Shown here: positions 1 to 64,000 of the stretch, piece after piece
How the letters are laid out: the number at the start of each line of letters is the position of its first letter
Position numbering within the stretch: position 1 is the first letter of the stretch
Source of the DNA: an uncultured Candidatus Saccharibacteria bacterium
GTDB lineage: Bacteria > Patescibacteriota > Minisyncoccia > Phycocordibacterales > UBA9973
Assembly: GCA_964573395.1 (NCBI GenBank)
Contig: CAZNJI010000005.1
Location: 7,759-71,758 of the forward strand
Reading direction: 5' to 3'
DNA: 64,000 nt
Notes under the pieces: model-generated
What the model saw: the letters and a program-made list of their open reading frames with translations, nothing else
Told to the model about the DNA's origin: nothing
Databases searched by the model: none
Program-made: the position numbers and the translations under genes

Positions 1-464
1 GAGCGACTCCATGGAGCTTTCCGAAACGCAACCGGCTTGTTGCCGGCATCGCGGATGCGGTACTCGTTATTGAAGCCAAAGAAAAGTCCGGTGCGCTCAT
101 TACGGCTCGGCTCGGTACGGAATACAACAAAACGGTCATGGCGGTTCCGGGGCCGATCTATTCCGAATATTCAAAAGGAACAAACTGGCTCTTGAAGCTC
201 GGCGCAGTTCCCGTAACAAATGCCAAAGACATAGCGCGAGAACTAGGATTTGAAATGGCAGCATCCAACCAAGAGGCTCACCTCTTCCATGACCTCACCG
301 ACAATGAAGCGCTGGTGCTCAAAGCGCTGGTTACGCCGCTCACGCGCTTTGAACTCGAGGATGTAAGCAAACTTGAAACGCAAGTGCTCAACATTGCGCT
401 TTCGATGCTTGAAATCAAAGGATACATTGCCGAACGAATGGGTAAAGTAGAACGGATACTGTAG
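1..464 (+). CDS. dprA: DNA processing protein DprA (Smf), C-terminal part; 5' end lies outside the window
   Basis: The frame is open from the window start. The translation NRLVAGIADAVLVIEAKEKSGALITARLGTEYNKTVMAVPGPIY matches the conserved DprA Rossmann-core motif. It sits immediately upstream of topA, the usual dprA-topA arrangement. Confidence 0.7.
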   Translation, partial: ATPWSFPKRNRLVAGIADAVLVIEAKEKSGALITARLGTEYNKTVMAVPGPIYSEYSKGTNWLLKLGAVPVTNAKDIARELGFEMAASNQEAHLFHDLTDNEALVLKALVTPLTRFELEDVSKLETQVLNIALSMLEIKGYIAERMGKVERIL

Positions 465-511
465 CCAGGCTTGTTTGCAAAAAAAAGTATTCAGTGTTAC
501 TACTTTCATCT

Positions 512-2722
512 ATGAAGCTACTGATTGTCGAATCGCCGTCGAAGGCGAAGACGATAGAAAAATACTTGGACGGCGAATATACCGTTCGCGCTTCGGTCGG
601 CCACATCCGCGATTTGCCGAAGTCGAACAAGAAAGCGATTGATATCGAAGCAGGATTCGTACCAACCTATGAAATCAGCAAAGGAAAGGAAAAAGTAATC
701 GATGACCTTCGCGCCATCTCGCATAAGGCAAAGGAAATTGTGCTGGCAACCGACCCCGATCGTGAAGGCGAAGCAATTGCATGGCATCTCTCTCAGATTC
801 TGCATGAAGACAAAAAAGTAAAAGCGCCGATTGAACGCGTTACCTTCCACGAAATTACCAAGGAAGCCGTTGAAGATGCGCTCAAGCATCCAAGAAAAAT
901 CGACCTGAATCTCAAAACTGCCCAGGAGGCGCGGCGCGTGCTCGACCGCTTGTTCGGCTATGATCTTTCAGGTCTTATTTGGAAAAAGGTCCGCTACGGG
1001 CTTTCGGCTGGCCGCGTGCAATCTCCTGCGCTTCGCATTTTAATGGAACGAGAGCGAGAAATCCGCGCGTTCATTCCTGAAACCTACTGGGTCATCAGCG
1101 GACTCTTCACCACAAAAAAAGGCGATGCCCTAGAACTTACCTGCGAAGAAGAGCCGCGAGACCGCGCTCTGGTTGAGAAAATTCTGCGTGACGGAAAGTC
1201 TGGCTCGTGGCAGGTAACAGACGTAAAAGAAACCGAAGTGAAGCGTTCTCCGCGCGCACCATTTACAACTTCAACGCTCCAGCAAGCGGCAAGTTCACGC
1301 CTTGGGTTTTCGCCATCGCGCACCATGATGACCGCGCAAAAGCTCTACGAAGCCGGACACATTACCTACATGCGTACCGATTCCACTACCCTTTCAAAAG
1401 GAGCGATCGGTGCCATTGCTTCCGTTATTGAACAAGATCACGGAAAATCGTCCGTCGAAGTTCGCGTCTATAAAACGAAGTCAAAAAACGCCCAGGAAGC
1501 GCATGAAGCGATCCGTCCAACCCACATGCAGGTGCGCTCATCCGGTACGACTGAAGACCAAAAGCGTCTCTATCGCCTCATTTGGGAACGCACGGTGGCA
1601 TCGCAGATGATTGACGCAAAAATTGCGCGAACGAAAATCAGCGCTTCAGTTGGAACAGAGAACTTTCCCCTCTTTTCAGCTACCGGTTCTCGAGTCATCA
1701 GCCCAGGCTGGCTGTTGGTAGATACCGATGCGCGCGGCGAAGACGTTGAATTGCCAAAAGTAGGAGCGGATGAACCACTTACCTTACAAGAACTAACCGA
1801 TCTAGAAAAACAGACTCAGCCGCCATCGCGCTATACCGAAGCAGGGCTCGTGAAAGAGCTTGAAGCGCGCGGCATCGGCCGGCCGAGTACCTACGCATCG
1901 ATCATGTCGACGCTCGAACAGCGCGGATACGTAACCAAAGAAGGGCGAACGCTCATTCCAACCGATACCGGCGACGTAGTATCAAGCTTTCTGGAACAGC
2001 ATTTTGCAAACTACATCAGCGATGATTTCACTGCAGAAATGGAAACCGAACTTGATGACATTGCAAACGGCGACCGAGAGTATGTAAAAACGCTTAAAGA
2101 TTTTTATACACCGTTTTCAAAAGACGTCAAAGCGAAAGACAAGCTTGATAAGGCAACCACGCTTGAAGCGGCTGACGAGAAATTCAAATGCCCTACCTGC
2201 GGCAGCGGGATGGTAGTAAAACTTGGGCGTGGCGGAAAGTTCCTCTCATGTGACCGATACCCCGACTGCGAGGGAGCATTGACGATTGACGGGCAGGAAA
2301 TAAAAGCCGACGAACCGATTGGCAGCGATCCTGAAAGCGGCCTTCCAATTTACACAAAAATTGGGCGCTTTGGCCCGTACGTCCAGCTGGGGGACATGCC
2401 TCCAAAGGTAAAAGGAAAAAAACAAGAAAAGCCGAAAATGGCTTCGATTCCGAAAATGGTTGACCCAAGCACGGTGACAGTTAAGATGGCGCTTCGATAC
2501 CTTTCTCTTCCGCGAACGCTTGGAACCCATCCGGAAACAGGAAAAGAAGTTGTTGCTACCGTCGGACGCTTCGGCCCCTATGTTGCCCACGACGGCAATT
2601 TCCGCTCGATTAAAACCCCGCTTGATCCGTACACTATTACTCTTGAACAGGCACTTGAACTTTTAGCCCAAGAGAAAAAACCGCGCGGTTTTGCCCGAAA
2701 GAAAAAGACTAAAACATCTTAG
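512..2722 (+). CDS. topA: DNA topoisomerase I
   Basis: MKLLIVESPSKAKTIEKYLDGEYTVRASVGHIRDLPKS is the Toprim start of TopA. It has a C-terminal Zn-ribbon (CPTCGSGM, CDRYPDCEG). The ATG at 512 is preferred over the track start at 494. Confidence 0.95.
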   Translation: MKLLIVESPSKAKTIEKYLDGEYTVRASVGHIRDLPKSNKKAIDIEAGFVPTYEISKGKEKVIDDLRAISHKAKEIVLATDPDREGEAIAWHLSQILHEDKKVKAPIERVTFHEITKEAVEDALKHPRKIDLNLKTAQEARRVLDRLFGYDLSGLIWKKVRYGLSAGRVQSPALRILMEREREIRAFIPETYWVISGLFTTKKGDALELTCEEEPRDRALVEKILRDGKSGSWQVTDVKETEVKRSPRAPFTTSTLQQAASSRLGFSPSRTMMTAQKLYEAGHITYMRTDSTTLSKGAIGAIASVIEQDHGKSSVEVRVYKTKSKNAQEAHEAIRPTHMQVRSSGTTEDQKRLYRLIWERTVASQMIDAKIARTKISASVGTENFPLFSATGSRVISPGWLLVDTDARGEDVELPKVGADEPLTLQELTDLEKQTQPPSRYTEAGLVKELEARGIGRPSTYASIMSTLEQRGYVTKEGRTLIPTDTGDVVSSFLEQHFANYISDDFTAEMETELDDIANGDREYVKTLKDFYTPFSKDVKAKDKLDKATTLEAADEKFKCPTCGSGMVVKLGRGGKFLSCDRYPDCEGALTIDGQEIKADEPIGSDPESGLPIYTKIGRFGPYVQLGDMPPKVKGKKQEKPKMASIPKMVDPSTVTVKMALRYLSLPRTLGTHPETGKEVVATVGRFGPYVAHDGNFRSIKTPLDPYTITLEQALELLAQEKKPRGFARKKKTKTS

Positions 2723-2767
2723 ATACTCGTCCGATCATGCTGTGCATGATTTAGGAAAAATAAAAAA

Positions 2768-2789
2768 CCCTCCATGGAAACATGGAGGG
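2768..2789. terminator. GC-rich hairpin downstream of topA (ccctccatggaaacatggaggg) flanked by A/T runs
   Basis: A perfect 8-bp stem with a 6-nt loop, with an A-tract upstream and T-rich sequence on the opposite strand. Confidence 0.4.
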
Positions 2790-2954
2790 AGCTACTCGTT
2801 AGAGCTTAGGACATAATGTTTCTCATCTCTGCCAAAACGTAGGCGGAGAGGAAACGAGTTTTTTCTGAACTAATTGAATCCTACTGTATCACAAAGTGTC
2901 TTTTTTGCAATAGATTCATTTCACTTTTTCAGCAGTCTGGTTTATTGTAATGCT

Positions 2955-4415
2955 ATGGAAGACGTAGAACAGATTCTTTCGCTCACGAAAGAACTAACCG
3001 CCGACGACAAAAAGCTTATCGAGCAGGCCTATCTGTTTGCGGCCCAGGCCCACCAAATCCAGAAACGGCGCAGTGGCGAACCCTACTTAACCCATGTGGT
3101 AGCAGTGGCAAAAAACTGCGCGGCGCTCGGCATGGACGCGAAAACGATTGCCGGCGCGCTCTTGCATGACGTATTGGAAGATACTACTACGCCCCCCGAC
3201 GAACTGAAAAATCTCTTCGGTGAAGAGATTTTATTTTTGGTGGAAGGAGTGACGAAGCTCGGCCATCTGAAATACCGCGGGCGGCAGCGGCACGTTGAAA
3301 GCATGCGGAAGTTTTTCGTAGCAATTGCCGAAGACATTCGGGTGCTCATCATTAAGCTTGCCGACCGCCTGCATAACATCCAAACGCTTGAACACGTTCC
3401 TCCGGAAAAGCAGAAGCGCATTGCACTTGAAACCATCGAGGTGCACGCAGCGCTTGCGGGGCGGCTTGGCATGGATAAGCTCAAGGGCGAACTTGAAGAT
3501 CAGGCATTTCCCTACGCCTATCCAGCCGAATTTGCCAGAACGAAAAAAGTGATGGATGAGCTTGTTCCAGAATCGAAAGAGGCAGTTGAGAACGCCCATA
3601 AAATCATAGAAAAAACGCTTGAGGAATTTGAAGTGAAGTATACAAGCGTGCATTCGCGAATTAAATATACGTACAGCACCTACCGAAAACTGGTGAAGTA
3701 TAAGTGGAACGTTGAGCAAATTTACGACGTCGTAGCGCTTCGCGTTATTACAAATGCCGTCAGTGACTGCTACCAAGTACTCGGGCTCATTCACATGCTC
3801 TGGAAGCCGATGCCGAAGCGCATTAAAGATTACATTGCGCTCCCGAAGCCGAACGGTTATCAATCGCTGCATACTTCCGTTCTTACCGAACACGGCGTCG
3901 TTGAAGTGCAGATCCGTACCGTTGACATGCACCGGGAAGCGGAAATGGGAATTGCGTCGCATCTTTTATACAAAGAAAGCGAACTGGGAAGCACCTCGCC
4001 CGACAAAAAATTCCACTGGCTCGATGAACTCAAAGAACTCAGGAACGTCGTCGGCGACCCTGGCAAATTCCTGCAGCAGCTGCACATGGATTTGTTCAAA
4101 GACCGCATTTTCGTATTCAGCCCGAAGGGGGACGTTATCGACCTACCTGAAGGCGCAACGGCAATTGATTTTGCCTACGCCATCCACTCCGATATCGGAC
4201 ATAAAACCCATGCCGCAAAAATTAACGGGAAAATGGCTGCCCTTGGTGTTTCTCTTCATAATGGCGACATCATAGAAATCGTTACGGGCAAGCAGTCGAA
4301 ACCAACCAGTAAGTGGCTTGAGTACGCCAAAACGAGCAGTGCCCGAAGAAAAATCCGCGCCCACATTGCGGAGCACGGAGGATTTATCGATCGGTTTCTT
4401 TCGCGAGATCGTTAA
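2955..4415 (+). CDS. Small RelA/SpoT-family (p)ppGpp synthetase/hydrolase (HD domain + RelA_SpoT nucleotidyltransferase + TGS)
   Basis: HD motif LLHDVLEDT, synthetase core YRKL..VVALRVI..DYIALPKPNGYQSLHTSV..VEVQIRTVDMH, and a TGS domain DRIFVFSPKGDVIDLPEGATAIDFAYAIHSDIGH. The ATG at 2955 (MEDVEQ) is the likely start. Confidence 0.85.
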   Translation: MEDVEQILSLTKELTADDKKLIEQAYLFAAQAHQIQKRRSGEPYLTHVVAVAKNCAALGMDAKTIAGALLHDVLEDTTTPPDELKNLFGEEILFLVEGVTKLGHLKYRGRQRHVESMRKFFVAIAEDIRVLIIKLADRLHNIQTLEHVPPEKQKRIALETIEVHAALAGRLGMDKLKGELEDQAFPYAYPAEFARTKKVMDELVPESKEAVENAHKIIEKTLEEFEVKYTSVHSRIKYTYSTYRKLVKYKWNVEQIYDVVALRVITNAVSDCYQVLGLIHMLWKPMPKRIKDYIALPKPNGYQSLHTSVLTEHGVVEVQIRTVDMHREAEMGIASHLLYKESELGSTSPDKKFHWLDELKELRNVVGDPGKFLQQLHMDLFKDRIFVFSPKGDVIDLPEGATAIDFAYAIHSDIGHKTHAAKINGKMAALGVSLHNGDIIEIVTGKQSKPTSKWLEYAKTSSARRKIRAHIAEHGGFIDRFLSRDR

Positions 4416-4423
4416 AGACAGAG

Positions 4424-5386
4424 CTAGAGCGAGAAATTTTTAATGTTATACAGATCGAGTTCTTCTTCGCTTTCTTTCACCTCTTCCTTCGAGCGATCGT
4501 CCAGCAGTTCAGGGTTTGCTTCTGCTTCAGCAGAAACGACGGTTGCAGGCTCTGGCGCAGCGGCCGGCGCATCAAATACTTCCATTAAATGGCGCAAATC
4601 CTCAGGAGAGAAAAAGTCGATGGTAATCTTCCCACCAATTTCCTTCCGTTCAATATGCACTCGAGTGCCGAGCGTTTCCTGGAGCTTTGCTTCAAGCTGG
4701 TCGAATTCAGGATCGGGCAAGTAATTTTTCTTTCGAACGCGATCGGTTGCGATTTTTCGGGCAATTCGTTCTGCTTCGCGGACGGTAATTTTCCTAAAAA
4801 GAATTTCCTTGAAAAGCGTCTGCTGCTCTTCAGGCCGGTTCGAGAGCATCATCAGCGGACGCGTATGCCCTTCGCTGATTTTTCCGGCAGAAAGCGCGTC
4901 TAAAATTTCCTGCGGGAGCGAGAGGAGCCGGAGCGAGTTTGAAACATATTCGCGGCTCTTCCCTACCTTTTCGCCAATTTGAGTGTGCGTGAATTTAAAT
5001 TCGTCAGCCAGCCGCAGAAACGCCCGCGCCCGTTCTACCGGATTCAAATCTTCGCGCTGCAAGTTTTCGATGATCGCGATCTCGAGCTTCATCATGTTGT
5101 CGTCTCCCACCCGTATGAGCGCCGGCACCTGCACTAACCCGGCAAGTTTTGAAGCGCGCAACCGGCGCTCGCCAGCAATGAGCTCGTATTCCGTTACCAA
5201 GCCGCCATCCTCGGTTTCCCGTTCAATGCGCGAAACTACGAGCGGCTGTAGCACGCCGTACTGGCGAATCGATTCTGAAAGGTCTTTGAGCGGCCCTGGT
5301 TCAAATTCACGCCGCGGTTGGTACGGATTCGGCTGGATTTTATCGACATCAATGAAGAAAATCGAATTCGTATAGAGGTTTGACAT
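4424..5386 (-). CDS. parB: Chromosome partitioning protein ParB
   Basis: ParB N-terminal box NPYQPRREF..LKDLSESIRQYGVLQPLVV..YELIAGERRLRASKLAG, followed by an acidic low-complexity C-terminus. Confidence 0.85.
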   Translation of the reverse strand: MSNLYTNSIFFIDVDKIQPNPYQPRREFEPGPLKDLSESIRQYGVLQPLVVSRIERETEDGGLVTEYELIAGERRLRASKLAGLVQVPALIRVGDDNMMKLEIAIIENLQREDLNPVERARAFLRLADEFKFTHTQIGEKVGKSREYVSNSLRLLSLPQEILDALSAGKISEGHTRPLMMLSNRPEEQQTLFKEILFRKITVREAERIARKIATDRVRKKNYLPDPEFDQLEAKLQETLGTRVHIERKEIGGKITIDFFSPEDLRHLMEVFDAPAAAPEPATVVSAEAEANPELLDDRSKEEVKESEEELDLYNIKNFSL

Positions 5387-5450
5387 GGCATTAGTGTAAC
5401 ATATCGATTCATTGAAAAAATGCCAAGAAAATGCAAGAATAAAGGCTCTT

Positions 5451-5520
5451 GCCGGAGTGGATATGAAGCAAACTGCTTTGCTTCATATCCGAACGAAGTG
5501 AGGTGGCCGACACTCCGGCA
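5451..5520 (+). ncRNA. tRNA-like structured element (acceptor-stem mimic, not a functional tRNA)
   Basis: gccggagtg..cactccggca forms a 9-bp acceptor-like stem identical to the tRNA-Leu(CAA) acceptor and discriminator A. It encloses a 13-bp hairpin (gatatgaagcaaa/tttgcttcatatc). No D/anticodon/T arms are present. Confidence 0.35.
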
Positions 5521-5568
5521 TCGGTGCTGGTTTTATAGCACGCGAAATACGCAGTATATTTCGCGAGA

Positions 5569-5652
5569 TGCCGGAGTGGCGGAATGGTAGACGCAATCGA
5601 CTCAAAATCGATCGGGAGTAATCCCATGAGAGTTCAAGTCTCTCCTCCGGCA
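5569..5652 (+). tRNA. tRNA-Leu(CAA)
   Basis: Manual fold: acceptor gccggag/ctccggc, anticodon stem aatcg/cgatc with loop cuCAAaa, long variable arm, T-loop ttcaagt. Confidence 0.85.
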
Positions 5653-5657
5653 CACTG

Positions 5658-5741
5658 CCGCGGTGGCGAAATTGGTAGACGCGCTACGTTCAGGTCGTAG
5701 TGAGAGCAATCTCATGGAAGTTCAAGTCTTCTCCGCGGCAC
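5658..5741 (+). tRNA. tRNA-Leu(CAG)
   Basis: Manual fold: acceptor gccgcgg/ccgcggc, anticodon loop uuCAGgu, long variable arm. Confidence 0.85.
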
Positions 5742-5743
5742 AA

Positions 5744-6595
5744 GTGAAAAAACAAAAAATCATCGTTGTCTGCGGCCCAACCGCAACTGGAAAATCTGAC
5801 TATGCAGTCGACCTGGCAAAAAAGGTTGGCGGAGAAATCATTTCGGCCGATTCTCGACAGGTGTATCGCGGGCTCGATATCGGATCGGGGAAAATTACAA
5901 AACGAGAAATGAAAGGCATTCCGCATCACCTGCTTGATGTCGCCGATCCGAAGCGCGTATTTTCGGTATCGCAGTACCAGGCGCTTGCAACCAAAGCGAT
6001 CACTGACATTGCAAAGCACGGAAAGGTTCCCATCGTGTGCGGCGGCACCGGATTCTACATAGATGCGATTGTCTCTGGCACCGTCTTCCCTGCCGTAAAG
6101 CCAAACAGGGCATTGCGCGAGAAACTGCAGAAAGAACCTATTGAAGTTCTGGCAAAAAAATTACAGAAACTCGACCCGAAGCGCTTCGCGCTTATTGATG
6201 CGAAAAATAAAGTCCGCTTGATTCGGGCGATTGAAATTGCGACAGAACTTGGGAGCGTGCCTGAATTGAAGAAAAATTCCCAATACGACATTGTGTGGCA
6301 CTATCTCGATTTCCCAGATGAAGTGTTGAAAAAAAGAATTCACGATCGGCTTTTGAAACGAATAAAAGCAGGCATGGTAAAAGAAGTAGAGCAGCTGCAT
6401 AAAAACGGTGTGTCATGGAAACGGCTTGAAGCGCTTGGGCTTGAGTATCGCTACCTGGCGCTCTTCCTGCAAAAGAAACCATTCGGCTCTGCTCAGGATA
6501 AACTATCCAAAGAGGCAATACTCAATGAACTTGAGCGGGCAATTTGGCAATACGCCAAGCGCCAGCGAACATGGTTTAAGAAATATGCAAAATAA
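5744..6595 (+). CDS. miaA: tRNA dimethylallyltransferase
   Basis: P-loop VVCGPTATGKS..ISADSRQVYRGLDIGSGKIT. The track ORF start overlaps the tRNA, so the in-frame GTG at 5744 just after the tRNA-Leu 3' end is the more plausible start. Confidence 0.8.
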   Translation: MKKQKIIVVCGPTATGKSDYAVDLAKKVGGEIISADSRQVYRGLDIGSGKITKREMKGIPHHLLDVADPKRVFSVSQYQALATKAITDIAKHGKVPIVCGGTGFYIDAIVSGTVFPAVKPNRALREKLQKEPIEVLAKKLQKLDPKRFALIDAKNKVRLIRAIEIATELGSVPELKKNSQYDIVWHYLDFPDEVLKKRIHDRLLKRIKAGMVKEVEQLHKNGVSWKRLEALGLEYRYLALFLQKKPFGSAQDKLSKEAILNELERAIWQYAKRQRTWFKKYAK

Positions 6596-6625
6596 AAGAA
6601 CCGCGCTCTGAGCGGTTCTTTTCAG
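6596..6625. terminator. Rho-independent terminator after miaA
   Basis: gaaccgcgctctgagcggttc hairpin followed by tttt. Confidence 0.7.
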
Positions 6626-6904
6626 TTACTTCGAACCAATGATACCTGAAAAATCGTTGGGTGGTACGAGTAATGATTCTATTAACTGATGAGAGATGAG
6701 TTCAGGTATGCGGCCATAATGCTCTTTTAGAAAAAGCCGTATTGCTTTATCTACCGCTCTGTTGGGTTTATTTTTTAATGCCATAGCAACCCGAACCCAG
6801 TCATAGATATCGCAACGCTCTTTAGCTTGAACCATTCTCGTGAGGTGTGTAAGCACTACCGAATACGTAAGGCTTACTCTTGGTAAAAAAACCATATTCT
6901 GCAT
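6626..6904 (-). CDS. Hypothetical protein (AT-richer than its neighbours)
   Basis: ORF only. No TM segment, so it is not SecE despite lying downstream of tRNA-Trp. Confidence 0.3.
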   Translation of the reverse strand: MQNMVFLPRVSLTYSVVLTHLTRMVQAKERCDIYDWVRVAMALKNKPNRAVDKAIRLFLKEHYGRIPELISHQLIESLLVPPNDFSGIIGSK

Positions 6905-6917
6905 AGAACAATTTTTG

Positions 6918-6988
6918 CGGGTGATGAAGGAATCGAACCCTCGACGACGGTTTTGGAGACCGTAGTTATACCATTTAACTAATCACCC
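6918..6988 (-). tRNA. tRNA-Trp(CCA)
   Basis: Minus-strand fold: acceptor gggtgat/atcaccc, anticodon stem acggt/accgt with loop cuCCAaa, T-loop ttcgatt. Confidence 0.85.
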
Positions 6989-7028
6989 AAATGGACTGCA
7001 AAACTATAACAAAAAAGCAGTCTTTCGA

Positions 7029-7187
7029 CTACTTTTTCGCTTCTTTAAAGGTAATGATTTTACGGAGCTTTTTGCTGTATTTCTTAGCTTCAAGCTTCAC
7101 GTTTGCAAGCTTCTTGCGGTTTTTTCGCGACCAGTACACCTCTCCGGTTTCCTTGTTTACGAGTCGTACGAGATTATCTTGTGGCAT
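7029..7187 (-). CDS. rpmG: 50S ribosomal protein L33 (52 aa, below the ORF-track cutoff)
   Basis: Manual translation: MPQDNLVRLVNKETGEVYWSRKNRKKLANVKLEAKKYSKKLRKIITFKEAKK. The rpmG-tRNA-Trp linkage is the classic arrangement. Confidence 0.8.
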   Translation of the reverse strand: MPQDNLVRLVNKETGEVYWSRKNRKKLANVKLEAKKYSKKLRKIITFKEAKK

Positions 7188-7281
7188 AGTTCCGTTACGA
7201 TAGCACGAGAGTTATTTTTTTACAATAGATGAATATTGACTTTTATCCAAAATATGTTAATATAAGGAAAAATTATTTACT

Positions 7282-7698
7282 ATGGTACCTCAAACAACCA
7301 ACCGCCAATACCGCGCGCAGATTATTGATCGCATACTCTCCCAAAGAAAAAAACCGTTTTGTAGCAGGTCAAAAGAGCTTCAACAAAAAGACTGTGTAGA
7401 AGCGATTACACCAGAAGTACTGAAAAGTAGTTACCTGAAAACATTCTCTCTCGGAAAAAACACCATTTTCAAGTTCGGTGGAATCATTCGCCTCTTTAGT
7501 GACGAACGCAAGGCCACCATGTCCATTTCTGAAGAAAGAATCTTATACGGCCTCGAAACAGAGGAAGATTTTATTCAATACTGGGAAACCTGTGCAAAAG
7601 TACATAAGGTTTGGGAACTGACTGAAGATGAGAAAAAAAATATTGAGATGTTCCTCAGAAATCAGCGTGTCGCAGAATCACGCAAGTATGCCGCCTGA
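7282..7698 (+). CDS. Hypothetical protein
   Basis: ORF preceded by a sigma70-like TTGACT..N17..AATATA promoter at about 7236-7268. Confidence 0.4.
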   Translation: MVPQTTNRQYRAQIIDRILSQRKKPFCSRSKELQQKDCVEAITPEVLKSSYLKTFSLGKNTIFKFGGIIRLFSDERKATMSISEERILYGLETEEDFIQYWETCAKVHKVWELTEDEKKNIEMFLRNQRVAESRKYAA

Positions 7699-7747
7699 AT
7701 GAAACAAAAAACCCGGACAAAATTGTCCGGGTTTTCTTTTTAATACA

Positions 7748-8152
7748 TTACCCAATCGGCTGGCCGATGCTTTCGCAGTAGCGAGCGAAGTCGTCGAATT
7801 GGGAACCGAGTTCGCGGGCAAGCTGATCGATTCTTCCTGGGCTCATGCAATCATTCGGGTAGAAGTTAATCGTCCGAGAAGTATTGACGTATTCGTACGA
7901 GGAAGAATTTGTTCGAGTATCATAGTATCCATCATAAACAGTTGCTCGAAGCGTAAAAGGCCGGTAAGAGCGATATTCGTACAGATCACCCAAATGGTTT
8001 CCGGTACGGAAGTCGTGGCCAATAAGCATTCGGTTCGCAACCATCGAGCGGCCAGTTCCGCGAGGAATGGCAATGCCAATAAGCACTCCAATAATGAGGG
8101 CAACAATACCGATAGCGGCAAACAATCCGCGGCTGTTTTGATTCTGTTCCAT
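7748..8152 (-). CDS. Hypothetical N-terminally membrane-anchored protein
   Basis: MEQNQNSRGLFAAIGIVALIIGVLIGIAIP is a single TM segment followed by a Tyr/Arg-rich soluble domain. Start is taken at an internal ATG (8152). Confidence 0.45.
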   Translation of the reverse strand: MEQNQNSRGLFAAIGIVALIIGVLIGIAIPRGTGRSMVANRMLIGHDFRTGNHLGDLYEYRSYRPFTLRATVYDGYYDTRTNSSSYEYVNTSRTINFYPNDCMSPGRIDQLARELGSQFDDFARYCESIGQPIG

Positions 8153-8197
8153 ATATTCGGATACTACCCCTATTTTCTGATTTGGCAAGCGCCGGGC

Positions 8198-8290
8198 AGG
8201 ATTTGAACAGGAAAAAGGTCGGGAAAACACTCTGTTTTCCCGTGAAGGAAGGATTGGGAAAACCGTGGGTTTCCCAGGGGGTTCATATTT
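8198..8290 (-). repeat. tRNA-3'-end-associated two-hairpin module, copy A
   Basis: 8198-8217 is an exact 20-nt direct copy of 8432-8451 (3' end of tRNA-Tyr). It is followed by hairpin gggaaaac-actct-gttttccc and hairpin gggaaaaccgtgggtttccc. Copy B is homologous. Confidence 0.6.
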
Positions 8291-8298
8291 CTGTCTGG

Positions 8299-8340
8299 CG
8301 CAAATGTAAAAACCTCAGTTCCTCTGAGGTTTTTACATTT
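8299..8340. other. Long perfect hairpin (17-bp stem) aaatgtaaaaacctcag/ctgaggtttttacattt
   Basis: Seen directly in the sequence. Confidence 0.6.
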
Positions 8341-8427
8341 ATCACCAACCCCCGTAGTGGAAGGCAATCGGAGCAACGCGGAGACGTTGGATACCGCTGT
8401 GTGTCCAAGACGGGGGTCGGGGGTTGG

Positions 8428-8513
8428 TGGTGCGCCGGGCAGGATTTGAACCTGCGTAGCCCGAAGGCGCCTGATTTACAGTCAGGTGTAATTGACCACT
8501 CTACCACCGACGC
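8428..8513 (-). tRNA. tRNA-Tyr(GUA), CCA encoded
   Basis: Minus-strand fold: acceptor gcgtcgg.., anticodon stem cctga/tcagg with loop cuGUAaa, long variable arm, T-arm gcagg-ttcaaat-cctgc, 3' gcgcacca. Confidence 0.85.
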
Positions 8514-8567
8514 ATATCTCGCCGTGAGACAAGCCCAGGCGGCGAGAGTAAATATGAAGAGAATAAA

Positions 8568-11261
8568 CTACGAGGCTTTCGCCTTGGCCGTAGCCTTCTC
8601 TGGTAAAGAACTATTAGTTCGTTTCTTTTTTTCAACATCAACACGAATGTCGCTGCCGGTAAAAGAGACGGTAATCGTATCACCCTCGGCAATGTGCCGA
8701 GAAATGATTTTTGTCGCAACTGGATTCAAAATTTTCGTTTGAATTAGACGACTCAACGGACGCGCGCCGTAGTGCGGATTATACCCTTCTTTTGAAAGGT
8801 ACGAAAGCGCATCATCGGTAAGACGGATCTGAATTCCTTTATTCTTAAGCCGTTCAACCAGTTGGTCGACGCGGAGGGTCACAATTGATTTGATTGCCTC
8901 AGGAGACAGGATATCGAAAACCACGATTTCGTCAATTCGGTTCAAAAACTCCGGTCTGAAGTGGTCTTTAAGCGCTCCCGATACGCGATCTTTCACTTGG
9001 ATATACTCATCAGCTGGAGACTGGTTATGGAATCCAATTGTTTCCATCTTCTGAATGAATTGACTGCCGATATTGCTCGTCATAATAATAACGGTATTCT
9101 TGAAGTTCACTATCCGCCCCTTAGAATCAGTAAGTCTTCCATCATCGAGCACCTGCAAAAGCACGTTAAACACTTCTGGATGCGCCTTTTCAATTTCGTC
9201 GAACAGTACTACCGAGTACGGTCGGTGTCGAACTGCTTCGGTGAGCTGGCCCGATTCATCGTAGCCAACGTAGCCTGGAGGGCTGCCAATTAATTTTGAA
9301 ATTGCGTGGCGCTCCATGTATTCGCTCATATCAATGCGAATGAGCGCCTTTTCGTCGTTAAACATGAATTCGGCAAGCGCCTTCGTGAGCTCGGTTTTTC
9401 CTACTCCAGTCGGCCCAAGAAAAATGAATGAGCCAATCGGCTTGTTCGGATCGGAAATGCCGGCACGCGATCGGCGAACCACGTGCGCCACCTTCTCAAT
9501 TGCTTCATCTTGTCCTACTACCCGCTTATGGAGCTCCGCTTCCATGTGCTCAAGTTTTTCCCGTTCTTCTTCAAGCATTTTTACGAGTGGAATACCTGTC
9601 CAACGCGCAACCACTGCCGCAATGTCTTCGGCGGTAATTTCTTCTTTAAGTACCCGGCGCGACTTCTGCAGTTTTTTGAGCTTTGCCATTTTTTGCTCCA
9701 GCTCTTTCTTGAGCATCGGAATATAGCCGTAGCGAATTTCTGCTGCTCGGCCAAGATCGACGCGCTGTTCGGCAGCATCGGCTTCAAGGCGCATCGTTTC
9801 GAGCTCTTTCTTCACTCGAGTAATGTCCTGCAAAAGCTCTTTTTCGTTTTTCCATTTAATTTCGGTTTCCTTTACCTTGTCTTGCGTGTTGGCAATCTCA
9901 GCATCAATTTCCTTCAACCGAGATTTTACCGACTTGCCGTGGCTTCCCTGCTCAAGATCTTTCTTCAGCGCCTCTTTCTCGATTTCAAGGCGCATGATTT
10001 TTCGATGCGATTCTTCAAGAACAGTTGGCTTGTTTTCAAGCTGCATGCGCAAGCTCGATGACGCTTCATCTAAAAGATCGATCGCCTTATCAGGAAGGTA
10101 GCGGTTGGTAATGTAGCGCGTTGAAAGCTGCACTGCCGAAACGATTGAGTCGTCGGTAATGTGCACACTGTGGTAAAGCTCGTACTTTTCTTTCAATCCT
10201 CGAAGAATGGCAATCGTATCTTCCTGGGTCGGCTCTTCAACGTAGACCGGCTGAAAGCGCCGAGCAAGCGCCGGATCTTTCTCGATGTGCTTCTGATATT
10301 CCTTGAGCGTCGTAGCACCAATGGCACGGATCTCTCCGCGGGCAAGCGCCGGTTTTAACATGTTTGCCATGTCCATCATTCCCTCGGCTGCGCCAGCGCC
10401 AACGATGGTGTGAATTTCGTCGATGAAGAGAATAACCTTCCCTTCAAGCCGCTCAACTTCCTTGAGGATGTTTTTCAATCGCTCTTCAAATTCTCCCCGG
10501 TACTTCGTTCCGGCAATGAGCGAGCCGATATCAAGAGAAACAAGCTCTTTGTCTTTGAGTGATTCCGGCACATCGCCGCGGGCAATGCGGTTTGCCAGCC
10601 CTTCCACGACGGCAGTTTTTCCGGTTCCTGGCTCTCCTAAAAGGATGGGATTGTTCTTCGTTCGGCGCGAAAGAATCTGCATAATGCGCATGATTTCCGC
10701 ATCGCGGCCGATAACTGGATCGAGCTTGTCTTCATGGGCAAGCTTGGTGAGGTTTCTGGTAAATTTCGTCAGCATCCGCATTTTTTTCATCTGCGGGTTG
10801 TCGGTATTTTTCGCCTGGCGAACTTCTTCAACAATACCTAAAAGCTCATCGCGGTTAATTTTAAATTTCGCCAAAACTTCCTGCGACTGGCTTGAAACAT
10901 CAAGAAGTGCAATGAAGAGATGTTCGGTAGAAACGAAATTATCTTTCAGTTCCGTGGCAACGCGGAGCGAATGCTCGAAAATCTGCGCCAAGTCGCCCGT
11001 CACGAACATCTGGTATGACGGAGACATAGTGGTATTGGTTTCAGGCGCTTCAATTCCCTCGAGTACCGAATCGGTGAGAAGGATAGTGTCGACATCAAGC
11101 CGTTCCAGAAGCGAAAGAACGGTTGAATCTTCCTGGGTGAGGAGCGCGGCGAGCAAGTGCAGCGGGTTAACGTTATTCTGCCCTCTTTCAATTGCTAATT
11201 CATGTGCTCGTTTGATTGCCTCCTTCGCCTTGGTCGTAAATTGGTTTAGCGGTGGCATCAT
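8568..11261 (-). CDS. clpB: ATP-dependent chaperone ClpB
   Basis: Two AAA+ modules ([15 protein letters not shown]; [15 protein letters not shown]), a long coiled-coil middle domain, and a ClpB N-domain. Confidence 0.95.
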
Positions 11262-11270
11262 ATAAGTGTA

Positions 11271-11311
11271 AAGTTATAAGGTTATAAGGTTATAAAGTTG
11301 AAAGTTAAATG
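11271..11311. promoter_or_regulatory. Five tandem degenerate 8-mers (GGTTATAA-like) upstream of clpB
   Basis: AGTTATAAGGTTATAAGGTTATAAAGTTGAAAGTTAAATGG lies immediately 5' of the clpB start. Confidence 0.4.
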
Positions 11312-11467
11312 GAAAGCGGAAAAAACATCCATGCAGACGGGACAGTGGTGCGGTAAGTTCTGTATTGGAAGTAGTATAGCATAAAAGTCAACAGCATTAA
11401 ATATACTTTTTTGCCGGAAAAAAGTAATGGAAAAGATTTCGAGAAGTAGCCAGTTTGAAGTGAAGAA

Positions 11468-12661
11468 CTAAACTAAATTGTATTTAGCCAATACTTCTTT
11501 CAAGGCGTTTACGGCTTGTTTTAATTGGTGAAGTGTCGTCATTCTGCCGTATGAAAACCGAAGCGCGCCAAGATCTTTTTCGTTTGGATATAAAAATGCA
11601 AGAATCGATGAATCTTTCCCGTCGTCGTTCTTGCAGGCGCTTTTTGAAGAAACGGCGATTCCCCGTGCATCAAGTTCAATGACCATCAATTCGCTCTCAA
11701 TGTGTGGCACAACTACGTGCGTAATGTGAGGCAATCGTTCTGTCTCGGCTCCGCTAATTTTGATGTTTGGAATTTCGGAGGTAAGCAGCGTTTCAAATTT
11801 TTCTTGCAATCGCTTCAGCCGGCGAACTTCTTTTTCTTTTATTTCATGCGCATACACGAGCGCCCATGAGAAATGGTAAATCAAAAAGAGCGGTTCGGTT
11901 CCCGGCCGGATGCCGAACTCCTGGTTGCCTCCGTACTGCTGCTGGCGCAGTTTTACTCCTCGGCGGCAATAGAGCGCCCCAACGCCACGGTGCGTATAAA
12001 GCTTCGTGCTTCCAATGGTCAGTAAGTCGGGATGCAACTGGTCAACATTGAGCGAGCAGTACGGCGCTGCCTGGGTTGCATCAACATGGAATAGTACTGC
12101 CTGATCGGGGTTAAGTTTCTTCCACTGCCGAATTACCTTCGCAATTTCTTTAATGGGCTGCAGGGTGCCAATTTCGTTATGTCCGTACACGCACGAAACT
12201 AGTACAGTCTTTTCGCTCAGAAGCGATGCAACCGATTCAGCGGTTACGATTCCCTGTTCGTTTGGAACGGCATACTTAATGGTTGCCCCCCGAGCAGCCA
12301 GTTCGGTAACGGCCATCAAGACCGATGGATGTTCGAACGAGCTCGTAATAATTTCCATCCGACTGTAAGATTTTTTCTTTCCAAAGAGTGCTTCAATGCT
12401 TCCAATGATTGCCAGCGTATTCGATTCAGTCGCCCCGGAAGTAAACATAATTTCTTCCGCATGCGCACCAAGAACGTTAGCCACGCGCTTGCGCGATTCT
12501 GATAGAATACGGCCAGCTTCAACTCCTTCGCGGTGGAGCGCATGCGGATTAGCGCGAATAATACTACTTGAAAGATGGGGAGTTTTCCTCATCAGGCGCT
12601 CGTCAAGCGGAGCGGCTGAAGCGTAGTCGAGATAGATTCTTTTGTTGGAAAAAAATCTCAT
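11468..12661 (-). CDS. Class V aminotransferase / cysteine desulfurase family protein (NifS/IscS-like)
   Basis: IYLDYASAAPLDERL and a PLP-lysine region STKLYTHRGVGALY. The internal ATG at 12661 is the likely start. Confidence 0.75.
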   Translation of the reverse strand: MRFFSNKRIYLDYASAAPLDERLMRKTPHLSSSIIRANPHALHREGVEAGRILSESRKRVANVLGAHAEEIMFTSGATESNTLAIIGSIEALFGKKKSYSRMEIITSSFEHPSVLMAVTELAARGATIKYAVPNEQGIVTAESVASLLSEKTVLVSCVYGHNEIGTLQPIKEIAKVIRQWKKLNPDQAVLFHVDATQAAPYCSLNVDQLHPDLLTIGSTKLYTHRGVGALYCRRGVKLRQQQYGGNQEFGIRPGTEPLFLIYHFSWALVYAHEIKEKEVRRLKRLQEKFETLLTSEIPNIKISGAETERLPHITHVVVPHIESELMVIELDARGIAVSSKSACKNDDGKDSSILAFLYPNEKDLGALRFSYGRMTTLHQLKQAVNALKEVLAKYNLV

Positions 12662-12700
12662 AATTGAAAAAATGTTGAAATTATTGTAGAATTTGTCGCT

Positions 12701-13177
12701 ATGATACTCGAGAGTATACCATTTATCATCGGCCTCCTTGCGTTTATTGTTCTTGCAGTGGCTGCGCTCTTTATAGCGCACATCCGCCTTTCTCGAAAGC
12801 TCAAGCGGTTCATGCTCGGCAAAAGCGCTTCATCGCTCGAAGAAAGCCTTGAAAGTATCATTGAACGAAATAGCACGATCGAAAAAACGCTCTCGGCCCA
12901 TAAGGAAGCACTTGAAATTATTAATACGCGCCTCTCGGGCAGCATCCGCGGCACATCGCTTGTGCGCTATGATGCATTTCAAAACTCAGGCGGCGCGCAG
13001 AGTTTTGCGGCAGGATTCCTTGATGAGCACGGCAATGGATTTATTCTTTCAGTCGTAACGAATCGAAGCCACGTAGGCGTATACGCAAAACCGGTTGCCG
13101 GCTTTGTAGCAACGGTCGAACTAACGCCGGAAGAATCAGAAGCATTGATGAAAACTAAAGAACAGCAAAAAATATGA
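12701..13177 (+). CDS. Hypothetical membrane-anchored protein (possibly DUF4446-like)
   Basis: N-terminal TM plus a soluble domain. Its stop overlaps the infB start by 4 nt (ATGA). Confidence 0.45.
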   Translation: MILESIPFIIGLLAFIVLAVAALFIAHIRLSRKLKRFMLGKSASSLEESLESIIERNSTIEKTLSAHKEALEIINTRLSGSIRGTSLVRYDAFQNSGGAQSFAAGFLDEHGNGFILSVVTNRSHVGVYAKPVAGFVATVELTPEESEALMKTKEQQKI

Positions 13178-14661
13178 GTACTATCCCCCGCCCTCCAGTT
13201 GTCGCCGTCATGGGACATATCGACCACGGAAAATCGACACTTCTGGATTACATTCGAAAAACAAACATCGTAGCCCAGGAAGCGGGTGGTATTACTCAGC
13301 ACCTTTCGGCGTACGAAATAGTACACGCCGGAAGCAACGGTACTGGTCGCGCCATTACCTTCCTTGATACTCCCGGCCATGCAGCATTTTCAGGAATGCG
13401 AGAGCGCGGCGCCCAAGTGGCAGACATTGCCATCTTAGTTGTTTCTGCCGAAGACGGAGTGAAAGCGCAGACGATTGAAGCACTGAAAACCATTCTTGAA
13501 GCAAAGATTCCCTACATCGTTGCCATCAATAAAATCGATAAGCCGGAAGCGAACATAGAAAAAATAAAAATGAACCTTGCCGAACATGAAGTGCTGGTTG
13601 AAGGATACGGCGGGCAAATTCCGTTCGTTCCCATTTCCGCAGTAACCGGCCAGGGCATCGATGATTTGCTTGAAACTATCCTGCTTGTTGCCGACCTTGA
13701 ACAGTTTACAGGAGACTCAAGCGCTCCGGCTGAAGGCATTGTTATTGAATCGAAACTCGATGCAAAGCGCGGTATTGCCGCAACGATCATTATTAAGAAC
13801 GGAACGCTCAAAAAGGGCGAATTCGTCGTTGCAGGAGATTCATTCGCTTCAACCCGCATCATTGAAAACTTCCTGGGAAAGCAGGTGGAATCAGTCAGTT
13901 TCTCTTCTCCGGTGCAGCTGGTGGGCTTTTCTAAACTTCCCGCAGTTGGAAGCAGCATTACCCTGGTAAAAACAAAACGAGAAGCCGAAAATCTTTCTTC
14001 GGGAAATGCCGAGACACTGAAGCGAAGACACGAACAGGTGCACGTAGCAGAGGGCATGAAAGTAGTACCCCTTATCATTAAAAGCGACGTATTCGGCACC
14101 GCTGAAGCAATTGAACGGGAAATCAAGAAATTGAGCGTTGATGATGTCTATCCGAAAATAATCAGCAAAGGAATCGGGACCGTATCGGAATCTGACATCA
14201 AGCTTGCGCTTGGCGACAAAGAAACGCTCATTGTTGCCTTTAATGTTGGCGTCGAACCAATCGTTCGGGAGCTCGCAGAAAAAGCAGGAATTGCCGTTCA
14301 GCCGTTCACCATTATCTATAAACTGACCGAATGGCTTGCCGAAGAGCTTGAGCGCCGCAGACCGCGAAAAGAAGTGCGTGAAGTGATTGGCAAGGCTAAA
14401 GTGCTAAAAGTCTTCTCTAAAACAAAAGAGCGGCAGGTTATTGGCTGCCGAATCGAAAGCGGGCTGCTTTCAGAACAAGCGAAAGTAAGCGTGCTCCGAC
14501 GCGATTTCGAAATAACGCACGGAACGATCGTTGGGCTTGAGCAAAACAAGCAAAAAACAAAAGAAATTAAAGAAGGGAACGATTGCGGCATTCTGATTGA
14601 AACGAAGAATGATGTTGCACCGGGAGACGTGCTTGAGGCGTACACCATGGTAACGCGCTAA
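13174..14661 (+). CDS. infB: Translation initiation factor IF-2, short form lacking the N-terminal extension
   Basis: G-domain [29 protein letters not shown], plus the IF-2 beta-barrel and C-terminal domains. Confidence 0.9.
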
Positions 14662-14666
14662 ATAAT

Positions 14667-14990
14667 ATGGAACAGAACCGGAAAGAAAAAATAGAAATGC
14701 ACCTGAAGGAAATTATTGCTACCTTTCTTGAGCGCGAATCAAACCGCACGAATCTACTGACGGTTACCCGCGTTCTGCTTGGCGACCGCGGCAAGCGTGC
14801 TCTAGTGTACCTCACTGTTCTTCCTGAAAGCGCAGAGGAAAGCGCCCTTTCGTTTGCAAAGCGAAAGCGCGCGGAGATGCGGGAATTTATCAAACCCTAT
14901 CTGAATACAAAAACAATTCCCTTTCTCGACGTTGCAATTGACACTGGCGAGAAAGCCCGACAAACTATAGATGCTCTGTTAAAAGAGTGA
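14667..14990 (+). CDS. rbfA: Ribosome-binding factor A
   Basis: About 107 aa, placed after infB as in the conserved operon. KH-like sequence VTRVLLGDRGKRALVYLTV. Confidence 0.75.
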   Translation: MEQNRKEKIEMHLKEIIATFLERESNRTNLLTVTRVLLGDRGKRALVYLTVLPESAEESALSFAKRKRAEMREFIKPYLNTKTIPFLDVAIDTGEKARQTIDALLKE

Positions 14991-14992
14991 TT

Positions 14993-15064
14993 GTCCTGGT
15001 GGCCAAGTGGTAAGGCGGAGCTCTGCAAAAGCTCTATACGCGAGTTCGATTCTCGCCCAGGACT
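14993..15064 (+). tRNA. tRNA-Cys(GCA)
   Basis: Acceptor gtcctgg/ccaggac, anticodon stem gagct/agctc with loop cuGCAaa, T-loop ttcgatt. Confidence 0.8.
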
Positions 15065-15143
15065 CCCTAAAACATTTGCTTCGCAAATGTTCGGGCGAAT
15101 AATTTGCCCGAGGCAAATTGTTTTAGCCACAACGTAATACATT

Positions 15144-15227
<84 letters not shown>

Positions 15228-15284
15228 CAAATAAAAAAAGAGTTTTGTGGTCAGGGATAAATACATAATTTGCAGGAATCTCAC

Positions 15285-15371
15285 AAGCTGGGAAACCCAC
15301 GGTTTTCCCAATCCTTCCTCCACGGGGAAACAGCAGTTTCCCCGACCCCCTTCTGGTTCGAATCCTGCTAG
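15285..15371 (+). repeat. tRNA-3'-end-associated two-hairpin module, copy B
   Basis: 15291-15319 is an exact inverted match to 8252-8280. Hairpin ggggaaac-agca-gtttcccc shows a compensatory G-C versus A-T change relative to copy A. It ends with ggttcgaatcctgctag, identical to the sense 3' end of tRNA-Lys on the other strand. Confidence 0.6.
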
Positions 15372-15424
15372 ACTAATCAATGTAACAAAAAATTCCTAGC
15401 AATAAGCTAAGAATTTTTTATTAT

Positions 15425-15498
15425 GTGCGCCTAGCAGGATTCGAACCTGCGACCGTTTGCTTAAGAGGCAACTGCTCTACCGACTGAGCTATAGGCGC
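15425..15498 (-). tRNA. tRNA-Lys(CUU)
   Basis: Minus-strand fold: gcgccta.. acceptor, anticodon loop cuCUUaa, T-arm gcagg-ttcgaat-cctgc. Confidence 0.8.
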
Positions 15499-15509
15499 TT
15501 ATAAAAATG

Positions 15510-15594
15510 TGCCGAGGAGAGGACTTGAACCTCCACAGGTGTAACCCTACCTGCTCCTAAGGCAGGCGCGTCTACCAATTTCGCCACCTCGGCA
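15510..15594 (-). tRNA. tRNA-Leu(UAG)
   Basis: Minus-strand fold: acceptor gccgagg, anticodon stem cctgc/gcagg with loop cuUAGga, long variable arm. Confidence 0.8.
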
Positions 15595-15715
15595 GGCACT
15601 TTTTTATACCATAATTCCCTTTTCTTTTCAAAGATTCCTTTCCATTTATATTGACAAATAAACATTTTTATGCATAATATAATCAAACAATTTTCGTAAA
15701 TTAAAAATAAAAAAT

Positions 15716-16936
15716 ATGGCATCAAACAAACGTCCGCTATTTCTGTTTACCCCTGAAAAAGGTAAGCATTATATCCTCACCAAATTCAACAAGGAAGTTG
15801 AGGAGGTATTCTACGATCCGAATAATCCGACAGAAGACGAGCCCTCTCTTTTATTCCTTATCCCCTACTTTTGGCAATTAGCCCAGTGGCAGCTTGAATG
15901 GACTGAAAGGATGAGCAAAGATGAAGCAATCGCCCGGAGAGAAAAAATTAAAAACGATCCGTTCCGAAGCCTTGAAATCTTGCTCGATCTTCCAACTGCA
16001 ACTGAAGGACAACAATTAACCCAAGAAGGGAAAGAATCTGAGAAAACCGATGAAGCGAAATCGCTTCAGGTTATCGTTGTTCGGAAAGAGCCAGTTTGGT
16101 ACTTGTTTCATTTGGAAGCTCACCCTGTTATTGTTCCGTTTACTACAGAAGACGGGAGCGACTTCCTGCTCATCGTGCAAGCAGCGTATCAAACCAATGA
16201 TGCAATCCTCGCAAAAACAAGCGTGAAAAACTATTTGTCGTTTGCGGAGGTTCAAATTTCAGAGGCGCTGGGAACTATTGGAAGAAATAAAACGTTCGAC
16301 CAAGCCCTAAAAATCGATTCTGAAAATTTCGGAGATTTTGTCTCGGAAGGAATTACTATTGCTGATAACAGCTCTGAGACAAGAAGAAAGAAAAAAAGCG
16401 GCATCATCAAAGTCATCAAATACCTCAACAAAGAAAAGTTTAGAAAGTTAGGATTTGAGCTCACCGATCTCATGTTCACCCGAGTGCTGGTAACCAGAAG
16501 GTCTCATGACATTTTGGAACAAAAAGAAAACCTGAAAAAAGCCGTGCTGCAAAATCAGATCGCAGAAGAGCAGGCAAATGCTTTTAAAAAGCATCGCCAG
16601 GCTCAAATCGACATGCAGCGCAAAGAAGGCATCATTGTTTCAAAGAACATGCGCGACCAACTGCAAGAGGTTTACCGTTTCGACTACCATGAATCTCAAT
16701 TGGTAGACAAAACAACGACAACCATTGCTCAAAACCTGGGAGCAACGCACGGGAAATTAACCCTCCTCGGAGAATCATTTCTGTCTAAAAAATCAGAAAT
16801 GTACAAAGAGGCAGTGCTTGCAAACATGACTACCGAAGAAGAGCCTGATGTTGCAGGCACCATTGAAGAGGCAAACAAACAACAGAAAACGCCAAACAAA
16901 CGAAAAGGAGGTAAATATGGCAAACCAAGGAACTAA
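15716..16936 (+). CDS. Hypothetical protein with a Lys-rich C-terminus
   Basis: 406-aa ORF with ordinary coding composition and no recognisable motif. Confidence 0.5.
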   Translation: MASNKRPLFLFTPEKGKHYILTKFNKEVEEVFYDPNNPTEDEPSLLFLIPYFWQLAQWQLEWTERMSKDEAIARREKIKNDPFRSLEILLDLPTATEGQQLTQEGKESEKTDEAKSLQVIVVRKEPVWYLFHLEAHPVIVPFTTEDGSDFLLIVQAAYQTNDAILAKTSVKNYLSFAEVQISEALGTIGRNKTFDQALKIDSENFGDFVSEGITIADNSSETRRKKKSGIIKVIKYLNKEKFRKLGFELTDLMFTRVLVTRRSHDILEQKENLKKAVLQNQIAEEQANAFKKHRQAQIDMQRKEGIIVSKNMRDQLQEVYRFDYHESQLVDKTTTTIAQNLGATHGKLTLLGESFLSKKSEMYKEAVLANMTTEEEPDVAGTIEEANKQQKTPNKRKGGKYGKPRN

Positions 16937-17603
16937 CAAAAGGCGTAGGCTGCAGCCATGGTGGGTAAAAATAGCATGGTGGACAGCAGTGCTCTTAGCT
17001 TTTGCTATCATCATAGGGCTACTCATTCTCATTTTCAGCATTCCCTGGTATTGGCTGCTGCTTGGAATCGCAGCGATTTATCTCCTTTCGCAAGGAAGAT
17101 CGATCGGATCAGTTACTGTTCCTGGCATAGGATGGAAATGGGTACTTGGAATTCTAATTGGTACTGGAGTTCTACTCAGCCTTCCATCCATCATCGGCTG
17201 GATTAAAACAAAGACTGAAACAGGATATTACGCCTGGGCGAAACGCTACTACGAGAACCTTTCAGAAGAAGAGAAAATCAAAGCTGGAATAGGTTGGAGT
17301 ACCATCAGTCAAGGAGAAACAAAATATTTGTTTCTCCAAAGGGATAAAAGCCGCACTTTTGAATTCGACGGATTAGAGAACGGTGATACCGTTACTGCCC
17401 GCCTGATGCGAAGAGATACTGATTCGCCGCGGATGATTGCCGTTTGGACGGAGGGTAACCCAATTTACATTAATGGCTATCCTTATGGAACAAAAGAAGA
17501 TGTGGATGGTTTTCCTATCGACTTTGAAACAAATCTGAGCCCAGGGTTGTACCTGGTAACAGTCAACAAAAAAATCAAAATGCGCTTTGCCAAAGAATGG
17601 TAA
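16917..17603 (+). CDS. Hypothetical membrane protein (2 TM)
   Basis: MANQGTNKRRRLQPWWVKIAWWTAVLLAFAIIIGLLILIF.. then a soluble C-terminal domain. Confidence 0.5.
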   Translation: MANQGTNKRRRLQPWWVKIAWWTAVLLAFAIIIGLLILIFSIPWYWLLLGIAAIYLLSQGRSIGSVTVPGIGWKWVLGILIGTGVLLSLPSIIGWIKTKTETGYYAWAKRYYENLSEEEKIKAGIGWSTISQGETKYLFLQRDKSRTFEFDGLENGDTVTARLMRRDTDSPRMIAVWTEGNPIYINGYPYGTKEDVDGFPIDFETNLSPGLYLVTVNKKIKMRFAKEW

Positions 17604-17606
17604 CGC

Positions 17607-17638
17607 AAAACGCCATCCGAGTTCGGATGGCGTTTTTT
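17607..17638. terminator. Bidirectional rho-independent terminator
   Basis: aaaacgccatccgagttcggatggcgtttttt. Confidence 0.7.
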
Positions 17639-17648
17639 ACTGCCTCAT

Positions 17649-17981
17649 TTATTTCATCTTCACTGACGGCAGAACGGGAGTATTTATTTTCTGCTCATTG
17701 ACGTTCACGTAGCTGAGCCCGAAAATACTGACGAGAAGGTTTAGTATACCGAAGACGCTTACCATGATGACCATCCCGATGATGCCCCAGAGCATATGCC
17801 GCTGGCCTTTTTCCTTCGCCTCTTTATTGGCGCCGTTGCGAATGAACGCAACCATGCCGTAGAGAAAATACGCAAGGGCAATGGCAAACGCAACGCTAAT
17901 GAGTGGGTTAAATATAAACTTGTTCAGCTTATACACCAGCTCCTGAACGCCGTCTGCGGCATAGACGACAGGGTCAAACAT
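17649..17981 (-). CDS. TrbC/VirB2-like (T4SS pilin-like) small membrane protein
   Basis: About 110 aa with two hydrophobic helices separated by the charged loop NGANKEAKEKGQRHMLWGIIGMVIMVS. It is paralogous to three downstream genes. Confidence 0.5.
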   Translation of the reverse strand: MFDPVVYAADGVQELVYKLNKFIFNPLISVAFAIALAYFLYGMVAFIRNGANKEAKEKGQRHMLWGIIGMVIMVSVFGILNLLVSIFGLSYVNVNEQKINTPVLPSVKMK

Positions 17982-17999
17982 ATCGTAAGAACTCTTTTA

Positions 18000-18407
18000 T
18001 TAGATACAACTTCCAGAAGGGCCAACCGGGCGAGTTCCTGGAGGACAAGGGAGTTTATTCACTGAATTTGCTCCTGCTCCAATGCCAAGTGTGTTTCCAA
18101 TAAAGTACACGATTCCCCATACTGACACAATCACGAAGAGTCCGATAATGCCGGCAACCATCTGCTTTCTTTTTTCAGTACGCTTTGCGGCATCGCTTGT
18201 CGTAACAAACTGAATGACGGTCCAAATGAAATAGAGCGTTGCAAGAATCATCAAGAAGGTGATTCCCATGCGGGCATATTCAAATACTTTTGCCACCCAA
18301 AAATCAACTTGGCCGGTATTTGGAACGCCTGCCGTCTGAGCTAATGTAACTGCAGGTATAATAAGTGAAACACCAAATACAGTTACGGATTGAAGAAACT
18401 TTTTCAT
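18000..18407 (-). CDS. TrbC/VirB2-like pilin-family protein
   Basis: Signal peptide MKKFLQSVTVFGVSLIIPAVTLAQTAG, TM1, loop DAAKRTEKRKQ, TM2 MVAGIIGLFVIVSVWGIVYFIG. Confidence 0.55.
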   Translation of the reverse strand: MKKFLQSVTVFGVSLIIPAVTLAQTAGVPNTGQVDFWVAKVFEYARMGITFLMILATLYFIWTVIQFVTTSDAAKRTEKRKQMVAGIIGLFVIVSVWGIVYFIGNTLGIGAGANSVNKLPCPPGTRPVGPSGSCI

Positions 18408-18480
18408 AATAAAAAATAAATAAATTGGTAATTACTAAACCCGGTACCCGCCTGGGCACGGTATTAAAATTATACCACAC

Positions 18481-20289
18481 CTACTCCTCTTTCAATTGTG
18501 GCGGAAAGTCGAACCTGAACCCGAGCGTATCCGTTGCCAAGCGCACAATGCCCCAAATTGACACCATAATAAAGAGCGCAATAATCGCCCACAGCATGTA
18601 GCGCCTGCCTTCAGCCCGCTTGTCGGTTGAATCCGCCGCCATGTAATACTTGATGACGCCATAAATAAACAAGAGGGTGGCAAGTACGAAGGCAAGCGGA
18701 ACGAATATTCGGGAAACAATGTTTTGAATCGTACAGGAAATAGCCTTAAAACTAGTGAAGCGGAAATTAATTTGGGCACAAGTTAAGCTGGCATCAGAAA
18801 CCGTTTCGCTGGTAAGGTCCTTTCCCCCGCCAAGGTCGCCAAACGGCGAACTGCCGATGACCCCAGAGCTTGCCTTCTTGCAAGTTAAGTTCTGCCAATA
18901 ATAGGTGTTCGCTATGTACAGATACACCGGCTTTCTTGTCTTTACCCCATTCTCATTCGTTACTTCCTGATAGCCGATCGGCTTATCATCGTAGCCGTCG
19001 CAGTCAGTATCGCGGTTTTGGATACTGAAACCGCTCGGGCACATTTTCTTGTAAAAAGGCTCGTTCGGAAGCAGAATCATGTTTCCTTTCGCATCCCTTC
19101 TTCCCGAATATCCGGATCCGTTCGAATCGGCATAGCCGTCGCAGTTGCGGTCTACTTTCGTTGGGCACATCAGTGTCCAGTCAGCCATCGCTTCGCTTGT
19201 ACCAAGCAAATCGGTCCCTGTTCGATCATCGATACCATCGCAATCAGTATCGCGCGGCTGGCAGAGCTGCTGCCACGCCGGCAATTTATCGATAGTTTTT
19301 AAATTCTCACCCGAAATATCATCAGTGCCGTCGCAATTTTGATCGATGTACCGAATTGTCGCAGAGCAATCAAGTTTCCAGCTTTGCGTATTTGTAATGT
19401 CCAAACATATCGGTTGCGGAACATTCGGCTGGGCAACGTATCCCGGTTCTGCAACATTAGCGCAGCTTGGCAGTGTTCCATACTGCTTTGTCGGGTCCTG
19501 ATTCGTATATCCGAGCGGCGTATCATCGTACCCATCGCAGTTCGCATCATGGCCGTTGCTTCTATATCCGCTTGGGCATTGGAGCTTATGAATATTAAAA
19601 TCAGTTCTTTGTTGGGAGTTTTGCGGATTATCAACAAAATACTTTATGCCGGTAAAATCTGAATATCCATCGCAGTTCTGGTCTATTTTTCCCGGACAGA
19701 GCGATCCCCAAATCTGCCACAGTTCCGGTTCGTTTGGGTTAAAGAAACTAATCTTTAACACATCATCAACCCCGTCGCAATTTGCATCTTTATATTGGGT
19801 TGGATCCGGGCAGATGCGATTCCAGTAATCCGTTTTTCTGACATCAATGTTCGGATATCTATCATCTCTCCCATCACAATTATTGTCTTTATTTTCCGAC
19901 GAAAACCCGTTTGGGCACTGCCGGGCAAGCGCTAGTTCTGCATCAGTAACCAACTGGCCATTCTCAATTGTTTCTGAAAACATCCGAGTGCCGTTTAGGT
20001 CTGATCGTCCGTCGCAGTTCTTATCAACCTTTCCCGGACACAACAGCGTCCAAGCAGCCCGAGTGATTGTATTACTCAACATATTCAGCCCGGTAATGTC
20101 TTCATTACTGTCGCAATCTAAGTCTTTAAACGGAAGCGGCCCGAGCTGTCCGAGCCCCTGCGAACCTTGCGCATGTGCCGGCAGCGGCATGCTGAAAAAA
20201 CTTCCGAATATGAGCGGAAAGAAAATTGCCACGAGCAAAATGTTCTTAGCCAGTGATCTCATTGACCGTTGTGACGATTGCGGAAGCAA
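18481..20289 (-). CDS. Secreted Cys-repeat protein with a C-terminal TrbC/VirB2-like pilin domain
   Basis: Signal peptide, ten repeats of ..CP....N/DCDGxxD.., then a C-terminus FVLATLLFIYGVIKYYMAADSTDKRAEGRRYMLWAIIALFIMVSIWGIV matching the neighbouring pilin-like genes. Confidence 0.6.
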   Translation of the reverse strand: MLPQSSQRSMRSLAKNILLVAIFFPLIFGSFFSMPLPAHAQGSQGLGQLGPLPFKDLDCDSNEDITGLNMLSNTITRAAWTLLCPGKVDKNCDGRSDLNGTRMFSETIENGQLVTDAELALARQCPNGFSSENKDNNCDGRDDRYPNIDVRKTDYWNRICPDPTQYKDANCDGVDDVLKISFFNPNEPELWQIWGSLCPGKIDQNCDGYSDFTGIKYFVDNPQNSQQRTDFNIHKLQCPSGYRSNGHDANCDGYDDTPLGYTNQDPTKQYGTLPSCANVAEPGYVAQPNVPQPICLDITNTQSWKLDCSATIRYIDQNCDGTDDISGENLKTIDKLPAWQQLCQPRDTDCDGIDDRTGTDLLGTSEAMADWTLMCPTKVDRNCDGYADSNGSGYSGRRDAKGNMILLPNEPFYKKMCPSGFSIQNRDTDCDGYDDKPIGYQEVTNENGVKTRKPVYLYIANTYYWQNLTCKKASSGVIGSSPFGDLGGGKDLTSETVSDASLTCAQINFRFTSFKAISCTIQNIVSRIFVPLAFVLATLLFIYGVIKYYMAADSTDKRAEGRRYMLWAIIALFIMVSIWGIVRLATDTLGFRFDFPPQLKEE

Positions 20290-20785
20290 TCGTCCATGCT
20301 CCTAATATAAGCAGCGCTCCGATAAGCGTGTACCAGAACATGCGTTTTGCTTTTTCGATGGTTTCCTTGTTGCCGCGAGCCGTGACGAACAAGAAGCCGG
20401 CGTAAATGAAGAATAGGACGATAAATGGAATGGCAACGGTAAGGATGGCATCCATAATCTTTTTAATCAGTTTTGGAATGGTGTCGGTTTCGCCGAGCGG
20501 ATTTTTCAGTTTGATATCGATTTTTACACTATCAGCAGCAGATGATCCCGATTGCTGGCCAGGAATAGATTCGCTATTGTCGGAGGTAGAGCTGCAATCC
20601 GGGTCAAATGTTGCTCCCGAACCGAAATCCCTCTTACCGTCACCATCGTTGTCATTTCCATCATTACATTCAGTAGTGGTAGATCCCACGGAACCTTGTG
20701 CCATTGCTTTTGGCAGACTACCGACTGCTCCAAGCAAATAACATGACAAGAAAATGGTGAGAAAAAATATTCGCATTAGTTTCAT
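20246..20785 (-). CDS. TrbC/VirB2-like pilin-family protein with an acidic Cys-containing N-region
   Basis: ECNDGNDNDGDGKRDF..DPDC, then IPFIVLFFIYAGFLFVTARGNKETIEKAKRMFWYTLIGALLILGAWTI. Confidence 0.5.
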   Translation of the reverse strand: MKLMRIFFLTIFLSCYLLGAVGSLPKAMAQGSVGSTTTECNDGNDNDGDGKRDFGSGATFDPDCSSTSDNSESIPGQQSGSSAADSVKIDIKLKNPLGETDTIPKLIKKIMDAILTVAIPFIVLFFIYAGFLFVTARGNKETIEKAKRMFWYTLIGALLILGAWTIASAIVTTVNEITG

Positions 20786-20789
20786 TATA

Positions 20790-21191
20790 TCATTCAAAAA
20801 ATCTAAGCCCTGCATCATAGCCGAGCGTTACCATGATCATCTTCACGATGAGCCACGAAGAAAGCACCAAGAGCAGCCCGAGAATCGCCTTCCAAAGCAT
20901 TCCTTTTACTTTTGCATGCACACCCGGATTTCCCTGGGCAGTAATGTACAGATATCCCGCATAGAGCAAAATGAAAACGAAGATAGGAAGTACGAGATAC
21001 TCAATCGACTTTTCAATGAGCGTATTAATAAGAGTTAAGAGATGGCTAAAACCGCAATCATTCGTGCATGGCACCAGGCCAGTATCATTTTGCGCATAAA
21101 CGGAGACAAAAAAACCGCTGAAAAGAAAAAAGAGGGTGAAAGCAGCCAATATGTTAGCGAATAAGGCTTTGCAGGGCGCGGTTTGCTTCAT
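20790..21191 (-). CDS. TrbC/VirB2-like pilin-family protein
   Basis: Signal peptide, VPCTNDCG, then LPIFVFILLYAGYLYITAQGNPGVHAKVKGMLWKAILGLLLVLSSWLIV. Confidence 0.5.
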   Translation of the reverse strand: MKQTAPCKALFANILAAFTLFFLFSGFFVSVYAQNDTGLVPCTNDCGFSHLLTLINTLIEKSIEYLVLPIFVFILLYAGYLYITAQGNPGVHAKVKGMLWKAILGLLLVLSSWLIVKMIMVTLGYDAGLRFFE

Positions 21192-22446
21192 AGATTGCTT
21201 CCGTCGGCGACATCCGACCGGAACTGACATTGGTAATCATAGCACGAAAAACATCATCGCTCTTCGCTTCGTCGGGGTCTGGCCATGAAAACACGGAAAC
21301 TGCCGTGCCGAAAAATACGTTCATGTACGGATTATCAGGCCTCAGCACCAATAAATCGCGCCGAGCCGGCGGGATGGACATGGTTTTCGAGAGATAGTCG
21401 GAGAATCCGACGCCGGCAAGCTCAAGCATTGCTGAATACGCGCTCACAAAATTTTGCGAAGCCTTTACCGTTGCAATGCCGGTAAAATCCGCAAACACGA
21501 CCGGCCGCTCCGTTTCTTCCGGCTGCGGCACTTCCGTGACGTCGAAATTAAGGTTCGGGTTTTGCGCTCGTATCTGGAATAAATCGGAAGCAGTGCCTAT
21601 GTAGAATGCGGCTTTTCCGGCGACAAACATATCAAGCGAATTCGGAAGCGATCGATTCCACGAATAGAACTCATTCACCGGGTTGGCAAACGAAATGTAG
21701 TACATGAGCGCTTCTCCGGCTGGAGTGCCTCCCTCGATGGTTCGGTCGAGCTGTGCCCCGTAACGCAGTGTCAGCGGATCTTCCGCAACGATGCGATTGC
21801 CTGTTTGCAGGAACAAATTTGAAAGAATCTTTTTAAAATAGCGAACGTTTACCGATTCGCCAAGCGGCAGCGCCGTTTGGGTTATGGCGCCGGCAGTATC
21901 GCGCTTGACGAAAAACGGTAGGAACCGGTTCAGCTCTTCCCAAGTGCGCGGCGGCGTAATGATGCCGACACGGGCAAGCATGTCTTTATTGTAGTAGAGA
22001 ACGAGCGGGTCAACGGTAAGTGGAAATGCCGCTATCCCCTCTTGGTTCAGAAAAACGCTTGCCCCATCAATGTAGGTATCCCGATATAACCGTTCCGAAT
22101 AGCTGGTAAAAGGAACCGGAAAGAGCTTGTCTTTATTCCGCAAGAACGTACTGCTGGTAACGAGTACTAAGTCGGGGCCAGTGCCGGACGCAAGCGCTTC
22201 AATGAATGATTCGGTAAAAACATCAGGTGCAATCGCCGTATAGACAACTGAATATGGTTTTCCTTTGTTAAATTCATTAATGTACGGCTCAACGTTTTCC
22301 ACCGGAATGGTTCCCCAGAGCGCAACGGTTCCTCCGGCGCCCGGAGTGTTCGATGAACCAATTTTGATAATGCCGGCAAAAACAAGTACGGCGAAAAAGA
22401 AAATGAGTACGAAAACAGCAAGGAGAATAATGTGAAAATTACGCAT
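21154..22446 (-). CDS. N-terminally anchored extracellular solute-binding-protein-like protein (ABC SBP family 1-like)
   Basis: A TM anchor, then a ~400-aa alpha/beta domain with SBP-like segments (LWGTIPVE.., FPLTVDPLVLYYNKDML). Confidence 0.5.
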   Translation of the reverse strand: MRNFHIILLAVFVLIFFFAVLVFAGIIKIGSSNTPGAGGTVALWGTIPVENVEPYINEFNKGKPYSVVYTAIAPDVFTESFIEALASGTGPDLVLVTSSTFLRNKDKLFPVPFTSYSERLYRDTYIDGASVFLNQEGIAAFPLTVDPLVLYYNKDMLARVGIITPPRTWEELNRFLPFFVKRDTAGAITQTALPLGESVNVRYFKKILSNLFLQTGNRIVAEDPLTLRYGAQLDRTIEGGTPAGEALMYYISFANPVNEFYSWNRSLPNSLDMFVAGKAAFYIGTASDLFQIRAQNPNLNFDVTEVPQPEETERPVVFADFTGIATVKASQNFVSAYSAMLELAGVGFSDYLSKTMSIPPARRDLLVLRPDNPYMNVFFGTAVSVFSWPDPDEAKSDDVFRAMITNVSSGRMSPTEAIYEANRALQSLIR

Positions 22447-22457
22447 AGGTAAAATGA

Positions 22458-22982
22458 TTATTTCTTGAAAAGTATAGCATAGTGATGTTCTCCTGCCGGC
22501 AGTTTCTCGCTTAAGAGCTTGAATCCTTTCCGTTCAAACAGCTCTTTTGCGGCCGGAGCGGCAAACACATGATGCGGTGCCGGTCCTAATCCGCCAAATG
22601 ATTCGCTCCAATCAAGCACCAAGACCCGCCCGCTGGGCTTTAATACGCGGAATGCCTCGGTTACGCATGCCTGCTTGTCTTCAAGCTGGAATAAAATATT
22701 CGAGAGGATGACGAAATCAACCGTTCCATCCTCCAGGCTGGTGCCGCGAGGAGCTTCAATGTCTCCCCAGATCGGATGTAGGTTAGAGAGCCCTGCTTCT
22801 TTGGCTTCATGCTGCAAGCGCTCGACCATACCACGTAGCAATTCAATGGCATACACTGTTCCTTTTGGAATGAGTTTCGCCGCAGCCCGGCTCATGAATC
22901 CGCTACCAGCGCCAAAATCAGCAACGACGTCCCCGGGGGAAAGTTGGCAAGCAGTAATCACCTGCTCAGGATTCATGAACAT
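22458..22982 (-). CDS. Class I SAM-dependent methyltransferase
   Basis: Motif I VADFGAGSGFMS and post-I acidic VYAIEL. Confidence 0.8.
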   Translation of the reverse strand: MFMNPEQVITACQLSPGDVVADFGAGSGFMSRAAAKLIPKGTVYAIELLRGMVERLQHEAKEAGLSNLHPIWGDIEAPRGTSLEDGTVDFVILSNILFQLEDKQACVTEAFRVLKPSGRVLVLDWSESFGGLGPAPHHVFAAPAAKELFERKGFKLLSEKLPAGEHHYAILFKK

Positions 22983-23096
22983 ATATATAAGTATACAAGA
23001 GTAAACAGATAGTAGTAAGTAGCTAGTAAATAATCAAACCATCTTTATGATGTGCTTCCTTACTATTCACTACTTACTATTTTCTACTAACTAGGT

Positions 23097-25550
23097 TTAC
23101 AAGCACGTTACCGATGCAAGGCTGTCTCCCGATCGGAGCTTCATGATGGTTACGCCCTGGGTTTGCCTGCCAGTTGAAGGAATGGTGGTAAGGTCAACGC
23201 GAATCACCTGGCCTTTCTTCGACATCGCCACCAGCTCGGTTCCATTCTGCACGACGCGCCCGACCATTATCTTTCCGGTTTTTGCCGTTACCTTCGAAGT
23301 GATGATCCCCGATCCGCCGCGCTTTTGCACTTTGTATTCTTTAAGCGCCGTTTTCTTTCCAAGCCCATTCGCCCCCATCGTCAGAAAGAATCCACTTTTA
23401 CCCTCTTCGGTAATAACGTCCGCACCAATGAGCACATCGCTCTTATCGAGCTTCATGGCGCGCACGCCGCCTGCCGTTCGGCCCATTTCACGAATGTCGC
23501 TTTCCTTGAATCGGATCGATTGACCGTCGGCGGTTGCCAAAATAATTTCTTCCCCTTTTTTCACCCGGAGCACGCTTTCAAGCTCATCGCCTTTATCAAG
23601 TCGTATCGCAATGATGCCGCTTCGGCGAACGTCTTTGAAACTTTCGTATGAAACTTTCTTTGCCGTTCCCTGCTTGGTAATGAGCATAAGCGCCGCGGAA
23701 TCATTCTTGAGCGCCTTCGGCACCGCCAAAATCGACGTCACGCGCTCGTCTCCGGCAAGGGAAAGGTAGTTCATGATCGATTTCCCTTTGGTTGCCCGGC
23801 GCCCTTCCGGAAGATCATACATTTTAATTTGGTACGCCTTTCCGAGATTCGTGAAGAATAGCAGGTCGCTGTGGGTGTCGGCAGTAAGAAGCTGAGTGAC
23901 GAAGTCTTCCTCTTTCGTTTCAAGATCAATGACGCCCACACCGCCGCGCTTCTGAATTTTGTATTCGCTCGGATCAGTCCGCTTCACGTATCCGCCCTGA
24001 GTGAAAACTAAAACGGAATCTTTTTCAGGAATGAGATCTTCGTCAGAAATCGACTTCACTCCCCCCGTCATAACCTTCGTTCGGCGATCATCGCCGTACT
24101 TCTCCTTAATTTCCCGCAATTCATCGGCAATGACTTTGAAAATTTTCTTTGAACTCGCCAGAAGCGCTTCCAAATAGGCAATGAGCTCTTGCTTTTCCTT
24201 CAGCTCGAGTTCAACCGCTTTTCGTTCCAGGCCGGCGAGCTTTTGAAGCCGCATTTCAAGAATGGCGTCAGCCTGCAAGTCAGAGAACTTGAATTCCTTC
24301 ATCAAGTTGAGCTTTGCAACGGCAGCATCTTTTGAACCGCGAATCGTCGTAATGATTTTATCGATATGGTCGAGCGCCTTCTTCAGTCCCAAGAGGATGT
24401 GCTCGCGCTCTTTCGCCTTCTTAAGGTCATACGCGCTTCGGCGGCGAACCACCACCTCGCGATGCCCAATGAACGAAGAGAGGATCGTCTTCAGCGAGAG
24501 CGTTTCCGGAATGCCATCGACGATGGCCACCATGTTGTAATGGAACGTCTGCTCGAGCTGGGTGTGTTTATATAAATAGTTGAGCACTTTCTGCGGATTG
24601 ACGCCGTTTTTCAGCGTAATCACCACGCGAATGTCCCTGGTCGAGAGATCTTCAAGCCCTTTGATTCCCTCAAGCTTCTTTTCCTGTACCAATTCTGCAA
24701 TTGATTCTATGAGATTCGCCTTAATGACGCGGTACGGAAGCGAGGTAACGATGATTTGGTACACTCCGTTTTTTGCTTCAGCAATCTCGGCTTCTCCGCG
24801 GCATACTACTCCGCCGCGGCCGGTTGCATAGGCGTGCAAAAGATCTTGTTTTCCGAATACGATTCCCCCCGTCGGGAAATCAGGCCCTTGTACCAATTCG
24901 GCAAGGTCCTCGTTCGAGGCATCATCATTTTCAATCAAGTACAGGCAGGCATCGATAATTTCGCCCAAATTGTGCGGCGGAATGTTCGATGCCATGCCCA
25001 CTGCAATGCCGAGCGTTCCGTTCAATAGAAGGTTCGGCACCGCAGACGGAAGCACGGTCGGCTCTTTTCTGGTTGCATCGTAGTTCGGGCGGAAATCAAC
25101 CGTGTCTTTCTCGATGTCGCGCAAAAGCTCCGCGGAGAGTTTCGACATGCGCGCCTCGGTGTATCGCATCGCCGCGGCATTGTCTCCATCGATGGAGCCG
25201 AAGTTTCCCTGCCCCTGAATGAGCGGATAGCGCATCGAAAAATCCTGCGCCAAATTCACCATGGCGTCATAGACGCTCGTATCGCCGTGCGGATGATACT
25301 TACCGAGCACGTCTCCGACGACCGTTGCGCTCTTTCTGAATTTTGCGCTCGCTGTCAGGCCGTTTTCATACATCGAGTACAGAATGCGGCGATGCACCGG
25401 CTTCAACCCGTCCCGAACGTCCGGAAGCGCGCGTGCCGTAATGACGCTCATCGCGTAGTCGAGGTAGCTCTCCCGCATTTCGCGGACGATATTGACGGGA
25501 ATCACCTGGCTTCCGGTCGCTATAGGTTCTGGTTTTTGTTCTTTTGCCAT
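23097..25550 (-). CDS. gyrA: DNA gyrase subunit A
   Basis: [22 protein letters not shown], active-site Tyr region, and a C-terminal beta-pinwheel with repeated GRGG/GVG blades. Confidence 0.95.
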
Positions 25551-25581
25551 AATAAATTACAAGCCGAATTCTAACATACTC

Positions 25582-25782
25582 TTAATAGGAGCGGATGGTC
25601 TCCATCAAGCTCTCAGTGAGCGTGGGGCGTTCGCCGGTCGTTGTGGTTGTCGCGTGATTTATCCATACCGTCAGGATAAGCACGGCAATCAATGCGATGC
25701 CGATAATCGAAACAATCATTGAGGCGAGCGTTCGTCTGAACGATTCCGGCTTCGAACGAATGTGTTCAATCAGTTTCTTCAT
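25582..25782 (-). CDS. Small hypothetical membrane protein
   Basis: 66 aa with a single TM, lying between an MBL-fold gene and gyrA. Confidence 0.35.
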   Translation of the reverse strand: MKKLIEHIRSKPESFRRTLASMIVSIIGIALIAVLILTVWINHATTTTTGERPTLTESLMETIRSY

Positions 25783-25800
25783 ACTCCCCTCAGAGCAGCG

Positions 25801-26430
25801 TTAACTCTGCACCTCAAGCGGTATAATGTACGCCTCTTTTCCTTCAAGATCCTTGCGCTTGATGGTGAGCTTTTCGAGCATCTCGTTCTTTTCCTGCCCT
25901 CCCTCTTTCAAGAATCGCTTCAGCGCATCCGCTTCATAATCCATCGGAACGATAATGCTCGGATCGAACGAGACGGAAACTTTGTAGCCTTGGGCCGGAT
26001 CCATGACGTCTTTCCCGCCGATCGGCACGAACAGAATATCCGCCGCGCCGGCAATTTGCCGCGCCTCCGGCGAAAGCGTCGCCTCGTCAGAGAGCGCTCC
26101 CAGAAACGCGACCTTGATGTTGTCGAGCTCGAATCCGTAGACGGTATTGACGTACTCTTTTCCGCCGATCGAGGATAGAGAGTGTGCCCCCTTGAAAAAG
26201 AGCCCTCTGGTTTCGTAGTCTCCTGGGCCATCAATCACGAATGGCTCTTTTCCTCCAAGCGTTACCGTATCGATGCCGCTGTAGTCCGGATGCCGGAGCG
26301 ACGAGAGCACGATGTCCGCCCCGAAACGCGGGGTCTTTGCCGCTTTCGCCGGAGGGTTGATCGCAACCGTAAGATCTCCGAGCGTTATTTTGAAGTATTG
26401 GCGGCCAAAATAGGTAATAACCATCTGCAT
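25801..26430 (-). CDS. MBL-fold metallo-hydrolase (UPF0173-like)
   Basis: About 209 aa with beta-lactamase-fold-like segments (ITYFGRQYFKI, ADILFVPIGG). Confidence 0.55.
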   Translation of the reverse strand: MQMVITYFGRQYFKITLGDLTVAINPPAKAAKTPRFGADIVLSSLRHPDYSGIDTVTLGGKEPFVIDGPGDYETRGLFFKGAHSLSSIGGKEYVNTVYGFELDNIKVAFLGALSDEATLSPEARQIAGAADILFVPIGGKDVMDPAQGYKVSVSFDPSIIVPMDYEADALKRFLKEGGQEKNEMLEKLTIKRKDLEGKEAYIIPLEVQS

Positions 26431-26643
26431 ATTATAGCAGAAAAAGTCATATTTTCCAAGGATGAAAAGGCGGTTCTCTCGGTTGCATAGTCTGCGGCAG
26501 CATGGTAGAGTAATGGTCCCTTTACAAAGGCATATATTTAATCGTTACCCTCTGGAATAACCCCCGCTTTGTCTGCCGTAAACAGGCAGGTGGGAATCTA
26601 GAGCGGTGGTTTTCATCCGCCGCTGGGCGGATATTTTATTTGT

Positions 26644-27777
26644 ATGAAGAAAGAAACAGAATTAGCAGAAGAAAAAGATGCTGCGGTTGAAGCCGAAGCT
26701 GAAGAAACGTCAAAGGAGCTTGAACGGCCGAAAGTTGAAGACCTGGTTGAAGGTCCGGTGATTGCCGTTGAAAAAGCGGCGGTCTACATCGACCTTAAGC
26801 CATTCGGCACCGGTATCATCTATGGGCGCGAATTTATCAGCGCTCGAGACCTGATCAAGAAGATCAACGTCGGCGACCTAGTGAAAGCAAAAGTAGTCGA
26901 CGTTGAAAACGATGACGGTTACATCGAACTTTCCCTGAAAGAAGCGAAACAGGCGCTCATCTGGAGCGAAGCTGAAAGGGCGATCAAAGCCAAAACGGTC
27001 TTTGAGCTTGCCGTCAAAGAAGCAAACAAAGGTGGCGTTATCGTTGAATGGCAAGGCGTGCAGGGATTTCTTCCCGCTTCGCAGCTGAAGCCGGAAAACT
27101 ATCCCCGAGTGGAAGACTCCGATAAGGATAAGATTCTGCAAGAGCTCAAAAAAATCATCGGCAAGAAGCTTGCCGTTACCATCATTTCCGCATCTCCGAA
27201 AGAAGGAAAACTCATCTTCTCTGAAAAGGAATCAAACCCTGAAGAGCGCCAGGAAATTATCGGCAAATATAATGTCGGCGACGAGCTTGATTGCGAAGTA
27301 ACGGGCATTGTCGACTTCGGCGTCTTCTTAAAGATTGAAGAAGGGCTCGAAGGGCTCGTGCATATTTCTGAAATCGACTGGGGGCTTGTTGAAGATCCGC
27401 GAAGCATGTTCAAACTCAAAGACAAGGTTCGCGCAAAGATCATCGACATCAAAGACGGAAAGATCTCTCTTTCTATCAAGGCCTTGAAGGAAAACCCTTG
27501 GAAGGACTACGAAGGCAAGATCAAGAAAGGCGATGTCGTGAAAGGAATCGTCATCAAGTACAACAAGCACGGCGCGCTCGTTTCCATCAAGGAAGGAGTT
27601 GCTGGATTGGTGCACCACTCGACCTTTGGCTCAGACGAAAAGTTGCGCGAAACGCTGCAGCTTGGAAAAACATACACCTTTACGGTAACGCTTTTTGAAC
27701 CGAAAGAGCATCGCATGACGCTCGTCTACGGAGAACAGAAAGATCTTCCGGAAGAATTGAAAGAAAAAGAAGTGTAA
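26644..27777 (+). CDS. rpsA: 30S ribosomal protein S1-like (four S1 domains)
   Basis: Repeated S1 OB-fold signatures (GxV..I..G.F.), 377 aa. Confidence 0.7.
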   Translation: MKKETELAEEKDAAVEAEAEETSKELERPKVEDLVEGPVIAVEKAAVYIDLKPFGTGIIYGREFISARDLIKKINVGDLVKAKVVDVENDDGYIELSLKEAKQALIWSEAERAIKAKTVFELAVKEANKGGVIVEWQGVQGFLPASQLKPENYPRVEDSDKDKILQELKKIIGKKLAVTIISASPKEGKLIFSEKESNPEERQEIIGKYNVGDELDCEVTGIVDFGVFLKIEEGLEGLVHISEIDWGLVEDPRSMFKLKDKVRAKIIDIKDGKISLSIKALKENPWKDYEGKIKKGDVVKGIVIKYNKHGALVSIKEGVAGLVHHSTFGSDEKLRETLQLGKTYTFTVTLFEPKEHRMTLVYGEQKDLPEELKEKEV

Positions 27778-27809
27778 CAAATTAAAAAACCACTCAAGAG
27801 AGTGGTTTT

Positions 27810-28388
27810 TTAATTGTATTCATTCATGGTTTCTTCCGGTGAATGCGTGAGGCGAAAAGTAAGCGCTCGTACCGATTTTTCTATTCCCTCCTTCAGCCCG
27901 TCTTGTTCCATCGGGGTAAAATCATCAAGCAAGAATTTTTCGAAACCGTCCGGCGGAGCGATGCGGGGCAAAAGCGCTTCATGTATCGGCCGCACCCCTA
28001 TCCGAACCCTGAAAAAATGTGGATGCCCCAGGTGGTCGATTATTGATTGCAGGCCGTTGTGCCCGCCGCCCCCTCTTCCGAATGAACACTTAACGGTACC
28101 GAGCGGAATGTCGATATCATCGTACATAACCGCAAGCATTGCGTCAGGAAACTCTCTCGTAAGCTTCGCGGCTGTTTCTCCGGAATGGTTCATGAACGTT
28201 TCCGGCTTTGCCGCTATTACCGAAACGCCCGCAATCGCTCCCTTCCAAATTTTTGCCTGATAGATTTTGTCTGGTGAAAATTCCCCTCCAACGCCTTCGA
28301 TAAGCGCATCAAGGGCCATAAAGCCGCTGTTGTGCCGGTTGTGCGCATAGGACGCACCTGGATTACCGAGACCGATGAAAATATGCAT
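27810..28388 (-). CDS. pth: Peptidyl-tRNA hydrolase
   Basis: MHIFIGLGNPGASYAHNRHNSGF. Start is taken at the internal ATG (28388). Confidence 0.85.
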   Translation of the reverse strand: MHIFIGLGNPGASYAHNRHNSGFMALDALIEGVGGEFSPDKIYQAKIWKGAIAGVSVIAAKPETFMNHSGETAAKLTREFPDAMLAVMYDDIDIPLGTVKCSFGRGGGGHNGLQSIIDHLGHPHFFRVRIGVRPIHEALLPRIAPPDGFEKFLLDDFTPMEQDGLKEGIEKSVRALTFRLTHSPEETMNEYN

Positions 28389-28745
28389 ATGCTCCATCAC
28401 TGTATCAGAAGATATAAAACATGGACAAGAGCACGCCAGAAGGAAATCCGAGTGTGTTCGCTCCGTGAAATGCTTTTCTCGCCCCAGACCTACCCCCGCC
28501 TGCTCGAAAAATATTTCACTTCGCTCAACAAAAACGTGCCTTTTCGAAAGAGATAATTTTTCTAGCGAGCGCAGTCTCAACGCGGAAAGAGCATCTCGCA
28601 GGCGGGTAGCCGAGGGCTAGCAAAAAATTCACGAGAATTTTATTGCGTGCTCTTTCCGCGTTCGAGATAAGTGAGCCTTCATTTTGGCATCTTCTAAGGC
28701 GATTGCAGGCAACCCGTCTTTGTAATACAATCTGGCTACTTATAT

Positions 28746-29324
28746 ATGAATGAAGCTCCCCAGTATCCTCGAGAGTCGAAGTTTCGGGCATTCGTCGAAG
28801 GAGCGCTGTATTTTTTGAGTGCTTTTGCGCTCGCGCTTTTGATTCAAACCTACGTTGCCCGACCGTTCATCGTCAACGGCCAATCAATGGATCCGACTTT
28901 TTCGGACGGCGAATATTTGATCGTCGATGAAATTTCGTACCGATTCAACGATCCGGCACGAGGAGACGTCGTGGTATTCCGAGCGCCTCCTACTCCAGAG
29001 AAATTCTTCATCAAGCGGATCATCGGCCTACCTGGAGAAACGGTAGAAATTAAAAATGGCATCATTACCATAAAAAACGATGAGTACCCGAAGGGTTTCG
29101 TGCTCAAAGAAGAATTCATTACACATCGATCGCATGACACGTACCACACCACCGTACCCGATGGCGCCTACTTCGTCATGGGAGACAACCGCCAAGGAAG
29201 TTATGACTCGAGAAGCTGGGGAAGCCTTCCTGAAGAAAATCTTCGCGGGAAAGCGCTGGTGCGGCTCTTGCCCATCAAAAACATCGACTTCCTTCCAGGC
29301 AAGGTAGAGTACAGCGCGAATTAA
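28746..29324 (+). CDS. lepB: Signal peptidase I
   Basis: SMDPTF and GDNRQGSYDSRSWG boxes. Confidence 0.85.
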   Translation: MNEAPQYPRESKFRAFVEGALYFLSAFALALLIQTYVARPFIVNGQSMDPTFSDGEYLIVDEISYRFNDPARGDVVVFRAPPTPEKFFIKRIIGLPGETVEIKNGIITIKNDEYPKGFVLKEEFITHRSHDTYHTTVPDGAYFVMGDNRQGSYDSRSWGSLPEENLRGKALVRLLPIKNIDFLPGKVEYSAN

Positions 29325-29325
29325 C

Positions 29326-30627
29326 ATGGAAAAGAAAAAGCAAAAAAAGAACGAGCCGCTTACCAGCCCGAAGGGAATGCGAGACATCATCGGCGATGAT
29401 TACTATAAATTCCAAGGGTTTTTCGAAAAAGCCCAGGAGGTAGCCGTCTATTACGGCTTCAAGCCGATTGAAACGCCGATCCTCGAGCAAGACGAAGTGT
29501 TCACGAGCGGCATTGGCGCCGGCACCGACATCGTCGATAAGGAAATGTACACGCTTCGCACCAAAGGCGGCGACCATCTGGCGCTTCGCCCTGAAGGAAC
29601 CGCCGGCGTGGTACGAAGCTACATCGAGCATGGCATGCAGAGCCTGCCGCAGCCGGTCATGCTCTATTATTTCGGCCCGTATTTCCGACACGACAAGCCG
29701 CAGCGCGGCCGCTATCGCCAGCTGTACCAATTCGGGCTTGAAGCGCTCGGAAGCGAAAAAAGCATCGTTGATGCTCTTCTGATTAAGGCGACCTATACCA
29801 TTCTTGAAGAAGCAGGAGCGAAGAACCTTATTGTAGACATCAACTCGCTCGGCGACAAAGAATCCCGCGCGCAATACACCAAAGAACTCGTTGCCTACTA
29901 CAAAAAGTATGCAAATGCCCTTCCGACGGTCGACCGCGAACGACTGAAAACGAACCCGCTCCGTATCCTCGATTCAAAAGAGCCGAAAACGATTGAAATC
30001 AATCAAGACGCTCCCGATGCGGTGAGCTGCCTAAACGCCGCGTCGAAAAAGCATTTCAAAGAAGTGCTCGAATATTTAGGCGAAATGAACATTCCCTACC
30101 AGATAAATAAAAATCTGGTCCGCGGCCTCTCGTACTATACGCACACCATTTTTGAAATAATCGACACGACTACGGCTGAAGACGGCAGCGCACCGCTTGC
30201 CATTGCCGGCGGCGGCCGGTACGACCTCCTGGCAAAAGAGCTCGGCGCAAAGAAAGACGTGCCTGCAATGGGCGTTGGCATCGGGGTTGACCGCATCGTC
30301 GAATCTTCCTGGTACAAGAACTGCATGCCGCGCATCATGAAGAAGCCGAAAATCTACTTTATTCAAGTCGGCTTCGAAGCAAAACTGAAAAGCTTGAATG
30401 TGATTGAGATTCTTCGCAAGGCGCATATGCCCGTTATGCAGGCGCTCTCAAAAGACAGCCTTGCCGCCCAGCTTGCCGTTGCTGAAAAATCAGGCGTTCC
30501 GTACGTGCTTATTTTCGGCCAGAAAGAAGCGCTTGAACAATCGGTAATCGTTCGGCACATGGAAACTCGTTCGCAAGACACCGTTCGAATCGACAAACTG
30601 CTCGAATATCTCAAAAATTTGAAATAA
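29326..30627 (+). CDS. hisS: Histidyl-tRNA synthetase
   Basis: Class II motifs HLALRPEGTAGVVRSY and GGGRYD, plus an anticodon-binding domain. Confidence 0.9.
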   Translation: MEKKKQKKNEPLTSPKGMRDIIGDDYYKFQGFFEKAQEVAVYYGFKPIETPILEQDEVFTSGIGAGTDIVDKEMYTLRTKGGDHLALRPEGTAGVVRSYIEHGMQSLPQPVMLYYFGPYFRHDKPQRGRYRQLYQFGLEALGSEKSIVDALLIKATYTILEEAGAKNLIVDINSLGDKESRAQYTKELVAYYKKYANALPTVDRERLKTNPLRILDSKEPKTIEINQDAPDAVSCLNAASKKHFKEVLEYLGEMNIPYQINKNLVRGLSYYTHTIFEIIDTTTAEDGSAPLAIAGGGRYDLLAKELGAKKDVPAMGVGIGVDRIVESSWYKNCMPRIMKKPKIYFIQVGFEAKLKSLNVIEILRKAHMPVMQALSKDSLAAQLAVAEKSGVPYVLIFGQKEALEQSVIVRHMETRSQDTVRIDKLLEYLKNLK

Positions 30628-30629
30628 TC

Positions 30630-31124
30630 ATGGGAGCCATCATTCAGGAGCCGAATACCGTACTTCGCTCGGAGGCAGTTGCCGTTCCGCTTGATCAGAT
30701 CGCCTCGCCGAAGATCAGAAAAATAATCGCGGACATGAAAGCGGCGCTTGCCGGAGAAGACGACGGCGTGGCACTTGCCGCTCCGCAGATTGGCGTATCG
30801 CTTCGCCTCTTCATTGTTTCAAAAAAAGCGATGAAGGACGCGACTGACGATGTCGCATTCATCAATCCGACACTGGTTCGATTGGGAAAGAAAAAGAAGC
30901 TCGTTTCGGAAGGTTGTCTTTCCGTTCGGTGGAAATACGGCCAAGTAAAGCGTTCAGAAACTGCGACCGTTCGGGCGTACAACGAAGAAGGACATGAATT
31001 CGTCATGAGCGGCAGAGGCCTGCTGGCCCAAATTTTCCAGCACGAAACCGACCACTTAAACGGCATTCTTTTCATCGACTCGGCAATTAACATAGCGGAC
31101 ATGCCGCCTGAAGAAACCACATGA
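30630..31124 (+). CDS. def: Peptide deformylase
   Basis: Motifs EGCLS and QHETDHLNG. Confidence 0.9.
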   Translation: MGAIIQEPNTVLRSEAVAVPLDQIASPKIRKIIADMKAALAGEDDGVALAAPQIGVSLRLFIVSKKAMKDATDDVAFINPTLVRLGKKKKLVSEGCLSVRWKYGQVKRSETATVRAYNEEGHEFVMSGRGLLAQIFQHETDHLNGILFIDSAINIADMPPEETT

Positions 31125-31963
31125 AGTACGCTTTCTTTGGAACGCCAGCGGTAGCGAAAATCGCACTTGAAACGCTTATCGGTAAAAGGCTCGTTCCCCA
31201 ACTGGTTGTTACGGCGCCCGATGCACCAAGCGGTCGAGGCCTGCGGCTTACCCCTTCGCCCGTAAAAACATTCGCACTAGAACAGCAGATTGCGGTTGCA
31301 ACGCCTGAAAAAATAACCAAGGAGTTCATTGCCGAGCTTTCTGCGCAGGGCCCGTGGGATTTTTTTGTCGTAGTGGCATACGGAAAAATTCTTCCAGAAT
31401 CGCTTCTTGCAATTTCAGCGCATGGAGTGCTGAACATTCACCCTTCGCTTCTTCCAAAATATCGCGGGCCGGCACCGCTTGAAAGCGTACTGCTCTCAGA
31501 TGATACCGAAACCGGCGTTACTATCATGCTACTTGATACGGAAGTTGACCATGGCCCTGTGCTGGTGCAGGAACAATGGCCACTTCCGGAAACGGAAACA
31601 TTTGAAACGCTCGCCGAAAAATCGTTTATTCGTGGCGGAGAACTGATTGCGGAACTGGCGCCGAAACTTTTAGATAAAACAGTAACGCCTGCCGAGCAAG
31701 ATCACGCCCAGGCAACATTCACTAAAAAATTCATCAAAGAAGACGGCCTAGTACGTCTGGAAGAAACCCCGTGGGAATTATGGAAAAAATACCGCGCACT
31801 GCACCGGCGCCCGGGATTATATTTTTTTCATGAAAAAGAAGGAAAGAGCATGCGGATAAAAATAAAATCCGCCCGCTGGGAAGGCGGCAGATTCATCATT
31901 GAAACGGTTATTCCGGAAAACGGAAGACCGATACCGTTTGAACGGCTCTACTATTTGCAATAG
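31121..31963 (+). CDS. fmt: Methionyl-tRNA formyltransferase
   Basis: HPSLLPKYRGPAPL motif. The def-fmt gene pair overlaps by 4 nt. Confidence 0.9.
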   Translation: MKYAFFGTPAVAKIALETLIGKRLVPQLVVTAPDAPSGRGLRLTPSPVKTFALEQQIAVATPEKITKEFIAELSAQGPWDFFVVVAYGKILPESLLAISAHGVLNIHPSLLPKYRGPAPLESVLLSDDTETGVTIMLLDTEVDHGPVLVQEQWPLPETETFETLAEKSFIRGGELIAELAPKLLDKTVTPAEQDHAQATFTKKFIKEDGLVRLEETPWELWKKYRALHRRPGLYFFHEKEGKSMRIKIKSARWEGGRFIIETVIPENGRPIPFERLYYLQ

Positions 31964-31971
31964 TGATGAGT

Positions 31972-32069
31972 TGACATACTGCAATCGAAAGCCTCACGCA
32001 AGGCGGGCAAGTCGAGCGGATCAAAAACGTACGAGCGTTTTATGAGTGCTTTTGATTGCAGTATGTCGA
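31972..32069. other. Large inverted repeat (about 19-bp arms, about 57-nt spacer) between the convergent genes fmt and hpf
   Basis: tgacatactgcaatcgaaag .. cttttgattgcagtatgtcga. Confidence 0.5.
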
Positions 32070-32087
32070 ATAAGTAGTAAACAGCTG

Positions 32088-32480
32088 CTATTTTCTTTTT
32101 CGGAAGCTGAAACTTTTAACCGAATTGTATCCTCCTCGCAGCATTTCTTTTACGGCAAGCGCTCCCCGCTTCCAGAGCCGGCGTTCTTTGCCTTTGCTTG
32201 CGGTAATTTCGCGCTTCATTTCGTCTCGAATGTCGTCAATTGCCTCGTAGAGATCGGTTTTTTCAGAAACCGCACGATGCAAAGATCCGGCCGGGGTCGT
32301 AACGTTTACTTCAGCTCGGAAAATTTCTCCCGATTTATGATGATTCGTGGTTTTTTCAAGCTCAACCGATACCTGGCTTTCTGCGCCAGCAAATTGCTCT
32401 AAGAAGGAAAGTCGCTTTTCGGTATAGTCCCGCAGCGCTTCAGTAAGATCTAAATTAGTCGATTTTATGATGATGTTCAT
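32088..32480 (-). CDS. hpf: Ribosome hibernation promoting factor (RaiA/HPF short form)
   Basis: MNIIIKSTNLDLTEALRDYTEKRL.. is a typical HPF fold sequence. Confidence 0.85.
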   Translation of the reverse strand: MNIIIKSTNLDLTEALRDYTEKRLSFLEQFAGAESQVSVELEKTTNHHKSGEIFRAEVNVTTPAGSLHRAVSEKTDLYEAIDDIRDEMKREITASKGKERRLWKRGALAVKEMLRGGYNSVKSFSFRKRK

Positions 32481-32558
32481 ACGATAAACTCTTTGATTAT
32501 TACTGACCTTGCTATGCTTTCAGTGTAGCACGAGCTTAGAAAGTGAGAATGAAAGCAG

Positions 32559-33974
32559 TTACGCCGTCAGAATGAGCATCATGTTGGTGCTGCCGCTTTT
32601 GCCGAACGGAATTCCTGCCGTTGCCACGAAGTGCTCACCTTTTCCAAGTAACCCTTCTTTTACGAGAATCGGTCCGATTTCTTCGATTACTTCTCCCACG
32701 TATTTGAACTTTCTCATCTGAAACGGCTGGCAACCATACACCAGGGTTAATTGCCGAACCACTCGTTCGTGCGGCGTGAGCGCGATAATTGTCTGCTGCG
32801 GTTTGTAGCGCGCAATATTTTTCGGAGTTGAGCCAGTTTCGGTAAGCGCCACAATGTGCTTTGCCCGAATGTCTTCGGCATTGTGCACAACAGATGAACT
32901 GACCGAATCGATAATACTGTCGGTATGCACCTTGTGGCGGCGATGCGTCCCAACACCGCTCTCTGCCTGCACGGCAACTCGCGCCATAACCGTTACCGCC
33001 TCAACTGGAAACTCACCAAGCGCTGTTTCTTCGGAAAGCATCACCGCATCGGCACCATCAAAAATAGCGTTCGCCACATCTGAAATTTCAGCGCGGGTTG
33101 CTACCGGCGAGTGGATCATGCTCTCAAGCATCTGCGTTGCCACGATAACCGGCTTTCCCACTTCGTTGCATTTGCGGACAATCATTTTTTGCACCGCGGG
33201 AACGTTTTCCGGGCCAATTTCAATTGCCAAATCGCCGCGAGCCACCATCACACCGTCTGCAGCCGCAATAATGGCATCAATGTGCGTAACCGCTTCCTGG
33301 GTTTCGATTTTTGCAATAACGAGCGCCTCTTTTTTTGCTTTCTGAATGAGCTTCTTCAGTCCTGTAATATCATCAGCCGTACGAACGAACGAAAGCGCAA
33401 CGAAATCAACATTGTGCGAAAGCCCGAATGCTAAATCTTTTTTATCTTTGACAGTAAGCGCCGGAATCGAAAGGTACGCACCCGGAATGTTTACCCCACG
33501 GCGGCTTTTCGTTGCCCCTCCTACCAACACCCGCGTGTACACATCGGTGCCTACCACTTTTTCAACAACTAATTTCTTTTTTCCGTCATCAAGCATCAGT
33601 ATAAGTCCGGGCTGTATGTCTTTTTGAATATGTGGGTAATTGAAGTACACCTTTTTCTCTGTTCCCGCGCACTTTTTTCCTGAAAGAATCAGTTCTTGTC
33701 CTTTCACGAGCATAACCGAACCTGCTTCAAAGTCTCCAATGCGGATTTTGGGCCCTGAAAGATCAAGCAGCATGCCAATTGGTTTTTTCTTCGCCTTGGC
33801 TACGGCCTGGATGGTTTTCATCTTCTTGCTGTGTTCATCGTGCGACCCGTGGCTCATGTTAATGCGGGCAACATTTAAGCCGGCATCAATCAGGTCTCCG
33901 AAAACCTCTTTGCCTTCCGAGGCTGGGCCAATGGTTGCGACGATTTTTGTCTTTTTAAGCAAGTCGGGTTGCAT
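32559..33974 (-). CDS. pyk: Pyruvate kinase
   Basis: KIVATIGPAS..NVARINMSHGSHDEH and MVARGDLAIE motifs. Confidence 0.9.
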   Translation of the reverse strand: MQPDLLKKTKIVATIGPASEGKEVFGDLIDAGLNVARINMSHGSHDEHSKKMKTIQAVAKAKKKPIGMLLDLSGPKIRIGDFEAGSVMLVKGQELILSGKKCAGTEKKVYFNYPHIQKDIQPGLILMLDDGKKKLVVEKVVGTDVYTRVLVGGATKSRRGVNIPGAYLSIPALTVKDKKDLAFGLSHNVDFVALSFVRTADDITGLKKLIQKAKKEALVIAKIETQEAVTHIDAIIAAADGVMVARGDLAIEIGPENVPAVQKMIVRKCNEVGKPVIVATQMLESMIHSPVATRAEISDVANAIFDGADAVMLSEETALGEFPVEAVTVMARVAVQAESGVGTHRRHKVHTDSIIDSVSSSVVHNAEDIRAKHIVALTETGSTPKNIARYKPQQTIIALTPHERVVRQLTLVYGCQPFQMRKFKYVGEVIEEIGPILVKEGLLGKGEHFVATAGIPFGKSGSTNMMLILTA

Positions 33975-34023
33975 AATGTTTCTGTGTCTTGAAAAAGTGT
34001 TAAAAGAGTACTAGTATAGCGGC

Positions 34024-34338
34024 ATGACAAAAATAGTCAAAATAAGCTTGGTATTTCTAGGGCTTTTCCTTACATTCCGGGCATTGCCGGCGGAAGCCCA
34101 GTATTACCCGTTCTATTACCAGCCGCAGCCATGTTGCCTCAGTTACGCCTGGCACGATCCGCTGACCACACTCAGCTACGCGCCATTTTACGGAGGCTAC
34201 CCGCAATCATACGGATGGAATCAGCCATACCTTGGGAATGGTTTTGGAAACAACTTCGGCGGATGGGGCTACCCGGGATTTTCTTACGGAAACGGCGGAT
34301 ACTTCAACCTTGGCGCAAGCTTCGGTTTCGGCTGGTAG
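34024..34338 (+). CDS. Small secreted Gly/Tyr/Pro-rich protein
   Basis: Signal peptide, then YYPFYYQPQ..GNGFGNNFGGWGYPGFSYGNGGYF low-complexity sequence. Confidence 0.4.
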   Translation: MTKIVKISLVFLGLFLTFRALPAEAQYYPFYYQPQPCCLSYAWHDPLTTLSYAPFYGGYPQSYGWNQPYLGNGFGNNFGGWGYPGFSYGNGGYFNLGASFGFGW

Positions 34339-34611
34339 AACGGTATCACAAACGATGCTATAATCATCGGGCATTTTTAAAATGCTTAGTTCTTTATGTA
34401 TTAATATTCCCCTGTAGCTTGCGGTGGAGTGAGGCTTGGGATGGGACCCAAGCTGCAAGACCTTTTGAGATAGAATTGAGCATGCGAAAATTATATCCAA
34501 AAGGTGTACAGCTCCTGTAAGGAGGTCGCCGAGGCGACTGCCTACCGCGTAACAATTTATTTTGGCAATCATTAATGATGGTTACCAAATAGAACGTTAC
34601 AAAAAAAATAT

Positions 34612-34976
34612 TCCCCTGTAGCTCAGCGGTAGAGCAGTCGCCTGTAACATGAACAATGTTCAAATAGCAGCTTCCCGATCGAAAGACGGGTCGAAAAACG
34701 AAGTGAATTGACTGGAAATCCTGATCACACAGGATAATCAGCAGCCAAGCCCAGCCGTGAATCCAATAAGTTATTGAACTCACAACTGGGAAGGTTCAGA
34801 GACTATCTCGAAAGAGAGTACTCTCAGCCGTATTTTGTTTATAAAAAAATACGGCTAGGCGGAAGCGCTTCGCACCTTCCCTTTTTATTAAGAATGGTGA
34901 TGATATAGTCCATACCCGCAGTAATGCGAGAATATATGTAAGCGATTGGTCGTAGGTTCGAATCCTACCGGGGGAG
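34612..34976 (+). tRNA. tRNA-Asn(GUU) interrupted in the anticodon loop (between positions 35/36) by a ~293-nt intron-like insert (34646-34938)
   Basis: 5' exon: tcccctg-ta-gctc-agcggta-gagc-a-gtcgc-cugu. 3' exon: uaa-gcgat-tggtc-gtagg-ttcgaat-cctac-cggggga-g. Acceptor 7/7 paired (with U6-G67), and the G73 discriminator is typical of tRNA-Asn. The insert ends in G and contains CAGCCAAG and AGACUA P7-like motifs. Confidence 0.55.
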
Positions 34977-36641
34977 CAAAGTCGAACAAACATCCCTGAA
35001 AATAGGATTTTGTTCCGAAACATCAATGATATTTTCAGGTTCGAACTGTATGTTCTTCTGTTTTGCCGCACTTAGTCCATCAATTAGAGTTTGAAACTCT
35101 TCTGCGTTGGTAATACTCATTTTTTCTTCATTCCAGATAAGGTTCGATTTAAACTTCTTCAAAACAACTCGTTTAGCCTTGGTATCATCTGAAGAAAGAA
35201 CATCCACGAAAGATTGTGTTAAATCAACAATTTCACGCATTCGTATTGACCAATCCTGTCTTTGTATTGATTGCGTTTTAAGCTCAGCAACTTCCCTATC
35301 AATTTTTTCAGCATCTTTTTTGTAATCATCGGGAGAAGTTACACCATCGTTTAAATACTGTCGTGCTCGGTCCTTGCGTGCAAGAAGCTGTTCAAGGTGA
35401 CTTTTTCTTCCTTGTTCAATCGTTACAATGTGCTCTACTTCTCTATCTTTCATTTCTTGAATATTTCTCCTGCACCAATCCGCTAAAGCTGGCGATAGTT
35501 GAAGATTTTCCTTAACGTAGCTGATTAAGTAGTCAGTAATACAAGATTCTTCAATATATCGAGCTTTGAGTTTTTTCTTTCTACGACTGACGTTGTAATA
35601 GTAATGGTATGAGAGGTATTTAGGGCTCTTAATTTCTGCAAGTGTTTTGTTGCATTTAGGGCAACAGTCCTTGTTCTGGTAGGAGAATTTATATTTGCAC
35701 TCGCAAATTAATTGAAGCTTTATATCTGGACCAATAAATTCACCGTAAGGAGATTTAATAAAACCACTATAAGGAGTTAAGTGCTCTTTTGTCTTTGGAA
35801 CACTTCTATCTCCAAGCATTCTGCGTACCTTGTAATGTTCTGCCTCGGTTATCATTCGAGGTAATTCTGGAGCAAGCTCATATCGTTCTCCTCCATAGTA
35901 AAAGAAGCCTGCAAAAATAGGGTCTTTCAAAATTTCATAAATACGTGAGTAAGTAATAAATTTCCCACCAATTCTTTTACTCTTCCGTGTTGTGAACTTA
36001 ACTTCATTTACTGCCCACTCATAGAGCTGTGTTCCGGAATAGCTTCCGGAAAGAAACATACTGAACATCTGTTTGATAATGTTAAACCGATCCTCATCTA
36101 CTAACCACTTCCTATTTCCCTTTTCTTCGCTTCGATCATTTTTAAACCCAAGAGCCGCAAGACCATGTGGGTATCCCATGCTAGCTTTCTTTGCCTGCCC
36201 TCGTTTTACGTTTACCGAAAGATCTCGACTAAACTGATTAGCTGAACCAAATTCAACTGACATAAGGAGTGCATTTTCGTTTGGAAGATATACTTTAGTA
36301 GGAGTAATAATTGCTTTGATGATTCCTTTTTGAAGTAAGTCTATTATGAGCCCTCCATCAACCATGTTTCGAGCAAGACGGTCCAATTTCCAGCAGATAA
36401 TTGCATTGATTTTTCCCTCATGTAGGTCTTTAATCATTCGCTTATAAATCTCACGCTCTCCGGCAAAATGTGCCGATTTTGCTTCTTCATACAATTCTGA
36501 CTTCACTATTTCCCAATATGAAATTAGACGCTCTGCCTCTTCCTTTTGGGCTGGAATTGAAAGGACCTGTTTTTCTTCAGATTCTTGCGATTTCCTACAA
36601 TAAATTCCTGGAATTAAATCTTTTATTTGGTTCCTGTCCAT
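34965..36641 (-). CDS. Large serine recombinase (site-specific integrase)
   Basis: Resolvase catalytic domain (IYCRKSQESEEKQ..S, KLDRLARN), a recombinase domain, and a Zn-ribbon CECKYK..CCPKC. The last 4 codons overlap the tRNA-Asn T-arm/acceptor. Confidence 0.9.
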   Translation of the reverse strand: MDRNQIKDLIPGIYCRKSQESEEKQVLSIPAQKEEAERLISYWEIVKSELYEEAKSAHFAGEREIYKRMIKDLHEGKINAIICWKLDRLARNMVDGGLIIDLLQKGIIKAIITPTKVYLPNENALLMSVEFGSANQFSRDLSVNVKRGQAKKASMGYPHGLAALGFKNDRSEEKGNRKWLVDEDRFNIIKQMFSMFLSGSYSGTQLYEWAVNEVKFTTRKSKRIGGKFITYSRIYEILKDPIFAGFFYYGGERYELAPELPRMITEAEHYKVRRMLGDRSVPKTKEHLTPYSGFIKSPYGEFIGPDIKLQLICECKYKFSYQNKDCCPKCNKTLAEIKSPKYLSYHYYYNVSRRKKKLKARYIEESCITDYLISYVKENLQLSPALADWCRRNIQEMKDREVEHIVTIEQGRKSHLEQLLARKDRARQYLNDGVTSPDDYKKDAEKIDREVAELKTQSIQRQDWSIRMREIVDLTQSFVDVLSSDDTKAKRVVLKKFKSNLIWNEEKMSITNAEEFQTLIDGLSAAKQKNIQFEPENIIDVSEQNPIFRDVCSTLLPR

Positions 36642-37009
36642 AATTGGTTATCTATATTATTTTAACTCATTTTTACGTAGCACCCGACCTTTCTGCCTAT
36701 AATGCATGGCATACCGATAATTTATGTAACAATCTAGGTATAAATACTGACGGCCTCTGCCCTAGAACTCCTGCATATGGTTCATTCTCTGAAGTTCCCT
36801 CTCTTAGGCATCATATTTATTGACCATATGAGGTGCTTATTAATGGGCTGGGTGCGGTGTAGGTCGTCGAAACGCATTATTCCCAGCTTTCACATAAACA
36901 CCCCATGTAGCCTTCATTTTCGTGTACATTGACCAATGTACCTTATTAAAGCGGTGTCTTTTTATCGCGAGTATTCACCAAAGTTCGCTGTGTAGATTGA
37001 ATTGTCGAA

Positions 37010-37225
37010 TCATTTTTTTTCCTGTTTAATAGACTCAACAAATAATGTAAGTAGAAAATCACCGATATTATTTATATCTGTATCAGATAGTTTTTGTGCG
37101 CCAGAATGACCTATTTCGTTTTGTAAGACAAAACGTAAATCATCAATCGCTTTTTGACTTAATCTTCTTATCTCTTCCACTGTTGTGTGCCTATTAAATA
37201 AACACAGAACAAAAAAGCCGAGCAC
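37010..37225 (-). CDS. Hypothetical small protein
   Basis: ORF followed by terminator 37211-37252 (aaaaaagccgagc..gctcggctttttt). Confidence 0.3.
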   Translation of the reverse strand: MLGFFVLCLFNRHTTVEEIRRLSQKAIDDLRFVLQNEIGHSGAQKLSDTDINNIGDFLLTLFVESIKQEKK

Positions 37226-37514
37226 CTAATATTAGGTTGTCTCGGCTTTTTTGTAAGGGAATACAACCTAGGTTAAATTAGGTTATATTCCCTTAGAGAA
37301 ATAAGGAAACGTTGCACTGTTCTATAACTCGAATCGCTGTTTCTTGATGGTCACATAAAGCGCCCTCACAAGTTGCTAGAATTTGACTTTAAAAGTTCTG
37401 TAGCAAAACACCCACCACAACTGTAAGGTATTGGAGTACATATTGTTGTGAGGGATGTTTTACTCTCCAATACCTAATTTTATTTTAGTAAATAAAAATC
37501 AAATTGTCTATAAG

Positions 37515-37530
37515 TTGATTTAGAAATCAA
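37515..37530. promoter_or_regulatory. Palindromic site TTGATTTAGAAATCAA (copy 1)
   Basis: Identical 16-mer with 7-bp inverted arms, repeated at 38304. Confidence 0.4.
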
Positions 37531-37544
37531 GAAATCAAGTTTAA

Positions 37545-37691
37545 TTAATCCTCAAAACCACCTAATAAAGCGATTATTATTCCCATAACAACAAGTGAAG
37601 CAATCGCTGTCCAGAAACCGCCCATTAATAATGCAATGATAAAAACAATTACGGCTAATATTCTCATGAATATATGAATAAAAAACTTCAT
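37545..37691 (-). CDS. Tiny hydrophobic protein (48 aa, below track cutoff)
   Basis: Manual translation: MKFFIHIFMRILAVIVFIIALLMGGFWTAIASLVVMGIIIALLGGFED. Confidence 0.3.
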   Translation of the reverse strand: MKFFIHIFMRILAVIVFIIALLMGGFWTAIASLVVMGIIIALLGGFED

Positions 37692-37693
37692 TT

Positions 37694-37924
37694 TTAATCT
37701 TTCTTAACCAAACTATATTCCTTCGGTTTCTTTCCAGTAATCTTATGAATTACTTTATTAGCGATAGTACATCCAATTACTACAGCAATGATTAAAGGTA
37801 TAAGTCCTTGAACAATAAGACCATTAACAATACCTATTACAATCAAAACAATAAATAACCCAACAATATAAGCAATGATTATTCTTCCTGTACTAGGCTT
37901 CTTAATATTTAACTCTTCATTCAT
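37694..37924 (-). CDS. Small membrane protein (2 TM)
   Basis: 76-aa ORF adjacent to the tiny hydrophobic ORF. Confidence 0.4.
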   Translation of the reverse strand: MNEELNIKKPSTGRIIIAYIVGLFIVLIVIGIVNGLIVQGLIPLIIAVVIGCTIANKVIHKITGKKPKEYSLVKKD

Positions 37925-38303
37925 AGTTTAATTTTTTGTTTAAAAACAATAAAACATTCTTTTAATAATTAAATGGGTTTTTGTATATAAAACGCAAAAA
38001 GCCCAACACGAAGGTGGTAGCTTGCGCTACCCATACCAGTTTCCCGGTATGACCAGTGACGGCAGACCCTTCGATGTTGGGTTCTTTGCACGTCACTGGT
38101 TTTTCTTCACCATGCCAGCCCTAGGGGCTGGTTTAGGCTACTTCGCTAAGTATTACACGAAAATATGAAGTTTTCTACAGATAGGTTTAAAAACCCAAAA
38201 ACCCAAGAAATCCATATTTTCTTAGGTAGATAAGAGTCCGGTTTTTAAACCGGAAAACCCGATATTTTGGTTTAAAAACCAAAAAAACAATAACCCTTAA
38301 AAA

Positions 38304-38319
38304 TTGATTTAGAAATCAA
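38304..38319. promoter_or_regulatory. Palindromic site TTGATTTAGAAATCAA (copy 2), 36 bp upstream of the 38356 operon
   Basis: Exact repeat of the 37515 site. Confidence 0.4.
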
Positions 38320-38355
38320 TTAATCAGAAATTGGCTTGTAAACACAAATATAGCT

Positions 38356-39273
38356 ATGATGCCAAATATGGAAAACTCTCCCACCCCTAAAACAATGTTT
38401 ACTGATACATTTCCTGATGATATTACGTCTGACGAAGAATTAGATGTTATAAAAGCTCAATATCCAGATTACGATGATTATTATGTGGCGAGTGGTTCCA
38501 TTAAGGAACGTAGAGAAAGTTTTGATGCAATGTATCAAATATACGCTCCTTATGCCGATAAACACTTTCTTTCCGATCTAAAAAAGCATTTCCATGAACG
38601 AACATGGGAAATGTATATTGGATATACCCTAATAAAAAATGGTGTCTCATTTACATCCACAAATAAAGGACCAGATATTCTTATTGAAACACCTGAAGGG
38701 AAAATATGGATTGAAGCTGTTGTTTGTAACAGTGGAGATGGCCCAGATCGTGTCCCAGCTATGATATATGGTGTAGCCTCAGATGTACCCGATGATGAAA
38801 TGATTATCAGAATGGCAAATAGCCTTGATGCCAAATTTAAAAAATATCAAAAATATATTAATGAAGATATTGTGTCAGTAGAAGATAAATTAATCATTGC
38901 TGTAAACGCCGGTATTTTTAGCCACGTAGTTGATGGAGATATGCCACTTATTCTAAAAGCAATTTTTGCTATCGGATTCCGAACATTATCATTACCAATC
39001 GACGGAAAAGGACCAGTAAAACCAGGGATCTCGACTAGAAATTTTATTGAAAAGAAAAATGGAAGCAAGGTTGCAACCACTTTCTTTTTAGAAAAAGAAC
39101 ATGCTTCAATTAGTGCTGTTTTATATACCAGTAGAACAGTGCTTAATCAAGATGAGCCAGCTGGGACTAATATAATGGTAGTTCGTAATCCAATAGCTAC
39201 TAATCCTCTCCCGGATGATGCGTTCCCATTTATGCATCAAATTATTACTAAAGGAGGCATTATAGAATTATGA
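38356..39273 (+). CDS. Hypothetical protein (possible PD-(D/E)xK-like nuclease), first gene of a 3-gene operon
   Basis: 305 aa with GPDILIETPEGKIWIEAVV resembling a D..ExK core. Its stop overlaps the next start (ATGA). Confidence 0.45.
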   Translation: MMPNMENSPTPKTMFTDTFPDDITSDEELDVIKAQYPDYDDYYVASGSIKERRESFDAMYQIYAPYADKHFLSDLKKHFHERTWEMYIGYTLIKNGVSFTSTNKGPDILIETPEGKIWIEAVVCNSGDGPDRVPAMIYGVASDVPDDEMIIRMANSLDAKFKKYQKYINEDIVSVEDKLIIAVNAGIFSHVVDGDMPLILKAIFAIGFRTLSLPIDGKGPVKPGISTRNFIEKKNGSKVATTFFLEKEHASISAVLYTSRTVLNQDEPAGTNIMVVRNPIATNPLPDDAFPFMHQIITKGGIIEL

Positions 39274-40268
39274 AAACCTGCATTTATTGTAGATCGCAGA
39301 ATCAATCTTTATTTAAAGGGGTTGAGCATCTTATACCCCAAAGTTTTGGTACTTTCAGCTCTGAGACTCCAACGTTAAAATGTGTTTGTGATGAGTGCAA
39401 TGCTTTCTTTGCAAAAGAACTCGACCAAATACTTGCTCGTGACAGCTGGGAAGGTGTAGAGAGATACAAAAAAGGAATTAAATCCAGAGAACAAAGACCT
39501 ATTAAGAGACTAAAATTTAGTCTCGAAAATACCCCAGAAATGGGCGAATTTGGCGGAATGGTTTTTGAAGGTGTTGATGCTACTACAGGAAAATTACTAC
39601 ATCCGAAAGGGCAATTTCATATAAAAAACATTAAAACTAAAAAATTTGATGTCTTCTTTACAGATGCAATAAAAAATATAAAACTTGATGATGAAACGTA
39701 TGGAGTAAAAGGCACGAGAGAAACAAAAATATTTGCAAATTCTGAAGAAGAACACCAAGCTGTTTTTGATGAAGTAAGAAAAATTATTCCGACTTATAAA
39801 ATAAAAGAAAAATTTCAACCTCCATTTATTCAAGGTAGAAAAGATGATGAAGTAATTGAACTTCCAATTTGGATTGAGGGAACTATTGATCATCCTATAA
39901 AAAGAGGATTAATAAAGATTCTTCTAAATTTTTCAGCTTACTATATTGGAAATGAAGAAGTTCTTAAGTCGGAATGGGATAAAGCAAGAGACTACGTTAG
40001 ACTTAATTCAGAACCAATCTTGGGTAAAGCTGATACTAAACCTTTCTGGGGAGATGAAACAGAAGTAATGCGTCTCCCAAATGATAGCTTTAATATTCTT
40101 GTTGAGAATAAAGGTAAAGATGTAATAGGAAAAATCCAAATATATAATTTTTATACCCACACCTTTATTCTCGCTGAGAATCACAGTATTCCTATAGGAA
40201 AAGAAAAAGCTATGCGCTTTACTAAAGGAAAACCTCCATACCGCGCAGAAAAAAGAACAGTGTTTTAA
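39270..40268 (+). CDS. HNH endonuclease-domain protein
   Basis: N-terminal CIYCRS..FKGVEHLIPQSFG HNH motif plus a second Cys pair CVCDEC. Confidence 0.65.
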   Translation: MKTCIYCRSQNQSLFKGVEHLIPQSFGTFSSETPTLKCVCDECNAFFAKELDQILARDSWEGVERYKKGIKSREQRPIKRLKFSLENTPEMGEFGGMVFEGVDATTGKLLHPKGQFHIKNIKTKKFDVFFTDAIKNIKLDDETYGVKGTRETKIFANSEEEHQAVFDEVRKIIPTYKIKEKFQPPFIQGRKDDEVIELPIWIEGTIDHPIKRGLIKILLNFSAYYIGNEEVLKSEWDKARDYVRLNSEPILGKADTKPFWGDETEVMRLPNDSFNILVENKGKDVIGKIQIYNFYTHTFILAENHSIPIGKEKAMRFTKGKPPYRAEKRTVF

Positions 40269-40302
40269 ATATTAATTAAAAACCACCTTTTTAGTTATTT
40301 TT

Positions 40303-40980
40303 ATGAAGCTACTAGAAATATTTAATACTCGGGAATTAGCGACAATAGTATGGGTCATTATTTTATTTGTATATCTTATCCGAAAACCAGAAATTCGCTC
40401 TAGTTTACTGCGATTTTTAAAAAGTGTTTTTAAATTATGGAAAATAGTGCTTAGCATGATTATCTACATCATTTTCTGTATTTTTATTTTGCACAAAATG
40501 TCGTTCTGGAATATGGATTTACTTAAATTAACAATTTTTTGGTTTTTTGGTTGGGCTTCTGTAATGTTTATAAACCTCAACGATATACAAAAAAATAAAA
40601 GTTACCTCAAAAAAGTACTAGTTAATATTTTAGGGTTAACAGTTGTTATTTCATTTATCACAAATTTCTATACATTTCCCTTTATAGCTGAACTGATCCT
40701 TTTACCAATCATTACGATCCTTTTAGTATTCACAGTTATGCCTCAAATTAAAGGCAACCTAAAAGTAAATAGACTCATAAACCAAGTACTAATTGTTTTT
40801 GGACTTATTGTATTAGCTATTAATATAAAGAGAGTAATATGTAATTTCCAAACTTTCTCCTCTATGAACACTCTACTAGAATTTCTTCTACCAATAATCC
40901 TATCCTTAATGTTTTTACCGTATCTTTATTTACTATTCCTTTATTCAGAATGTGAACAAAAGAAAATAAAGGGTAAATAA
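40303..40980 (+). CDS. Polytopic membrane protein (about 6 TM), probably co-transcribed with the HNH gene
   Basis: Hydrophobic throughout; 34-nt gap from the upstream gene. Confidence 0.5.
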   Translation: MKLLEIFNTRELATIVWVIILFVYLIRKPEIRSSLLRFLKSVFKLWKIVLSMIIYIIFCIFILHKMSFWNMDLLKLTIFWFFGWASVMFINLNDIQKNKSYLKKVLVNILGLTVVISFITNFYTFPFIAELILLPIITILLVFTVMPQIKGNLKVNRLINQVLIVFGLIVLAINIKRVICNFQTFSSMNTLLEFLLPIILSLMFLPYLYLLFLYSECEQKKIKGK

Positions 40981-41039
40981 TATTCCGAAGATCTGTACAT
41001 AAGGCGGAGTTCTTCTGGTAATTTGTTACAATCTAACCT

Positions 41040-41801
41040 ATGCCAACAGAGGCTCATTTTACGCTATACCTCGATGAAACTGGGGATCATCTTCTTTACT
41101 CAGAGGAAGAATACCTTCAAAATTCAGAACTAGAAAGTCATTGTACTCTCTTAGGCTACATCCTTCAAAATGACGTTAAGCCTATTGTAAAAGAAGGACT
41201 CAAAGCCTTGAAAAGAGAATTTTGGAAGACGGATGAAGTTATATTACATAGTGTAAAGATACGTCATAAACAAGGATGCTTCGCTTTGTTTCATTACATA
41301 CCTGAAATGTATGAGAAATTTAAGGTTCGATTAATGGAGATTATTAAACTATCTAACCCCGTGATTGTATGTAGTTCACTAGACAAGCGATTATGGATTA
41401 AAAAATATCCAAGGAAATACTACTTTAAAGACGATCCTTATGATCAGGCATTTATTTTTCTTCTGGAAAAATATGCGCGTTTTCTTAACGATCAGAAATA
41501 CGACAAAGTGGTTGGTCGAATATCTGTTGAAAAAAGAGATCCCGCCAGAGACAAATCGCTAAGAGAGACATATACGAGCGTAAAGAGAAATGGTACTCAA
41601 TTTCGCAATAAAAACTTTTTCGATAAACTCTCGGATAAAATGGATTTTGACAGTAAAGGATTCAATATTCCCGGTTTGCAATTGAGTGACTATTGTTCAT
41701 ATCCTTTTTATATAAACCATAAATTTCCTACTCGAGATAATAAATTATATGAACTACTTAAGACATATATTTATAACTGTGGACATAAAAAATGGCCCTA
41801 A
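41040..41801 (+). CDS. DUF3800-like protein
   Basis: N-terminal LYLDETGD resembles the DUF3800 signature (hydrophobic-YIDESG); 253 aa. Confidence 0.5.
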   Translation: MPTEAHFTLYLDETGDHLLYSEEEYLQNSELESHCTLLGYILQNDVKPIVKEGLKALKREFWKTDEVILHSVKIRHKQGCFALFHYIPEMYEKFKVRLMEIIKLSNPVIVCSSLDKRLWIKKYPRKYYFKDDPYDQAFIFLLEKYARFLNDQKYDKVVGRISVEKRDPARDKSLRETYTSVKRNGTQFRNKNFFDKLSDKMDFDSKGFNIPGLQLSDYCSYPFYINHKFPTRDNKLYELLKTYIYNCGHKKWP

Positions 41802-41944
41802 AAAACACAAAAGAGCTCGTATTGAGCTCTTTTGTGACCCCTCATTCGAAGGGAAAATATCACTGAATGATACCTTTTAATTATATATTAAAGAACAATC
41901 TTGTATACATAGTTATTAACAGTCCATCAACGTTCGGAACAAAC

Positions 41945-42451
41945 TCAATGGATAGAAATAAAACCATCATCATAATGCTCTTTAAATTTAATTAAGTTAG
42001 TGTCATCAAGTTTGTTTTGAGAAATATACAATTTTGCCGCCTCGATTATGTCTTTACAAAATGTATGAATATTGATTATCATTTTTCGTGGCTGTATAAC
42101 TCCTTTATTATAATTACCTCCCAAATAACCGAAATGAGATGAACTTTTTTCCGTTAAAACCACAAATTTATCAAAAACGTCCTTAAAATACTTCTCATCT
42201 TGAGTTGTTACATCGTCAGTTCCCTGGTGTAGAGCAGCACATCGAAAAGCCCAACAAATTTTCCCGGGAATGCCTCTACTTGCATATGTAGGCATATTTT
42301 CGTTAAACCATTGTATATATTTCTCTCCTAAACCCCTCTTTCCTTCTTTTATTGAAACGCATATATCTGGAATTGTTAAGGCAATAAATAATGCTCCGAA
42401 GAAGGCTTTATTTTCTAAACATATCTCAATTGAATCACCCAATTCATTCAT
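41945..42451 (-). CDS. Hypothetical protein (downstream gene of a 2-gene operon)
   Basis: 168-aa ORF, 3 nt after the upstream gene. Confidence 0.4.
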   Translation of the reverse strand: MNELGDSIEICLENKAFFGALFIALTIPDICVSIKEGKRGLGEKYIQWFNENMPTYASRGIPGKICWAFRCAALHQGTDDVTTQDEKYFKDVFDKFVVLTEKSSSHFGYLGGNYNKGVIQPRKMIINIHTFCKDIIEAAKLYISQNKLDDTNLIKFKEHYDDGFISIH

Positions 42452-42454
42452 AAA

Positions 42455-42817
42455 CTAAGATTTAACTATCTTCTTTTTTATTGAATCAACAAATAGGCGG
42501 AATGCAGGACGGTTCTCTTTATCGTAAATAATCTTTACTCCCAGTAAGTGGCCTTTATCACAAGAGAGATCTTTTTTTGAGATAGAAACTTTTGGCTCAA
42601 TAATCCTATCATGGTACATACGGCGAAGATTGCCTGGACCATCTTTTTGATAGTGGCAAATGTGAGCTCCGCATTTCTCGCATGAGATAGCGAGCAGCCG
42701 GGAGTACCCGCCTCTTACCTTCTTATATCGATCATTCTTGAAGCTATTCTTTTTCACGTCGTGAGTATAGCATTCCGAACATCCTCCAACGTTCGGAGCC
42801 ATCAAAAAACAGCTCAA
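42455..42817 (-). CDS. Hypothetical Zn-ribbon protein
   Basis: CSEC..CEKCGAHICH Cys/His cluster; 120 aa. Confidence 0.4.
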   Translation of the reverse strand: MSCFLMAPNVGGCSECYTHDVKKNSFKNDRYKKVRGGYSRLLAISCEKCGAHICHYQKDGPGNLRRMYHDRIIEPKVSISKKDLSCDKGHLLGVKIIYDKENRPAFRLFVDSIKKKIVKS

Positions 42818-42871
42818 ATACAGGGCTGTTTTTTGTTGCCCCAGTAGGGTTCAGAACTCAAATTTGTTACT

Positions 42872-43582
42872 ATGATAGTAATGAAAAAGTTTATTATTTA
42901 CACACTACTGTCAGTATGTCTTCTCATAGTATGCGGATATGGTTTGCTTCAAGTTAGCAAATCCCGCACCTTTCAATTCTTTGGTAGCATTGTAAGTCGG
43001 GTTGATACTGAAGAAAAAGTAATTGCCCTTACATTTGATGATGGACCAGAAAGTTATACCAATGAGATATTGAGTGTGCTTAAAAAGAAACAAGTAAAAG
43101 CTACGTTTTATGTAATTGGTGAGAGATTGCAAGAAAACTTAGAGATTGGAAAACGTATTACAGACGAAGGCCACGAATTAGGTAATCACTCGTATACTCA
43201 TCAGCGATTTTTATTCAAATCACAATCCTTTATTGATAGCGAGATACAAAGAACTAATCAACTTATTCGTGAGACAGGATATGGAGGAGCTATCACGTTT
43301 CGCCCGCCATATGGGAAAAAACTATTCGGGCTTCCGTGGTATCTAAATAAACACAACATTGAAACCATTATGGTTGATGTTGAACCCGATACCTATGGAA
43401 CAACATCCGACTTTTTTGTTGAATATACAGTTGCTAATACAAAAGCGGGTTCTATTATTTTGCTTCATCCATTCTGTGAGACCTGCATCGAACAAAGAAA
43501 AGCTGTTCCACTCATAATAGATGCACTAAAGGAAAAGGGTTATACCTTTGTTACTGTTTCTGAGCTACTTTCTAAAAGATAA
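42872..43582 (+). CDS. Polysaccharide deacetylase (NodB-homology domain)
   Basis: TFDDGPESYT.., ATFYVIG.., GHELGNHSYTH motifs; N-terminal TM. Confidence 0.8.
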   Translation: MIVMKKFIIYTLLSVCLLIVCGYGLLQVSKSRTFQFFGSIVSRVDTEEKVIALTFDDGPESYTNEILSVLKKKQVKATFYVIGERLQENLEIGKRITDEGHELGNHSYTHQRFLFKSQSFIDSEIQRTNQLIRETGYGGAITFRPPYGKKLFGLPWYLNKHNIETIMVDVEPDTYGTTSDFFVEYTVANTKAGSIILLHPFCETCIEQRKAVPLIIDALKEKGYTFVTVSELLSKR

Positions 43583-43595
43583 GTTTAGAGAAATC

Positions 43596-43702
43596 AGTTC
43601 TGAAGTTTTGCCTCAGGAAATATCTCAAAAATCTTAGAAAACTCAATATCTCTTTTGATTGCAGTCCAGTTGAGAGTTCTGAACTCGTCCACTAGAGGGA
43701 GC
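43596..43702 (+). repeat. Conserved ~107-bp intergenic repeat R1 (cassette-boundary-like)
   Basis: tAGTTCTGAAGt ..ctcaaaaatcttagaaaactc.. gAGTTCTGAACtcgtccac-agagggagc. Four copies lie in the island. Confidence 0.7.
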
Positions 43703-43708
43703 AAATAT

Positions 43709-43736
43709 TTGACTTATTTATATTTTATGCTATTAT
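43709..43736 (+). promoter_or_regulatory. Sigma70-like promoter after R1 (TTGACT-16-TATTAT)
   Basis: Seen in sequence; conserved with the promoter after R3. Confidence 0.55.
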
Positions 43737-43885
43737 AAAAATAATAGTGTTCTTTGTTGTTTTTATAGGTTCATAGCTAAAAGTTACTTAAAACTTTAGG
43801 TATTTTTTAGCTATGACCACGGTGGTCTAGTTCCCGCTTACGGACAGTAAGCAAAAACGGGCTATCAGCCTATAAATAAATCAAT

Positions 43886-44521
43886 ATGAAATACAACGAG
43901 TTTAACCTCGGTCAGATTGAAGCTGTCTTCAACAAGCTTGGAGGAGTATACGGTGTAAAACGTTTTCTCTCTGGTCAAACGGAAGTAAGAGCAATTCCTA
44001 AAAGCTTTCTCTGGTGGAAAAAAGTTACTATAGGAAAATTTAATTCTATAGGAGAAGTGTGGCGGGCGCTTACTGAAAAAGGTGTGGAATTAAAAGAAGG
44101 TATTCCATATGGCTCCAAAAAATGTGCCCTACGACATCGCTCGGTAACTATGTTAAACAGCCCATTGTTTACCCTAGCCAAGGTAGAAGAAGAAATCGAA
44201 CTTGTATCAGTAAAATTAAAAGATTTAGGTTTCGTAGATAGTGGTTTTGTACCAAAAAAGGAAGTTCTTAAATGGGCTTCACAAATTGGATTAGAACCCT
44301 GTCCTGCAGAAGTAGTAATTGACCTGCTTTTAAATCACCAACTCGAAGAAACAAGAAGAAAAGATGTTCAAATTGTGATGGAACCTATACGTGTCGCAGA
44401 TGACCATCTGAACTTCAGGTTAAGAGAAGATGGTGGGTGTGGGGCGTTACTTTTAGATTGGGATGTTTCTGATAAATTTTCCGACTTTGAGTGTTACGTA
44501 TTTCGTTTAGTAAACAAATAA
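43886..44521 (+). CDS. Hypothetical protein (cassette gene)
   Basis: 211-aa ORF followed by terminator hairpin cctcacgca..tgtgagg-tttttt (44531-44562). Confidence 0.5.
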   Translation: MKYNEFNLGQIEAVFNKLGGVYGVKRFLSGQTEVRAIPKSFLWWKKVTIGKFNSIGEVWRALTEKGVELKEGIPYGSKKCALRHRSVTMLNSPLFTLAKVEEEIELVSVKLKDLGFVDSGFVPKKEVLKWASQIGLEPCPAEVVIDLLLNHQLEETRRKDVQIVMEPIRVADDHLNFRLREDGGCGALLLDWDVSDKFSDFECYVFRLVNK

Positions 44522-44562
44522 CAAAACAAGACCTCACGCAATAACTATGTGTGAGGTTTTTT

Positions 44563-44669
44563 AGTTCTGAAGTATCATCAAAGGAAATACCTCAAAAATC
44601 TTAGAAACTTCTAAATCTCTTTTAATTGCAACCCAGTTAAGAGTTCTGAACTCGTCCACGAGAGGGAGC
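44563..44669 (+). repeat. Intergenic repeat R2
   Basis: Same architecture as R1. Confidence 0.7.
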
Positions 44670-44783
44670 CATTTTTTGAAGCTTATTTCGTAACAGTTAA
44701 TTTTGATACCCAAATAGGGTTCAGAACTTTACATAAGAAAAGCCCGCCATTACTGACGAGCTTTTTTTGTTTTTAATCGTTGA

Positions 44784-45140
44784 TTACTTGGTTTGCAACT
44801 TCCACACTTTTGATGTTTCCATTACATTACCTTTCCTTGTGCGTGTATTGTAATAAAATGCACGCTTCTCGGATTTACCCTCATCAACTGAGTTAGGTAA
44901 TCCTTGAATAAGGAACTCTCCAATCCAACTTTCACCTGAACCATCTTCAGGACCTGCGAGATGCACGGTAGCATTAAACTTTTTCCCAATATCCATTGTG
45001 CTTTTTATAGCGCTGGTGTTAATGGAGAACTGGATTGTCTTTTTATCAAAAAGACTGGCTTGTAGGTCATACTTCGATGGACCATTTGTGATTGCACATA
45101 ATCCTTCAGGAAGTAGTGCTGTTTTGGATGTGATTACCAT
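44784..45140 (-). CDS. Hypothetical protein (cassette gene)
   Basis: 118-aa ORF. Confidence 0.4.
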   Translation of the reverse strand: MVITSKTALLPEGLCAITNGPSKYDLQASLFDKKTIQFSINTSAIKSTMDIGKKFNATVHLAGPEDGSGESWIGEFLIQGLPNSVDEGKSEKRAFYYNTRTRKGNVMETSKVWKLQTK

Positions 45141-45263
45141 AACGATAATTGTTTATTTTGAAGAACAGTGAGGTTACGACCCTCGATTACGTTGCTGAAT
45201 AACTCAGTCTTGTTTACATTGTAGCATACTACAAGATAAATGTCAATATATAGCCAATTTACT

Positions 45264-45370
45264 AGTTCTGAAGTGCCATCATCGGAAACATCTCAAAAAT
45301 CTTAGAAAACTCCAATTCCCTTTTGATAGCAACCCAGTTAAGGGTTCTGAACTCGTCCACTAAAGGGAGC
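45264..45370 (+). repeat. Intergenic repeat R3
   Basis: Same architecture as R1. Followed by a TTGACT-17-TATTAT promoter at 45377-45405. Confidence 0.7.
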
Positions 45371-45526
45371 TAATACTTGACTTTTCTATATTTTTATGCT
45401 ATTATATATTTGTAATAGTACTTTGAGATACTTGGTTATTTAATGTTGATTTTGTTGGGTTTTCTGTGTTCCCTGCTTGGGATTATAGACAACTCAATAA
45501 TTTCTAACAATTAAATAAACAAAAAA

Positions 45527-46000
45527 ATGAACAGTTATCAAAAAAGTGAAAGGGTTACAAAAATCCTTTCTATATTTTCAATTGTGTCGTTTGTTATCGC
45601 CATTATTTCGTTTGTAATTTATGCCTTCGTTGGACGAAAAACATTCGACACTATCGCCGTGACTGGTTTAACAGCGTTCATGCTGCCCATTCTGGTGCTG
45701 CAAGTCGCCATGCCAGCAAACTTCCACATCTTTGGAACAAAAGGTATAGGGATCCCCTGGTCGCTATTTTTCTTCCTGTTTATATTCCCGTTCGCTGACC
45801 TGTGGTTCTTCTCTGGGTTAAGCACTTTATTCAACATTATTCCTGATTATCACTCTGTGATGAACGGATCAATGAAAGAACTGGTGCGTAATCAAGCCAT
45901 GACAGAAGCATGGACATACATCGGGAGTATATATGTGGGACTAATTAGTATCGGCCTGCTGTTAAGAAAAAAACAAAAAGAAAAAATTGTTCTGGGATAA
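45527..46000 (+). CDS. Hypothetical membrane protein (cassette gene)
   Basis: 157 aa with 4 predicted TM. Terminator at 46021-46051. Confidence 0.45.
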   Translation: MNSYQKSERVTKILSIFSIVSFVIAIISFVIYAFVGRKTFDTIAVTGLTAFMLPILVLQVAMPANFHIFGTKGIGIPWSLFFFLFIFPFADLWFFSGLSTLFNIIPDYHSVMNGSMKELVRNQAMTEAWTYIGSIYVGLISIGLLLRKKQKEKIVLG

Positions 46001-46054
46001 CAAACAACCCGCCAACACGGAAACCCGTTCGTTGAGCGGGTTTTCTTTTTGTTT

Positions 46055-46161
46055 AGTTCTGAAGTACTACCACTGGCAACAACTCAAAAATCTTTGAAAA
46101 CTCCAAATCTCTTTTGATGGCAGTCCAATTCAGAGTTCTGAACTTGTCCAAGAGAGGGAGC
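46055..46161 (+). repeat. Intergenic repeat R4
   Basis: Same architecture as R1. Confidence 0.7.
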
Positions 46162-46549
46162 AAAGTAAAAAAGACCTTTTCAGGTCTTAGGTTGATACCC
46201 GCTCCATTTAGTTTTACTTCTTGCATTTAGCACGATGACGCGGACAAGAAAACTGCTTGGAACTAAAAAAACTTCGCGAACAGTTAAAAGTCCCTCTATT
46301 TTATAATAGTCGGAGCGACTGCCTCAACTAAAAACAAACTTTTGCTTTAACTATAGGAGAGTTTGAACCTATAGCATCCCCAAGGATTAACTTTGCTTGG
46401 AGAACCACAAATTTTTAAGCGGATACCGTTCTTGGTATGTATTCTCTCTTCTTCATTATACTAGCACGTTCCCCCCCCCGCCGAATGGCAGGATAAACTC
46501 CAATGTTCAGAGCTCCTAAAAATCTTAAACCAGCAACACTGCGTTGGCC

Positions 46550-47476
46550 CTATTTTGAGAGGATGCTATTTCCTTCATTCATGTAATCAAGCGCTTCAGC
46601 ATAGAGCGGAATTGCTGTCTGGATATCGCCCAAATTTTTATACTCATCAGCCTTTCCTTTCATCTCTACAGACTGGAGGTGCAGCTTTTGAGAACGATCT
46701 AAAATGTCAGATTCATACTTTCTATTTTTTGTTTTTTCTGCATATTCTCGCTGTTCTTTTTCTATGCTTTCAATAAGAACTTGAATTTCCTTATCGCTAT
46801 CTTCTATTCCCTCTTCCGTAAAGTCTTTAATGATCTGCTCAGCCTCATCTCGCACCGATTCTTCTTCTGCAATAAGTTTTCCGCGAAGAACATACAGTGT
46901 TTCAGAATCATCGCCGTCTTCATCTACTTCCTCTAGGATTTCCACGTGCGTAGAAAGAGTGGTTCCTAGTTCAGATGAAAGCGTCAGCGCCTTTCCTTCT
47001 TCTCCGGAATCCTCCAATTTCTGAATATGGCCTGAAGCTTTTTTCCGTAAGAGAGTAGTTTGTTCAACTAGTGAGGTAATAACCTCGTCTTGGTCGGTTT
47101 CGGATAGGCGCTCTTTTTTAACCACCTTTTCAGCCTCTTCGAGCCTTCGGTCAACAAGTTTCGTTGCGTGCTTAATTTTTGATTCAGTTGAAAGAGAGAA
47201 TGCTTCAGTAACCTTCTCATTAACTCGAGTCTTCACTGGATACAAATAGTCTCCCGGGATAGTTTGCTCTGCAGCAGCTGAAACCGACCCCACCGTTACC
47301 ACAAGGAGTAGCGCGACCACAACACCCGATCGGAAAAAATGATGCGCCCAATAGCGCGCATGGCGCGTACCGCGTTTTTGAGAACCTGCCATGGTAATAG
47401 AGGCCTTCATTTGGCTTTTTTCAAGACGACTCAGTCGTATGTGTTCTTTGGTTGTATGAAATTTATGGTTTTCCAT
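46550..47476 (-). CDS. Putative anti-sigma factor (single TM, acidic coiled-coil extracytoplasmic domain)
   Basis: Overlaps the 3' end of the ECF sigma gene. TM HHFFRSGVVVALLLVVTVGSV. Confidence 0.5.
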   Translation of the reverse strand: MENHKFHTTKEHIRLSRLEKSQMKASITMAGSQKRGTRHARYWAHHFFRSGVVVALLLVVTVGSVSAAAEQTIPGDYLYPVKTRVNEKVTEAFSLSTESKIKHATKLVDRRLEEAEKVVKKERLSETDQDEVITSLVEQTTLLRKKASGHIQKLEDSGEEGKALTLSSELGTTLSTHVEILEEVDEDGDDSETLYVLRGKLIAEEESVRDEAEQIIKDFTEEGIEDSDKEIQVLIESIEKEQREYAEKTKNRKYESDILDRSQKLHLQSVEMKGKADEYKNLGDIQTAIPLYAEALDYMNEGNSILSK

Positions 47477-47987
47477 GGTGTCCTCTTTGTTCTATTATTT
47501 TCCTGAGCCTGTGCAATGCTCGGTGAATTCTCACTGATACAACATTTGCTGTCTCATGCAGCAAGTCAGCTATTTCTTTTACTTCATATTCATCAACATA
47601 TCGCAATGTGAGCACCTCACGATACTGAGGAGGAAGATGCTGAAATATTTCAATAATCTCTTGCGCTTCCCGCTTCAGCAGTTCTTGTTCCCCATCGGTT
47701 CCTGGCTCTAATCCTTCTTTTTGCAAATCTTCGATTGAGACACTTTCTTTTCTATCCCGCCACTCATTTACAAACAAATTATGAGCGATAGTATAGAGAA
47801 ATTTTTTTGGGTATTCAATGTGTTCTCCTTTTTGGAGCGTTTTCCACAATCGCATAAAAACCTCTTGCGTCAGCTCCTTTGCCCGAGCCCGATCTGAGAT
47901 TTTAAAAGAAATATGGCGGAAAATTGCATCCGAATATGCTTCGAAGTACTCGTTGAAACGTTCATGCTGGACTTGCTGTTCATTCAT
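47463..47987 (-). CDS. ECF-type RNA polymerase sigma-70 factor
   Basis: Region 2 EVFMRLWKTL..YTIAHNLFVNEWR and region 4 VLTLRYVDEYEVKEIADLLHETANVVSVRIHRAL. Confidence 0.85.
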   Translation of the reverse strand: MNEQQVQHERFNEYFEAYSDAIFRHISFKISDRARAKELTQEVFMRLWKTLQKGEHIEYPKKFLYTIAHNLFVNEWRDRKESVSIEDLQKEGLEPGTDGEQELLKREAQEIIEIFQHLPPQYREVLTLRYVDEYEVKEIADLLHETANVVSVRIHRALHRLRKIIEQRGHHGKP

Positions 47988-48131
47988 ACTGACACGGGGG
48001 CGAATCGATTCTTACACCCTATAGCATACACCACTACTGTAAGATTATGCTTTTTGAGGTGTCAGTAGTTATGTACCTAGAAATAATAATTATTACCAGG
48101 AAAATATTATTCATTAAATGAGAAAAGTATT

Positions 48132-50051
48132 ATGAAAATGAAACTAGCATTACCGCTGTCTGGCATACTTGCATTTCTGCTGTTATTCATCGGAATACCG
48201 AACGCAGACGCCTATATGCACACAGCGACATTAAAAACCGGGTCAAGAGGCTCGCAAGTTGTCGAGCTGCAAAAGACCCTGAACGCCAACGGATACACCG
48301 TATCGTTCTCTGGGGCCGGCGCTCCGGGAATGGAAACTTCCTATTTCGGCATAAAAACAAAAACTGCCGTTATGTCATTCCAGTCAGCTCAAGGGCTTGT
48401 CTCGGATGGCATTGTGGGGCCGATAACTGGAACACGCTTAGCGGCACTGGGTACACCAGTGGGGCCTATCCCAAATCTTCCTCTGGGATGTAGCTCGATT
48501 ATCGGGTACAGCCCGCTCACCGGAGTGAAATGTGATAGCACAACCACTACTCCTCCAGTAACCCAGCCTGATCTTTCAGGCAATAACGGAGTGATTCACC
48601 AGTTCAGCGAACTTTCTCCGTACAGCAACGAGGAAGTAGCTGAAGGGCAAAAAGATATTCGCGTAGCTGGATTTGAAATTGAAGCTTCACGTGATGGAGA
48701 CATAGAAATTCAATCAGTGCGCCTGAGCTTCGACCCGGCGGGAAATACCGGCTCGAATCGCCTCGATCGGTATATCGACTCAGTATCTCTGTGGATGGAC
48801 GACACACGAATCGCAACTGCTCGGGTAGATGATTTCTCACGAGGCAGCGGCAACGTGTACTCTCGAACAATGTCTATCAATAAAGCTATTGTTCGATCCG
48901 GCCAGGAACAGAAATTTTATATTACCGTTGATGCAGTACGAAACCTTGACTCTGCAGATATTAGCGGAGACTCATGGACAGTTGATGTTGAGAGTGTTCG
49001 CTACAAAGACGGTCTCGGTGTAGTAACCACCGACAACAGAACGGGCGATATGAACAGCATGGATGTGCCGATTAACTTCGTCACCTTCAGTTCTGCGGCA
49101 GACACGAACCTTAAAATCAGCCTTGCTTCAGATAACCCCGAAGAAGGATTGGTCATTGTCAGAGACAATAGAACGACAGATGGTGTACTTCTATTGAAAG
49201 GTGCGCTCAAACTCGAAGGTACTTCAGATGTAACCATAGAAGAGCTACCGGTAACCTTTACGGTTTCTGGAACTGCTGCAAATGTTGACGCAGTGCTAAA
49301 CTCAGCAACTCTTATTATTGGCAACGAAGAATACACCGAACGGGTTTCTACCACCGGAACAACCGCAACCGTAATCTTCGATAGACTGGATTATGAAATG
49401 CGTGCCGGAAGAACGGTTGATTTCAGCATTGTTGCTGAAATGAACAGACTTCGACCAGGCATATTCGAAGAGGGAGATACTATCAAGGCTGAAATATCTT
49501 CAGCAAACAGAGACCTCATCGAAGTTGAAAATGAGCGCGGAGATGATCTTTCTAATGCAGATGAAAAATCAGGTACCGCTATCGGAAAAACGATGGAGTT
49601 GCGCAAAAGCGGTATCATGCTCTCTCTTGTGTCAACGAATACCTCATCAGTTTCTGGCGATTCTGCAAACGATGACATCGGAACGTTCAGAATTAAGTTC
49701 AAAGTAAAAGCGCTCGGTGAAGATGCATACATTTCTTCCCTGGGCACTACTGACGGACTTACCTATCTCGTCGATAAAGCAGGAGAAATCGTAGCCTCAG
49801 GAACAACGGCAATAATCACTAACAATACCAGTTCTTCTCTCACTCCAGCGGGTAACTACCGCATTAATGAAGGAGAAGAAGAAACGGTAGAAGTTATGAT
49901 TATGATCCAGCTTCCAGATGCAGGCACAGCCGGACTCTACCGAGGAAGTTTAACGGGGTTAAAATGGGATACTGACGACGATGCTACTCCCGACAATAAC
50001 TACACGTTCAATCTTGATCAATTCAGAACTCCTTATATGATATTAAACTAA
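48132..50051 (+). CDS. Secreted protein with an N-terminal peptidoglycan-binding (PG_binding_1-like) domain and a large beta-rich C-terminal region
   Basis: Signal peptide, then GSRGSQVVELQKTLNANGY..FGIKTKTAVMSFQSAQGLVSDGIVGPITGTRL. Confidence 0.55.
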   Translation: MKMKLALPLSGILAFLLLFIGIPNADAYMHTATLKTGSRGSQVVELQKTLNANGYTVSFSGAGAPGMETSYFGIKTKTAVMSFQSAQGLVSDGIVGPITGTRLAALGTPVGPIPNLPLGCSSIIGYSPLTGVKCDSTTTTPPVTQPDLSGNNGVIHQFSELSPYSNEEVAEGQKDIRVAGFEIEASRDGDIEIQSVRLSFDPAGNTGSNRLDRYIDSVSLWMDDTRIATARVDDFSRGSGNVYSRTMSINKAIVRSGQEQKFYITVDAVRNLDSADISGDSWTVDVESVRYKDGLGVVTTDNRTGDMNSMDVPINFVTFSSAADTNLKISLASDNPEEGLVIVRDNRTTDGVLLLKGALKLEGTSDVTIEELPVTFTVSGTAANVDAVLNSATLIIGNEEYTERVSTTGTTATVIFDRLDYEMRAGRTVDFSIVAEMNRLRPGIFEEGDTIKAEISSANRDLIEVENERGDDLSNADEKSGTAIGKTMELRKSGIMLSLVSTNTSSVSGDSANDDIGTFRIKFKVKALGEDAYISSLGTTDGLTYLVDKAGEIVASGTTAIITNNTSSSLTPAGNYRINEGEEETVEVMIMIQLPDAGTAGLYRGSLTGLKWDTDDDATPDNNYTFNLDQFRTPYMILN

Positions 50052-50108
50052 TAAGGAATGCAATAAAAAAACCACCCCCGAGGGGGTGGTTTTTTGCTTT
50101 CTTCGATG

Positions 50109-50516
50109 CTACTGCTTCTTCATCAGAACCGCAAATACGATGAAATAGATAATGTGTTCATCGACAAGCGGATTGGTTTCAGGCGGAAAAGCGGCAAAGT
50201 ACATTAACGCCATCAGTGCCATGCCGGCAATGCTTCCCCATTTCACAAACCGGTTCAACAGAAGCGTGATCCCAATAAACAGAAGCCCAAGCATAAAGAG
50301 CCAATCGATAACCGGCATCCCCGCAAGGCTTTGAAAGAATTCAACGAACGGCCCTTTGGTACCATTCATCAGAAATCCTGTTGTCGGCGATCCGCCATTC
50401 AGCCATGCCTTCTCAGGGCTGGTGGCAAACCCTAACCCAAACAGCTTATCGAGAAAGGCCCACAAGAATATGAACGCCATCGCGACTCGCAGATATATAA
50501 TTTTTTTCATATTCAT
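50109..50516 (-). CDS. DoxX-like small membrane protein
   Basis: 135 aa with 3-4 TM and a DoxX-like hydrophobic pattern. Confidence 0.45.
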   Translation of the reverse strand: MNMKKIIYLRVAMAFIFLWAFLDKLFGLGFATSPEKAWLNGGSPTTGFLMNGTKGPFVEFFQSLAGMPVIDWLFMLGLLFIGITLLLNRFVKWGSIAGMALMALMYFAAFPPETNPLVDEHIIYFIVFAVLMKKQ

Positions 50517-50558
50517 ATTGTATCAAATAGGAAGGCCTGGTGTGCTACAATTTTCCCC

Positions 50559-51428
50559 GTGGAATCGGCAGCGAAAAAGACTTGGGCCTCCATTTTTATT
50601 GCGATGCTCATTATCGGCATCGGATTCGGAGGATACAAATACCATCTGCTCAACCAAGAACTGAAAGAAACGAAACTCGAACTTGAAACGCGGCTCGAGC
50701 AGCTTGGCATTGCGCTGAACGCTACCGAAGAAGAGAAAGAGCAGCTTCGAACGGTACTGCAAGATGAGCAAGCAAGAAGCGAGGCGCTGGGAGAAGAGCT
50801 TGAAGAGACAACCGAAGAAAAAGAGAAGCTCGAAAAATTGACCGAACTTGACCCTGAACTATTAAAAAAATATTCGAAGGTATATTTTTTAAGCGAGCAT
50901 TACGTGCCCGAGCGGCTCGCAGAAATTCAGGCCGAATACGTACTGCCGGCCGGACGGAAGATTTCAATTCATGACGACGTTGCGCCGTTTCTTGCAGACT
51001 TGCTTGAAGAAGCAACCGAAGACGGGCTGAACCTCCGCGTCGTTTCAGGCTATCGCTCGTTCGAAGAGCAGAAAAACCTTAAATCATCGTACGTGGTTAC
51101 CTACGGCGTTGGCGCAAATCGGTTCTCTGCCGAGCAAGGTTACTCGGAACACCAGCTTGGCACGACGGTTGATTTTGGAACCGTAGCGCTTCCGTATGCA
51201 AACTCAAAATTCGAAACGACGCCGGAGTTTGCCTGGCTGGTAGAGAACGCCGACCGATTCGGCTTTACTCTTTCGTATCCGAAGAATAACGCCTACTATA
51301 AATATGAGCCGTGGCATTGGCGTTTTGTCGGCCGGGATCTCGCTGATGACTTGGCAGACGATGGAACATACCTCTACGATCTCGATCAGCGAGAAATTGA
51401 TTCTTACCTGCTCGAAATATTCGATTGA
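50559..51428 (+). CDS. Membrane-anchored D-alanyl-D-alanine carboxypeptidase (peptidase M15B/VanY-like)
   Basis: SGYRSFEEQ.., SEHQLGTTVDFG, EPWHWRF motifs, after an N-terminal TM and coiled coil. Confidence 0.8.
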   Translation: MESAAKKTWASIFIAMLIIGIGFGGYKYHLLNQELKETKLELETRLEQLGIALNATEEEKEQLRTVLQDEQARSEALGEELEETTEEKEKLEKLTELDPELLKKYSKVYFLSEHYVPERLAEIQAEYVLPAGRKISIHDDVAPFLADLLEEATEDGLNLRVVSGYRSFEEQKNLKSSYVVTYGVGANRFSAEQGYSEHQLGTTVDFGTVALPYANSKFETTPEFAWLVENADRFGFTLSYPKNNAYYKYEPWHWRFVGRDLADDLADDGTYLYDLDQREIDSYLLEIFD

Positions 51429-51926
51429 TTAGCGCACTTCCGAAGGAACGTCATCGCAGGAAACTCGCGGCAAGGTTTCGGTGAAAGAAACCGCATCCCT
51501 ATCAACATAGCGGTATATGCCTTCCGTTTCTGCCAAGTCTCCCCACCCAACCGATGCACCGTCGGCAGTAACGGAAACAATCCGCTCTTCCTGCACGCTC
51601 GTACCTTCAGCGTAGTAGCTGTGCACGACTTCAAGAACTATTTTTGAGCCGTCTTGGCGCCAGATTCCTTTGAATGGCCCAACCAGTTTGTCTTTTTCAG
51701 CTGGAAGCAGATGGTAGACTCCTAAAGCGCTTTGGTCGGCAGAGAGTACGGCTTGCAGGTACGCATAATCGTTTCCGGCGGGCGTTTCAATCGTTCGGAG
51801 GAAACAGAGATTCTGCGAGGCACCTTGGGACAAATCGCGTAAGCGGTTCTGTTCGCGCGTTTGGCGGGCAGAAACGGCAAAGCCGACAAGGAAAAGCACG
51901 AGCACAAAAAAGAGAAGTTTCTTCAT
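51429..51926 (-). CDS. Hypothetical secreted protein
   Basis: Signal peptide MKKLLFFVLVLFLVGFAVSA. Confidence 0.45.
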   Translation of the reverse strand: MKKLLFFVLVLFLVGFAVSARQTREQNRLRDLSQGASQNLCFLRTIETPAGNDYAYLQAVLSADQSALGVYHLLPAEKDKLVGPFKGIWRQDGSKIVLEVVHSYYAEGTSVQEERIVSVTADGASVGWGDLAETEGIYRYVDRDAVSFTETLPRVSCDDVPSEVR

Positions 51927-52039
51927 ATACCGCATTCTAGCAGAAAAATGGGAACTGCAATCTCATAAGAACAGTAGACAGGATTGAAAAGCTATATTTG
52001 AGTAATATAAAGCCTATGGGCATCGTCTATACTACACGT

Positions 52040-52996
52040 ATGAAAACAGGAATTGTCATTACCATTCTTTTGGCCCTTGGGGCGCTCATTCTTGCCACCT
52101 CTGTGCTCAAACCGGATTCGGCTAAAAACGTTACCGATTTTACGAGCTGTAGAGAAGCAGGATACCCCATCCTCGAGTCGTTCCCCGAGCAATGCACGAC
52201 GCCGGACGGCAGAACGTTTACAAATACCGACCAAGTCCAGCCAGTGCCTGGAGTAACCGGAAAAGAAGATTTAATCGTGGTGAACGTACCGGTTCCAAGC
52301 CAGCCGATTACCAGCGGATTCATTGCATCCGGGCAGGCGCGCGGCGGATGGTACTTTGAGGGAAGCTTCCCGCTGACCCTCGTTGACGCTGACGGAAAAA
52401 CCCTTGCACAAACCTACGCAACGGCGCAGGGCGAATGGATGACACAGGAATTCGTTCCGTTCATTTCCCAACCGATTACCTTTGCACAGCCGGCAACCGC
52501 TACTGGCACGCTCATTTTCCATAAAGACAACGCTTCAGGCTTGCCTGAGCATGACGACGAACTGCGAGTGCCGGTGCAATTTGGCGCGACAAACCAGCGC
52601 TCCGTTCAGCTGTATTTCTACGATGACTCGAAAGACCTCGACGCGCAAGGCAACGTACTCTGCAGCAGTAAGGGGCTCGTGGCAGTTTCGCGCAGCATTC
52701 CAAGTTCGGCTACTCCGATTCAAGACGCCGTGAAAGCGCTCCTCGGGCAAGGACCGACTGCGGCTGAAAGAACCCAGGGGCTCGAGAGTGAGTTTCCGCT
52801 TTCAGGGGTAACGCTCCAAAGCGCGAACCTCACCCCGGCAGGAACTCTGACGCTCGCCTTTGCGGATCCGCAGAATAGAACCAGCGGCGGCAGCTGCCGG
52901 GTGGGCATTCTGCGGGCGCAAATTGAAGCGACCGCCAAGCAGTTTCCCGAAGTAAAAACGGTGGTTTTGGCTCCGGCAGCCATTTTTCAGCCTTAA
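52040..52996 (+). CDS. Hypothetical secreted/anchored protein (GerMN/Gmad2-like)
   Basis: N-terminal TM. Weak resemblance to the GerMN domain in VKALLGQGPT..LESEFP. Confidence 0.4.
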   Translation: MKTGIVITILLALGALILATSVLKPDSAKNVTDFTSCREAGYPILESFPEQCTTPDGRTFTNTDQVQPVPGVTGKEDLIVVNVPVPSQPITSGFIASGQARGGWYFEGSFPLTLVDADGKTLAQTYATAQGEWMTQEFVPFISQPITFAQPATATGTLIFHKDNASGLPEHDDELRVPVQFGATNQRSVQLYFYDDSKDLDAQGNVLCSSKGLVAVSRSIPSSATPIQDAVKALLGQGPTAAERTQGLESEFPLSGVTLQSANLTPAGTLTLAFADPQNRTSGGSCRVGILRAQIEATAKQFPEVKTVVLAPAAIFQP

Positions 52997-53118
52997 CCGT
53001 TATCCACTGCTCTAGCCTGAAATCTGTGGTATAGTGCTAGCATGTGGGTTCCCCTCCTTATTTTGGGCGTGGTTCACACTTTAATAAAATAGTTAACTAT
53101 ATAGTTTGAAGTTTATAT

Positions 53119-53418
53119 ATGAATAAAAAATTATACGTTGGAGGAATTTCGTTCCAAGCGTCTGAATCCGATCTGAACGATCTTTTTGCAACGATTGCGC
53201 AGCCGGTTTCTGCTAAGATCATCAGCGATCGAGAAACAGGCCGGTCTCGCGGATTCGGATTCGTTGAGATGCCTTCTGAAGAAGATGCTCAAAAAGCAAT
53301 TGATCAGCTCAATGGAACCGAACAATGGGGGCGAACCATTTCAGTAAGCATTGCGCAGGAAAAGCGCGATAATGGCGGATTCGGCGGCGACCGAAAGCCT
53401 TTCCAAAAGCGTTTCTAG
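53119..53418 (+). CDS. RNA-binding protein (RRM domain)
   Basis: RNP2 KLYVGGISF, RNP1 RGFGFVEM, and a Gly/Arg tail. Confidence 0.85.
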   Translation: MNKKLYVGGISFQASESDLNDLFATIAQPVSAKIISDRETGRSRGFGFVEMPSEEDAQKAIDQLNGTEQWGRTISVSIAQEKRDNGGFGGDRKPFQKRF

Positions 53419-53437
53419 CAACTGTTTTCTTGGCCAG

Positions 53438-53468
53438 AAAAAAATCCCTGATTTCAGGGATTTTTTGT
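53438..53468. terminator. Bidirectional rho-independent terminator
   Basis: aaaaaatccctgatttcagggatttttt. Confidence 0.75.
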
Positions 53469-54548
53469 TTCCGAATCATGCCGTGATTCAATCAGCTTAT
53501 GCTCAAGCTCTTTTATTTCTTTGAGCTCCGCTTCCAGGATTTCGCTGGCGTGTTCGAGTTTTTCAATTTTCTCGGCTACTTCTTTTTTCGAATCATTCCG
53601 CCCGATCCGAAAGAGCGCGCGGTAGCGCTGGCGCAGCAGAACGTAGAGCGTTACTGCAATAATAAGCGCTCCTAAAATGATGGCGCCGATAATCAGCCCC
53701 GTTTCCCCTTCTCCAAACCAGCGCACGCCCAGCTTCGTCTGCTCCGGATCGATGTTAATCCACTTTTCAGTTACCGTATTCCGATCAACGGTGGCAACCT
53801 GCGAATATCCCTTTTCCAAAATGGATTGCAGAATCGTTTTGTCGGAAGTCATGCCGAACGAGAGTTGGTAATAAAATCCGGTAGAGCCCGCAATGCGCAC
53901 GGCCGAGAGCGCTTGTCGCGACAGAAAATAAGAAAGCGAGGCAACATCAAGGATTGCGGCATCAACGTCTCCCAAGGCAAGCTGCTGCAGCGCAATTTCG
54001 TCATCGGTAACCTGGCTGAGCACCACCCGAGGGTAGTTTTCACGAATAAAATAGGCCGCCCCCGAATTGCTCGTTACCGCCACTTGTTTTCCCGAGAGCT
54101 CCGAGAGTTCAACGTCCTTCTTTCCCGAATCGCGCCGAACGACAATGACTGCCGGAACTGAGATATAGGGCTGGGTAACAATGAGCTCTTCCTGTTCGGC
54201 GTTGGCACTATCGACGCGGGCAATAACGTCCCCGCGGCCTTCGAGAATATCGTTTCGTATCTGCGCCCGAGAGCGAGCAGGCAAATAAACAATCTTTGCT
54301 CCAATCTGTTCGGCAATCAATTCAAGGTAATCGATCGAGAGTCCGGCGGGCGGGCTGTTCGGGTTCGTTACGTAGACGAACGGCGGAGCGTTTTTCTCAG
54401 GATAGACGACAATCGTATTATTGCGAGAACGAAGCCAGAGCCGTTCTTCTTTCGAGAGAATGTCCACCTGAGCAAAGGCAGCCGACCATCCAGTAGCTAA
54501 AAAGAAAACGAGGGATAGCGCCCACACTCGAGTCTTTTGCTTTTTCAT
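53454..54548 (-). CDS. Periplasmic substrate-binding-domain protein (SBP family 3-like) with a C-terminal TM and coiled coil
   Basis: Signal peptide, an SBP_bac_3-like fold, TM IIGAIILGALIIAVTLYVLL, and a C-terminal EKLEHASEILEAELKEIKELEHKL. Confidence 0.5.
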   Translation of the reverse strand: MKKQKTRVWALSLVFFLATGWSAAFAQVDILSKEERLWLRSRNNTIVVYPEKNAPPFVYVTNPNSPPAGLSIDYLELIAEQIGAKIVYLPARSRAQIRNDILEGRGDVIARVDSANAEQEELIVTQPYISVPAVIVVRRDSGKKDVELSELSGKQVAVTSNSGAAYFIRENYPRVVLSQVTDDEIALQQLALGDVDAAILDVASLSYFLSRQALSAVRIAGSTGFYYQLSFGMTSDKTILQSILEKGYSQVATVDRNTVTEKWINIDPEQTKLGVRWFGEGETGLIIGAIILGALIIAVTLYVLLRQRYRALFRIGRNDSKKEVAEKIEKLEHASEILEAELKEIKELEHKLIESRHDSETKNP

Positions 54549-54590
54549 CGTACCAATCAGTATATCACGAAGAGAAGTATGTCCGTCAGA

Positions 54591-55697
54591 TTACTCTCGA
54601 AGATTCTTAATTGCTTCGTCGAGTGCGCGATCGTTTCGCAACAGATCGTGGCCTTGTACGTCGAGTTTTTCTTCTTCAAGTCCGAATTGCTTTTTCAATA
54701 CGCGCATTTTTCTGAATGAGTACCACGGAATGAAGTAAATGACGACGATGAGCCCGACAACCGGAATCAGAAGTGCCAACACGTTAATGAGGATTACCAA
54801 AAACCTGACAATCGGACTGTCGGAAACGAGCAGGCGCGCACCAAGCCCCGGGCGTTCGGTGTTGGTTGATTGGTCAACCAAGAATGGCGTTGCGCTGTAC
54901 ACGCCGGCAAGCAGATTGCGTTCGGTCGTATATTCGAAATTTCCTTCAGCATCGTTTTCGACATACGCGTTTGGCGGGCTGATTCGTTTCGTCTGAAGCA
55001 GTTGAATGAATCGTTCGCCGAGCGATTTCTGATCGGCCCCCTCGAATACTAGCTTTGTCATTGCGTTCGGTTCCCCTTTTCCGCGAACGTACATGGCTTG
55101 TCCAGTTCCGATCTCAGGAGAATATTCGGTAATAACCGGCAAAGCTGGCAATTTTCCCGGCACAACTGCAACCGGTAACGTGGGCTGCACTGGTATCGTA
55201 ATGGAATCTTTCTCTGGCGTTACTATGGCGACAATCGCATCTTGCCCCGCTGAAGCTAAGAGATTTGTCCCTTTGCCGTCGTTTGCAAGAATTGATCCGT
55301 CGACAAAGTGGATTGCAGCCTTACCGGTCGATTTTGCCTCAAAGGTAACCTTGAAAGCCGTGCCGGCCGACCCTTGGTACCCCGGATTGAGAATAACACC
55401 TTCAAACGGTATGCGGTTTGATAATCCTTCCGGTTCTTTGGTCCAGAAATTAATAATGCTATCACTTTGGCTCACCGCAACAAGATTGAGAAGATTCGTA
55501 GGAAAGAGGAGCGTGCCGGAAATCGCATTGATGGCCTGATCAACCGAGCGAACCTGTACCGTTACCGTAAACTGAGTGCCGGCCGATACCGAAGCAGGCG
55601 CACCGGTAATCGAAAAAGATGCGGTTTGGGCGAACGCAACACTGGGGATAGTAAGGAAGAAGAGCAGTATTAAAATTCTTACGACGCGTCTCATCAT
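54591..55697 (-). CDS. Signal-peptide protein with a cohesin-like domain and a C-terminal TM anchor
   Basis: QTASFSITGAPASVSAGTQFTVTVQV..AISGTLLFPTNLLNLV. Paralogous to the adjacent gene. Confidence 0.45.
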   Translation of the reverse strand: MMRRVVRILILLFFLTIPSVAFAQTASFSITGAPASVSAGTQFTVTVQVRSVDQAINAISGTLLFPTNLLNLVAVSQSDSIINFWTKEPEGLSNRIPFEGVILNPGYQGSAGTAFKVTFEAKSTGKAAIHFVDGSILANDGKGTNLLASAGQDAIVAIVTPEKDSITIPVQPTLPVAVVPGKLPALPVITEYSPEIGTGQAMYVRGKGEPNAMTKLVFEGADQKSLGERFIQLLQTKRISPPNAYVENDAEGNFEYTTERNLLAGVYSATPFLVDQSTNTERPGLGARLLVSDSPIVRFLVILINVLALLIPVVGLIVVIYFIPWYSFRKMRVLKKQFGLEEEKLDVQGHDLLRNDRALDEAIKNLRE

Positions 55698-55700
55698 ACG

Positions 55701-56567
55701 CTACCGTTTTATTATACGAATTAGTACCGAAAGAAGCACGAGGAATAATAGCAATGACACCACAATCGGCCATGAGTGGATAGCGCCAGGAATTTCCGCC
55801 GTACCAACGGCTGCATTGCCGGCGTAATCAACCGCTCGTACCGTTACTCTATAGCCAAACACCGATCGCGGCAATTGGTACGGGCTCTGCGCTTCTTGCC
55901 ACTCGTTATTGCCAATTTTAACTTGGTACGATGCAACGCCTGAATCTGCATCAGTGGTCATAAATGAAAGGAGCGGCGGCGTACCTCCTTTGCGATTTCC
56001 AGGAATATAGAGCGGCATAAAAAGCTCCGGCGGGTTCGTATCTACTTCATAGGCCGATGCCACTTCACCTCCTGAAACTGCTTGCAGCGTTATCCCCTTG
56101 CCGGTAGCAGTAAGCGCTGTTCCTTGGCCATCGTGCGCGTAGAGCACTGAATCTGCAATGGTAAGCGAAAGCGGGCCAGGGGTTTTGGCCGTAAAGAACA
56201 GTGTTACCAGTTTTAAGGATTTCCTCGTTCCTGCTTGCTGATCATACACTTTATCTATCCCCCCTGGAATCACTCCAGCAAAGCTGACGGTGTTGCCACT
56301 TACTTTCGGCGGTTCAACCCACATGCGAATCGCTGCCCCCGCTTCTTGATACCCCGAGAACGAAACCTGGTCGGGATGAAACGATACTGAAACCGACACC
56401 GAATTAACCGGCACGTCGCCCGCTTCCACTATCACGGCAACTGGTATGCGAGCACCAACACTCAAGACATTCGCTGGAGACTCAAGCGAAACGGTTGCAG
56501 CAACAAGCGAAGCTGCCTGCGAGCAGAGCACCATGATGCTGATAAAAAGTAATGTAGCGTATTTCAT
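55701..56567 (-). CDS. Signal-peptide protein with a cohesin-like domain and a C-terminal TM anchor (paralog)
   Basis: ATVSLESPANVLSVGARIPVAVIVEAG..SVSVSFHPDQVSF, and a C-terminal TM. Confidence 0.45.
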   Translation of the reverse strand: MKYATLLFISIMVLCSQAASLVAATVSLESPANVLSVGARIPVAVIVEAGDVPVNSVSVSVSFHPDQVSFSGYQEAGAAIRMWVEPPKVSGNTVSFAGVIPGGIDKVYDQQAGTRKSLKLVTLFFTAKTPGPLSLTIADSVLYAHDGQGTALTATGKGITLQAVSGGEVASAYEVDTNPPELFMPLYIPGNRKGGTPPLLSFMTTDADSGVASYQVKIGNNEWQEAQSPYQLPRSVFGYRVTVRAVDYAGNAAVGTAEIPGAIHSWPIVVSLLLFLVLLSVLIRIIKR

Positions 56568-56569
56568 AT

Positions 56570-57841
56570 TTATCCAGTCCAATAAAACGCAAGGATGCTA
56601 AAGTCTACTAAGTTCACAATACCATCTTTATTCACATCAACGGATTCTGGCGGATTCGGCTTTAAGTACCAGTATGCCGCGATCGAAAAATCTTTGATAT
56701 CGACTCTTTTGTCTCCGTTGTAATCACCCGAAATTTGGCCTGGGATTCTTCGCTCTACCGTTCGGTTTCCCATAATGAGTTCCATCAAAATGCTCTGGCG
56801 AGGATCATCCTGATAGCGTACCTGTATGCCGTATTTCCCGTTAGGATAGCTAACTGTCTCAAGCACGTACTGGTACTTTCCGTCGGCGGAAGACTGTACA
56901 CCAACACTCTGCACTGCTGGCCCGCCTATTCCCAATACCAATTCTCGGTTTGGAATTGCTGATCCGTTGATGATAACTTCTCCCGGCTTCCGAATTTCGA
57001 TTTTGTCGGTAAAGATACTCGGCGGGAAAATAATTCCGGTAATGCGGGTAACGTGCCCATTATGAATAACCAACGGGTAGTTAATCAGAAGCGATCGGAT
57101 ACCGTCGGTGTCTTCGGCAAAGAGCGTGTAAATTGCCGTCTGATCGTAGCTTTCAGGAATAGCGATTGAAAAAGCGGCAGCGGCATCAGCAAGTGTTTCT
57201 CCGTACGGAACGGAATTTTTTAACACTACCACTTTTGCATTCGGATACGCATACCCCGAAAACTGCACGCCGGAAACGATGGCCGCGCCACCCCCGCCCC
57301 CGCCGCTTGCAGGAGGTGTTGCGCCGGAAGGAGTGAGCGATATTTCATTTGAAGTTGCAATGGCATTACCGAATGCATCAAGCGTTCGAACAACGAAATA
57401 ATAAGCTGTATTGTTCGTCAAAGCGTTTTGCAACGAGCTCGTTACGTTTCCGACGTTCGTAAAACTGTACGATCCGCTGGTGGTACCAACCCCAACTTCG
57501 TATCCACTGACCGAAAAACCAAGTCCGGAAGTTGCCGCATTCCATGAAAGATTCACGAGCCCGTCACCAGCAACTCCTGCAAGCGTTACGTCGGTGACGA
57601 AAGGGAAATACAAGAAGCCGAACCGTCCCGTAAATGAGGCCGAATCGTTAGTACCGGTAAAGAGCAGCTCTCCGCTTGAAAAAAGCTGGAATGCGCTTGA
57701 TGCCGAATAGCCCGAACTGTTTCCAATGACCGGATCGCGGACGATAAAGCTAGAGCTCGTAAAGTCTGCGGCCTGCATCTTCCCTATTCCCATAAAACAA
57801 CAGAAGACGCACATGACCAAGAAATACAGGTGCGTCTTCAT
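56570..57841 (-). CDS. Secreted protein with FN3-like region and a C-terminal dockerin-type repeat pair
   Basis: C-terminal DYNGDKRVDIKDFSIAAYWY....VDVNKDGIVNLVDFSILAFYWTG is two Ca-binding dockerin-like segments. Confidence 0.5.
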   Translation of the reverse strand: MKTHLYFLVMCVFCCFMGIGKMQAADFTSSSFIVRDPVIGNSSGYSASSAFQLFSSGELLFTGTNDSASFTGRFGFLYFPFVTDVTLAGVAGDGLVNLSWNAATSGLGFSVSGYEVGVGTTSGSYSFTNVGNVTSSLQNALTNNTAYYFVVRTLDAFGNAIATSNEISLTPSGATPPASGGGGGGAAIVSGVQFSGYAYPNAKVVVLKNSVPYGETLADAAAAFSIAIPESYDQTAIYTLFAEDTDGIRSLLINYPLVIHNGHVTRITGIIFPPSIFTDKIEIRKPGEVIINGSAIPNRELVLGIGGPAVQSVGVQSSADGKYQYVLETVSYPNGKYGIQVRYQDDPRQSILMELIMGNRTVERRIPGQISGDYNGDKRVDIKDFSIAAYWYLKPNPPESVDVNKDGIVNLVDFSILAFYWTG

Positions 57842-57873
57842 ACGTTGCTTTGGGGATACCAAAAGCCTACATG

Positions 57874-58269
57874 CTAGTTAGCTGACGTAGTTGAGGTTCC
57901 CGATGTCTGAGCACCGATATTGATTGGAGCGACCGTGATAATTTTTTTCGCCACAGGATCGTACAGAATTGCCTTCTTGGCATTCGTGTAAATCAGCACC
58001 TTATCTCCCTGTTTTGCGCCAGAGAAGAACGCTTGCGTCTTTAACTGTTCTGGGTCAGAAACGGTAGCAATGGTTGGAACTTCGTCAGTTGGAACCACAA
58101 TGAGTTTTCCAACTTCGCTCGCAAGTTCCTGGGCCTCTGCCTGAGCGATTTTCTGCGGATCAGCCTGCGCTACGTTAAATTGCCGGTAGAAATACACGGT
58201 TGAAGCCGCCAGAGCGACGGTAAGCACAACGAGTAATGGGAAAACGAATCGCGGAAGTGTTTTTGGCAT
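57874..58269 (-). CDS. Hypothetical N-terminally anchored protein
   Basis: 131-aa ORF with an N-terminal TM. Confidence 0.4.
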   Translation of the reverse strand: MPKTLPRFVFPLLVVLTVALAASTVYFYRQFNVAQADPQKIAQAEAQELASEVGKLIVVPTDEVPTIATVSDPEQLKTQAFFSGAKQGDKVLIYTNAKKAILYDPVAKKIITVAPINIGAQTSGTSTTSAN

Positions 58270-58399
58270 ATAAACTGATTAATCTACTACTAATAAATAG
58301 TGGCTTTAGTATAGCATATTCCAAAAAAGACAAGCTGATTTTTAGCCTGGCAAATGGCTTTAAAACGCTTGGTTTGTCTGCCTAAAATGATATGATAGC

Positions 58400-59338
58400 T
58401 TGGTGAAATTACTCAAAAATCCTTTACTGACGGCACTAACGGTAAGCGTTTTATTGAACGTTTTTTTTACGATAAAAACCATCCTGCAAGAAAATGAAGC
58501 TAAACAAAGCTCCCGTTACGAATACCTTTCAAAGAGAATCTTTGCTGAAAACCAGAATGACATTCTTATTAACTTTACTCCCCTACGCGAAGCATTAAGA
58601 GCTTATGTCGGAAAACAGCCGCATCCAATAGGAGTTTACTTTGAATATTTGCCGGCCGGAACATCCATCGGAGTAAACGATTCGCTTGAAACGAAAATTG
58701 CCAGCCTCATTAAAATTCCGGTCGTTATGGCGGCATACAAAGCGATCGAAGAAAAGAAAATAACGCTCGATCAAGTTATCACCGTCGGTGAAGATGACAT
58801 CGATCCTACGTTCGGCGCACTATGGGAAAAAGGCCCTGGCACTACGCTTACCGTAAAGGAAACAATCGATCTTGCGTTAAAAGAATCAGATAATACGGCA
58901 ACTCGGGCGCTTACCGACGCTTTGCCTGAATTTTCAATCGAGCGAGTGTTCAATAGTCTTGATATTCCTAAAAATAAAGAAGAAAACTATATTTTGATAT
59001 CTCCGAAAAATTACACTTCCATTTTGCGAAGCTTGTATCTGAGTTCGTATTTAGAACAGGAAGATTCAGATGCAATACTAGAAACGCTTACTCAAACGAA
59101 GTACAACGACAAACTGCCTGCAGGAGTCGAAGAAAAGGTACCGGTCGCTCATAAAATTGGAACCTATAACATCGATGACCGCCAAGAATCTGTCTATAGC
59201 GACTGCGGCATTGTGTATGTCCCAAACCGGCCCTACAGCTTATGCATTATGATGCATGGATATGCCGAAGAAGAAGTTCGCCAGCATATGCAACTCATTT
59301 CAAATATGGTGTACCAGTACATAGTGAAAGTTAATTAA
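58400..59338 (+). CDS. Serine hydrolase related to class A beta-lactamases
   Basis: SxxK (ASLIK), SDN (KESDNTA) and a KxG-like HKIGT element, after an N-terminal TM. Confidence 0.5.
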   Translation: MVKLLKNPLLTALTVSVLLNVFFTIKTILQENEAKQSSRYEYLSKRIFAENQNDILINFTPLREALRAYVGKQPHPIGVYFEYLPAGTSIGVNDSLETKIASLIKIPVVMAAYKAIEEKKITLDQVITVGEDDIDPTFGALWEKGPGTTLTVKETIDLALKESDNTATRALTDALPEFSIERVFNSLDIPKNKEENYILISPKNYTSILRSLYLSSYLEQEDSDAILETLTQTKYNDKLPAGVEEKVPVAHKIGTYNIDDRQESVYSDCGIVYVPNRPYSLCIMMHGYAEEEVRQHMQLISNMVYQYIVKVN

Positions 59339-62300
59339 ACTGTTGGTTCCGGTGTAGATTTCTGTACTGGTTCCTCTACCGGTGCCGGGTCAGGAGTTGA
59401 TTCAGGAACGGTTGGTTCTGGGGTTGGCGTAGTTTCTGCTGGTGGTGGAGCCGGCTCAGGTGTTGGTGATGGTTGCGGCTTTGATTCTTCTATAGGAGTA
59501 ACCTCAGGTGTAGTTTCAGGTTCAGGTTGAGGTTGAGGAACTACCGGATCTTCTGCCGGTGCTGGATCAGGAGTTGGTTCTGGTGTAGTTGCTTCAGGAG
59601 CAGCAGGTTCTGGCGTTGGTGTTGGTTCTACTGGTGGCGGAGTTGGTTCAGGCGATGCTGATGGCTCTGGTTGTACTGCTTCTGGAGGAGCAATGTCTAA
59701 CCCTTCAAAGACGCTTTCGTACACAGCCGGGTCTTTACTTGCAAGCGCGGTCCATGAGAAGCGGATATCACGCACTGCAGGCTTATTCAAGAGAATCGTA
59801 AATCCTGTCTTGCTCTTATCAACAATTAAGAACTGGATTCCGGCATTAAAGAACGCTTCGGCTTCTGCATCGGTCATGTCATCAGCTGATTCGAATGAGA
59901 TGGAAGCATTCGTTGCCGGTTCAACCATGTACTCGTTCTCAAAGTCGATTCTGACGCGACGATCACCTTCTTTAATAAGTGCAAATCCGGCAGTGTCTTT
60001 ATTAAAGAGCGGAGGCAATGCGAACTCTACTGCCCCGCCAAAGGTAACAGCTTCATTGAAGACGGTTGCTCCACTGAAGAAGCTTAATCCGTTAAAGTCG
60101 GCCTGGCCGTTGAAGGCGCTCTCTCCTGAAACAGTTAATTTGCCTGCCGTAAGTTCAGCTATCGTAAAGGTTTCGTTCTCTCCAAAGAAGCTTTCAATAA
60201 GTGCGAGTCTTCCTGCGAGCCCTTCTTGAGCAGTCGCAAGTTCCGTAAGGTATGCCGCTCCGTCTACGCCGGCTTCCTGCAGCGCGCTAATTTGAGATGC
60301 AAGCGCATGTACCGCTGAAGCGGTCAGCGCAAGCGATTCCTGCCCTTCGCCAAGCACTGCCAAGCGGTTCGTAATGGTTTCAAGGCCGGTGATTTTACCT
60401 GCTTCAATTTCAGTTGCAGTAATCTTGCCAGCGAACGTTCCGTTGCCAAGCGCGTCGAAGGTAATAATCGGTTCAACCGTGGTACTCGTGGTGCCGTCCT
60501 CGGCGGTTATGGTAACTTCTTTGCCTATCGTAAATGGACTACCATCGGTAAGCACCAATCCTATTCCATCTTCTCCGGCAGGCCGTATCGTATTTACTTC
60601 GAGCGTATCGGTAATTACCTGCGGCGTAATGATTTCAAGCCCAGCAACAAGTCGGTCGGTAATAATTTCAGACATGTTTACTTCCGCTTCGTTTCCGTAA
60701 AGCTCTTTCTGGTTCACAAAATACTCCAATGCAGTTTTGCTAAGGTTTTGCTCGGTAAGCAATGCAGAGTCAGTTCCCGGAGGAGGGAGCAAGTCTTTTA
60801 AGTTTGTACCGTTATAGCTACCAGTTTTTACAAACATCAATACCGAGCCAACATCTTCACCGTCGTAAGAATCAAGCGCAACACCAATTACCGTGCTAGC
60901 TTTAGTCGCCTTCATTGCCACCCCAGGAATTGAAGAGCTGGTGAGTGCATCGCCAACATTAATTGCACCGTTTTCCGTACTTACCTTAACTGGTACGCGC
61001 CCAGAGAGAGCAACCATAACCGGCGTACCACCATCTGGTTGGATATCACCTATTACCAACCCCGGCTTGGTGGTAACAACGCCAAGCAAATTTTTGCCAT
61101 ACGCACCTTCTGATGCTTTTACTCCAGCAGAAAGTTGACTATCGGTCATTACTACTGTTCCCGGCGAGAGAGTGCCACCTTTGGCATAGTACACTTCGGC
61201 CAAATCGGCTCCAGAAACTTTATATGCTGTAACATAGCTTCCGGCATATACAGTTGTTGTACCACTTGTTGCAACCTGCCCTACCTGCAGTTGAACATCA
61301 CCAGCAGTACCGGCTGTTACTATTGTTCCTGTTACCCATATCGAATCAGTCGTAGTTGTTGCTATGGCCAAATTTCCTGAAGTTGTTCCACAAGCAACAT
61401 TTGCTACGGAAAGAGCTTCCTCCATGATATTAAAACTGATATCACAAGTAGAGCCTGTAGGGGCATCTATATCTCCTTTAAAATCTGCCGTTGAGTTTGA
61501 TGAAAACTGCAAGTTCATCTGGAATATCCATGTTTCGTTTGCCCCAACCGGAAAGCCCATATTGTCGGTTGTATCAGAATTATTATCAACATCCTCAGGT
61601 GTCGTAGAAGTAGTTGTAAAGTTTCCGTCGAGTACATTATGAAATGTTGCCCGATCCGATCCGCACTCCCATACTGAACCTGATTCATCCCACTTCAATA
61701 CTTGGCCGTCAGCACAGCCCTGCAACAGCCCAATACCGCCTGTGCCTGCTTCCATTCCCGATGCGCTAGAAGTTGCCCCCGACCCATCACTGCTGGTAAG
61801 ATCAACCGTCCAAACTGAACCAGATGAAGCAACGGTAACATCGCCCTTATCGCCATCGCTTACCCCACCACCACCGCCACAGGCCTGCCATTCCAAAAGC
61901 GCACCGCCACCGGTTTCTGAAGTTAAACAGTATTCATCAGTAGCCGTTCCCTGCGTGGTAAGGTCGCCCCGTTCAATGCCTGCATCAAGCACACTAAACT
62001 CGCTAGTTGAAATAAGCGTTCCGTTCACGTTGAACAAATTGGTAAACGTTCCGCCGGCATCGATGAACTGGATGGCGTTCGTAACCGCAGTATTCGTGTC
62101 TGAGTTATCAATCACCAAAAGCGATTCAGTTGTTCCGGATGATGCTGCGTTGTCGATATAGATGCCGTATTGGTTGCCCGACGACGTTGCATTCGTAAGT
62201 GTTAGTGTTGCCAATTCTTCAGCCGTGCTTCCTGTAAGAGAAAGCGTGCTATTAAGTGCCGCTTCGGTAAAGTTAATGTCATGCTCGTCGGCATCAACCA

Positions 62301-64000
62301 CCAGAATGGTCGCCCCTGCCTGCTGCATTTCTCCCAGGCGATAAATGTTGCTTGAATCATCAGCTTCAAACACCGTTCCAGCGCCGTTGTTAAAGCGAAT
62401 CGTTCCAATGTCATCATCTACTTCTATGTAGTTACTATTGTTTGCGTTGTTGAAATCTCCGAGCGCTCCTATACCTGAGATCGGATCGACTTTGAAAAGG
62501 CCTCCAGTATAGCTTCCACCATTTACCTGCAGTCGTCCGTCAAAAAGGCCGGCATAGTTTGCAGTCGTTGCTCCTGATGCCGTTGCATAGAGCGCGACAT
62601 TCGTTGCACTCGCTCCGGTATGAGTATTGGAAAGATATGCGCCGTAGGTGGTGTTTGCCCCCGTTACCGCGCCGGCAGTTGAAATGTTTAATGCCTTCTG
62701 GCTTGAAATGCCTGCCGTACCGGTAACTGAAAGATCGAGCAGTGTTCCCGATGAAAGCGTGCTTGAAGCAATTGAGAATGCGGTTGCAGTCGTAGCGTTT
62801 ACCGTCCACGCAGTTTCTTCGCCTGAATCAAAGGTAAGTGCCTGATCGCCCGTTGGGTTCGAGATGCCGTTCCATGTCGAGCCGCCACCGACTCCGCAGC
62901 CGGTACATGAATTAACGGTTAAGTCTCCGAGAATTACCAAGTCGCCGTCTTCATCGAGCGTTAAGAGTGCCGTATTCGATGCCTGGCTTCCTTTTGCCAC
63001 ACCGAACACTTGCTGATCAGCCGTTGGGGAAGCACCTACTAAGATTTCAAAGAGCGGATCAGTGGTTGCAGTTGCTGCAGTTTGCGTGGTAGTGAAGAGG
63101 AGTTGATTATCAACGCCTTCATCGTATTCGATTGCCCAGTTCGCATCGTTTCCGAAGACAAAGTTGGTGTCGTCCTGTACTTCCCACACCCCCGTAATGT
63201 TCTCTGCGTCTGAGTCGAAGATGAGGGCTTCGATGGTGTTTTCGCCTGTAGCATCCACTGCATCAAGGCCGTTAATCGTACCAGTACCAGTAAGGGTAAG
63301 CGTTGCAGTTGAGAGAATGGTCGGACTGAGCGTGCCAGTGGAAGCATCATAGAGGAGTCCGCCATCCGTCTTTGGAGCAAGTGATCCCGTAGCAGAGTCG
63401 AAGATGGCCACGAATGAGGTGGCATCAGTGCCGTCAACGACAGTGACCGTTGAAGCAAGAGTAGCAAGATCAACGGTGATGTTGTTTGGAATATCACCAT
63501 CAGTGAGAGAGGCACAGGTTAAGTTGCCATTCGCTGCAATGGTGGTGGCGAAGGTATTTGCGGCACAGTCAGTTGGGTTGGCAGCAAGAGCGGTGGCGGT
63601 GTCAGCGTTGCCGGTTAATCCACCGATGAAGCTGGTGGCAGTGAGTGCATTGGTGCTGGCGTTGTATGTCAGGCCGGCGTCGGTGGCTGGAGCGAGTGAG
63701 CCAGTGGCTGCGGTGCCGAGCGCGACAAAGGTGGTGGTGTCGCCTCCGGCGTCAGCGAAGGTGACGGTGCCCGCGTTGCCGGTGACGGAAGTCTGGTCGC
63801 CGGTGTTAGTGCCGGAGACAGTCGTGGTACCAGAGACGGTGAAGGATTGTCCTTGGATGGAAGTGAGGTTGGCTAGTGTATCAATGGCACTTTCAATGGT
63901 GGTCTCGGTGGTGGCATCAATGGCATCAAGACCGTTGAGTGTGCCAGTGCCGGTTAAGGTGAGCGTATCAGTTGAAAGGGCGATGGCACCAAACGTTGCT
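59335..64000 (-). CDS. Giant repetitive cell-surface protein with a Pro/Thr/Glu-rich C-terminal tail. N-terminus lies outside the window (frame open to window end; the track start is an internal GTG).
   Basis: More than 1550 aa in the window. Internal repeats ATGSLAP(K/A)TD(G/A)GL(L/T)Y(D/N)AST and LTLTGTG(T)(I/L)NGLDA(V/I)DAT. The C-terminal 250 aa is PEPTP/PAPxE repeats. Confidence 0.7.
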   Translation of the reverse strand, partial: ATFGAIALSTDTLTLTGTGTLNGLDAIDATTETTIESAIDTLANLTSIQGQSFTVSGTTTVSGTNTGDQTSVTGNAGTVTFADAGGDTTTFVALGTAATGSLAPATDAGLTYNASTNALTATSFIGGLTGNADTATALAANPTDCAANTFATTIAANGNLTCASLTDGDIPNNITVDLATLASTVTVVDGTDATSFVAIFDSATGSLAPKTDGGLLYDASTGTLSPTILSTATLTLTGTGTINGLDAVDATGENTIEALIFDSDAENITGVWEVQDDTNFVFGNDANWAIEYDEGVDNQLLFTTTQTAATATTDPLFEILVGASPTADQQVFGVAKGSQASNTALLTLDEDGDLVILGDLTVNSCTGCGVGGGSTWNGISNPTGDQALTFDSGEETAWTVNATTATAFSIASSTLSSGTLLDLSVTGTAGISSQKALNISTAGAVTGANTTYGAYLSNTHTGASATNVALYATASGATTANYAGLFDGRLQVNGGSYTGGLFKVDPISGIGALGDFNNANNSNYIEVDDDIGTIRFNNGAGTVFEADDSSNIYRLGEMQQAGATILVVDADEHDINFTEAALNSTLSLTGSTAEELATLTLTNATSSGNQYGIYIDNAASSGTTESLLVIDNSDTNTAVTNAIQFIDAGGTFTNLFNVNGTLISTSEFSVLDAGIERGDLTTQGTATDEYCLTSETGGGALLEWQACGGGGGVSDGDKGDVTVASSGSVWTVDLTSSDGSGATSSASGMEAGTGGIGLLQGCADGQVLKWDESGSVWECGSDRATFHNVLDGNFTTTSTTPEDVDNNSDTTDNMGFPVGANETWIFQMNLQFSSNSTADFKGDIDAPTGSTCDISFNIMEEALSVANVACGTTSGNLAIATTTTDSIWVTGTIVTAGTAGDVQLQVGQVATSGTTTVYAGSYVTAYKVSGADLAEVYYAKGGTLSPGTVVMTDSQLSAGVKASEGAYGKNLLGVVTTKPGLVIGDIQPDGGTPVMVALSGRVPVKVSTENGAINVGDALTSSSIPGVAMKATKASTVIGVALDSYDGEDVGSVLMFVKTGSYNGTNLKDLLPPPGTDSALLTEQNLSKTALEYFVNQKELYGNEAEVNMSEIITDRLVAGLEIITPQVITDTLEVNTIRPAGEDGIGLVLTDGSPFTIGKEVTITAEDGTTSTTVEPIITFDALGNGTFAGKITATEIEAGKITGLETITNRLAVLGEGQESLALTASAVHALASQISALQEAGVDGAAYLTELATAQEGLAGRLALIESFFGENETFTIAELTAGKLTVSGESAFNGQADFNGLSFFSGATVFNEAVTFGGAVEFALPPLFNKDTAGFALIKEGDRRVRIDFENEYMVEPATNASISFESADDMTDAEAEAFFNAGIQFLIVDKSKTGFTILLNKPAVRDIRFSWTALASKDPAVYESVFEGLDIAPPEAVQPEPSASPEPTPPPVEPTPTPEPAAPEATTPEPTPDPAPAEDPVVPQPQPEPETTPEVTPIEESKPQPSPTPEPAPPPAETTPTPEPTVPESTPDPAPVEEPVQKSTPEPTV

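Follow-up and report, generated by a model that had tools for sequence, protein, structure and literature searches.

The 3' ends of tRNA genes are the classical targets of tyrosine integrases, whereas serine integrases insert mostly inside protein genes. For IMEs, PMC5704250 states the same contrast in targets. Canonical large serine recombinases (LSRs) recombine attP with attB only, and a published rule holds that the zinc-ribbon-domain motif of their sites is shifted 5 bp inward in attB relative to attP (PMC3783163). The 'suicidal' integrases of the SSV type belong to the tyrosine recombinases and are described as restricted to Archaea (PMC8371274; PMC7253208). In the mycobacteriophages BPs, Brujita and cluster P, a phage gene holds attP in its 3' end, and the C-terminus of its product differs between the integrated and the free state and sets a genetic switch (PMC4557955). 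Decayed elements without a recombinase, the cis-mobilizable elements (CIMEs) of ICESt1/ICESt3 and the streptococcal tRNA-Lys islands, keep their att sites and pile up at the 3' end of the target gene, and in principle they are mobilisable in cis by a functional neighbour (PMC5704250).

We compare with these systems a locus in a 64-kb window, the window being the whole stretch of DNA that was analysed. With a probability of about 0.78, the locus consists of small remnants of mobile DNA, stacked at a tRNA-Asn gene of a candidate-phyla-radiation bacterium, and the tails of a recombinase gene in it are attachment-site arms. This reading holds that a bacterial serine integrase splits its own gene upon integration, and that four repeats, R1-R4, belong to four older recombinase-less units beyond a resident element.

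The original prediction had reported four conserved repeats of ~107 nt between single genes. The repeat search confirmed this and delimited, in a low-GC island, one family of four direct copies at 43590-43712, 44557-44679, 45258-45380 and 46049-46171. Identity to the reference copy is 77-82%, the spacing is 967, 701 and 791 nt, and the copies align without indels over the 107-nt unit AGTTCTGAAGT...GGGAGC. The 17-mer GTTCTGAACTCGTCCAC matches four times in the window with at most 3 mismatches, against 0.09 expected, and a sequence-only covariance model searched over the 64 kb recovered R1-R4 only (E from 8e-33 to 3e-31; 108.5 bits for R1), the next best match having an E-value of 0.05. The half-site singletons (GGGTTCAGAACT) that had been described were also found, at 42847 and 44717. 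On the other hand, the near-palindrome reported for both ends does not hold for the 3' end, as the second AGTTCTGAACT lies 25 bp inside the repeat. The statement that each repeat follows a gene terminator is true for R2 and R4, directly before which terminators are predicted (44528-44560 and 46019-46045, respectively), but not for R1, which starts 13 nt past the stop codon of a deacetylase gene, or for R3, directly before which a minus-strand gene has its promoter and 5' end.

Each repeat consists of the final 35 codons of a serine-integrase (LSR) gene, detached from it and read on the minus strand. These orphan type-1 tails are R1 (43596-43702; LPLVDEFRTLNWTAIKRDIEFSKIFEIFPEAKLQN*, stop at 43594-43596, core GAGC at 43699-43702), R2 (44563-44669, core 44666-44669), R3 (45264-45370, core 45367-45370) and R4 (46055-46161, core 46158-46161). 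In every one of them the minus strand holds an open 35-codon frame (LPLVDEFRTLNW..IKRDLEFSKIFE..LQN*). In an alignment of 24 copies this frame is open in each, and stops abound in the remaining two minus frames; column entropy at codon positions 1, 2 and 3 is 9.7, 4.8 and 13.3 in the tail frame, and synonymous alternatives number 23 there against 14 and 12 in the others. Among the distinct near-full-length copies, at least 79 of 85 keep the frame open, with hardly any indels. Intact ORFs in which the recombinase body is continuous with the tail occur in L085, L045, L041 and L030, and in the subfamily of the window recombinase P0185, P0197 and P0214 (592-601 aa) read ...STLLP|LLDAFRTANW.... The tail peptide is the true LSR C-terminus in those four loci and in P0185. 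The C-terminal fragments P0001 and P0002 likewise bear it, and 26 divergent fragments hardly vary at the F, R and W of FRTxNW. A structure model was uninformative for the tail, where pLDDT falls from 60 to 37, and a search of IMG/VR viral contigs gave no match.

The integration target in the window (attB, B arm) is a tRNA-Asn(GUU) gene at 34612-34976 on the plus strand. Its exons (34612-34645 and 34939-34976) were assigned by hand around a group I intron in the anticodon loop (34646-34938; Rfam Intron_gpI at 34560-34931, 86.7 bits), and its 3' half is near-identical to ARAGORN-called tRNA-Asn genes at 16 related loci. The attL core GAGC (34974-34977) consists of the last acceptor base, the discriminator and the first base of the former CCA; to its right lies recombinase-gene DNA (the P' arm), and the tRNA reads GAGCAA instead of GAGCCA. 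The LSR gene, in its integrated and tail-less state, occupies 34965-36641 on the minus strand. It encodes 558 aa (Pfam Resolvase 1.2e-16, Recombinase 6.4e-07) ending ...DVCSTLLPR*, and its last codons and stop sit within the tRNA 3' end. The enzyme, which the original prediction had noted but passed over, is a member of the site-making family, and its own tail differs from R1-R4. This tail, R0, is a short 'type-2' tail on the minus strand at 42754-42801 (WLRTLEDVRNAILTT*), ending in the core GGAGCCA (42795-42801). It is a fifth att scar, of a different type, which the original prediction had missed. R0 is the sole such motif in the six frames of the window, carries TTCCGAA 26 bp from the core, and matches the C-termini of the intact proteins P0181 (571 aa, ...VCPTLLRTWDDVRKAIIDSS*) and P0194 (570 aa); fused to the recombinase body it gives ...DVCSTLL|RTLEDVRNAILTT*, of about 570 aa. 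In a three-way alignment of the intact attP-type gene in L109, the window attL and R0, homology switches at GCTC. R0 is the cognate attR of the resident element.

The resident recombinase-bearing element, bounded by attL and R0, thus spans 34978-42801 (7.8 kb). It contains small membrane ORFs, an HNH_5 and a DUF3800 protein (Pfam) and unknowns, and it carries a LOOT RNA (38016-38139, minus strand, 84 bits). Directly after the R0 core come CCA and a terminator, in the displaced native tRNA-Asn trailer at 42802-42858 on the plus strand (terminator hairpin 42804-42836; T-arm-like S1, CCCCAGTAGGGTTCAGAACT, at 42839-42858). This trailer was the B' side when the resident element integrated. Trailer and S are also found after tRNA-Asn in L005, L014 and L020 and after tails in L009 and others, and the block is conserved in L027.

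The attachment-site core GAGC (in array orientation) is the tRNA-Asn acceptor end, and it lies inside the LSR gene. Therefore, integration leaves the body fused to tRNA codons at attL and strands the tail at attR; the tail DNA is also the P arm of the recombinase's attP. As read from assemblies of different samples, the attP, attL and attR states are all present. L041 is a circular element of 7,304 bp with a 37-nt terminal repeat and an intact gene, corresponding to the attP state, and L085 is the attR of a copy 99% identical to it. Tail and cargo in L085 (99%) and L060 (98% identical) meet unrelated DNA exactly at GGCTCCC. The attL state, in which the gene end overlaps tRNA-Asn, is seen in L034, L037 and the window, and between L030 and L034 or L037 homology switches at the same place as in the window attL (GCTC). 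Integrated full-length relatives end in ...LRGxDSNxRP, the reverse translation of a tRNA T-arm, and about 95 of the 120 closest relatives end inside a tRNA in the manner of the window recombinase. The distance of TTC-N-GAA from the core is 25 bp in 23 of 24 tails and 20 bp in all 17 tRNA-Asn genes, which matches the attP/attB signature of LSRs. Of the loci scanned, 8 of 18 from genomes and 8 of 30 from metagenomes have a tRNA-Asn(GTT) upstream in the same orientation; the only other tRNA seen near them was tRNA-Ala, twice.

Beyond the resident element, R1-R4 close four single-gene units of 0.7-1.0 kb, U4 to U1. The GC content is 34% in the element and 34-37% over the element and all four units, compared with 47-49% in the host, which points to a foreign origin. 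The cargo of U4 is a polysaccharide deacetylase (42872-43582, plus strand; Pfam Polysacc_deac_1 3.8e-34), which L011 (91% aa) and L027 (85% aa) also have, each with the tail; the composite block of R0, trailer, deacetylase and R1 is common to the window and L027. U3 begins with a conserved promoter (43709-43736, plus strand; TTGACT-16-TATTAT with an upstream TG, 10/12) that drives an unknown gene of 211 aa (43886-44521, plus strand). At the left end of U2 (44670-44728, plus strand) there is a trailer-like flank with S2 (ACCCAAATAGGGTTCAGAACT), of the flank class 'terminator plus S', and the cargo is an unknown 118-aa protein (44784-45140, minus strand) with no Pfam or PHROG match. The block 44701-45370 is 91.5% identical in DNA to L024, where it stands immediately after tRNA-Asn. 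U1 begins with a promoter at 45377-45405 (TTGACT-17-TATTAT, upstream TG, 10/12) and a leader of ~125 nt (together 45377-45530, plus strand), followed by the gene of a 157-aa membrane protein that it drives (45527-46000, plus strand); promoter and leader are 73-86% identical in L008, L010, L015 and L028 and 67% in L009. The near-identity of the promoters after R1 and R3 had been predicted, and they are the only matches to TTGAC-N13-16-TGCTATNAT in the window (0 expected). A regex finds this promoter class after 13 of 91 tails (~16 by eye), and in L007, L017 and L019 it stands directly after tRNA-Asn. R4 is the outermost and oldest scar of the window array. It is followed by a native-type trailer (46162-46230, plus strand) with AAAGT, an A-run, a hairpin at 46171-46188 and a degenerate S-like stretch, past which GC returns to the host level.

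Tail arrays beside tRNA-Asn are common in Patescibacteria, with up to 6 tails per locus in a single orientation. In support of the cassette reading of the original prediction, the same repeat occurs with different cargo elsewhere: in 39 cassettes across many other genomes (median 914 bp), no two cargo proteins are alike, and 30 of 36 cargo ORFs point the same way as the tRNA. In L108, the tail of a neighbouring cassette completes an intact recombinase gene.

The original prediction likened the repeats to the attC sites of chromosomal integrons. A chromosomal integron or CALIN-type array, with attC hairpins and an IntI tyrosine recombinase encoded elsewhere, now has a very small probability. 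It would suit repeats every 0.7-1 kb between single genes, mostly in one orientation and with very diverse cargo, and a visible genome of only 64 kb leaves room for IntI elsewhere. However, no tyrosine recombinase was found among the 40 window ORFs, just as had been stated, the repeats do not fold significantly on either strand (RNA z from -0.65 to +1.22, ssDNA z from -0.04 to +1.20), RNAalifold finds 0 compensatory pairs in 24 copies, and the inverse core R''/R' (GTTRRRY) is absent, the ends being direct copies of GTTCTGAA and not RYYYAAC...GTTRRRY. attC sites conserve structure, not sequence. The repeat copies, in contrast, are 85% sequence-identical across bacterial classes, their arrays are anchored at tRNA-Asn and not at intI/attI, and two cassettes bring their own promoter. 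What survives of the cassette reading is that recombination-site repeats delimit single-gene cassettes beside a site-specific recombinase; its attC part fails, the repeat being opposite-strand coding DNA, contiguous with the serine recombinase in intact genes. The same continuity argues against a multi-copy structured small RNA or cis-regulatory RNA, conserved across Patescibacteria between terminators and promoters, which we consider very improbable. Sharp boundaries, high conservation across classes, a terminator after some copies and two hand-drawn hairpins that stay paired through G-U/A-U changes would be expected of such an RNA, but the RNAalifold energy of the 24 copies is -5.3 kcal/mol (covariation term -0.37), the z-scores of single sequences do not fall below shuffles, no Rfam family matches even at E<=10, and the variation has codon periodicity on the opposite strand. 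Each repeat might instead be an independent small gene that converges with the gene upstream and encodes a protein of 32-57 aa (e.g. a toxin, anti-toxin or regulator), given that the frame is open in nearly all copies, that GTG, TTG or ATG is often the fourth codon (LPL-V) and that a minus-strand TATAAT lies upstream of R1. This is very improbable, for neither start codon nor Shine-Dalgarno sequence is conserved (some copies have CTG, GGG or TTA as the fourth codon), an in-frame stop occurs within 2 codons upstream of LPL (or LLL) in 4 of 24 copies, conservation is absent upstream of LPL/LLL, the plus-strand promoter starts 6-7 nt beyond the conserved block, and the same peptide ends recombinases of 537-601 aa. 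A dispersed REP/MITE-like repeat, spread by transposition and intergenic by chance, is scarcely credible. Its short, multi-copy, intergenic character and the GTTC-N-GAAC near both ends, which could pass for terminal inverted repeats, are outweighed by the presence of only four copies in 64 kb, all within one 2.6-kb array, by the clustering of copies elsewhere downstream of tRNA-Asn, always in one orientation, and by the lack of target-site duplications; moreover, its right boundary is the tRNA acceptor core, and it is continuous with the recombinase ORF in intact genes.

A different kind of alternative accepts the tails as real, but has the arrays built by RecA-dependent recombination (transformation or unequal crossing-over), with tRNA-Asn and the 107-nt tails as portable homology for swapping, inserting and deleting units and the orphan tails as passive scars. 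We think this unlikely, yet not negligible. Between hosts, tails share 80-90% identity along their 107 nt, enough length for homologous exchange, and attL or attR should not serve canonical LSRs as integration sites (PMC3783163). The block in common with L024 sets in not at the R2 core but 32 nt to its right, at S2, and homologous exchange accounts for this no less well than site-specific insertion does. The promoters right of the core in R1 and R3 show no resemblance to the P' arm in the recombinase body, so those units have no obvious complete attP. Nevertheless, 91 distinct tails have a sharp right-hand boundary at the core, beyond which four classes of flank recur; the tail-core-body junctions in L108 and L027 give in-frame genes, as predicted by site-specific joining; and the open frame would not be expected of passive scars unless they are very young.

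We return to the stack of remnants at tRNA-Asn, for which the following course is proposed. Integration by attP x attB into the tRNA-Asn acceptor end would split the recombinase gene: the body would remain at attL and gain 2-15 tRNA-derived codons (...LLPR* in the window), and the tail would end up at the far end of the element as attR. A full-length gene could be restored by excision or by a neighbouring tail in tandem. R1-R4 would be attR-type scars stacked between R0 and the original tRNA trailer, as in CIME accretion. For the mode of array growth, we infer that units were added singly at the tRNA-proximal core. Tails may still serve as alternative attR sites, so an element could leave with 0-4 neighbouring units, and presence or absence of the tail may alter recombinase activity. 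From the attP x attB-only rule it follows that repeated insertion beside an occupied tRNA (that is, attL) is unexplained by textbook LSR behaviour.

When compared with the serine integrases of phages and ICEs (A118/LI, phiC31, Bxb1), the locus shares the domain set of Resolvase, Recombinase and zinc ribbon, a very short identity core with pseudo-palindromic half-site words, a distal motif 5 bp further out in P than in B (PMC3783163), and hybrid attL and attR after integration. Unlike in known LSRs, attP is contained in the 3' part of the recombinase's own coding sequence, so that integration alters the protein's C-terminus; insertion takes place at the 3' acceptor end of a tRNA gene, and there are many tandem attR-type scars that the attP x attB-only rule does not predict. 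With the SSV-type integrases of archaeal viruses and plasmids (SSV1, pTN3, pT26-2) it has in common the recombination site within the integrase ORF, the partition of the gene on integration and its restoration on excision, and the tRNA target, but the present enzyme is bacterial and a serine recombinase. Its gene loses no more than the last ~15-35 codons, with tRNA-derived codons in their place, so the catalytic, recombinase, zinc-ribbon and coiled-coil parts are intact, and the tail-less integrated recombinase may still be active. Integration-dependent immunity in mycobacteriophages likewise has attP in a gene 3' end and two C-termini; the split gene there is a repressor accompanied by a tyrosine integrase, whereas here it is the serine integrase itself. 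CIMEs share the tandem recombinase-less units with att sites at the 3' end of a target gene, and the composite block in L027 fits movement as a composite; the described cases use tyrosine integrases and identical direct-repeat cores, while the present units are one gene each, 0.4-1.3 kb long, up to six per array and separated by coding-derived repeats. Finally, the array resembles integrons (IntI, attI, attC) in its single-gene, mostly co-oriented and highly diverse cassettes, each ending in a recombination-site repeat, and in its single insertion point beside a site-specific recombinase. It differs from them in the recombinase superfamily, in the tRNA gene as anchor, in sites that are probably double-stranded sequence-specific half-sites and not folded single strands, in the conservation of sequence instead of structure, and in the promoter that some cassettes carry themselves.

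The four direct copies in the window (R1, 43596-43702; R2, 44563-44669; R3, 45264-45370; R4, 46055-46161) form a single family as originally described, with 77-82% identity to the reference copy and a spacing of 967, 701 and 791 nt. In the alignment, the unit of about 107 nt spans AGTTCTGAAGT to GGGAGC and is free of indels, while the flanks are unrelated. An internal 17-mer has 4 matches in the window against 0.09 expected, and a sequence-only covariance model built from 24 copies finds R1-R4 alone in the 64 kb, with E values of about 1e-31 to 1e-33 and E = 0.05 for the next match. The promoters described behind R1 and R3 are true consensus matches (10/12 plus an upstream TG) and are found nowhere else in the window; both of the described half-sites are also present, at 42847 and 44717. 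Two details have to be corrected. A terminator had been placed before each repeat, and predicted terminators directly precede R2 and R4, not R1 and R3. The second GTTCTGAAC word had been placed at the end of the repeat; it lies 25 bp inward from the 3' end.

The repeats had been compared with the VCR-type attC sites of chromosomal integrons, and this assignment fails. The attC sites are imperfect inverted repeats (R''-L''...L'-R') forming a bulged single-strand hairpin, with structure conserved over sequence. It was found that none of R1-R4 folds better than its dinucleotide shuffles on either strand (z from -0.65 to +1.22 as RNA and from -0.04 to +1.20 as ssDNA), and the RNAalifold consensus of 24 copies gives -5.3 kcal/mol with 0 compensatory pairs, with the repeat sequence 85% conserved across bacterial classes. 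Two hairpins drawn by hand in the repeat were rejected because their variation consists of one-sided G-U/A-U changes only, and Rfam 15 gave no match to the repeats at the gathering threshold or at E <= 10. Integron cassettes are generally without promoters and are driven by a common Pc promoter. Unlike them, two of the single-gene units here, U3 and U1, each open with their own strong promoter-like site, and one cargo gene on the opposite strand has its own 11/12 promoter. The predicted absence of an IntI-like tyrosine recombinase is borne out, as there is no member of the Phage_integrase family among the 40 window ORFs in the Pfam scan, where the sole recombinase is a large serine recombinase (LSR) with Resolvase and Recombinase domains. 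A dispersed repeat of the REP/MITE kind was also rejected, since there are just 4 copies in 64 kb, all in a single array, and the copies are co-oriented in each locus and linked to tRNA-Asn. A tRNA-derived pseudogene was suggested by the T-arm-like GTTCTGAAC and the ...GGGAGCA end, but the acceptor complementarity fails and the spacing differs; the tRNA-like look is better explained by the similarity between the P and B arms of an attachment site. The viral collections gave no match to a DNA pattern or in two protein-based scans, and a blastn search of R1 against the INPHARED phage records gave none.

Comparison of the repeats with recombinase genes establishes, at the level of sequence, that the repeat is the 3' end of a recombinase gene and, as predicted from the same comparison, one arm of its attachment site. 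The pair of blocks that vary least, at their fixed spacing, was searched in 185,579 species-representative genomes, where 22 stretches matched and 18 are true copies; these belong to Patescibacteria-type MAGs (Saccharibacteria, Paceibacteria, Minisyncoccia, Nomurabacteria) except one labelled Cytophagales. One minus-strand frame is open across the whole unit in 24/24 copies, with a stop codon exactly at the unit boundary, and encodes the peptide LPLVDEFRTLNW[TA/VQ]IKRD[IL]EFSKIFE.FP...LQN(S)*, and the remaining two minus frames have stops throughout. The variation is codon-periodic (entropy 9.7/4.8/13.3 at positions 1/2/3) and synonymous alternatives are enriched in the open frame. The frame has no conserved N-terminal extension in the 24 copies, and in 4 copies a stop codon lies at most two codons upstream of the conserved LPL (or LLL); therefore, the copies are detached 3' gene ends, which we call tails. 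At least 79 of the 85 distinct near-full-length tails keep the frame open, and nearly all are 110-114 nt long.

The recombinase proteins give the other half of the picture. The window recombinase (558 aa, minus strand; Resolvase 1.2e-16, Recombinase 6.4e-07) has its 3' end inside the 3' end of a tRNA gene and terminates with ...CSTLLPR*, where ACT TTG CTC CCC overlaps the tRNA. The recombinase of the metagenome locus L041 adds a Zn_ribbon_recom domain (1.2e-09). In two database fragments, P0001 and P0002, the tail peptide stands directly behind the recombinase C-terminal region, and an exhaustive HMMER search with P0002 gave 817 relatives. The full-length relatives terminate with ...LRGxDSNxRP, and the tail is found on short fragments; the tRNA T-loop, reverse-complemented, reads GAT TCG AAC, and so the genes of the full-length relatives continue into tRNA genes. 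The point of divergence within the family is exactly W-L-[P/R], encoded by TGG CTC CCN, the reverse complement of the tRNA acceptor/CCA end. The metagenome scan found intact genes, with the body continuing directly into the tail, in L085, L045, L041 and L030. The window recombinase itself has 396 close relatives, and about 95 of the 120 proteins in its subfamily (45-57% identity) stop inside a tRNA, while P0185, P0197 and P0214 of that subfamily (592-601 aa) read ...STLLP|LLDAFRTANWKKIKRDLEVF...LQN*. A second, shorter tail type (...LLRTWDDVRKAIIDSS*) occurs in about 20 of the 120 close relatives. In the AF2 model of the intact relative P0185, the body is confident and the tail has low confidence; the tail-less protein keeps every recognisable domain.

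Two further features of the gene were observed. On its coding strand, the gene 3' region holds three copies of the word TTCAGAAC, in the intact genes of L041, L045 and L030 and in the window tails, at LLQNPTV, at DEFRTLNW and at the terminal ..LQN*. The last copy is surrounded by variable sequence, a hint that the constraint is on the DNA and not on the protein, perhaps through extra binding sites. Also, many recombinase C-terminal fragments (the set of P0002, P0003, P0004, P0096 and P0105) start sharply at 'ITKDxYDKK' behind unrelated sequence. In P0004 the sequence ahead of this point is the N-terminus of a C5 DNA methylase, and P0096 and P0105 have the junction of an internal deletion there, which suggests a second recurrent breakpoint inside the recombinase gene.

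Different states of the attachment site can be read from the assemblies, and they demonstrate elements that, on this reading, integrate at the acceptor end of tRNA-Asn, where the gene is split. The core, GAGC (GCTC on the opposite strand), sits 15-35 codons before the stop of the intact genes, and the integrated copies are without the tail. The homology switches within GCTC/GGCTCCC in three independent comparisons, and the bases past GAGC differ among copies. L041 (7,304 bp) has an exact 37-nt terminal repeat and is therefore a circular element; its genes include an intact, tail-bearing recombinase, a type II restriction-modification pair and one that is AntA-like. In L085 and L060, the tail and cargo are 99% and 98% identical to L041, and to the left of GGCTCCC the sequence is unrelated. 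L041 and L085/L060 are accordingly read as the attP and attR of one element, no single contig being found with both the attL and the attR of that integration. An attL is seen for other elements: in L034 and L037, a gene body of the L030 subfamily runs into tRNA-Asn with the switch at GCTC, and attL is also seen in the window. A tRNA-Asn(GTT) lies upstream in the same orientation in 8/18 genome loci and 8/30 metagenome loci scanned; the only other tRNAs in the scanned loci are two tRNA-Ala genes.

The two partners differ in their spacing. Counted back from the C of GAGC, the start of TTC-N-GAA is at 25 bp in 23/24 tails and at 20 bp in 17/17 tRNA-Asn genes, this comparison covering the P and B arms only, as the P' and B' arms are less clear. 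In R0, the short type-2 tail in the window (42754-42801, minus strand), a word of this type lies 26 bp from the core. The distal motif of the zinc-ribbon domain is about 5 bp further from the centre in attP than in attB half-sites (PMC3783163). By this rule, the repeat takes the part of a P arm, and the tRNA T-arm/acceptor that of a B arm. From its domains, short core and P/B offset, the element is assigned to the large serine recombinase kind. The TTC-N-GAA word also encodes the conserved residues D-x-[FV]-R-[TN] in the two tail types (GAG TTC AGA ACT in type 1, GAT GTT CGG AAT in type 2), so that protein and DNA constraints would overlap there.

The window belongs to a bacterial chromosome with a GC content of about 47-49% and carries the ordinary housekeeping genes topA, relA/spoT, parB, infB, clpB, gyrA, hisS, pth, lepB and pyk. 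Between 5.5 and 15.6 kb in the window lie eight tRNA genes, on both strands, and two adjacent host proteins, 18481-20289 (-) and 20246-20818 (-), have C-terminal T4SS_pilin domains. Between 34978 and about 46161, the GC content falls to 34-37%. On its left, this island is bordered by a tRNA gene (34612-34976) interrupted in the anticodon loop by a group I intron of about 293 nt (Rfam 86.7 bits), and its exons, read by hand, give tRNA-Asn(GUU), an unusual host tRNA for group I introns. The Rfam intron match starts 52 nt before the tRNA 5' end, and thus the exon/intron layout may be more complex. The 17-nt AATATTCCCCTGTAGCT (tRNA 5' end and upstream bases) is duplicated about 205 nt upstream, at 34403-34419.

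The resident element (34978-42801) holds the recombinase, a LOOT RNA, HNH_5, DUF3800, unknowns and R0. The R0 peptide WLRTLEDVRNAILTT is the single such site in the six frames of the window. Joined to the recombinase at ...DVCSTLL|, it gives a protein of about 570 aa that nearly matches P0181 (571 aa), and DNA comparison of the intact P0181 gene (L109), the window attL and R0 has the partners switching at GCTC. R4 had been considered as the attR of the resident element, as the 11-mer GGGAGCAAAGT is common to it and attL, and was dropped because the closest intact relatives have a peptide matching that of R0. The sequence at the R0 core is GGAGCCA, with a terminator and the motif S1 behind it; the present tRNA reads GAGCAA. 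By sequence, what lies behind R0 is the displaced original tRNA 3' end, with an encoded CCA and the trailer. A Cys-rich ORF of 120 aa (42455-42817, minus strand) overlaps R0 in another frame, with a probable start ATG at 42799-42797 (MAPNVGGCSEC...), and its first ~15 codons are therefore att scar and displaced tRNA end.

Rightward of the resident element come R1-R4, each of them the closing tail and core of one unit that encodes no recombinase. U4 (42802-43702) consists of the trailer with S1, a polysaccharide deacetylase and R1; U3 (43703-44669) of a promoter, a 211-aa protein of no assigned family, a terminator and R2; U2 (44670-45370) of a trailer-like flank with the second S motif, S2, a 118-aa protein of no assigned family on the minus strand and R3; and U1 (45371-46161) of a promoter and leader, a 157-aa membrane protein, a terminator and R4. 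From 46162, beyond R4, a native-type terminator is followed by the host GC content.

Some elements of the family carry recurrent content. A LOOT RNA (RF03000) lies inside the resident element at 38016-38139 (-) with 84 bits, and two more lie in L108 at 8136-8255 (-) and 672-798 (-), with 76 and 54 bits, beside a 48%-identical intact recombinase; this element family may carry LOOT as cargo or as one of its working parts. Defence-type cargo was found in L041 (N6/N4 methylase and MvaI/BcnI nuclease), L108 (OLD-like TOPRIM/AAA protein and SduA_C) and L027 (SocA_Panacea, methylase and ResIII helicase). Judged by this gene content, the elements appear to act as small mobile defence islands in Patescibacteria.

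An accumulation of orphan tails and single-gene units at the tRNA-Asn locus is evident in the assembled loci, as far as assemblies portray it. The covariance model finds 105 copies in 99 related loci, co-oriented in each locus and linked to tRNA-Asn. The largest arrays have 6 tails (L098) and 5 tails (L107, ending at tRNA-Asn). The 39 inter-tail intervals have a median of 914 bp and usually one ORF apiece; 30/36 cargo ORFs have the orientation of the tRNA, and the cargo proteins all differ from one another, which agrees with the expectation that the same repeat would accompany different cargo elsewhere. The cargo domains include cyclase, NUDIX, HD, 2'-5' RNA ligase, hydrolase, kinase and response regulator, and about 3/4 of the proteins are without a Pfam match. 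A regex tally of the flanks behind the core in 91 distinct tails gave 16 with recombinase body, 13 with promoter and 62 others. By class, there are 16 recombinase bodies plus a few decayed ones, and, in approximate sorting by eye, ~16 conserved promoters (TTGACw-N17-TATGCTATcAT), ~20 terminators (native trailer) and ~16 terminators with S motif. The conserved promoter directly follows tRNA-Asn in L007, L017 and L019, and the trailer with S does so in L005, L014 and L020.

The flanks share further words. The promoter and leader of about 125 nt behind R3 (45371-45530) are 73-86% identical in L008, L010, L015 and L028 and 67% in L009, and precede different genes in these unrelated loci. A shorter 5' leader word GTAGTTCTTTGATAT stands behind a TATGCTATCAT -10 box in many cassettes. 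The shared cassette leader could be a common regulatory leader. The S motif CCCnnnTAGGGTTCAGAACT (variant GTAGAAGTTCGAACCT) is found ~35-50 bp right of the core, past a terminator, in many loci; in the window it occurs as S1 (42839-42858), S2 (44709-44728) and a degenerate copy at ~46195-46225. It follows both tRNA-Asn and tails, and resembles the tRNA T-arm and the mid-tail word. A B' half-site, an LQNPTV coding relic and a tRNA T-arm relic were each considered for S, and its distance of ~45 bp from the core fits none of them.

The units were probably stacked by successive events at the tRNA-proximal core, the newest being closest to the tRNA. In the scheme we propose, an autonomous element would first integrate by attP x attB. 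Excision with any downstream tail as attR would then restore the gene and carry off the intervening units. Tail-bearing circles could finally enter an occupied site by a reaction of attL x attR type; one side would then hold the tRNA with its trailer and the other an intact recombinase gene, an arrangement like that of L108 and L027. The intact recombinase gene of L108 is completed by the tail of the neighbouring cassette, and five further tails stand behind it. In L027, the piece R0-core-trailer-S-deacetylase-R1 is conserved as one beside a similar element, and in the Nomurabacteria MAG locus L024, U2 stands directly after tRNA-Asn at 91.5% DNA identity. L045 (1-16285 of contig Ga0209727_1000002, 647 kb) has a perfect tandem repeat of 10,151 bp, 100% identical over 6,134 nt, with an intact recombinase and tail at the internal junction (6681-8291); it represents integrated copies in tandem, or else an assembly concatemer of a circular element.

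The same arrays might instead be shuffled by homologous recombination through the conserved tRNA and tails. Without a directionality factor, canonical LSRs are limited to attP x attB, no P'-like half-site is seen in the promoter-type flanks, and the block common to the window and L024 begins at S2, not at the core. Due to these three weak points of site-specific stacking, homologous recombination stays a serious alternative for the array dynamics, unlikely as we consider it. No circular composite of element and units was observed among the loci examined. Exact-protein look-ups for close strains returned short Logan contigs only, broken at the repeats, with no empty site or variant array, and the same-species loci (L023/L063/L064/L065; L020/L107; L088/L091) are identical over their overlap, with no polymorphism of cassette gain or loss.

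A bolder reading, to which we give a probability of about one in four, is that this LSR family uses its own 3' end as a state sensor and cassette-capture device, and would so form a tRNA-anchored functional analogue of integrons in Patescibacteria with their reduced genomes. The full-length tail-bearing enzyme, which would integrate, would be encoded by the free circle or a tandem junction only. The integrated copy would give a tail-less, tRNA-tagged enzyme of altered activity, either excision-competent without a separate directionality factor or silent. The orphan tails would be preserved because each could be used again as attR and serve as a 'spare last exon': attL paired with any of them would give a complete gene and carry off the intervening single-gene units. 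The excision-type (attL x attR) reaction could also admit tail-bearing circles at an occupied tRNA-Asn, with an intact tRNA plus trailer and an intact recombinase gene as its products.

In genome engineering, LSRs are leading tools and the control of their directionality is a central question; a natural family with one C-terminus in the free state and another in the integrated state offers a ready test case. The tRNA-Asn gene is a widespread and easily recognised hotspot in Patescibacteria for single accessory genes and small defence islands (restriction-modification, OLD/Shedu-like), with the 107-nt tail as a simple sequence marker for finding it. For annotation, many short 'hypothetical proteins' and 'recombinase, partial' entries in candidate-phyla-radiation MAGs are att scars.

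We did not find this arrangement described in the literature searched, which largely omits subscription journals, and an earlier description is possible. Self-partitioning integrases have been described as exclusive to Archaea and as tyrosine recombinases throughout (PMC8371274, a 2021 review; also PMC7253208). The present family would extend their logic beyond Archaea, to a bacterial serine recombinase family with hundreds of members. It resembles the archaeal SSV-type 'suicidal' integrases in having the att site within its own integrase gene, which is fragmented on integration; the SSV-type integrases are tyrosine recombinases of archaea, whereas here a serine recombinase is found in Patescibacteria MAGs with flanking bacterial housekeeping genes. 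Integration-dependent immunity of mycobacteriophages is a parallel, in which attP truncates the repressor (PMC4557955). The accretion of cis-mobilizable elements (CIMEs) at tyrosine-integrase islands is alike in that recombinase-less, att-flanked units are stacked at the same target (PMC5704250), and the likeness to integrons is confined to the shape of the array.

Follow-up and report, generated by a model that had tools for sequence, protein, structure and literature searches.

A conserved Patescibacteria gene trio encoding a putative cohesin-dockerin anchor for a surface stalk protein

Known surface-anchoring systems and the present locus

Cohesin and dockerin modules are best known from cellulose-degrading machines. 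In cellulosome anchoring scaffoldins such as SdbA, OlpB, Orf2p and ScaE, a surface-fixed cohesin catches a secreted protein by the dockerin at its C-terminus; these anchors are held by SLH domains or by sortase, and their cargo is a multi-cohesin scaffoldin with its enzymes. Single cohesins also occur outside cellulosomes, namely in the modules of the Clostridium perfringens GH84/GH33 toxin complex (PDB 2w1n, 2vo8, 2jh2), which reportedly link secreted enzymes to one another, and in the Archaeoglobus fulgidus cohesin (2xdh). There, the cohesin lies beside an FN3 or Ig domain and the dockerin has two calcium-binding loops. A further comparison is offered by the WxL/WxLIP (DUF916-DUF3324) clusters of Firmicutes, operons in which a membrane-anchored Ig-domain protein holds secreted surface proteins without covalent bonds (PMC10599100).

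Homologues place the window (the whole 64-kb stretch of DNA that was analysed) in an ultra-small bacterium of Patescibacteria type. Within it three adjacent, tightly spaced open reading frames were confirmed on the minus strand, encoding the cohesin proteins Coh1 and Coh2 and the dockerin-bearing stalk protein Doc430 (Table 1). The trio shares with the C. perfringens and A. fulgidus pairs the single cohesins, the neighbouring FN3/Ig domains and the two-loop dockerin. Unlike those pairs, the cohesins here are carried on single-pass membrane proteins, the only client is a non-enzymatic stalk, and one operon appears to be conserved across a whole radiation. As in the anchoring scaffoldins, a surface-fixed cohesin would catch a secreted protein through its terminal dockerin; however, anchoring would fall to a membrane helix whose cytoplasmic tail is conserved, with one stalk protein as the cargo. 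The operon layout, with a secreted protein presumably held by membrane-anchored Ig-domain proteins, recalls the WxL clusters, which unlike this locus contain neither cohesin nor dockerin. Six-frame translation of the window revealed no homologues of WxLIP-cluster proteins, placing the locus outside that class, and no WxL motifs were seen by eye in the sequences of two loci. Most relatives of the locus do carry a gene resembling WxLIP (8 of 23 gave a sub-threshold match to Pfam WxLIP_PGBD; PDB EfmWxLIP1, E 0.12), although this likeness falls short of every curated threshold, together with two or three secreted proteins that have a common C-terminal domain. A search of the literature on cohesins or dockerins in Patescibacteria, Parcubacteria or the candidate phyla radiation returned no report of the operon; a preprint on giant proteins of Omnitrophota surfaced.

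Table 1. Features of the cluster and its surroundings, with positions in the window.
Feature	Position	Strand	Basis
Giant surface protein (secreted), 1555 aa or longer, N-terminus beyond window	59335..64000	(-)	ORF
131-aa protein, N-terminal membrane helix, first gene of conserved cluster	57874..58269	(-)	ORF
Doc430, secreted stalk protein, 430 aa	56570..57862	(-)	ORF, Pfam, AF2, Foldseek
Doc430 conserved N-terminal peptide (aa 33-88)	57599..57766	(-)	conserved alignment columns
Doc430 FN3 domain (aa 94-176)	57335..57583	(-)	AF2; PDB 1k85 alignment
Doc430 two Ig-like domains (aa 197-265, Big_6-like; aa 271-365)	56768..57274	(-)	Pfam, AF2, Foldseek
Doc430 dockerin module (aa 377-430)	56573..56734	(-)	Pfam, AF2, loop pattern
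Coh2, second cohesin protein	55701..56582	(-)	ORF, BLASTP, HHalign
Coh2 diverged cohesin-like domain (aa 27-172)	56067..56504	(-)	
Coh2 Ig-like domain (about aa 185-265)		(-)	
Coh2 C-terminal membrane helix (aa 271-291)	55710..55772	(-)	
Coh1, first cohesin protein	54591..55697	(-)	ORF, Pfam, AF2, structural matches
Coh1 cohesin domain (aa 24-160)	55218..55628	(-)	
Coh1 Ig-like domain (aa 186-292)	54822..55142	(-)	
Coh1 membrane helix (aa 298-327), highly conserved	54717..54806	(-)	
Coh1 cytoplasmic helix	54594..54716	(-)	
SBP_bac_3 (Venus-flytrap type) protein, last gene of cluster	53454..54548	(-)	Pfam, 50.9 bits

Dockerin and cohesin-like modules of the trio

Doc430 comprises, in this order, a signal peptide, a conserved N-terminal peptide, an FN3 domain, two Ig-like domains and a C-terminal dockerin. 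The database gene call is shorter (402 aa) and begins past the hydrophobic leader; a start at TTG (57862) or at Met8 (57841) gives the protein its signal peptide back. The C-terminus, which reads ...GDYNGDKRVDIKDFSIAAYWY...VDVNKDGIVNLVDFSILAFYWTG, matched Pfam Dockerin_1 (PF00404) over residues 379-425 with 29.0 bits (E 1.2e-6), above the gathering cut-off of 22.9, and scores of 28.1 and 30.5 bits were obtained at two other loci (L003 and L079, respectively). In each of the two 12-residue calcium-binding loops (DYNGDKRVDIKD and DVNKDGIVNLVD), positions 1, 3, 5, 9 and 12 are occupied by D or N, and each loop is followed by an FSIxA[FY][WY] helix, predicted at residues 389-397 and 418-426 in an AF2 model of pLDDT 83.7. 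The module also aligns with the dockerin of PDB 2y3n_B (E 0.005). Of 66 orthologues, 55 showed the two loops and two helices in a pattern search; in the remaining 11 the second loop was missed, its position 1 not being Asp. Two dockerin cysteines form an all-or-none pair, with both residues present in 33 sequences, neither in 22 and a mixed state in 0; like the signal peptides, this fits an extracellular setting.

Doc430 has 729 homologues, and outside the dockerin it is built as a stalk. Its FN3 domain aligns with that of chitinase A1 (PDB 1k85, E 7e-4), the Pfam Big_6 match is weak, and the Foldseek matches of the model are tandem FN3/Ig arrays. No enzyme domain was found in Doc430 with Pfam or Foldseek. 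The N-terminal peptide (consensus TSSxFxVxDPV...SxSF...GFLYFP) was modelled in the monomer with low confidence (pLDDT about 40), and in most relatives a separate gene encodes its counterpart.

The cohesin fold is a nine-stranded flattened beta-sandwich (jelly-roll) on which the dockerin is bound at the 8-3-6-5 sheet. The AF2 model of Coh1 (pLDDT 83) superposed on 2vo8, 5nrm_A, 2jh2, 1g1k, 3ul4_A and 2xdh with target-normalised TM scores of 0.70-0.78 and an rmsd of 2.8-3.4 Å, the top structural match being the cohesin-FN3 construct 2w1n; 2vo8, 2jh2 and 2xdh are non-cellulosomal cohesins. As modelled, the Coh1 domain has a cohesin fold. By sequence, Coh1 scored 19.6 bits (E 1e-3) against Pfam Cohesin (PF00963), below the gathering score of 24.1, and the family profile matched solved cohesins weakly (E 0.24). 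Seven of 48 close homologues matched Pfam Cohesin at E 0.01 or better, and same-position orthologues or paralogues passed the threshold at five loci (L058, 36.1; L045, 26.3; L061, 24.9; L052, 37.3; L007, 30.7 bits). Some homologues already carry the database label "cohesin domain-containing protein". In Coh1, a signal-peptide-like segment at the N-terminus and a C-terminal hydrophobic helix were read from the sequence and the model, and the membrane helix bears the invariant motif N305...P312...Y321-I-P-W-Y-S327.

In Coh2, which likewise begins with a signal-peptide-like segment (read from its sequence), no Pfam Cohesin match was found, and a sub-threshold match appeared in just 2 of 10 orthologues; an NCBIfam OmpL47-type domain was matched with 33.6 bits, below its cut-off. 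Homology to the N-domain of Coh1 was evident from BLASTP (28% identity over 152 aa, E 2e-9) and from family-to-family HHalign (99.9%, E 3e-35), which argues that the Coh2 N-domain is a diverged copy of the Coh1 cohesin domain. Only 12 proteins were retrieved in the Coh2 homologue search because the family diverges fast. Orthologues were hence collected from syntenic loci, those of L001 and L003 among them. The original prediction had described two paralogous secreted proteins with cohesin-like N-domains and a C-terminal membrane anchor, followed by a gene ending in a dockerin, and all of these assignments were borne out. The profile comparison proposed along with it gave a divided answer, Dockerin_1 passing while the two cohesin domains of the window did not reach the Pfam Cohesin threshold. 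Instead of absent profile matches and unrelated folds, the outcome named beforehand as counter-evidence, a dockerin above threshold and a cohesin fold in Coh1 were obtained.

Conservation, client range and neighbouring genes

Relatives of Coh1 were found in at least 561 species genomes. Of the 67 related loci whose upstream flank reaches 2.3 kb or more, 64 have the dockerin gene just upstream, and in 62 Coh2 stands between the dockerin gene and Coh1. This synteny excludes chance, and the order dockerin, Coh2, Coh1 spans divergent Patescibacteria. Pairwise identity averages 61% in the dockerin; the corresponding means are 44% for the Coh1 domain and 31% for that of Coh2. Judged by gene order, the trio appears to be an operon conserved across Patescibacteria. 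A scan for promoters and terminators gave counts not above those in shuffled sequence.

A local HMM search found one dockerin (99.9 bits) and two cohesins in the 64-kb window, and no further copy of either. Among the 150 best library representatives, the Doc430-type dockerin is present as a single copy at the C-terminal end in 121, and nearly all are stalk proteins of 260-520 aa or their fragments. A variant of 1473 aa contains CarboxypepD_reg, SdrD_B and fn3 repeats, without an enzyme domain. The dockerin type thus seems essentially restricted to one stalk family built of FN3 and Ig domains. The genome had been described as non-cellulolytic-looking, and the restriction of the dockerin type to one family, its single occurrence in the window and the FN3/Ig-only make-up of Doc430 all agree with it.

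The 131-aa protein, an orthologue of which immediately precedes the stalk gene in many loci, had no family match in Pfam or NCBIfam. Farther upstream, the giant protein has a Pro/Thr-rich C-terminal tail and no Pfam match; its reading frame reaches the window end, with no stop codon up to position 64000. In at least 15 loci a homologue of it directly precedes the cluster. The description of the region as a surface-architecture locus is strengthened by the conserved synteny with this giant protein, with the 131-aa protein and its membrane helix, and with a binding protein anchored in the membrane. The giant gene had, however, been placed downstream, whereas in the direction of transcription it is upstream of the trio.

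A probable plug-and-socket anchor and its alternatives

We consider it probable that the locus is an operon for a non-catalytic cell-surface complex, in which the dockerin stalk would be tethered by membrane cohesins. The trio is most likely a dedicated plug-and-socket anchor that would hold a surface stalk on the membrane. The operon would comprise the four minus-strand genes from that of the 131-aa protein to Coh1, plus the SBP_bac_3 gene. Doc430 would be exported by Sec and form a rod from its FN3 domain and its two Ig-like domains, ending outwards in the conserved peptide, which probably depends on a partner, and at its C-terminus in a predicted type-I-like, calcium-dependent dockerin. Coh1 and Coh2 would be single-pass proteins with the N-terminus outside, each with one cohesin raised above the membrane by an Ig-like spacer. 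The dockerin may plug into the Coh1 cohesin and possibly into that of Coh2; Coh1 would be the likelier constant partner because it is more conserved. The stalk would then be tethered non-covalently to the cytoplasmic membrane, its tip projecting through or above the wall, where contact with the giant surface protein or with another cell could be made. The anchor would serve a single client rather than a set of enzymes. Against the model stand the Pfam Cohesin results for the window, with Coh1 below the gathering score and Coh2 unmatched, the weak profile match of the Coh1 family to solved cohesins, and the presence of two cohesins for one dockerin; cohesin-like beta-sandwiches can, moreover, take other ligands. 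The very strong conservation of the Coh1 membrane helix and cytoplasmic tail, together with the sensor-like Venus-flytrap partner, suggests a role past passive anchoring.

Patescibacteria, whose genomes are tiny, spend their lives attached to other cells, and to our knowledge their surface-building proteins are largely uncharacterized. A more tentative and rather doubtful extension of the anchor model is that the trio is the membrane anchor of an undescribed, Patescibacteria-wide surface organelle, holding a host-attachment or envelope fibre of these episymbionts. Its parts would be the giant secreted protein, the 131-aa protein, the stalk and the two cohesin anchors, with the Venus-flytrap, sensor-like protein added in one clade. 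A cohesin-dockerin joint would take the place of sortase, SLH or WxL anchoring, and load or contact could be signalled to the cell interior through the cytoplasmic helices and the invariant membrane helix. With relatives of Coh1 so widespread and a giant neighbour, the trio is a testable candidate for fixing a surface fibre to the membrane.

It is unlikely that the genes form a surface complex in which cohesin and dockerin do not pair. The dockerin-like loop pair would then stabilise the stalk C-terminus or bind, for example, a wall polymer, and candidate ligands of the cohesin-like sandwiches would be a glycan, the giant protein and the stalk's own N-terminal peptide. The sub-threshold Pfam scores of the cohesin domains in the window are consistent with this, as is the low-confidence yet conserved N-terminal peptide, which resembles a strand needing a partner. 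The additional WxLIP/DUF916-like membrane protein and the secreted proteins with a shared C-terminal domain in most relatives' clusters point the same way; proteins of the WxLIP/DUF916 family have been proposed to act by beta-strand insertion (PMC10599100), as opposed to contacts of the cohesin-dockerin kind. However, a dockerin adjoins the cohesins in about 95% of loci, for which pairing is the simplest account, and the dockerin helices are the most conserved part of the trio. In known complexes these helices form the cohesin-contacting face.

Transmembrane sensing, in which the Venus-flytrap protein and Coh1 would relay an external ligand or contact, with stalk and dockerin as the input lever, is very unlikely. 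The SBP_bac_3 protein carries a membrane helix at its C-terminal end and a coiled coil in the cytoplasm. Among solved structures it is closest to the sensor domains of BvgS (1.7e-29) and EvgS (1.8e-17), with transporter binding proteins behind them (about 1e-7); the neighbourhood has no gene for an ABC permease or ATPase. The nearly invariant membrane helix and tail of Coh1 also fit a relay, and at locus L003 a response-regulator gene comes after the cluster. Against this, the proteins lack a kinase, cyclase or other output domain, the window has no adjacent response regulator, and the binding-protein gene comes after Coh1 in 31 of 69 loci and is therefore outside the universal core.

A minimal cellulosome-like display of enzymes for polysaccharide breakdown, to which only the renown of the module families from cellulosomes lends credit, is already contradicted and was rejected as scarcely credible: a dockerin type almost confined to a non-enzymatic stalk family, and the only dockerin in the window, is therefore not that of a cellulosome, glycoside hydrolases, esterases and carbohydrate-binding modules are absent from the dockerin protein and its neighbours, and in place of a multi-cohesin scaffoldin and dockerin-tagged carbohydrate-active enzymes there is one cohesin on each anchor protein. 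Should the plug-and-socket anchor prove true, the trio would be a clear case of a cohesin-dockerin pair as a dedicated structural joint, not as a means of enzyme display. The joint is compact, with a plug of 55 residues and a socket of 140.

Dockerin and cohesin modules of the cluster

The five genes of the cluster are closely packed and, according to the ORF listing of the window, all lie on the minus strand (see table). Doc430, the stalk protein, ends in a duplicated calcium-binding segment for which a dockerin had been predicted, and this assignment holds: Pfam Dockerin_1 is matched with 29.0 bits (curated threshold 22.9) and two loop-helix segments are present, DYNGDKRVDIKD-FSIAAYWY and DVNKDGIVNLVD-FSILAFYW. 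Both carry the calcium-ligand pattern, Asp or Asn at positions 1, 3, 5, 9 and 12, and in the AlphaFold2 model the respective loops are followed by helices 389-397 and 418-426. The module could also be aligned with the dockerin of PDB 2y3n_B. Dockerins from 65 related loci were compared with that of the window (66 sequences). The pattern fitted both loops in 55 of them; in the remaining 11 the search pattern failed at loop 2, where position 1 is not Asp. In every one of the extracted sequences the module forms the C-terminus of the protein. A cysteine pair (GDCN...PPxCVD), located at position 2 of loop 1 and two residues ahead of loop 2, was complete in 33 dockerins and entirely absent from 22, including that of the window, which has Tyr and Ser at these sites. 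Because the cysteines co-occur strictly (no mixed case), the sequences suggest an optional disulfide clamp in an extracellular module.

Coordinates of the cluster and of other features in the window
Feature	Position	Strand	Evidence
639-aa PG_binding_1 protein	48132-50051	+	profile
Gmad2 and Germane (GerMN) protein	51998-52996	+	profile
99-aa protein, RRM-type RNA-binding appearance	53119-53418	+	by eye only, without profile
SBP_bac_3 protein, 364 aa; C-terminal membrane helix and coiled coil	53454-54548	-	ORF, profile
Coh1, 368 aa	54591-55697	-	ORF
Coh2, 293 aa	55701-56582	-	ORF
Doc430, 430 aa	56570-57862	-	ORF
131-aa protein, N-terminal membrane helix	57874-58269	-	ORF
Class-A beta-lactamase-like gene, between giant gene and cluster	58400-59338	+	Pfam Beta-lactamase2, 151.7 bits
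Giant gene, upstream of cluster past beta-lactamase-like gene	59335-64000	-	open frame
Group I intron	34560-34931	+	Rfam, 86.7 bits
Large serine recombinase gene (Resolvase, Recombinase)	34965-36641	-	
LOOT RNA (RF03000)	38016-38139	-	Rfam, 84 bits (gathering score 46.4)

The original prediction also held that the two membrane proteins, Coh1 and Coh2, carry cohesin-like N-terminal domains. The Pfam Cohesin profile did not detect them in the window, Coh1 scoring 19.6 bits, under the threshold of 24.1, and Coh2 giving no match (sub-threshold matches in two of ten orthologues), whereas several proteins from related loci, either encoded at the place of Coh1 or additional cohesin paralogues, exceeded it (24.9-37.3 bits). 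A Coh1-family profile reaches solved cohesins weakly by sequence. Structural evidence for the predicted cohesin identity of the Coh1 N-terminal domain is clear: in an AlphaFold2 model built from 48 homologues (pLDDT 83), the domain matched 2vo8, 5nrm_A, 2jh2, 2vn5_A, 1g1k_A, 3ul4_A and 2xdh with target-normalised TM scores of 0.70-0.78 and an rmsd of about 3 Å, and the top overall structural match to Coh1 was 2w1n, a cohesin-FN3 pair from C. perfringens GH84C. The Coh2 N-terminal domain is homologous to that of Coh1 (BLASTP E 2e-9; HHalign 99.9%, E 3e-35, 136 columns), both sharing the motifs INA/S-V, W..P, F.G and NDG.GT. Thus the claim stands for both paralogues, by fold for Coh1 and by homology to Coh1 for Coh2. 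Past the cohesin, Coh1 continues with an Ig-like domain and a single long helix (295-367) including the membrane segment; this membrane helix and the cytoplasmic tail are near-invariant in the homologue alignment.

Stalk architecture and conservation of the locus

Doc430 consists of a signal peptide, a conserved 55-residue peptide (TSSxFxVxDPV...SxSF...GFLYFP), one FN3 domain and two Ig-like domains ahead of the dockerin. The peptide has a pLDDT of about 40 in the monomer model, the FN3 and Ig-like domains above 90 (AlphaFold2). Structural neighbours are FN3/Ig arrays, namely fibronectin, titin, phage T5 fibre, SiiE adhesin and an S-layer protein, with no enzymes among them. The publicly annotated protein (402 aa) begins with an internal Met past the hydrophobic leader and lacks the signal peptide, which is regained, as in the aligned homologues, with an upstream start at TTG or Met8 (57767-57862, minus strand).

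Coh1 has hundreds of full-length homologues with about 50% identity, all in assemblies of Patescibacteria or Paceibacterota; several are listed in the database as "cohesin domain-containing protein". A relative is encoded in at least 561 genomes of a one-genome-per-species collection. For Doc430, 729 homologues were found. ORFs were called in 79 loci and searched with the window proteins, and upstream neighbours were scored where the sequence extended 2.3 kb or more past Coh1 (67 loci). A dockerin gene lies upstream of Coh1 in 64/67 and Coh2 in between in 62/67; in two of the three exceptional loci the dockerin/Coh2 genes are a little more distant. The 131-aa gene is immediately upstream in many related loci; at least 15 loci have an upstream giant-protein homologue. 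The binding-protein (SBP_bac_3) gene comes next after Coh1 in 31 of 69 loci, which belong to the clade with a short Coh1 (~370 aa).

Most loci (55 of 64) encode the stalk in two pieces. One gene product has a signal peptide followed by the N-terminal peptide, in most cases an FN3 domain, and then a C-terminal domain of ~180 aa; the other combines two Ig-like domains with the dockerin behind its own signal peptide. The two genes are separated by one or two genes for secreted paralogues, which share the ~180-aa domain, and by a gene for a ~340-aa protein with a C-terminal membrane helix. In such loci (L003:1414-4565, L017:3166-6436 and about 50 more) two or three secreted proteins share this domain and end in ...TGTF or ...GNF. 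The ~340-aa protein weakly resembles WxL-interacting proteins (PMC10599100), with sub-threshold WxLIP_PGBD matches in 8/23 and E 0.12 to EfmWxLIP1 in the PDB. The extra-gene layout of most relatives recalls the WxL clusters of Firmicutes. The intervening secreted-paralogue and WxLIP/DUF916-like genes are absent from the window, which belongs to the minority fused type (9/64 loci), the N-terminal module being joined directly to the dockerin stalk. Because the two are fused in window-type loci, gene architecture argues that N-terminal module and dockerin stalk would work in one assembly.

Number of clients and proposed assembly

Local profiles revealed exactly one dockerin and two cohesins in the window. 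When the 66-residue dockerin was used as query in an exhaustive search, 331 representatives reached E 1e-10 or better. In 121 of the best 150 a single dockerin occupies the extreme C-terminus; by length these are split form (260-379 aa, n = 58), fused form (380-520 aa, n = 28), fragments (n = 34) and one longer protein. Among the remaining 29 are multi-repeat proteins of another kind and sequences of no clean class, and a 1473-aa dockerin variant contains structural repeats only. A display system for many clients was consequently rejected, the window having one dockerin and this dockerin type being mostly single-copy and C-terminal on stalk forms.

The simplest interpretation is a dedicated joint, in which the dockerin of the secreted stalk would fasten to a membrane-anchored cohesin and so present the conserved N-terminal peptide at the outer end of the stalk. 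Coh1 is more likely than Coh2 to be the constant dockerin partner, since conservation falls from the dockerin (mean pairwise identity 61%) to the Coh1 domain (44%) and the Coh2 domain (31%). Cohesin-dockerin pairs beyond cellulosomes are already known. The literature on cohesin or dockerin in Patescibacteria, Parcubacteria and the candidate phyla radiation yielded no paper on this operon. It is unusual in its proposed anchoring by membrane helices, its single non-enzymatic candidate client, its retention throughout a whole radiation with reduced genomes and its linkage to a giant surface protein.

Neighbouring genes and a low-GC island

The giant frame lacks a stop codon up to position 64000 and hence continues beyond the window (at least 1555 aa); the ORF listed at 1358 aa is a partial view of it. 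Its full-length relatives (1300-3000 aa) have an N-terminal signal peptide and GVPxIIxYQGRL motif and, at the C-terminal end, a conserved domain with a Pro/Thr-rich tail; a membrane anchor is absent from them. The beta-lactamase-like gene has homologues at the equivalent position in L039, L071 and L074, where they are encoded on the strand of the cluster. Among solved structures the SBP_bac_3 protein is closest to the BvgS and EvgS sensor domains, ahead of transporter binding proteins, and no kinase or transporter genes were found near its gene. The PG_binding_1 and Gmad2/Germane proteins belong to a nearby group of envelope-related and small genes.

Elsewhere in the window, the group I intron adjoins the large serine recombinase gene, and together they mark the edge of a low-GC island (~36000-46000, GC 0.31-0.37 vs ~0.49) with genes for HNH_5, DUF3800 and polysaccharide deacetylase. 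At ~34950-34980 there is a tRNA-like 3' end, GGTTCGAATCC, and with introns allowed ARAGORN called an intron-containing tRNA there. The arrangement looks like a mobile element inserted at an intron-bearing tRNA gene. The LOOT RNA lies within the island.
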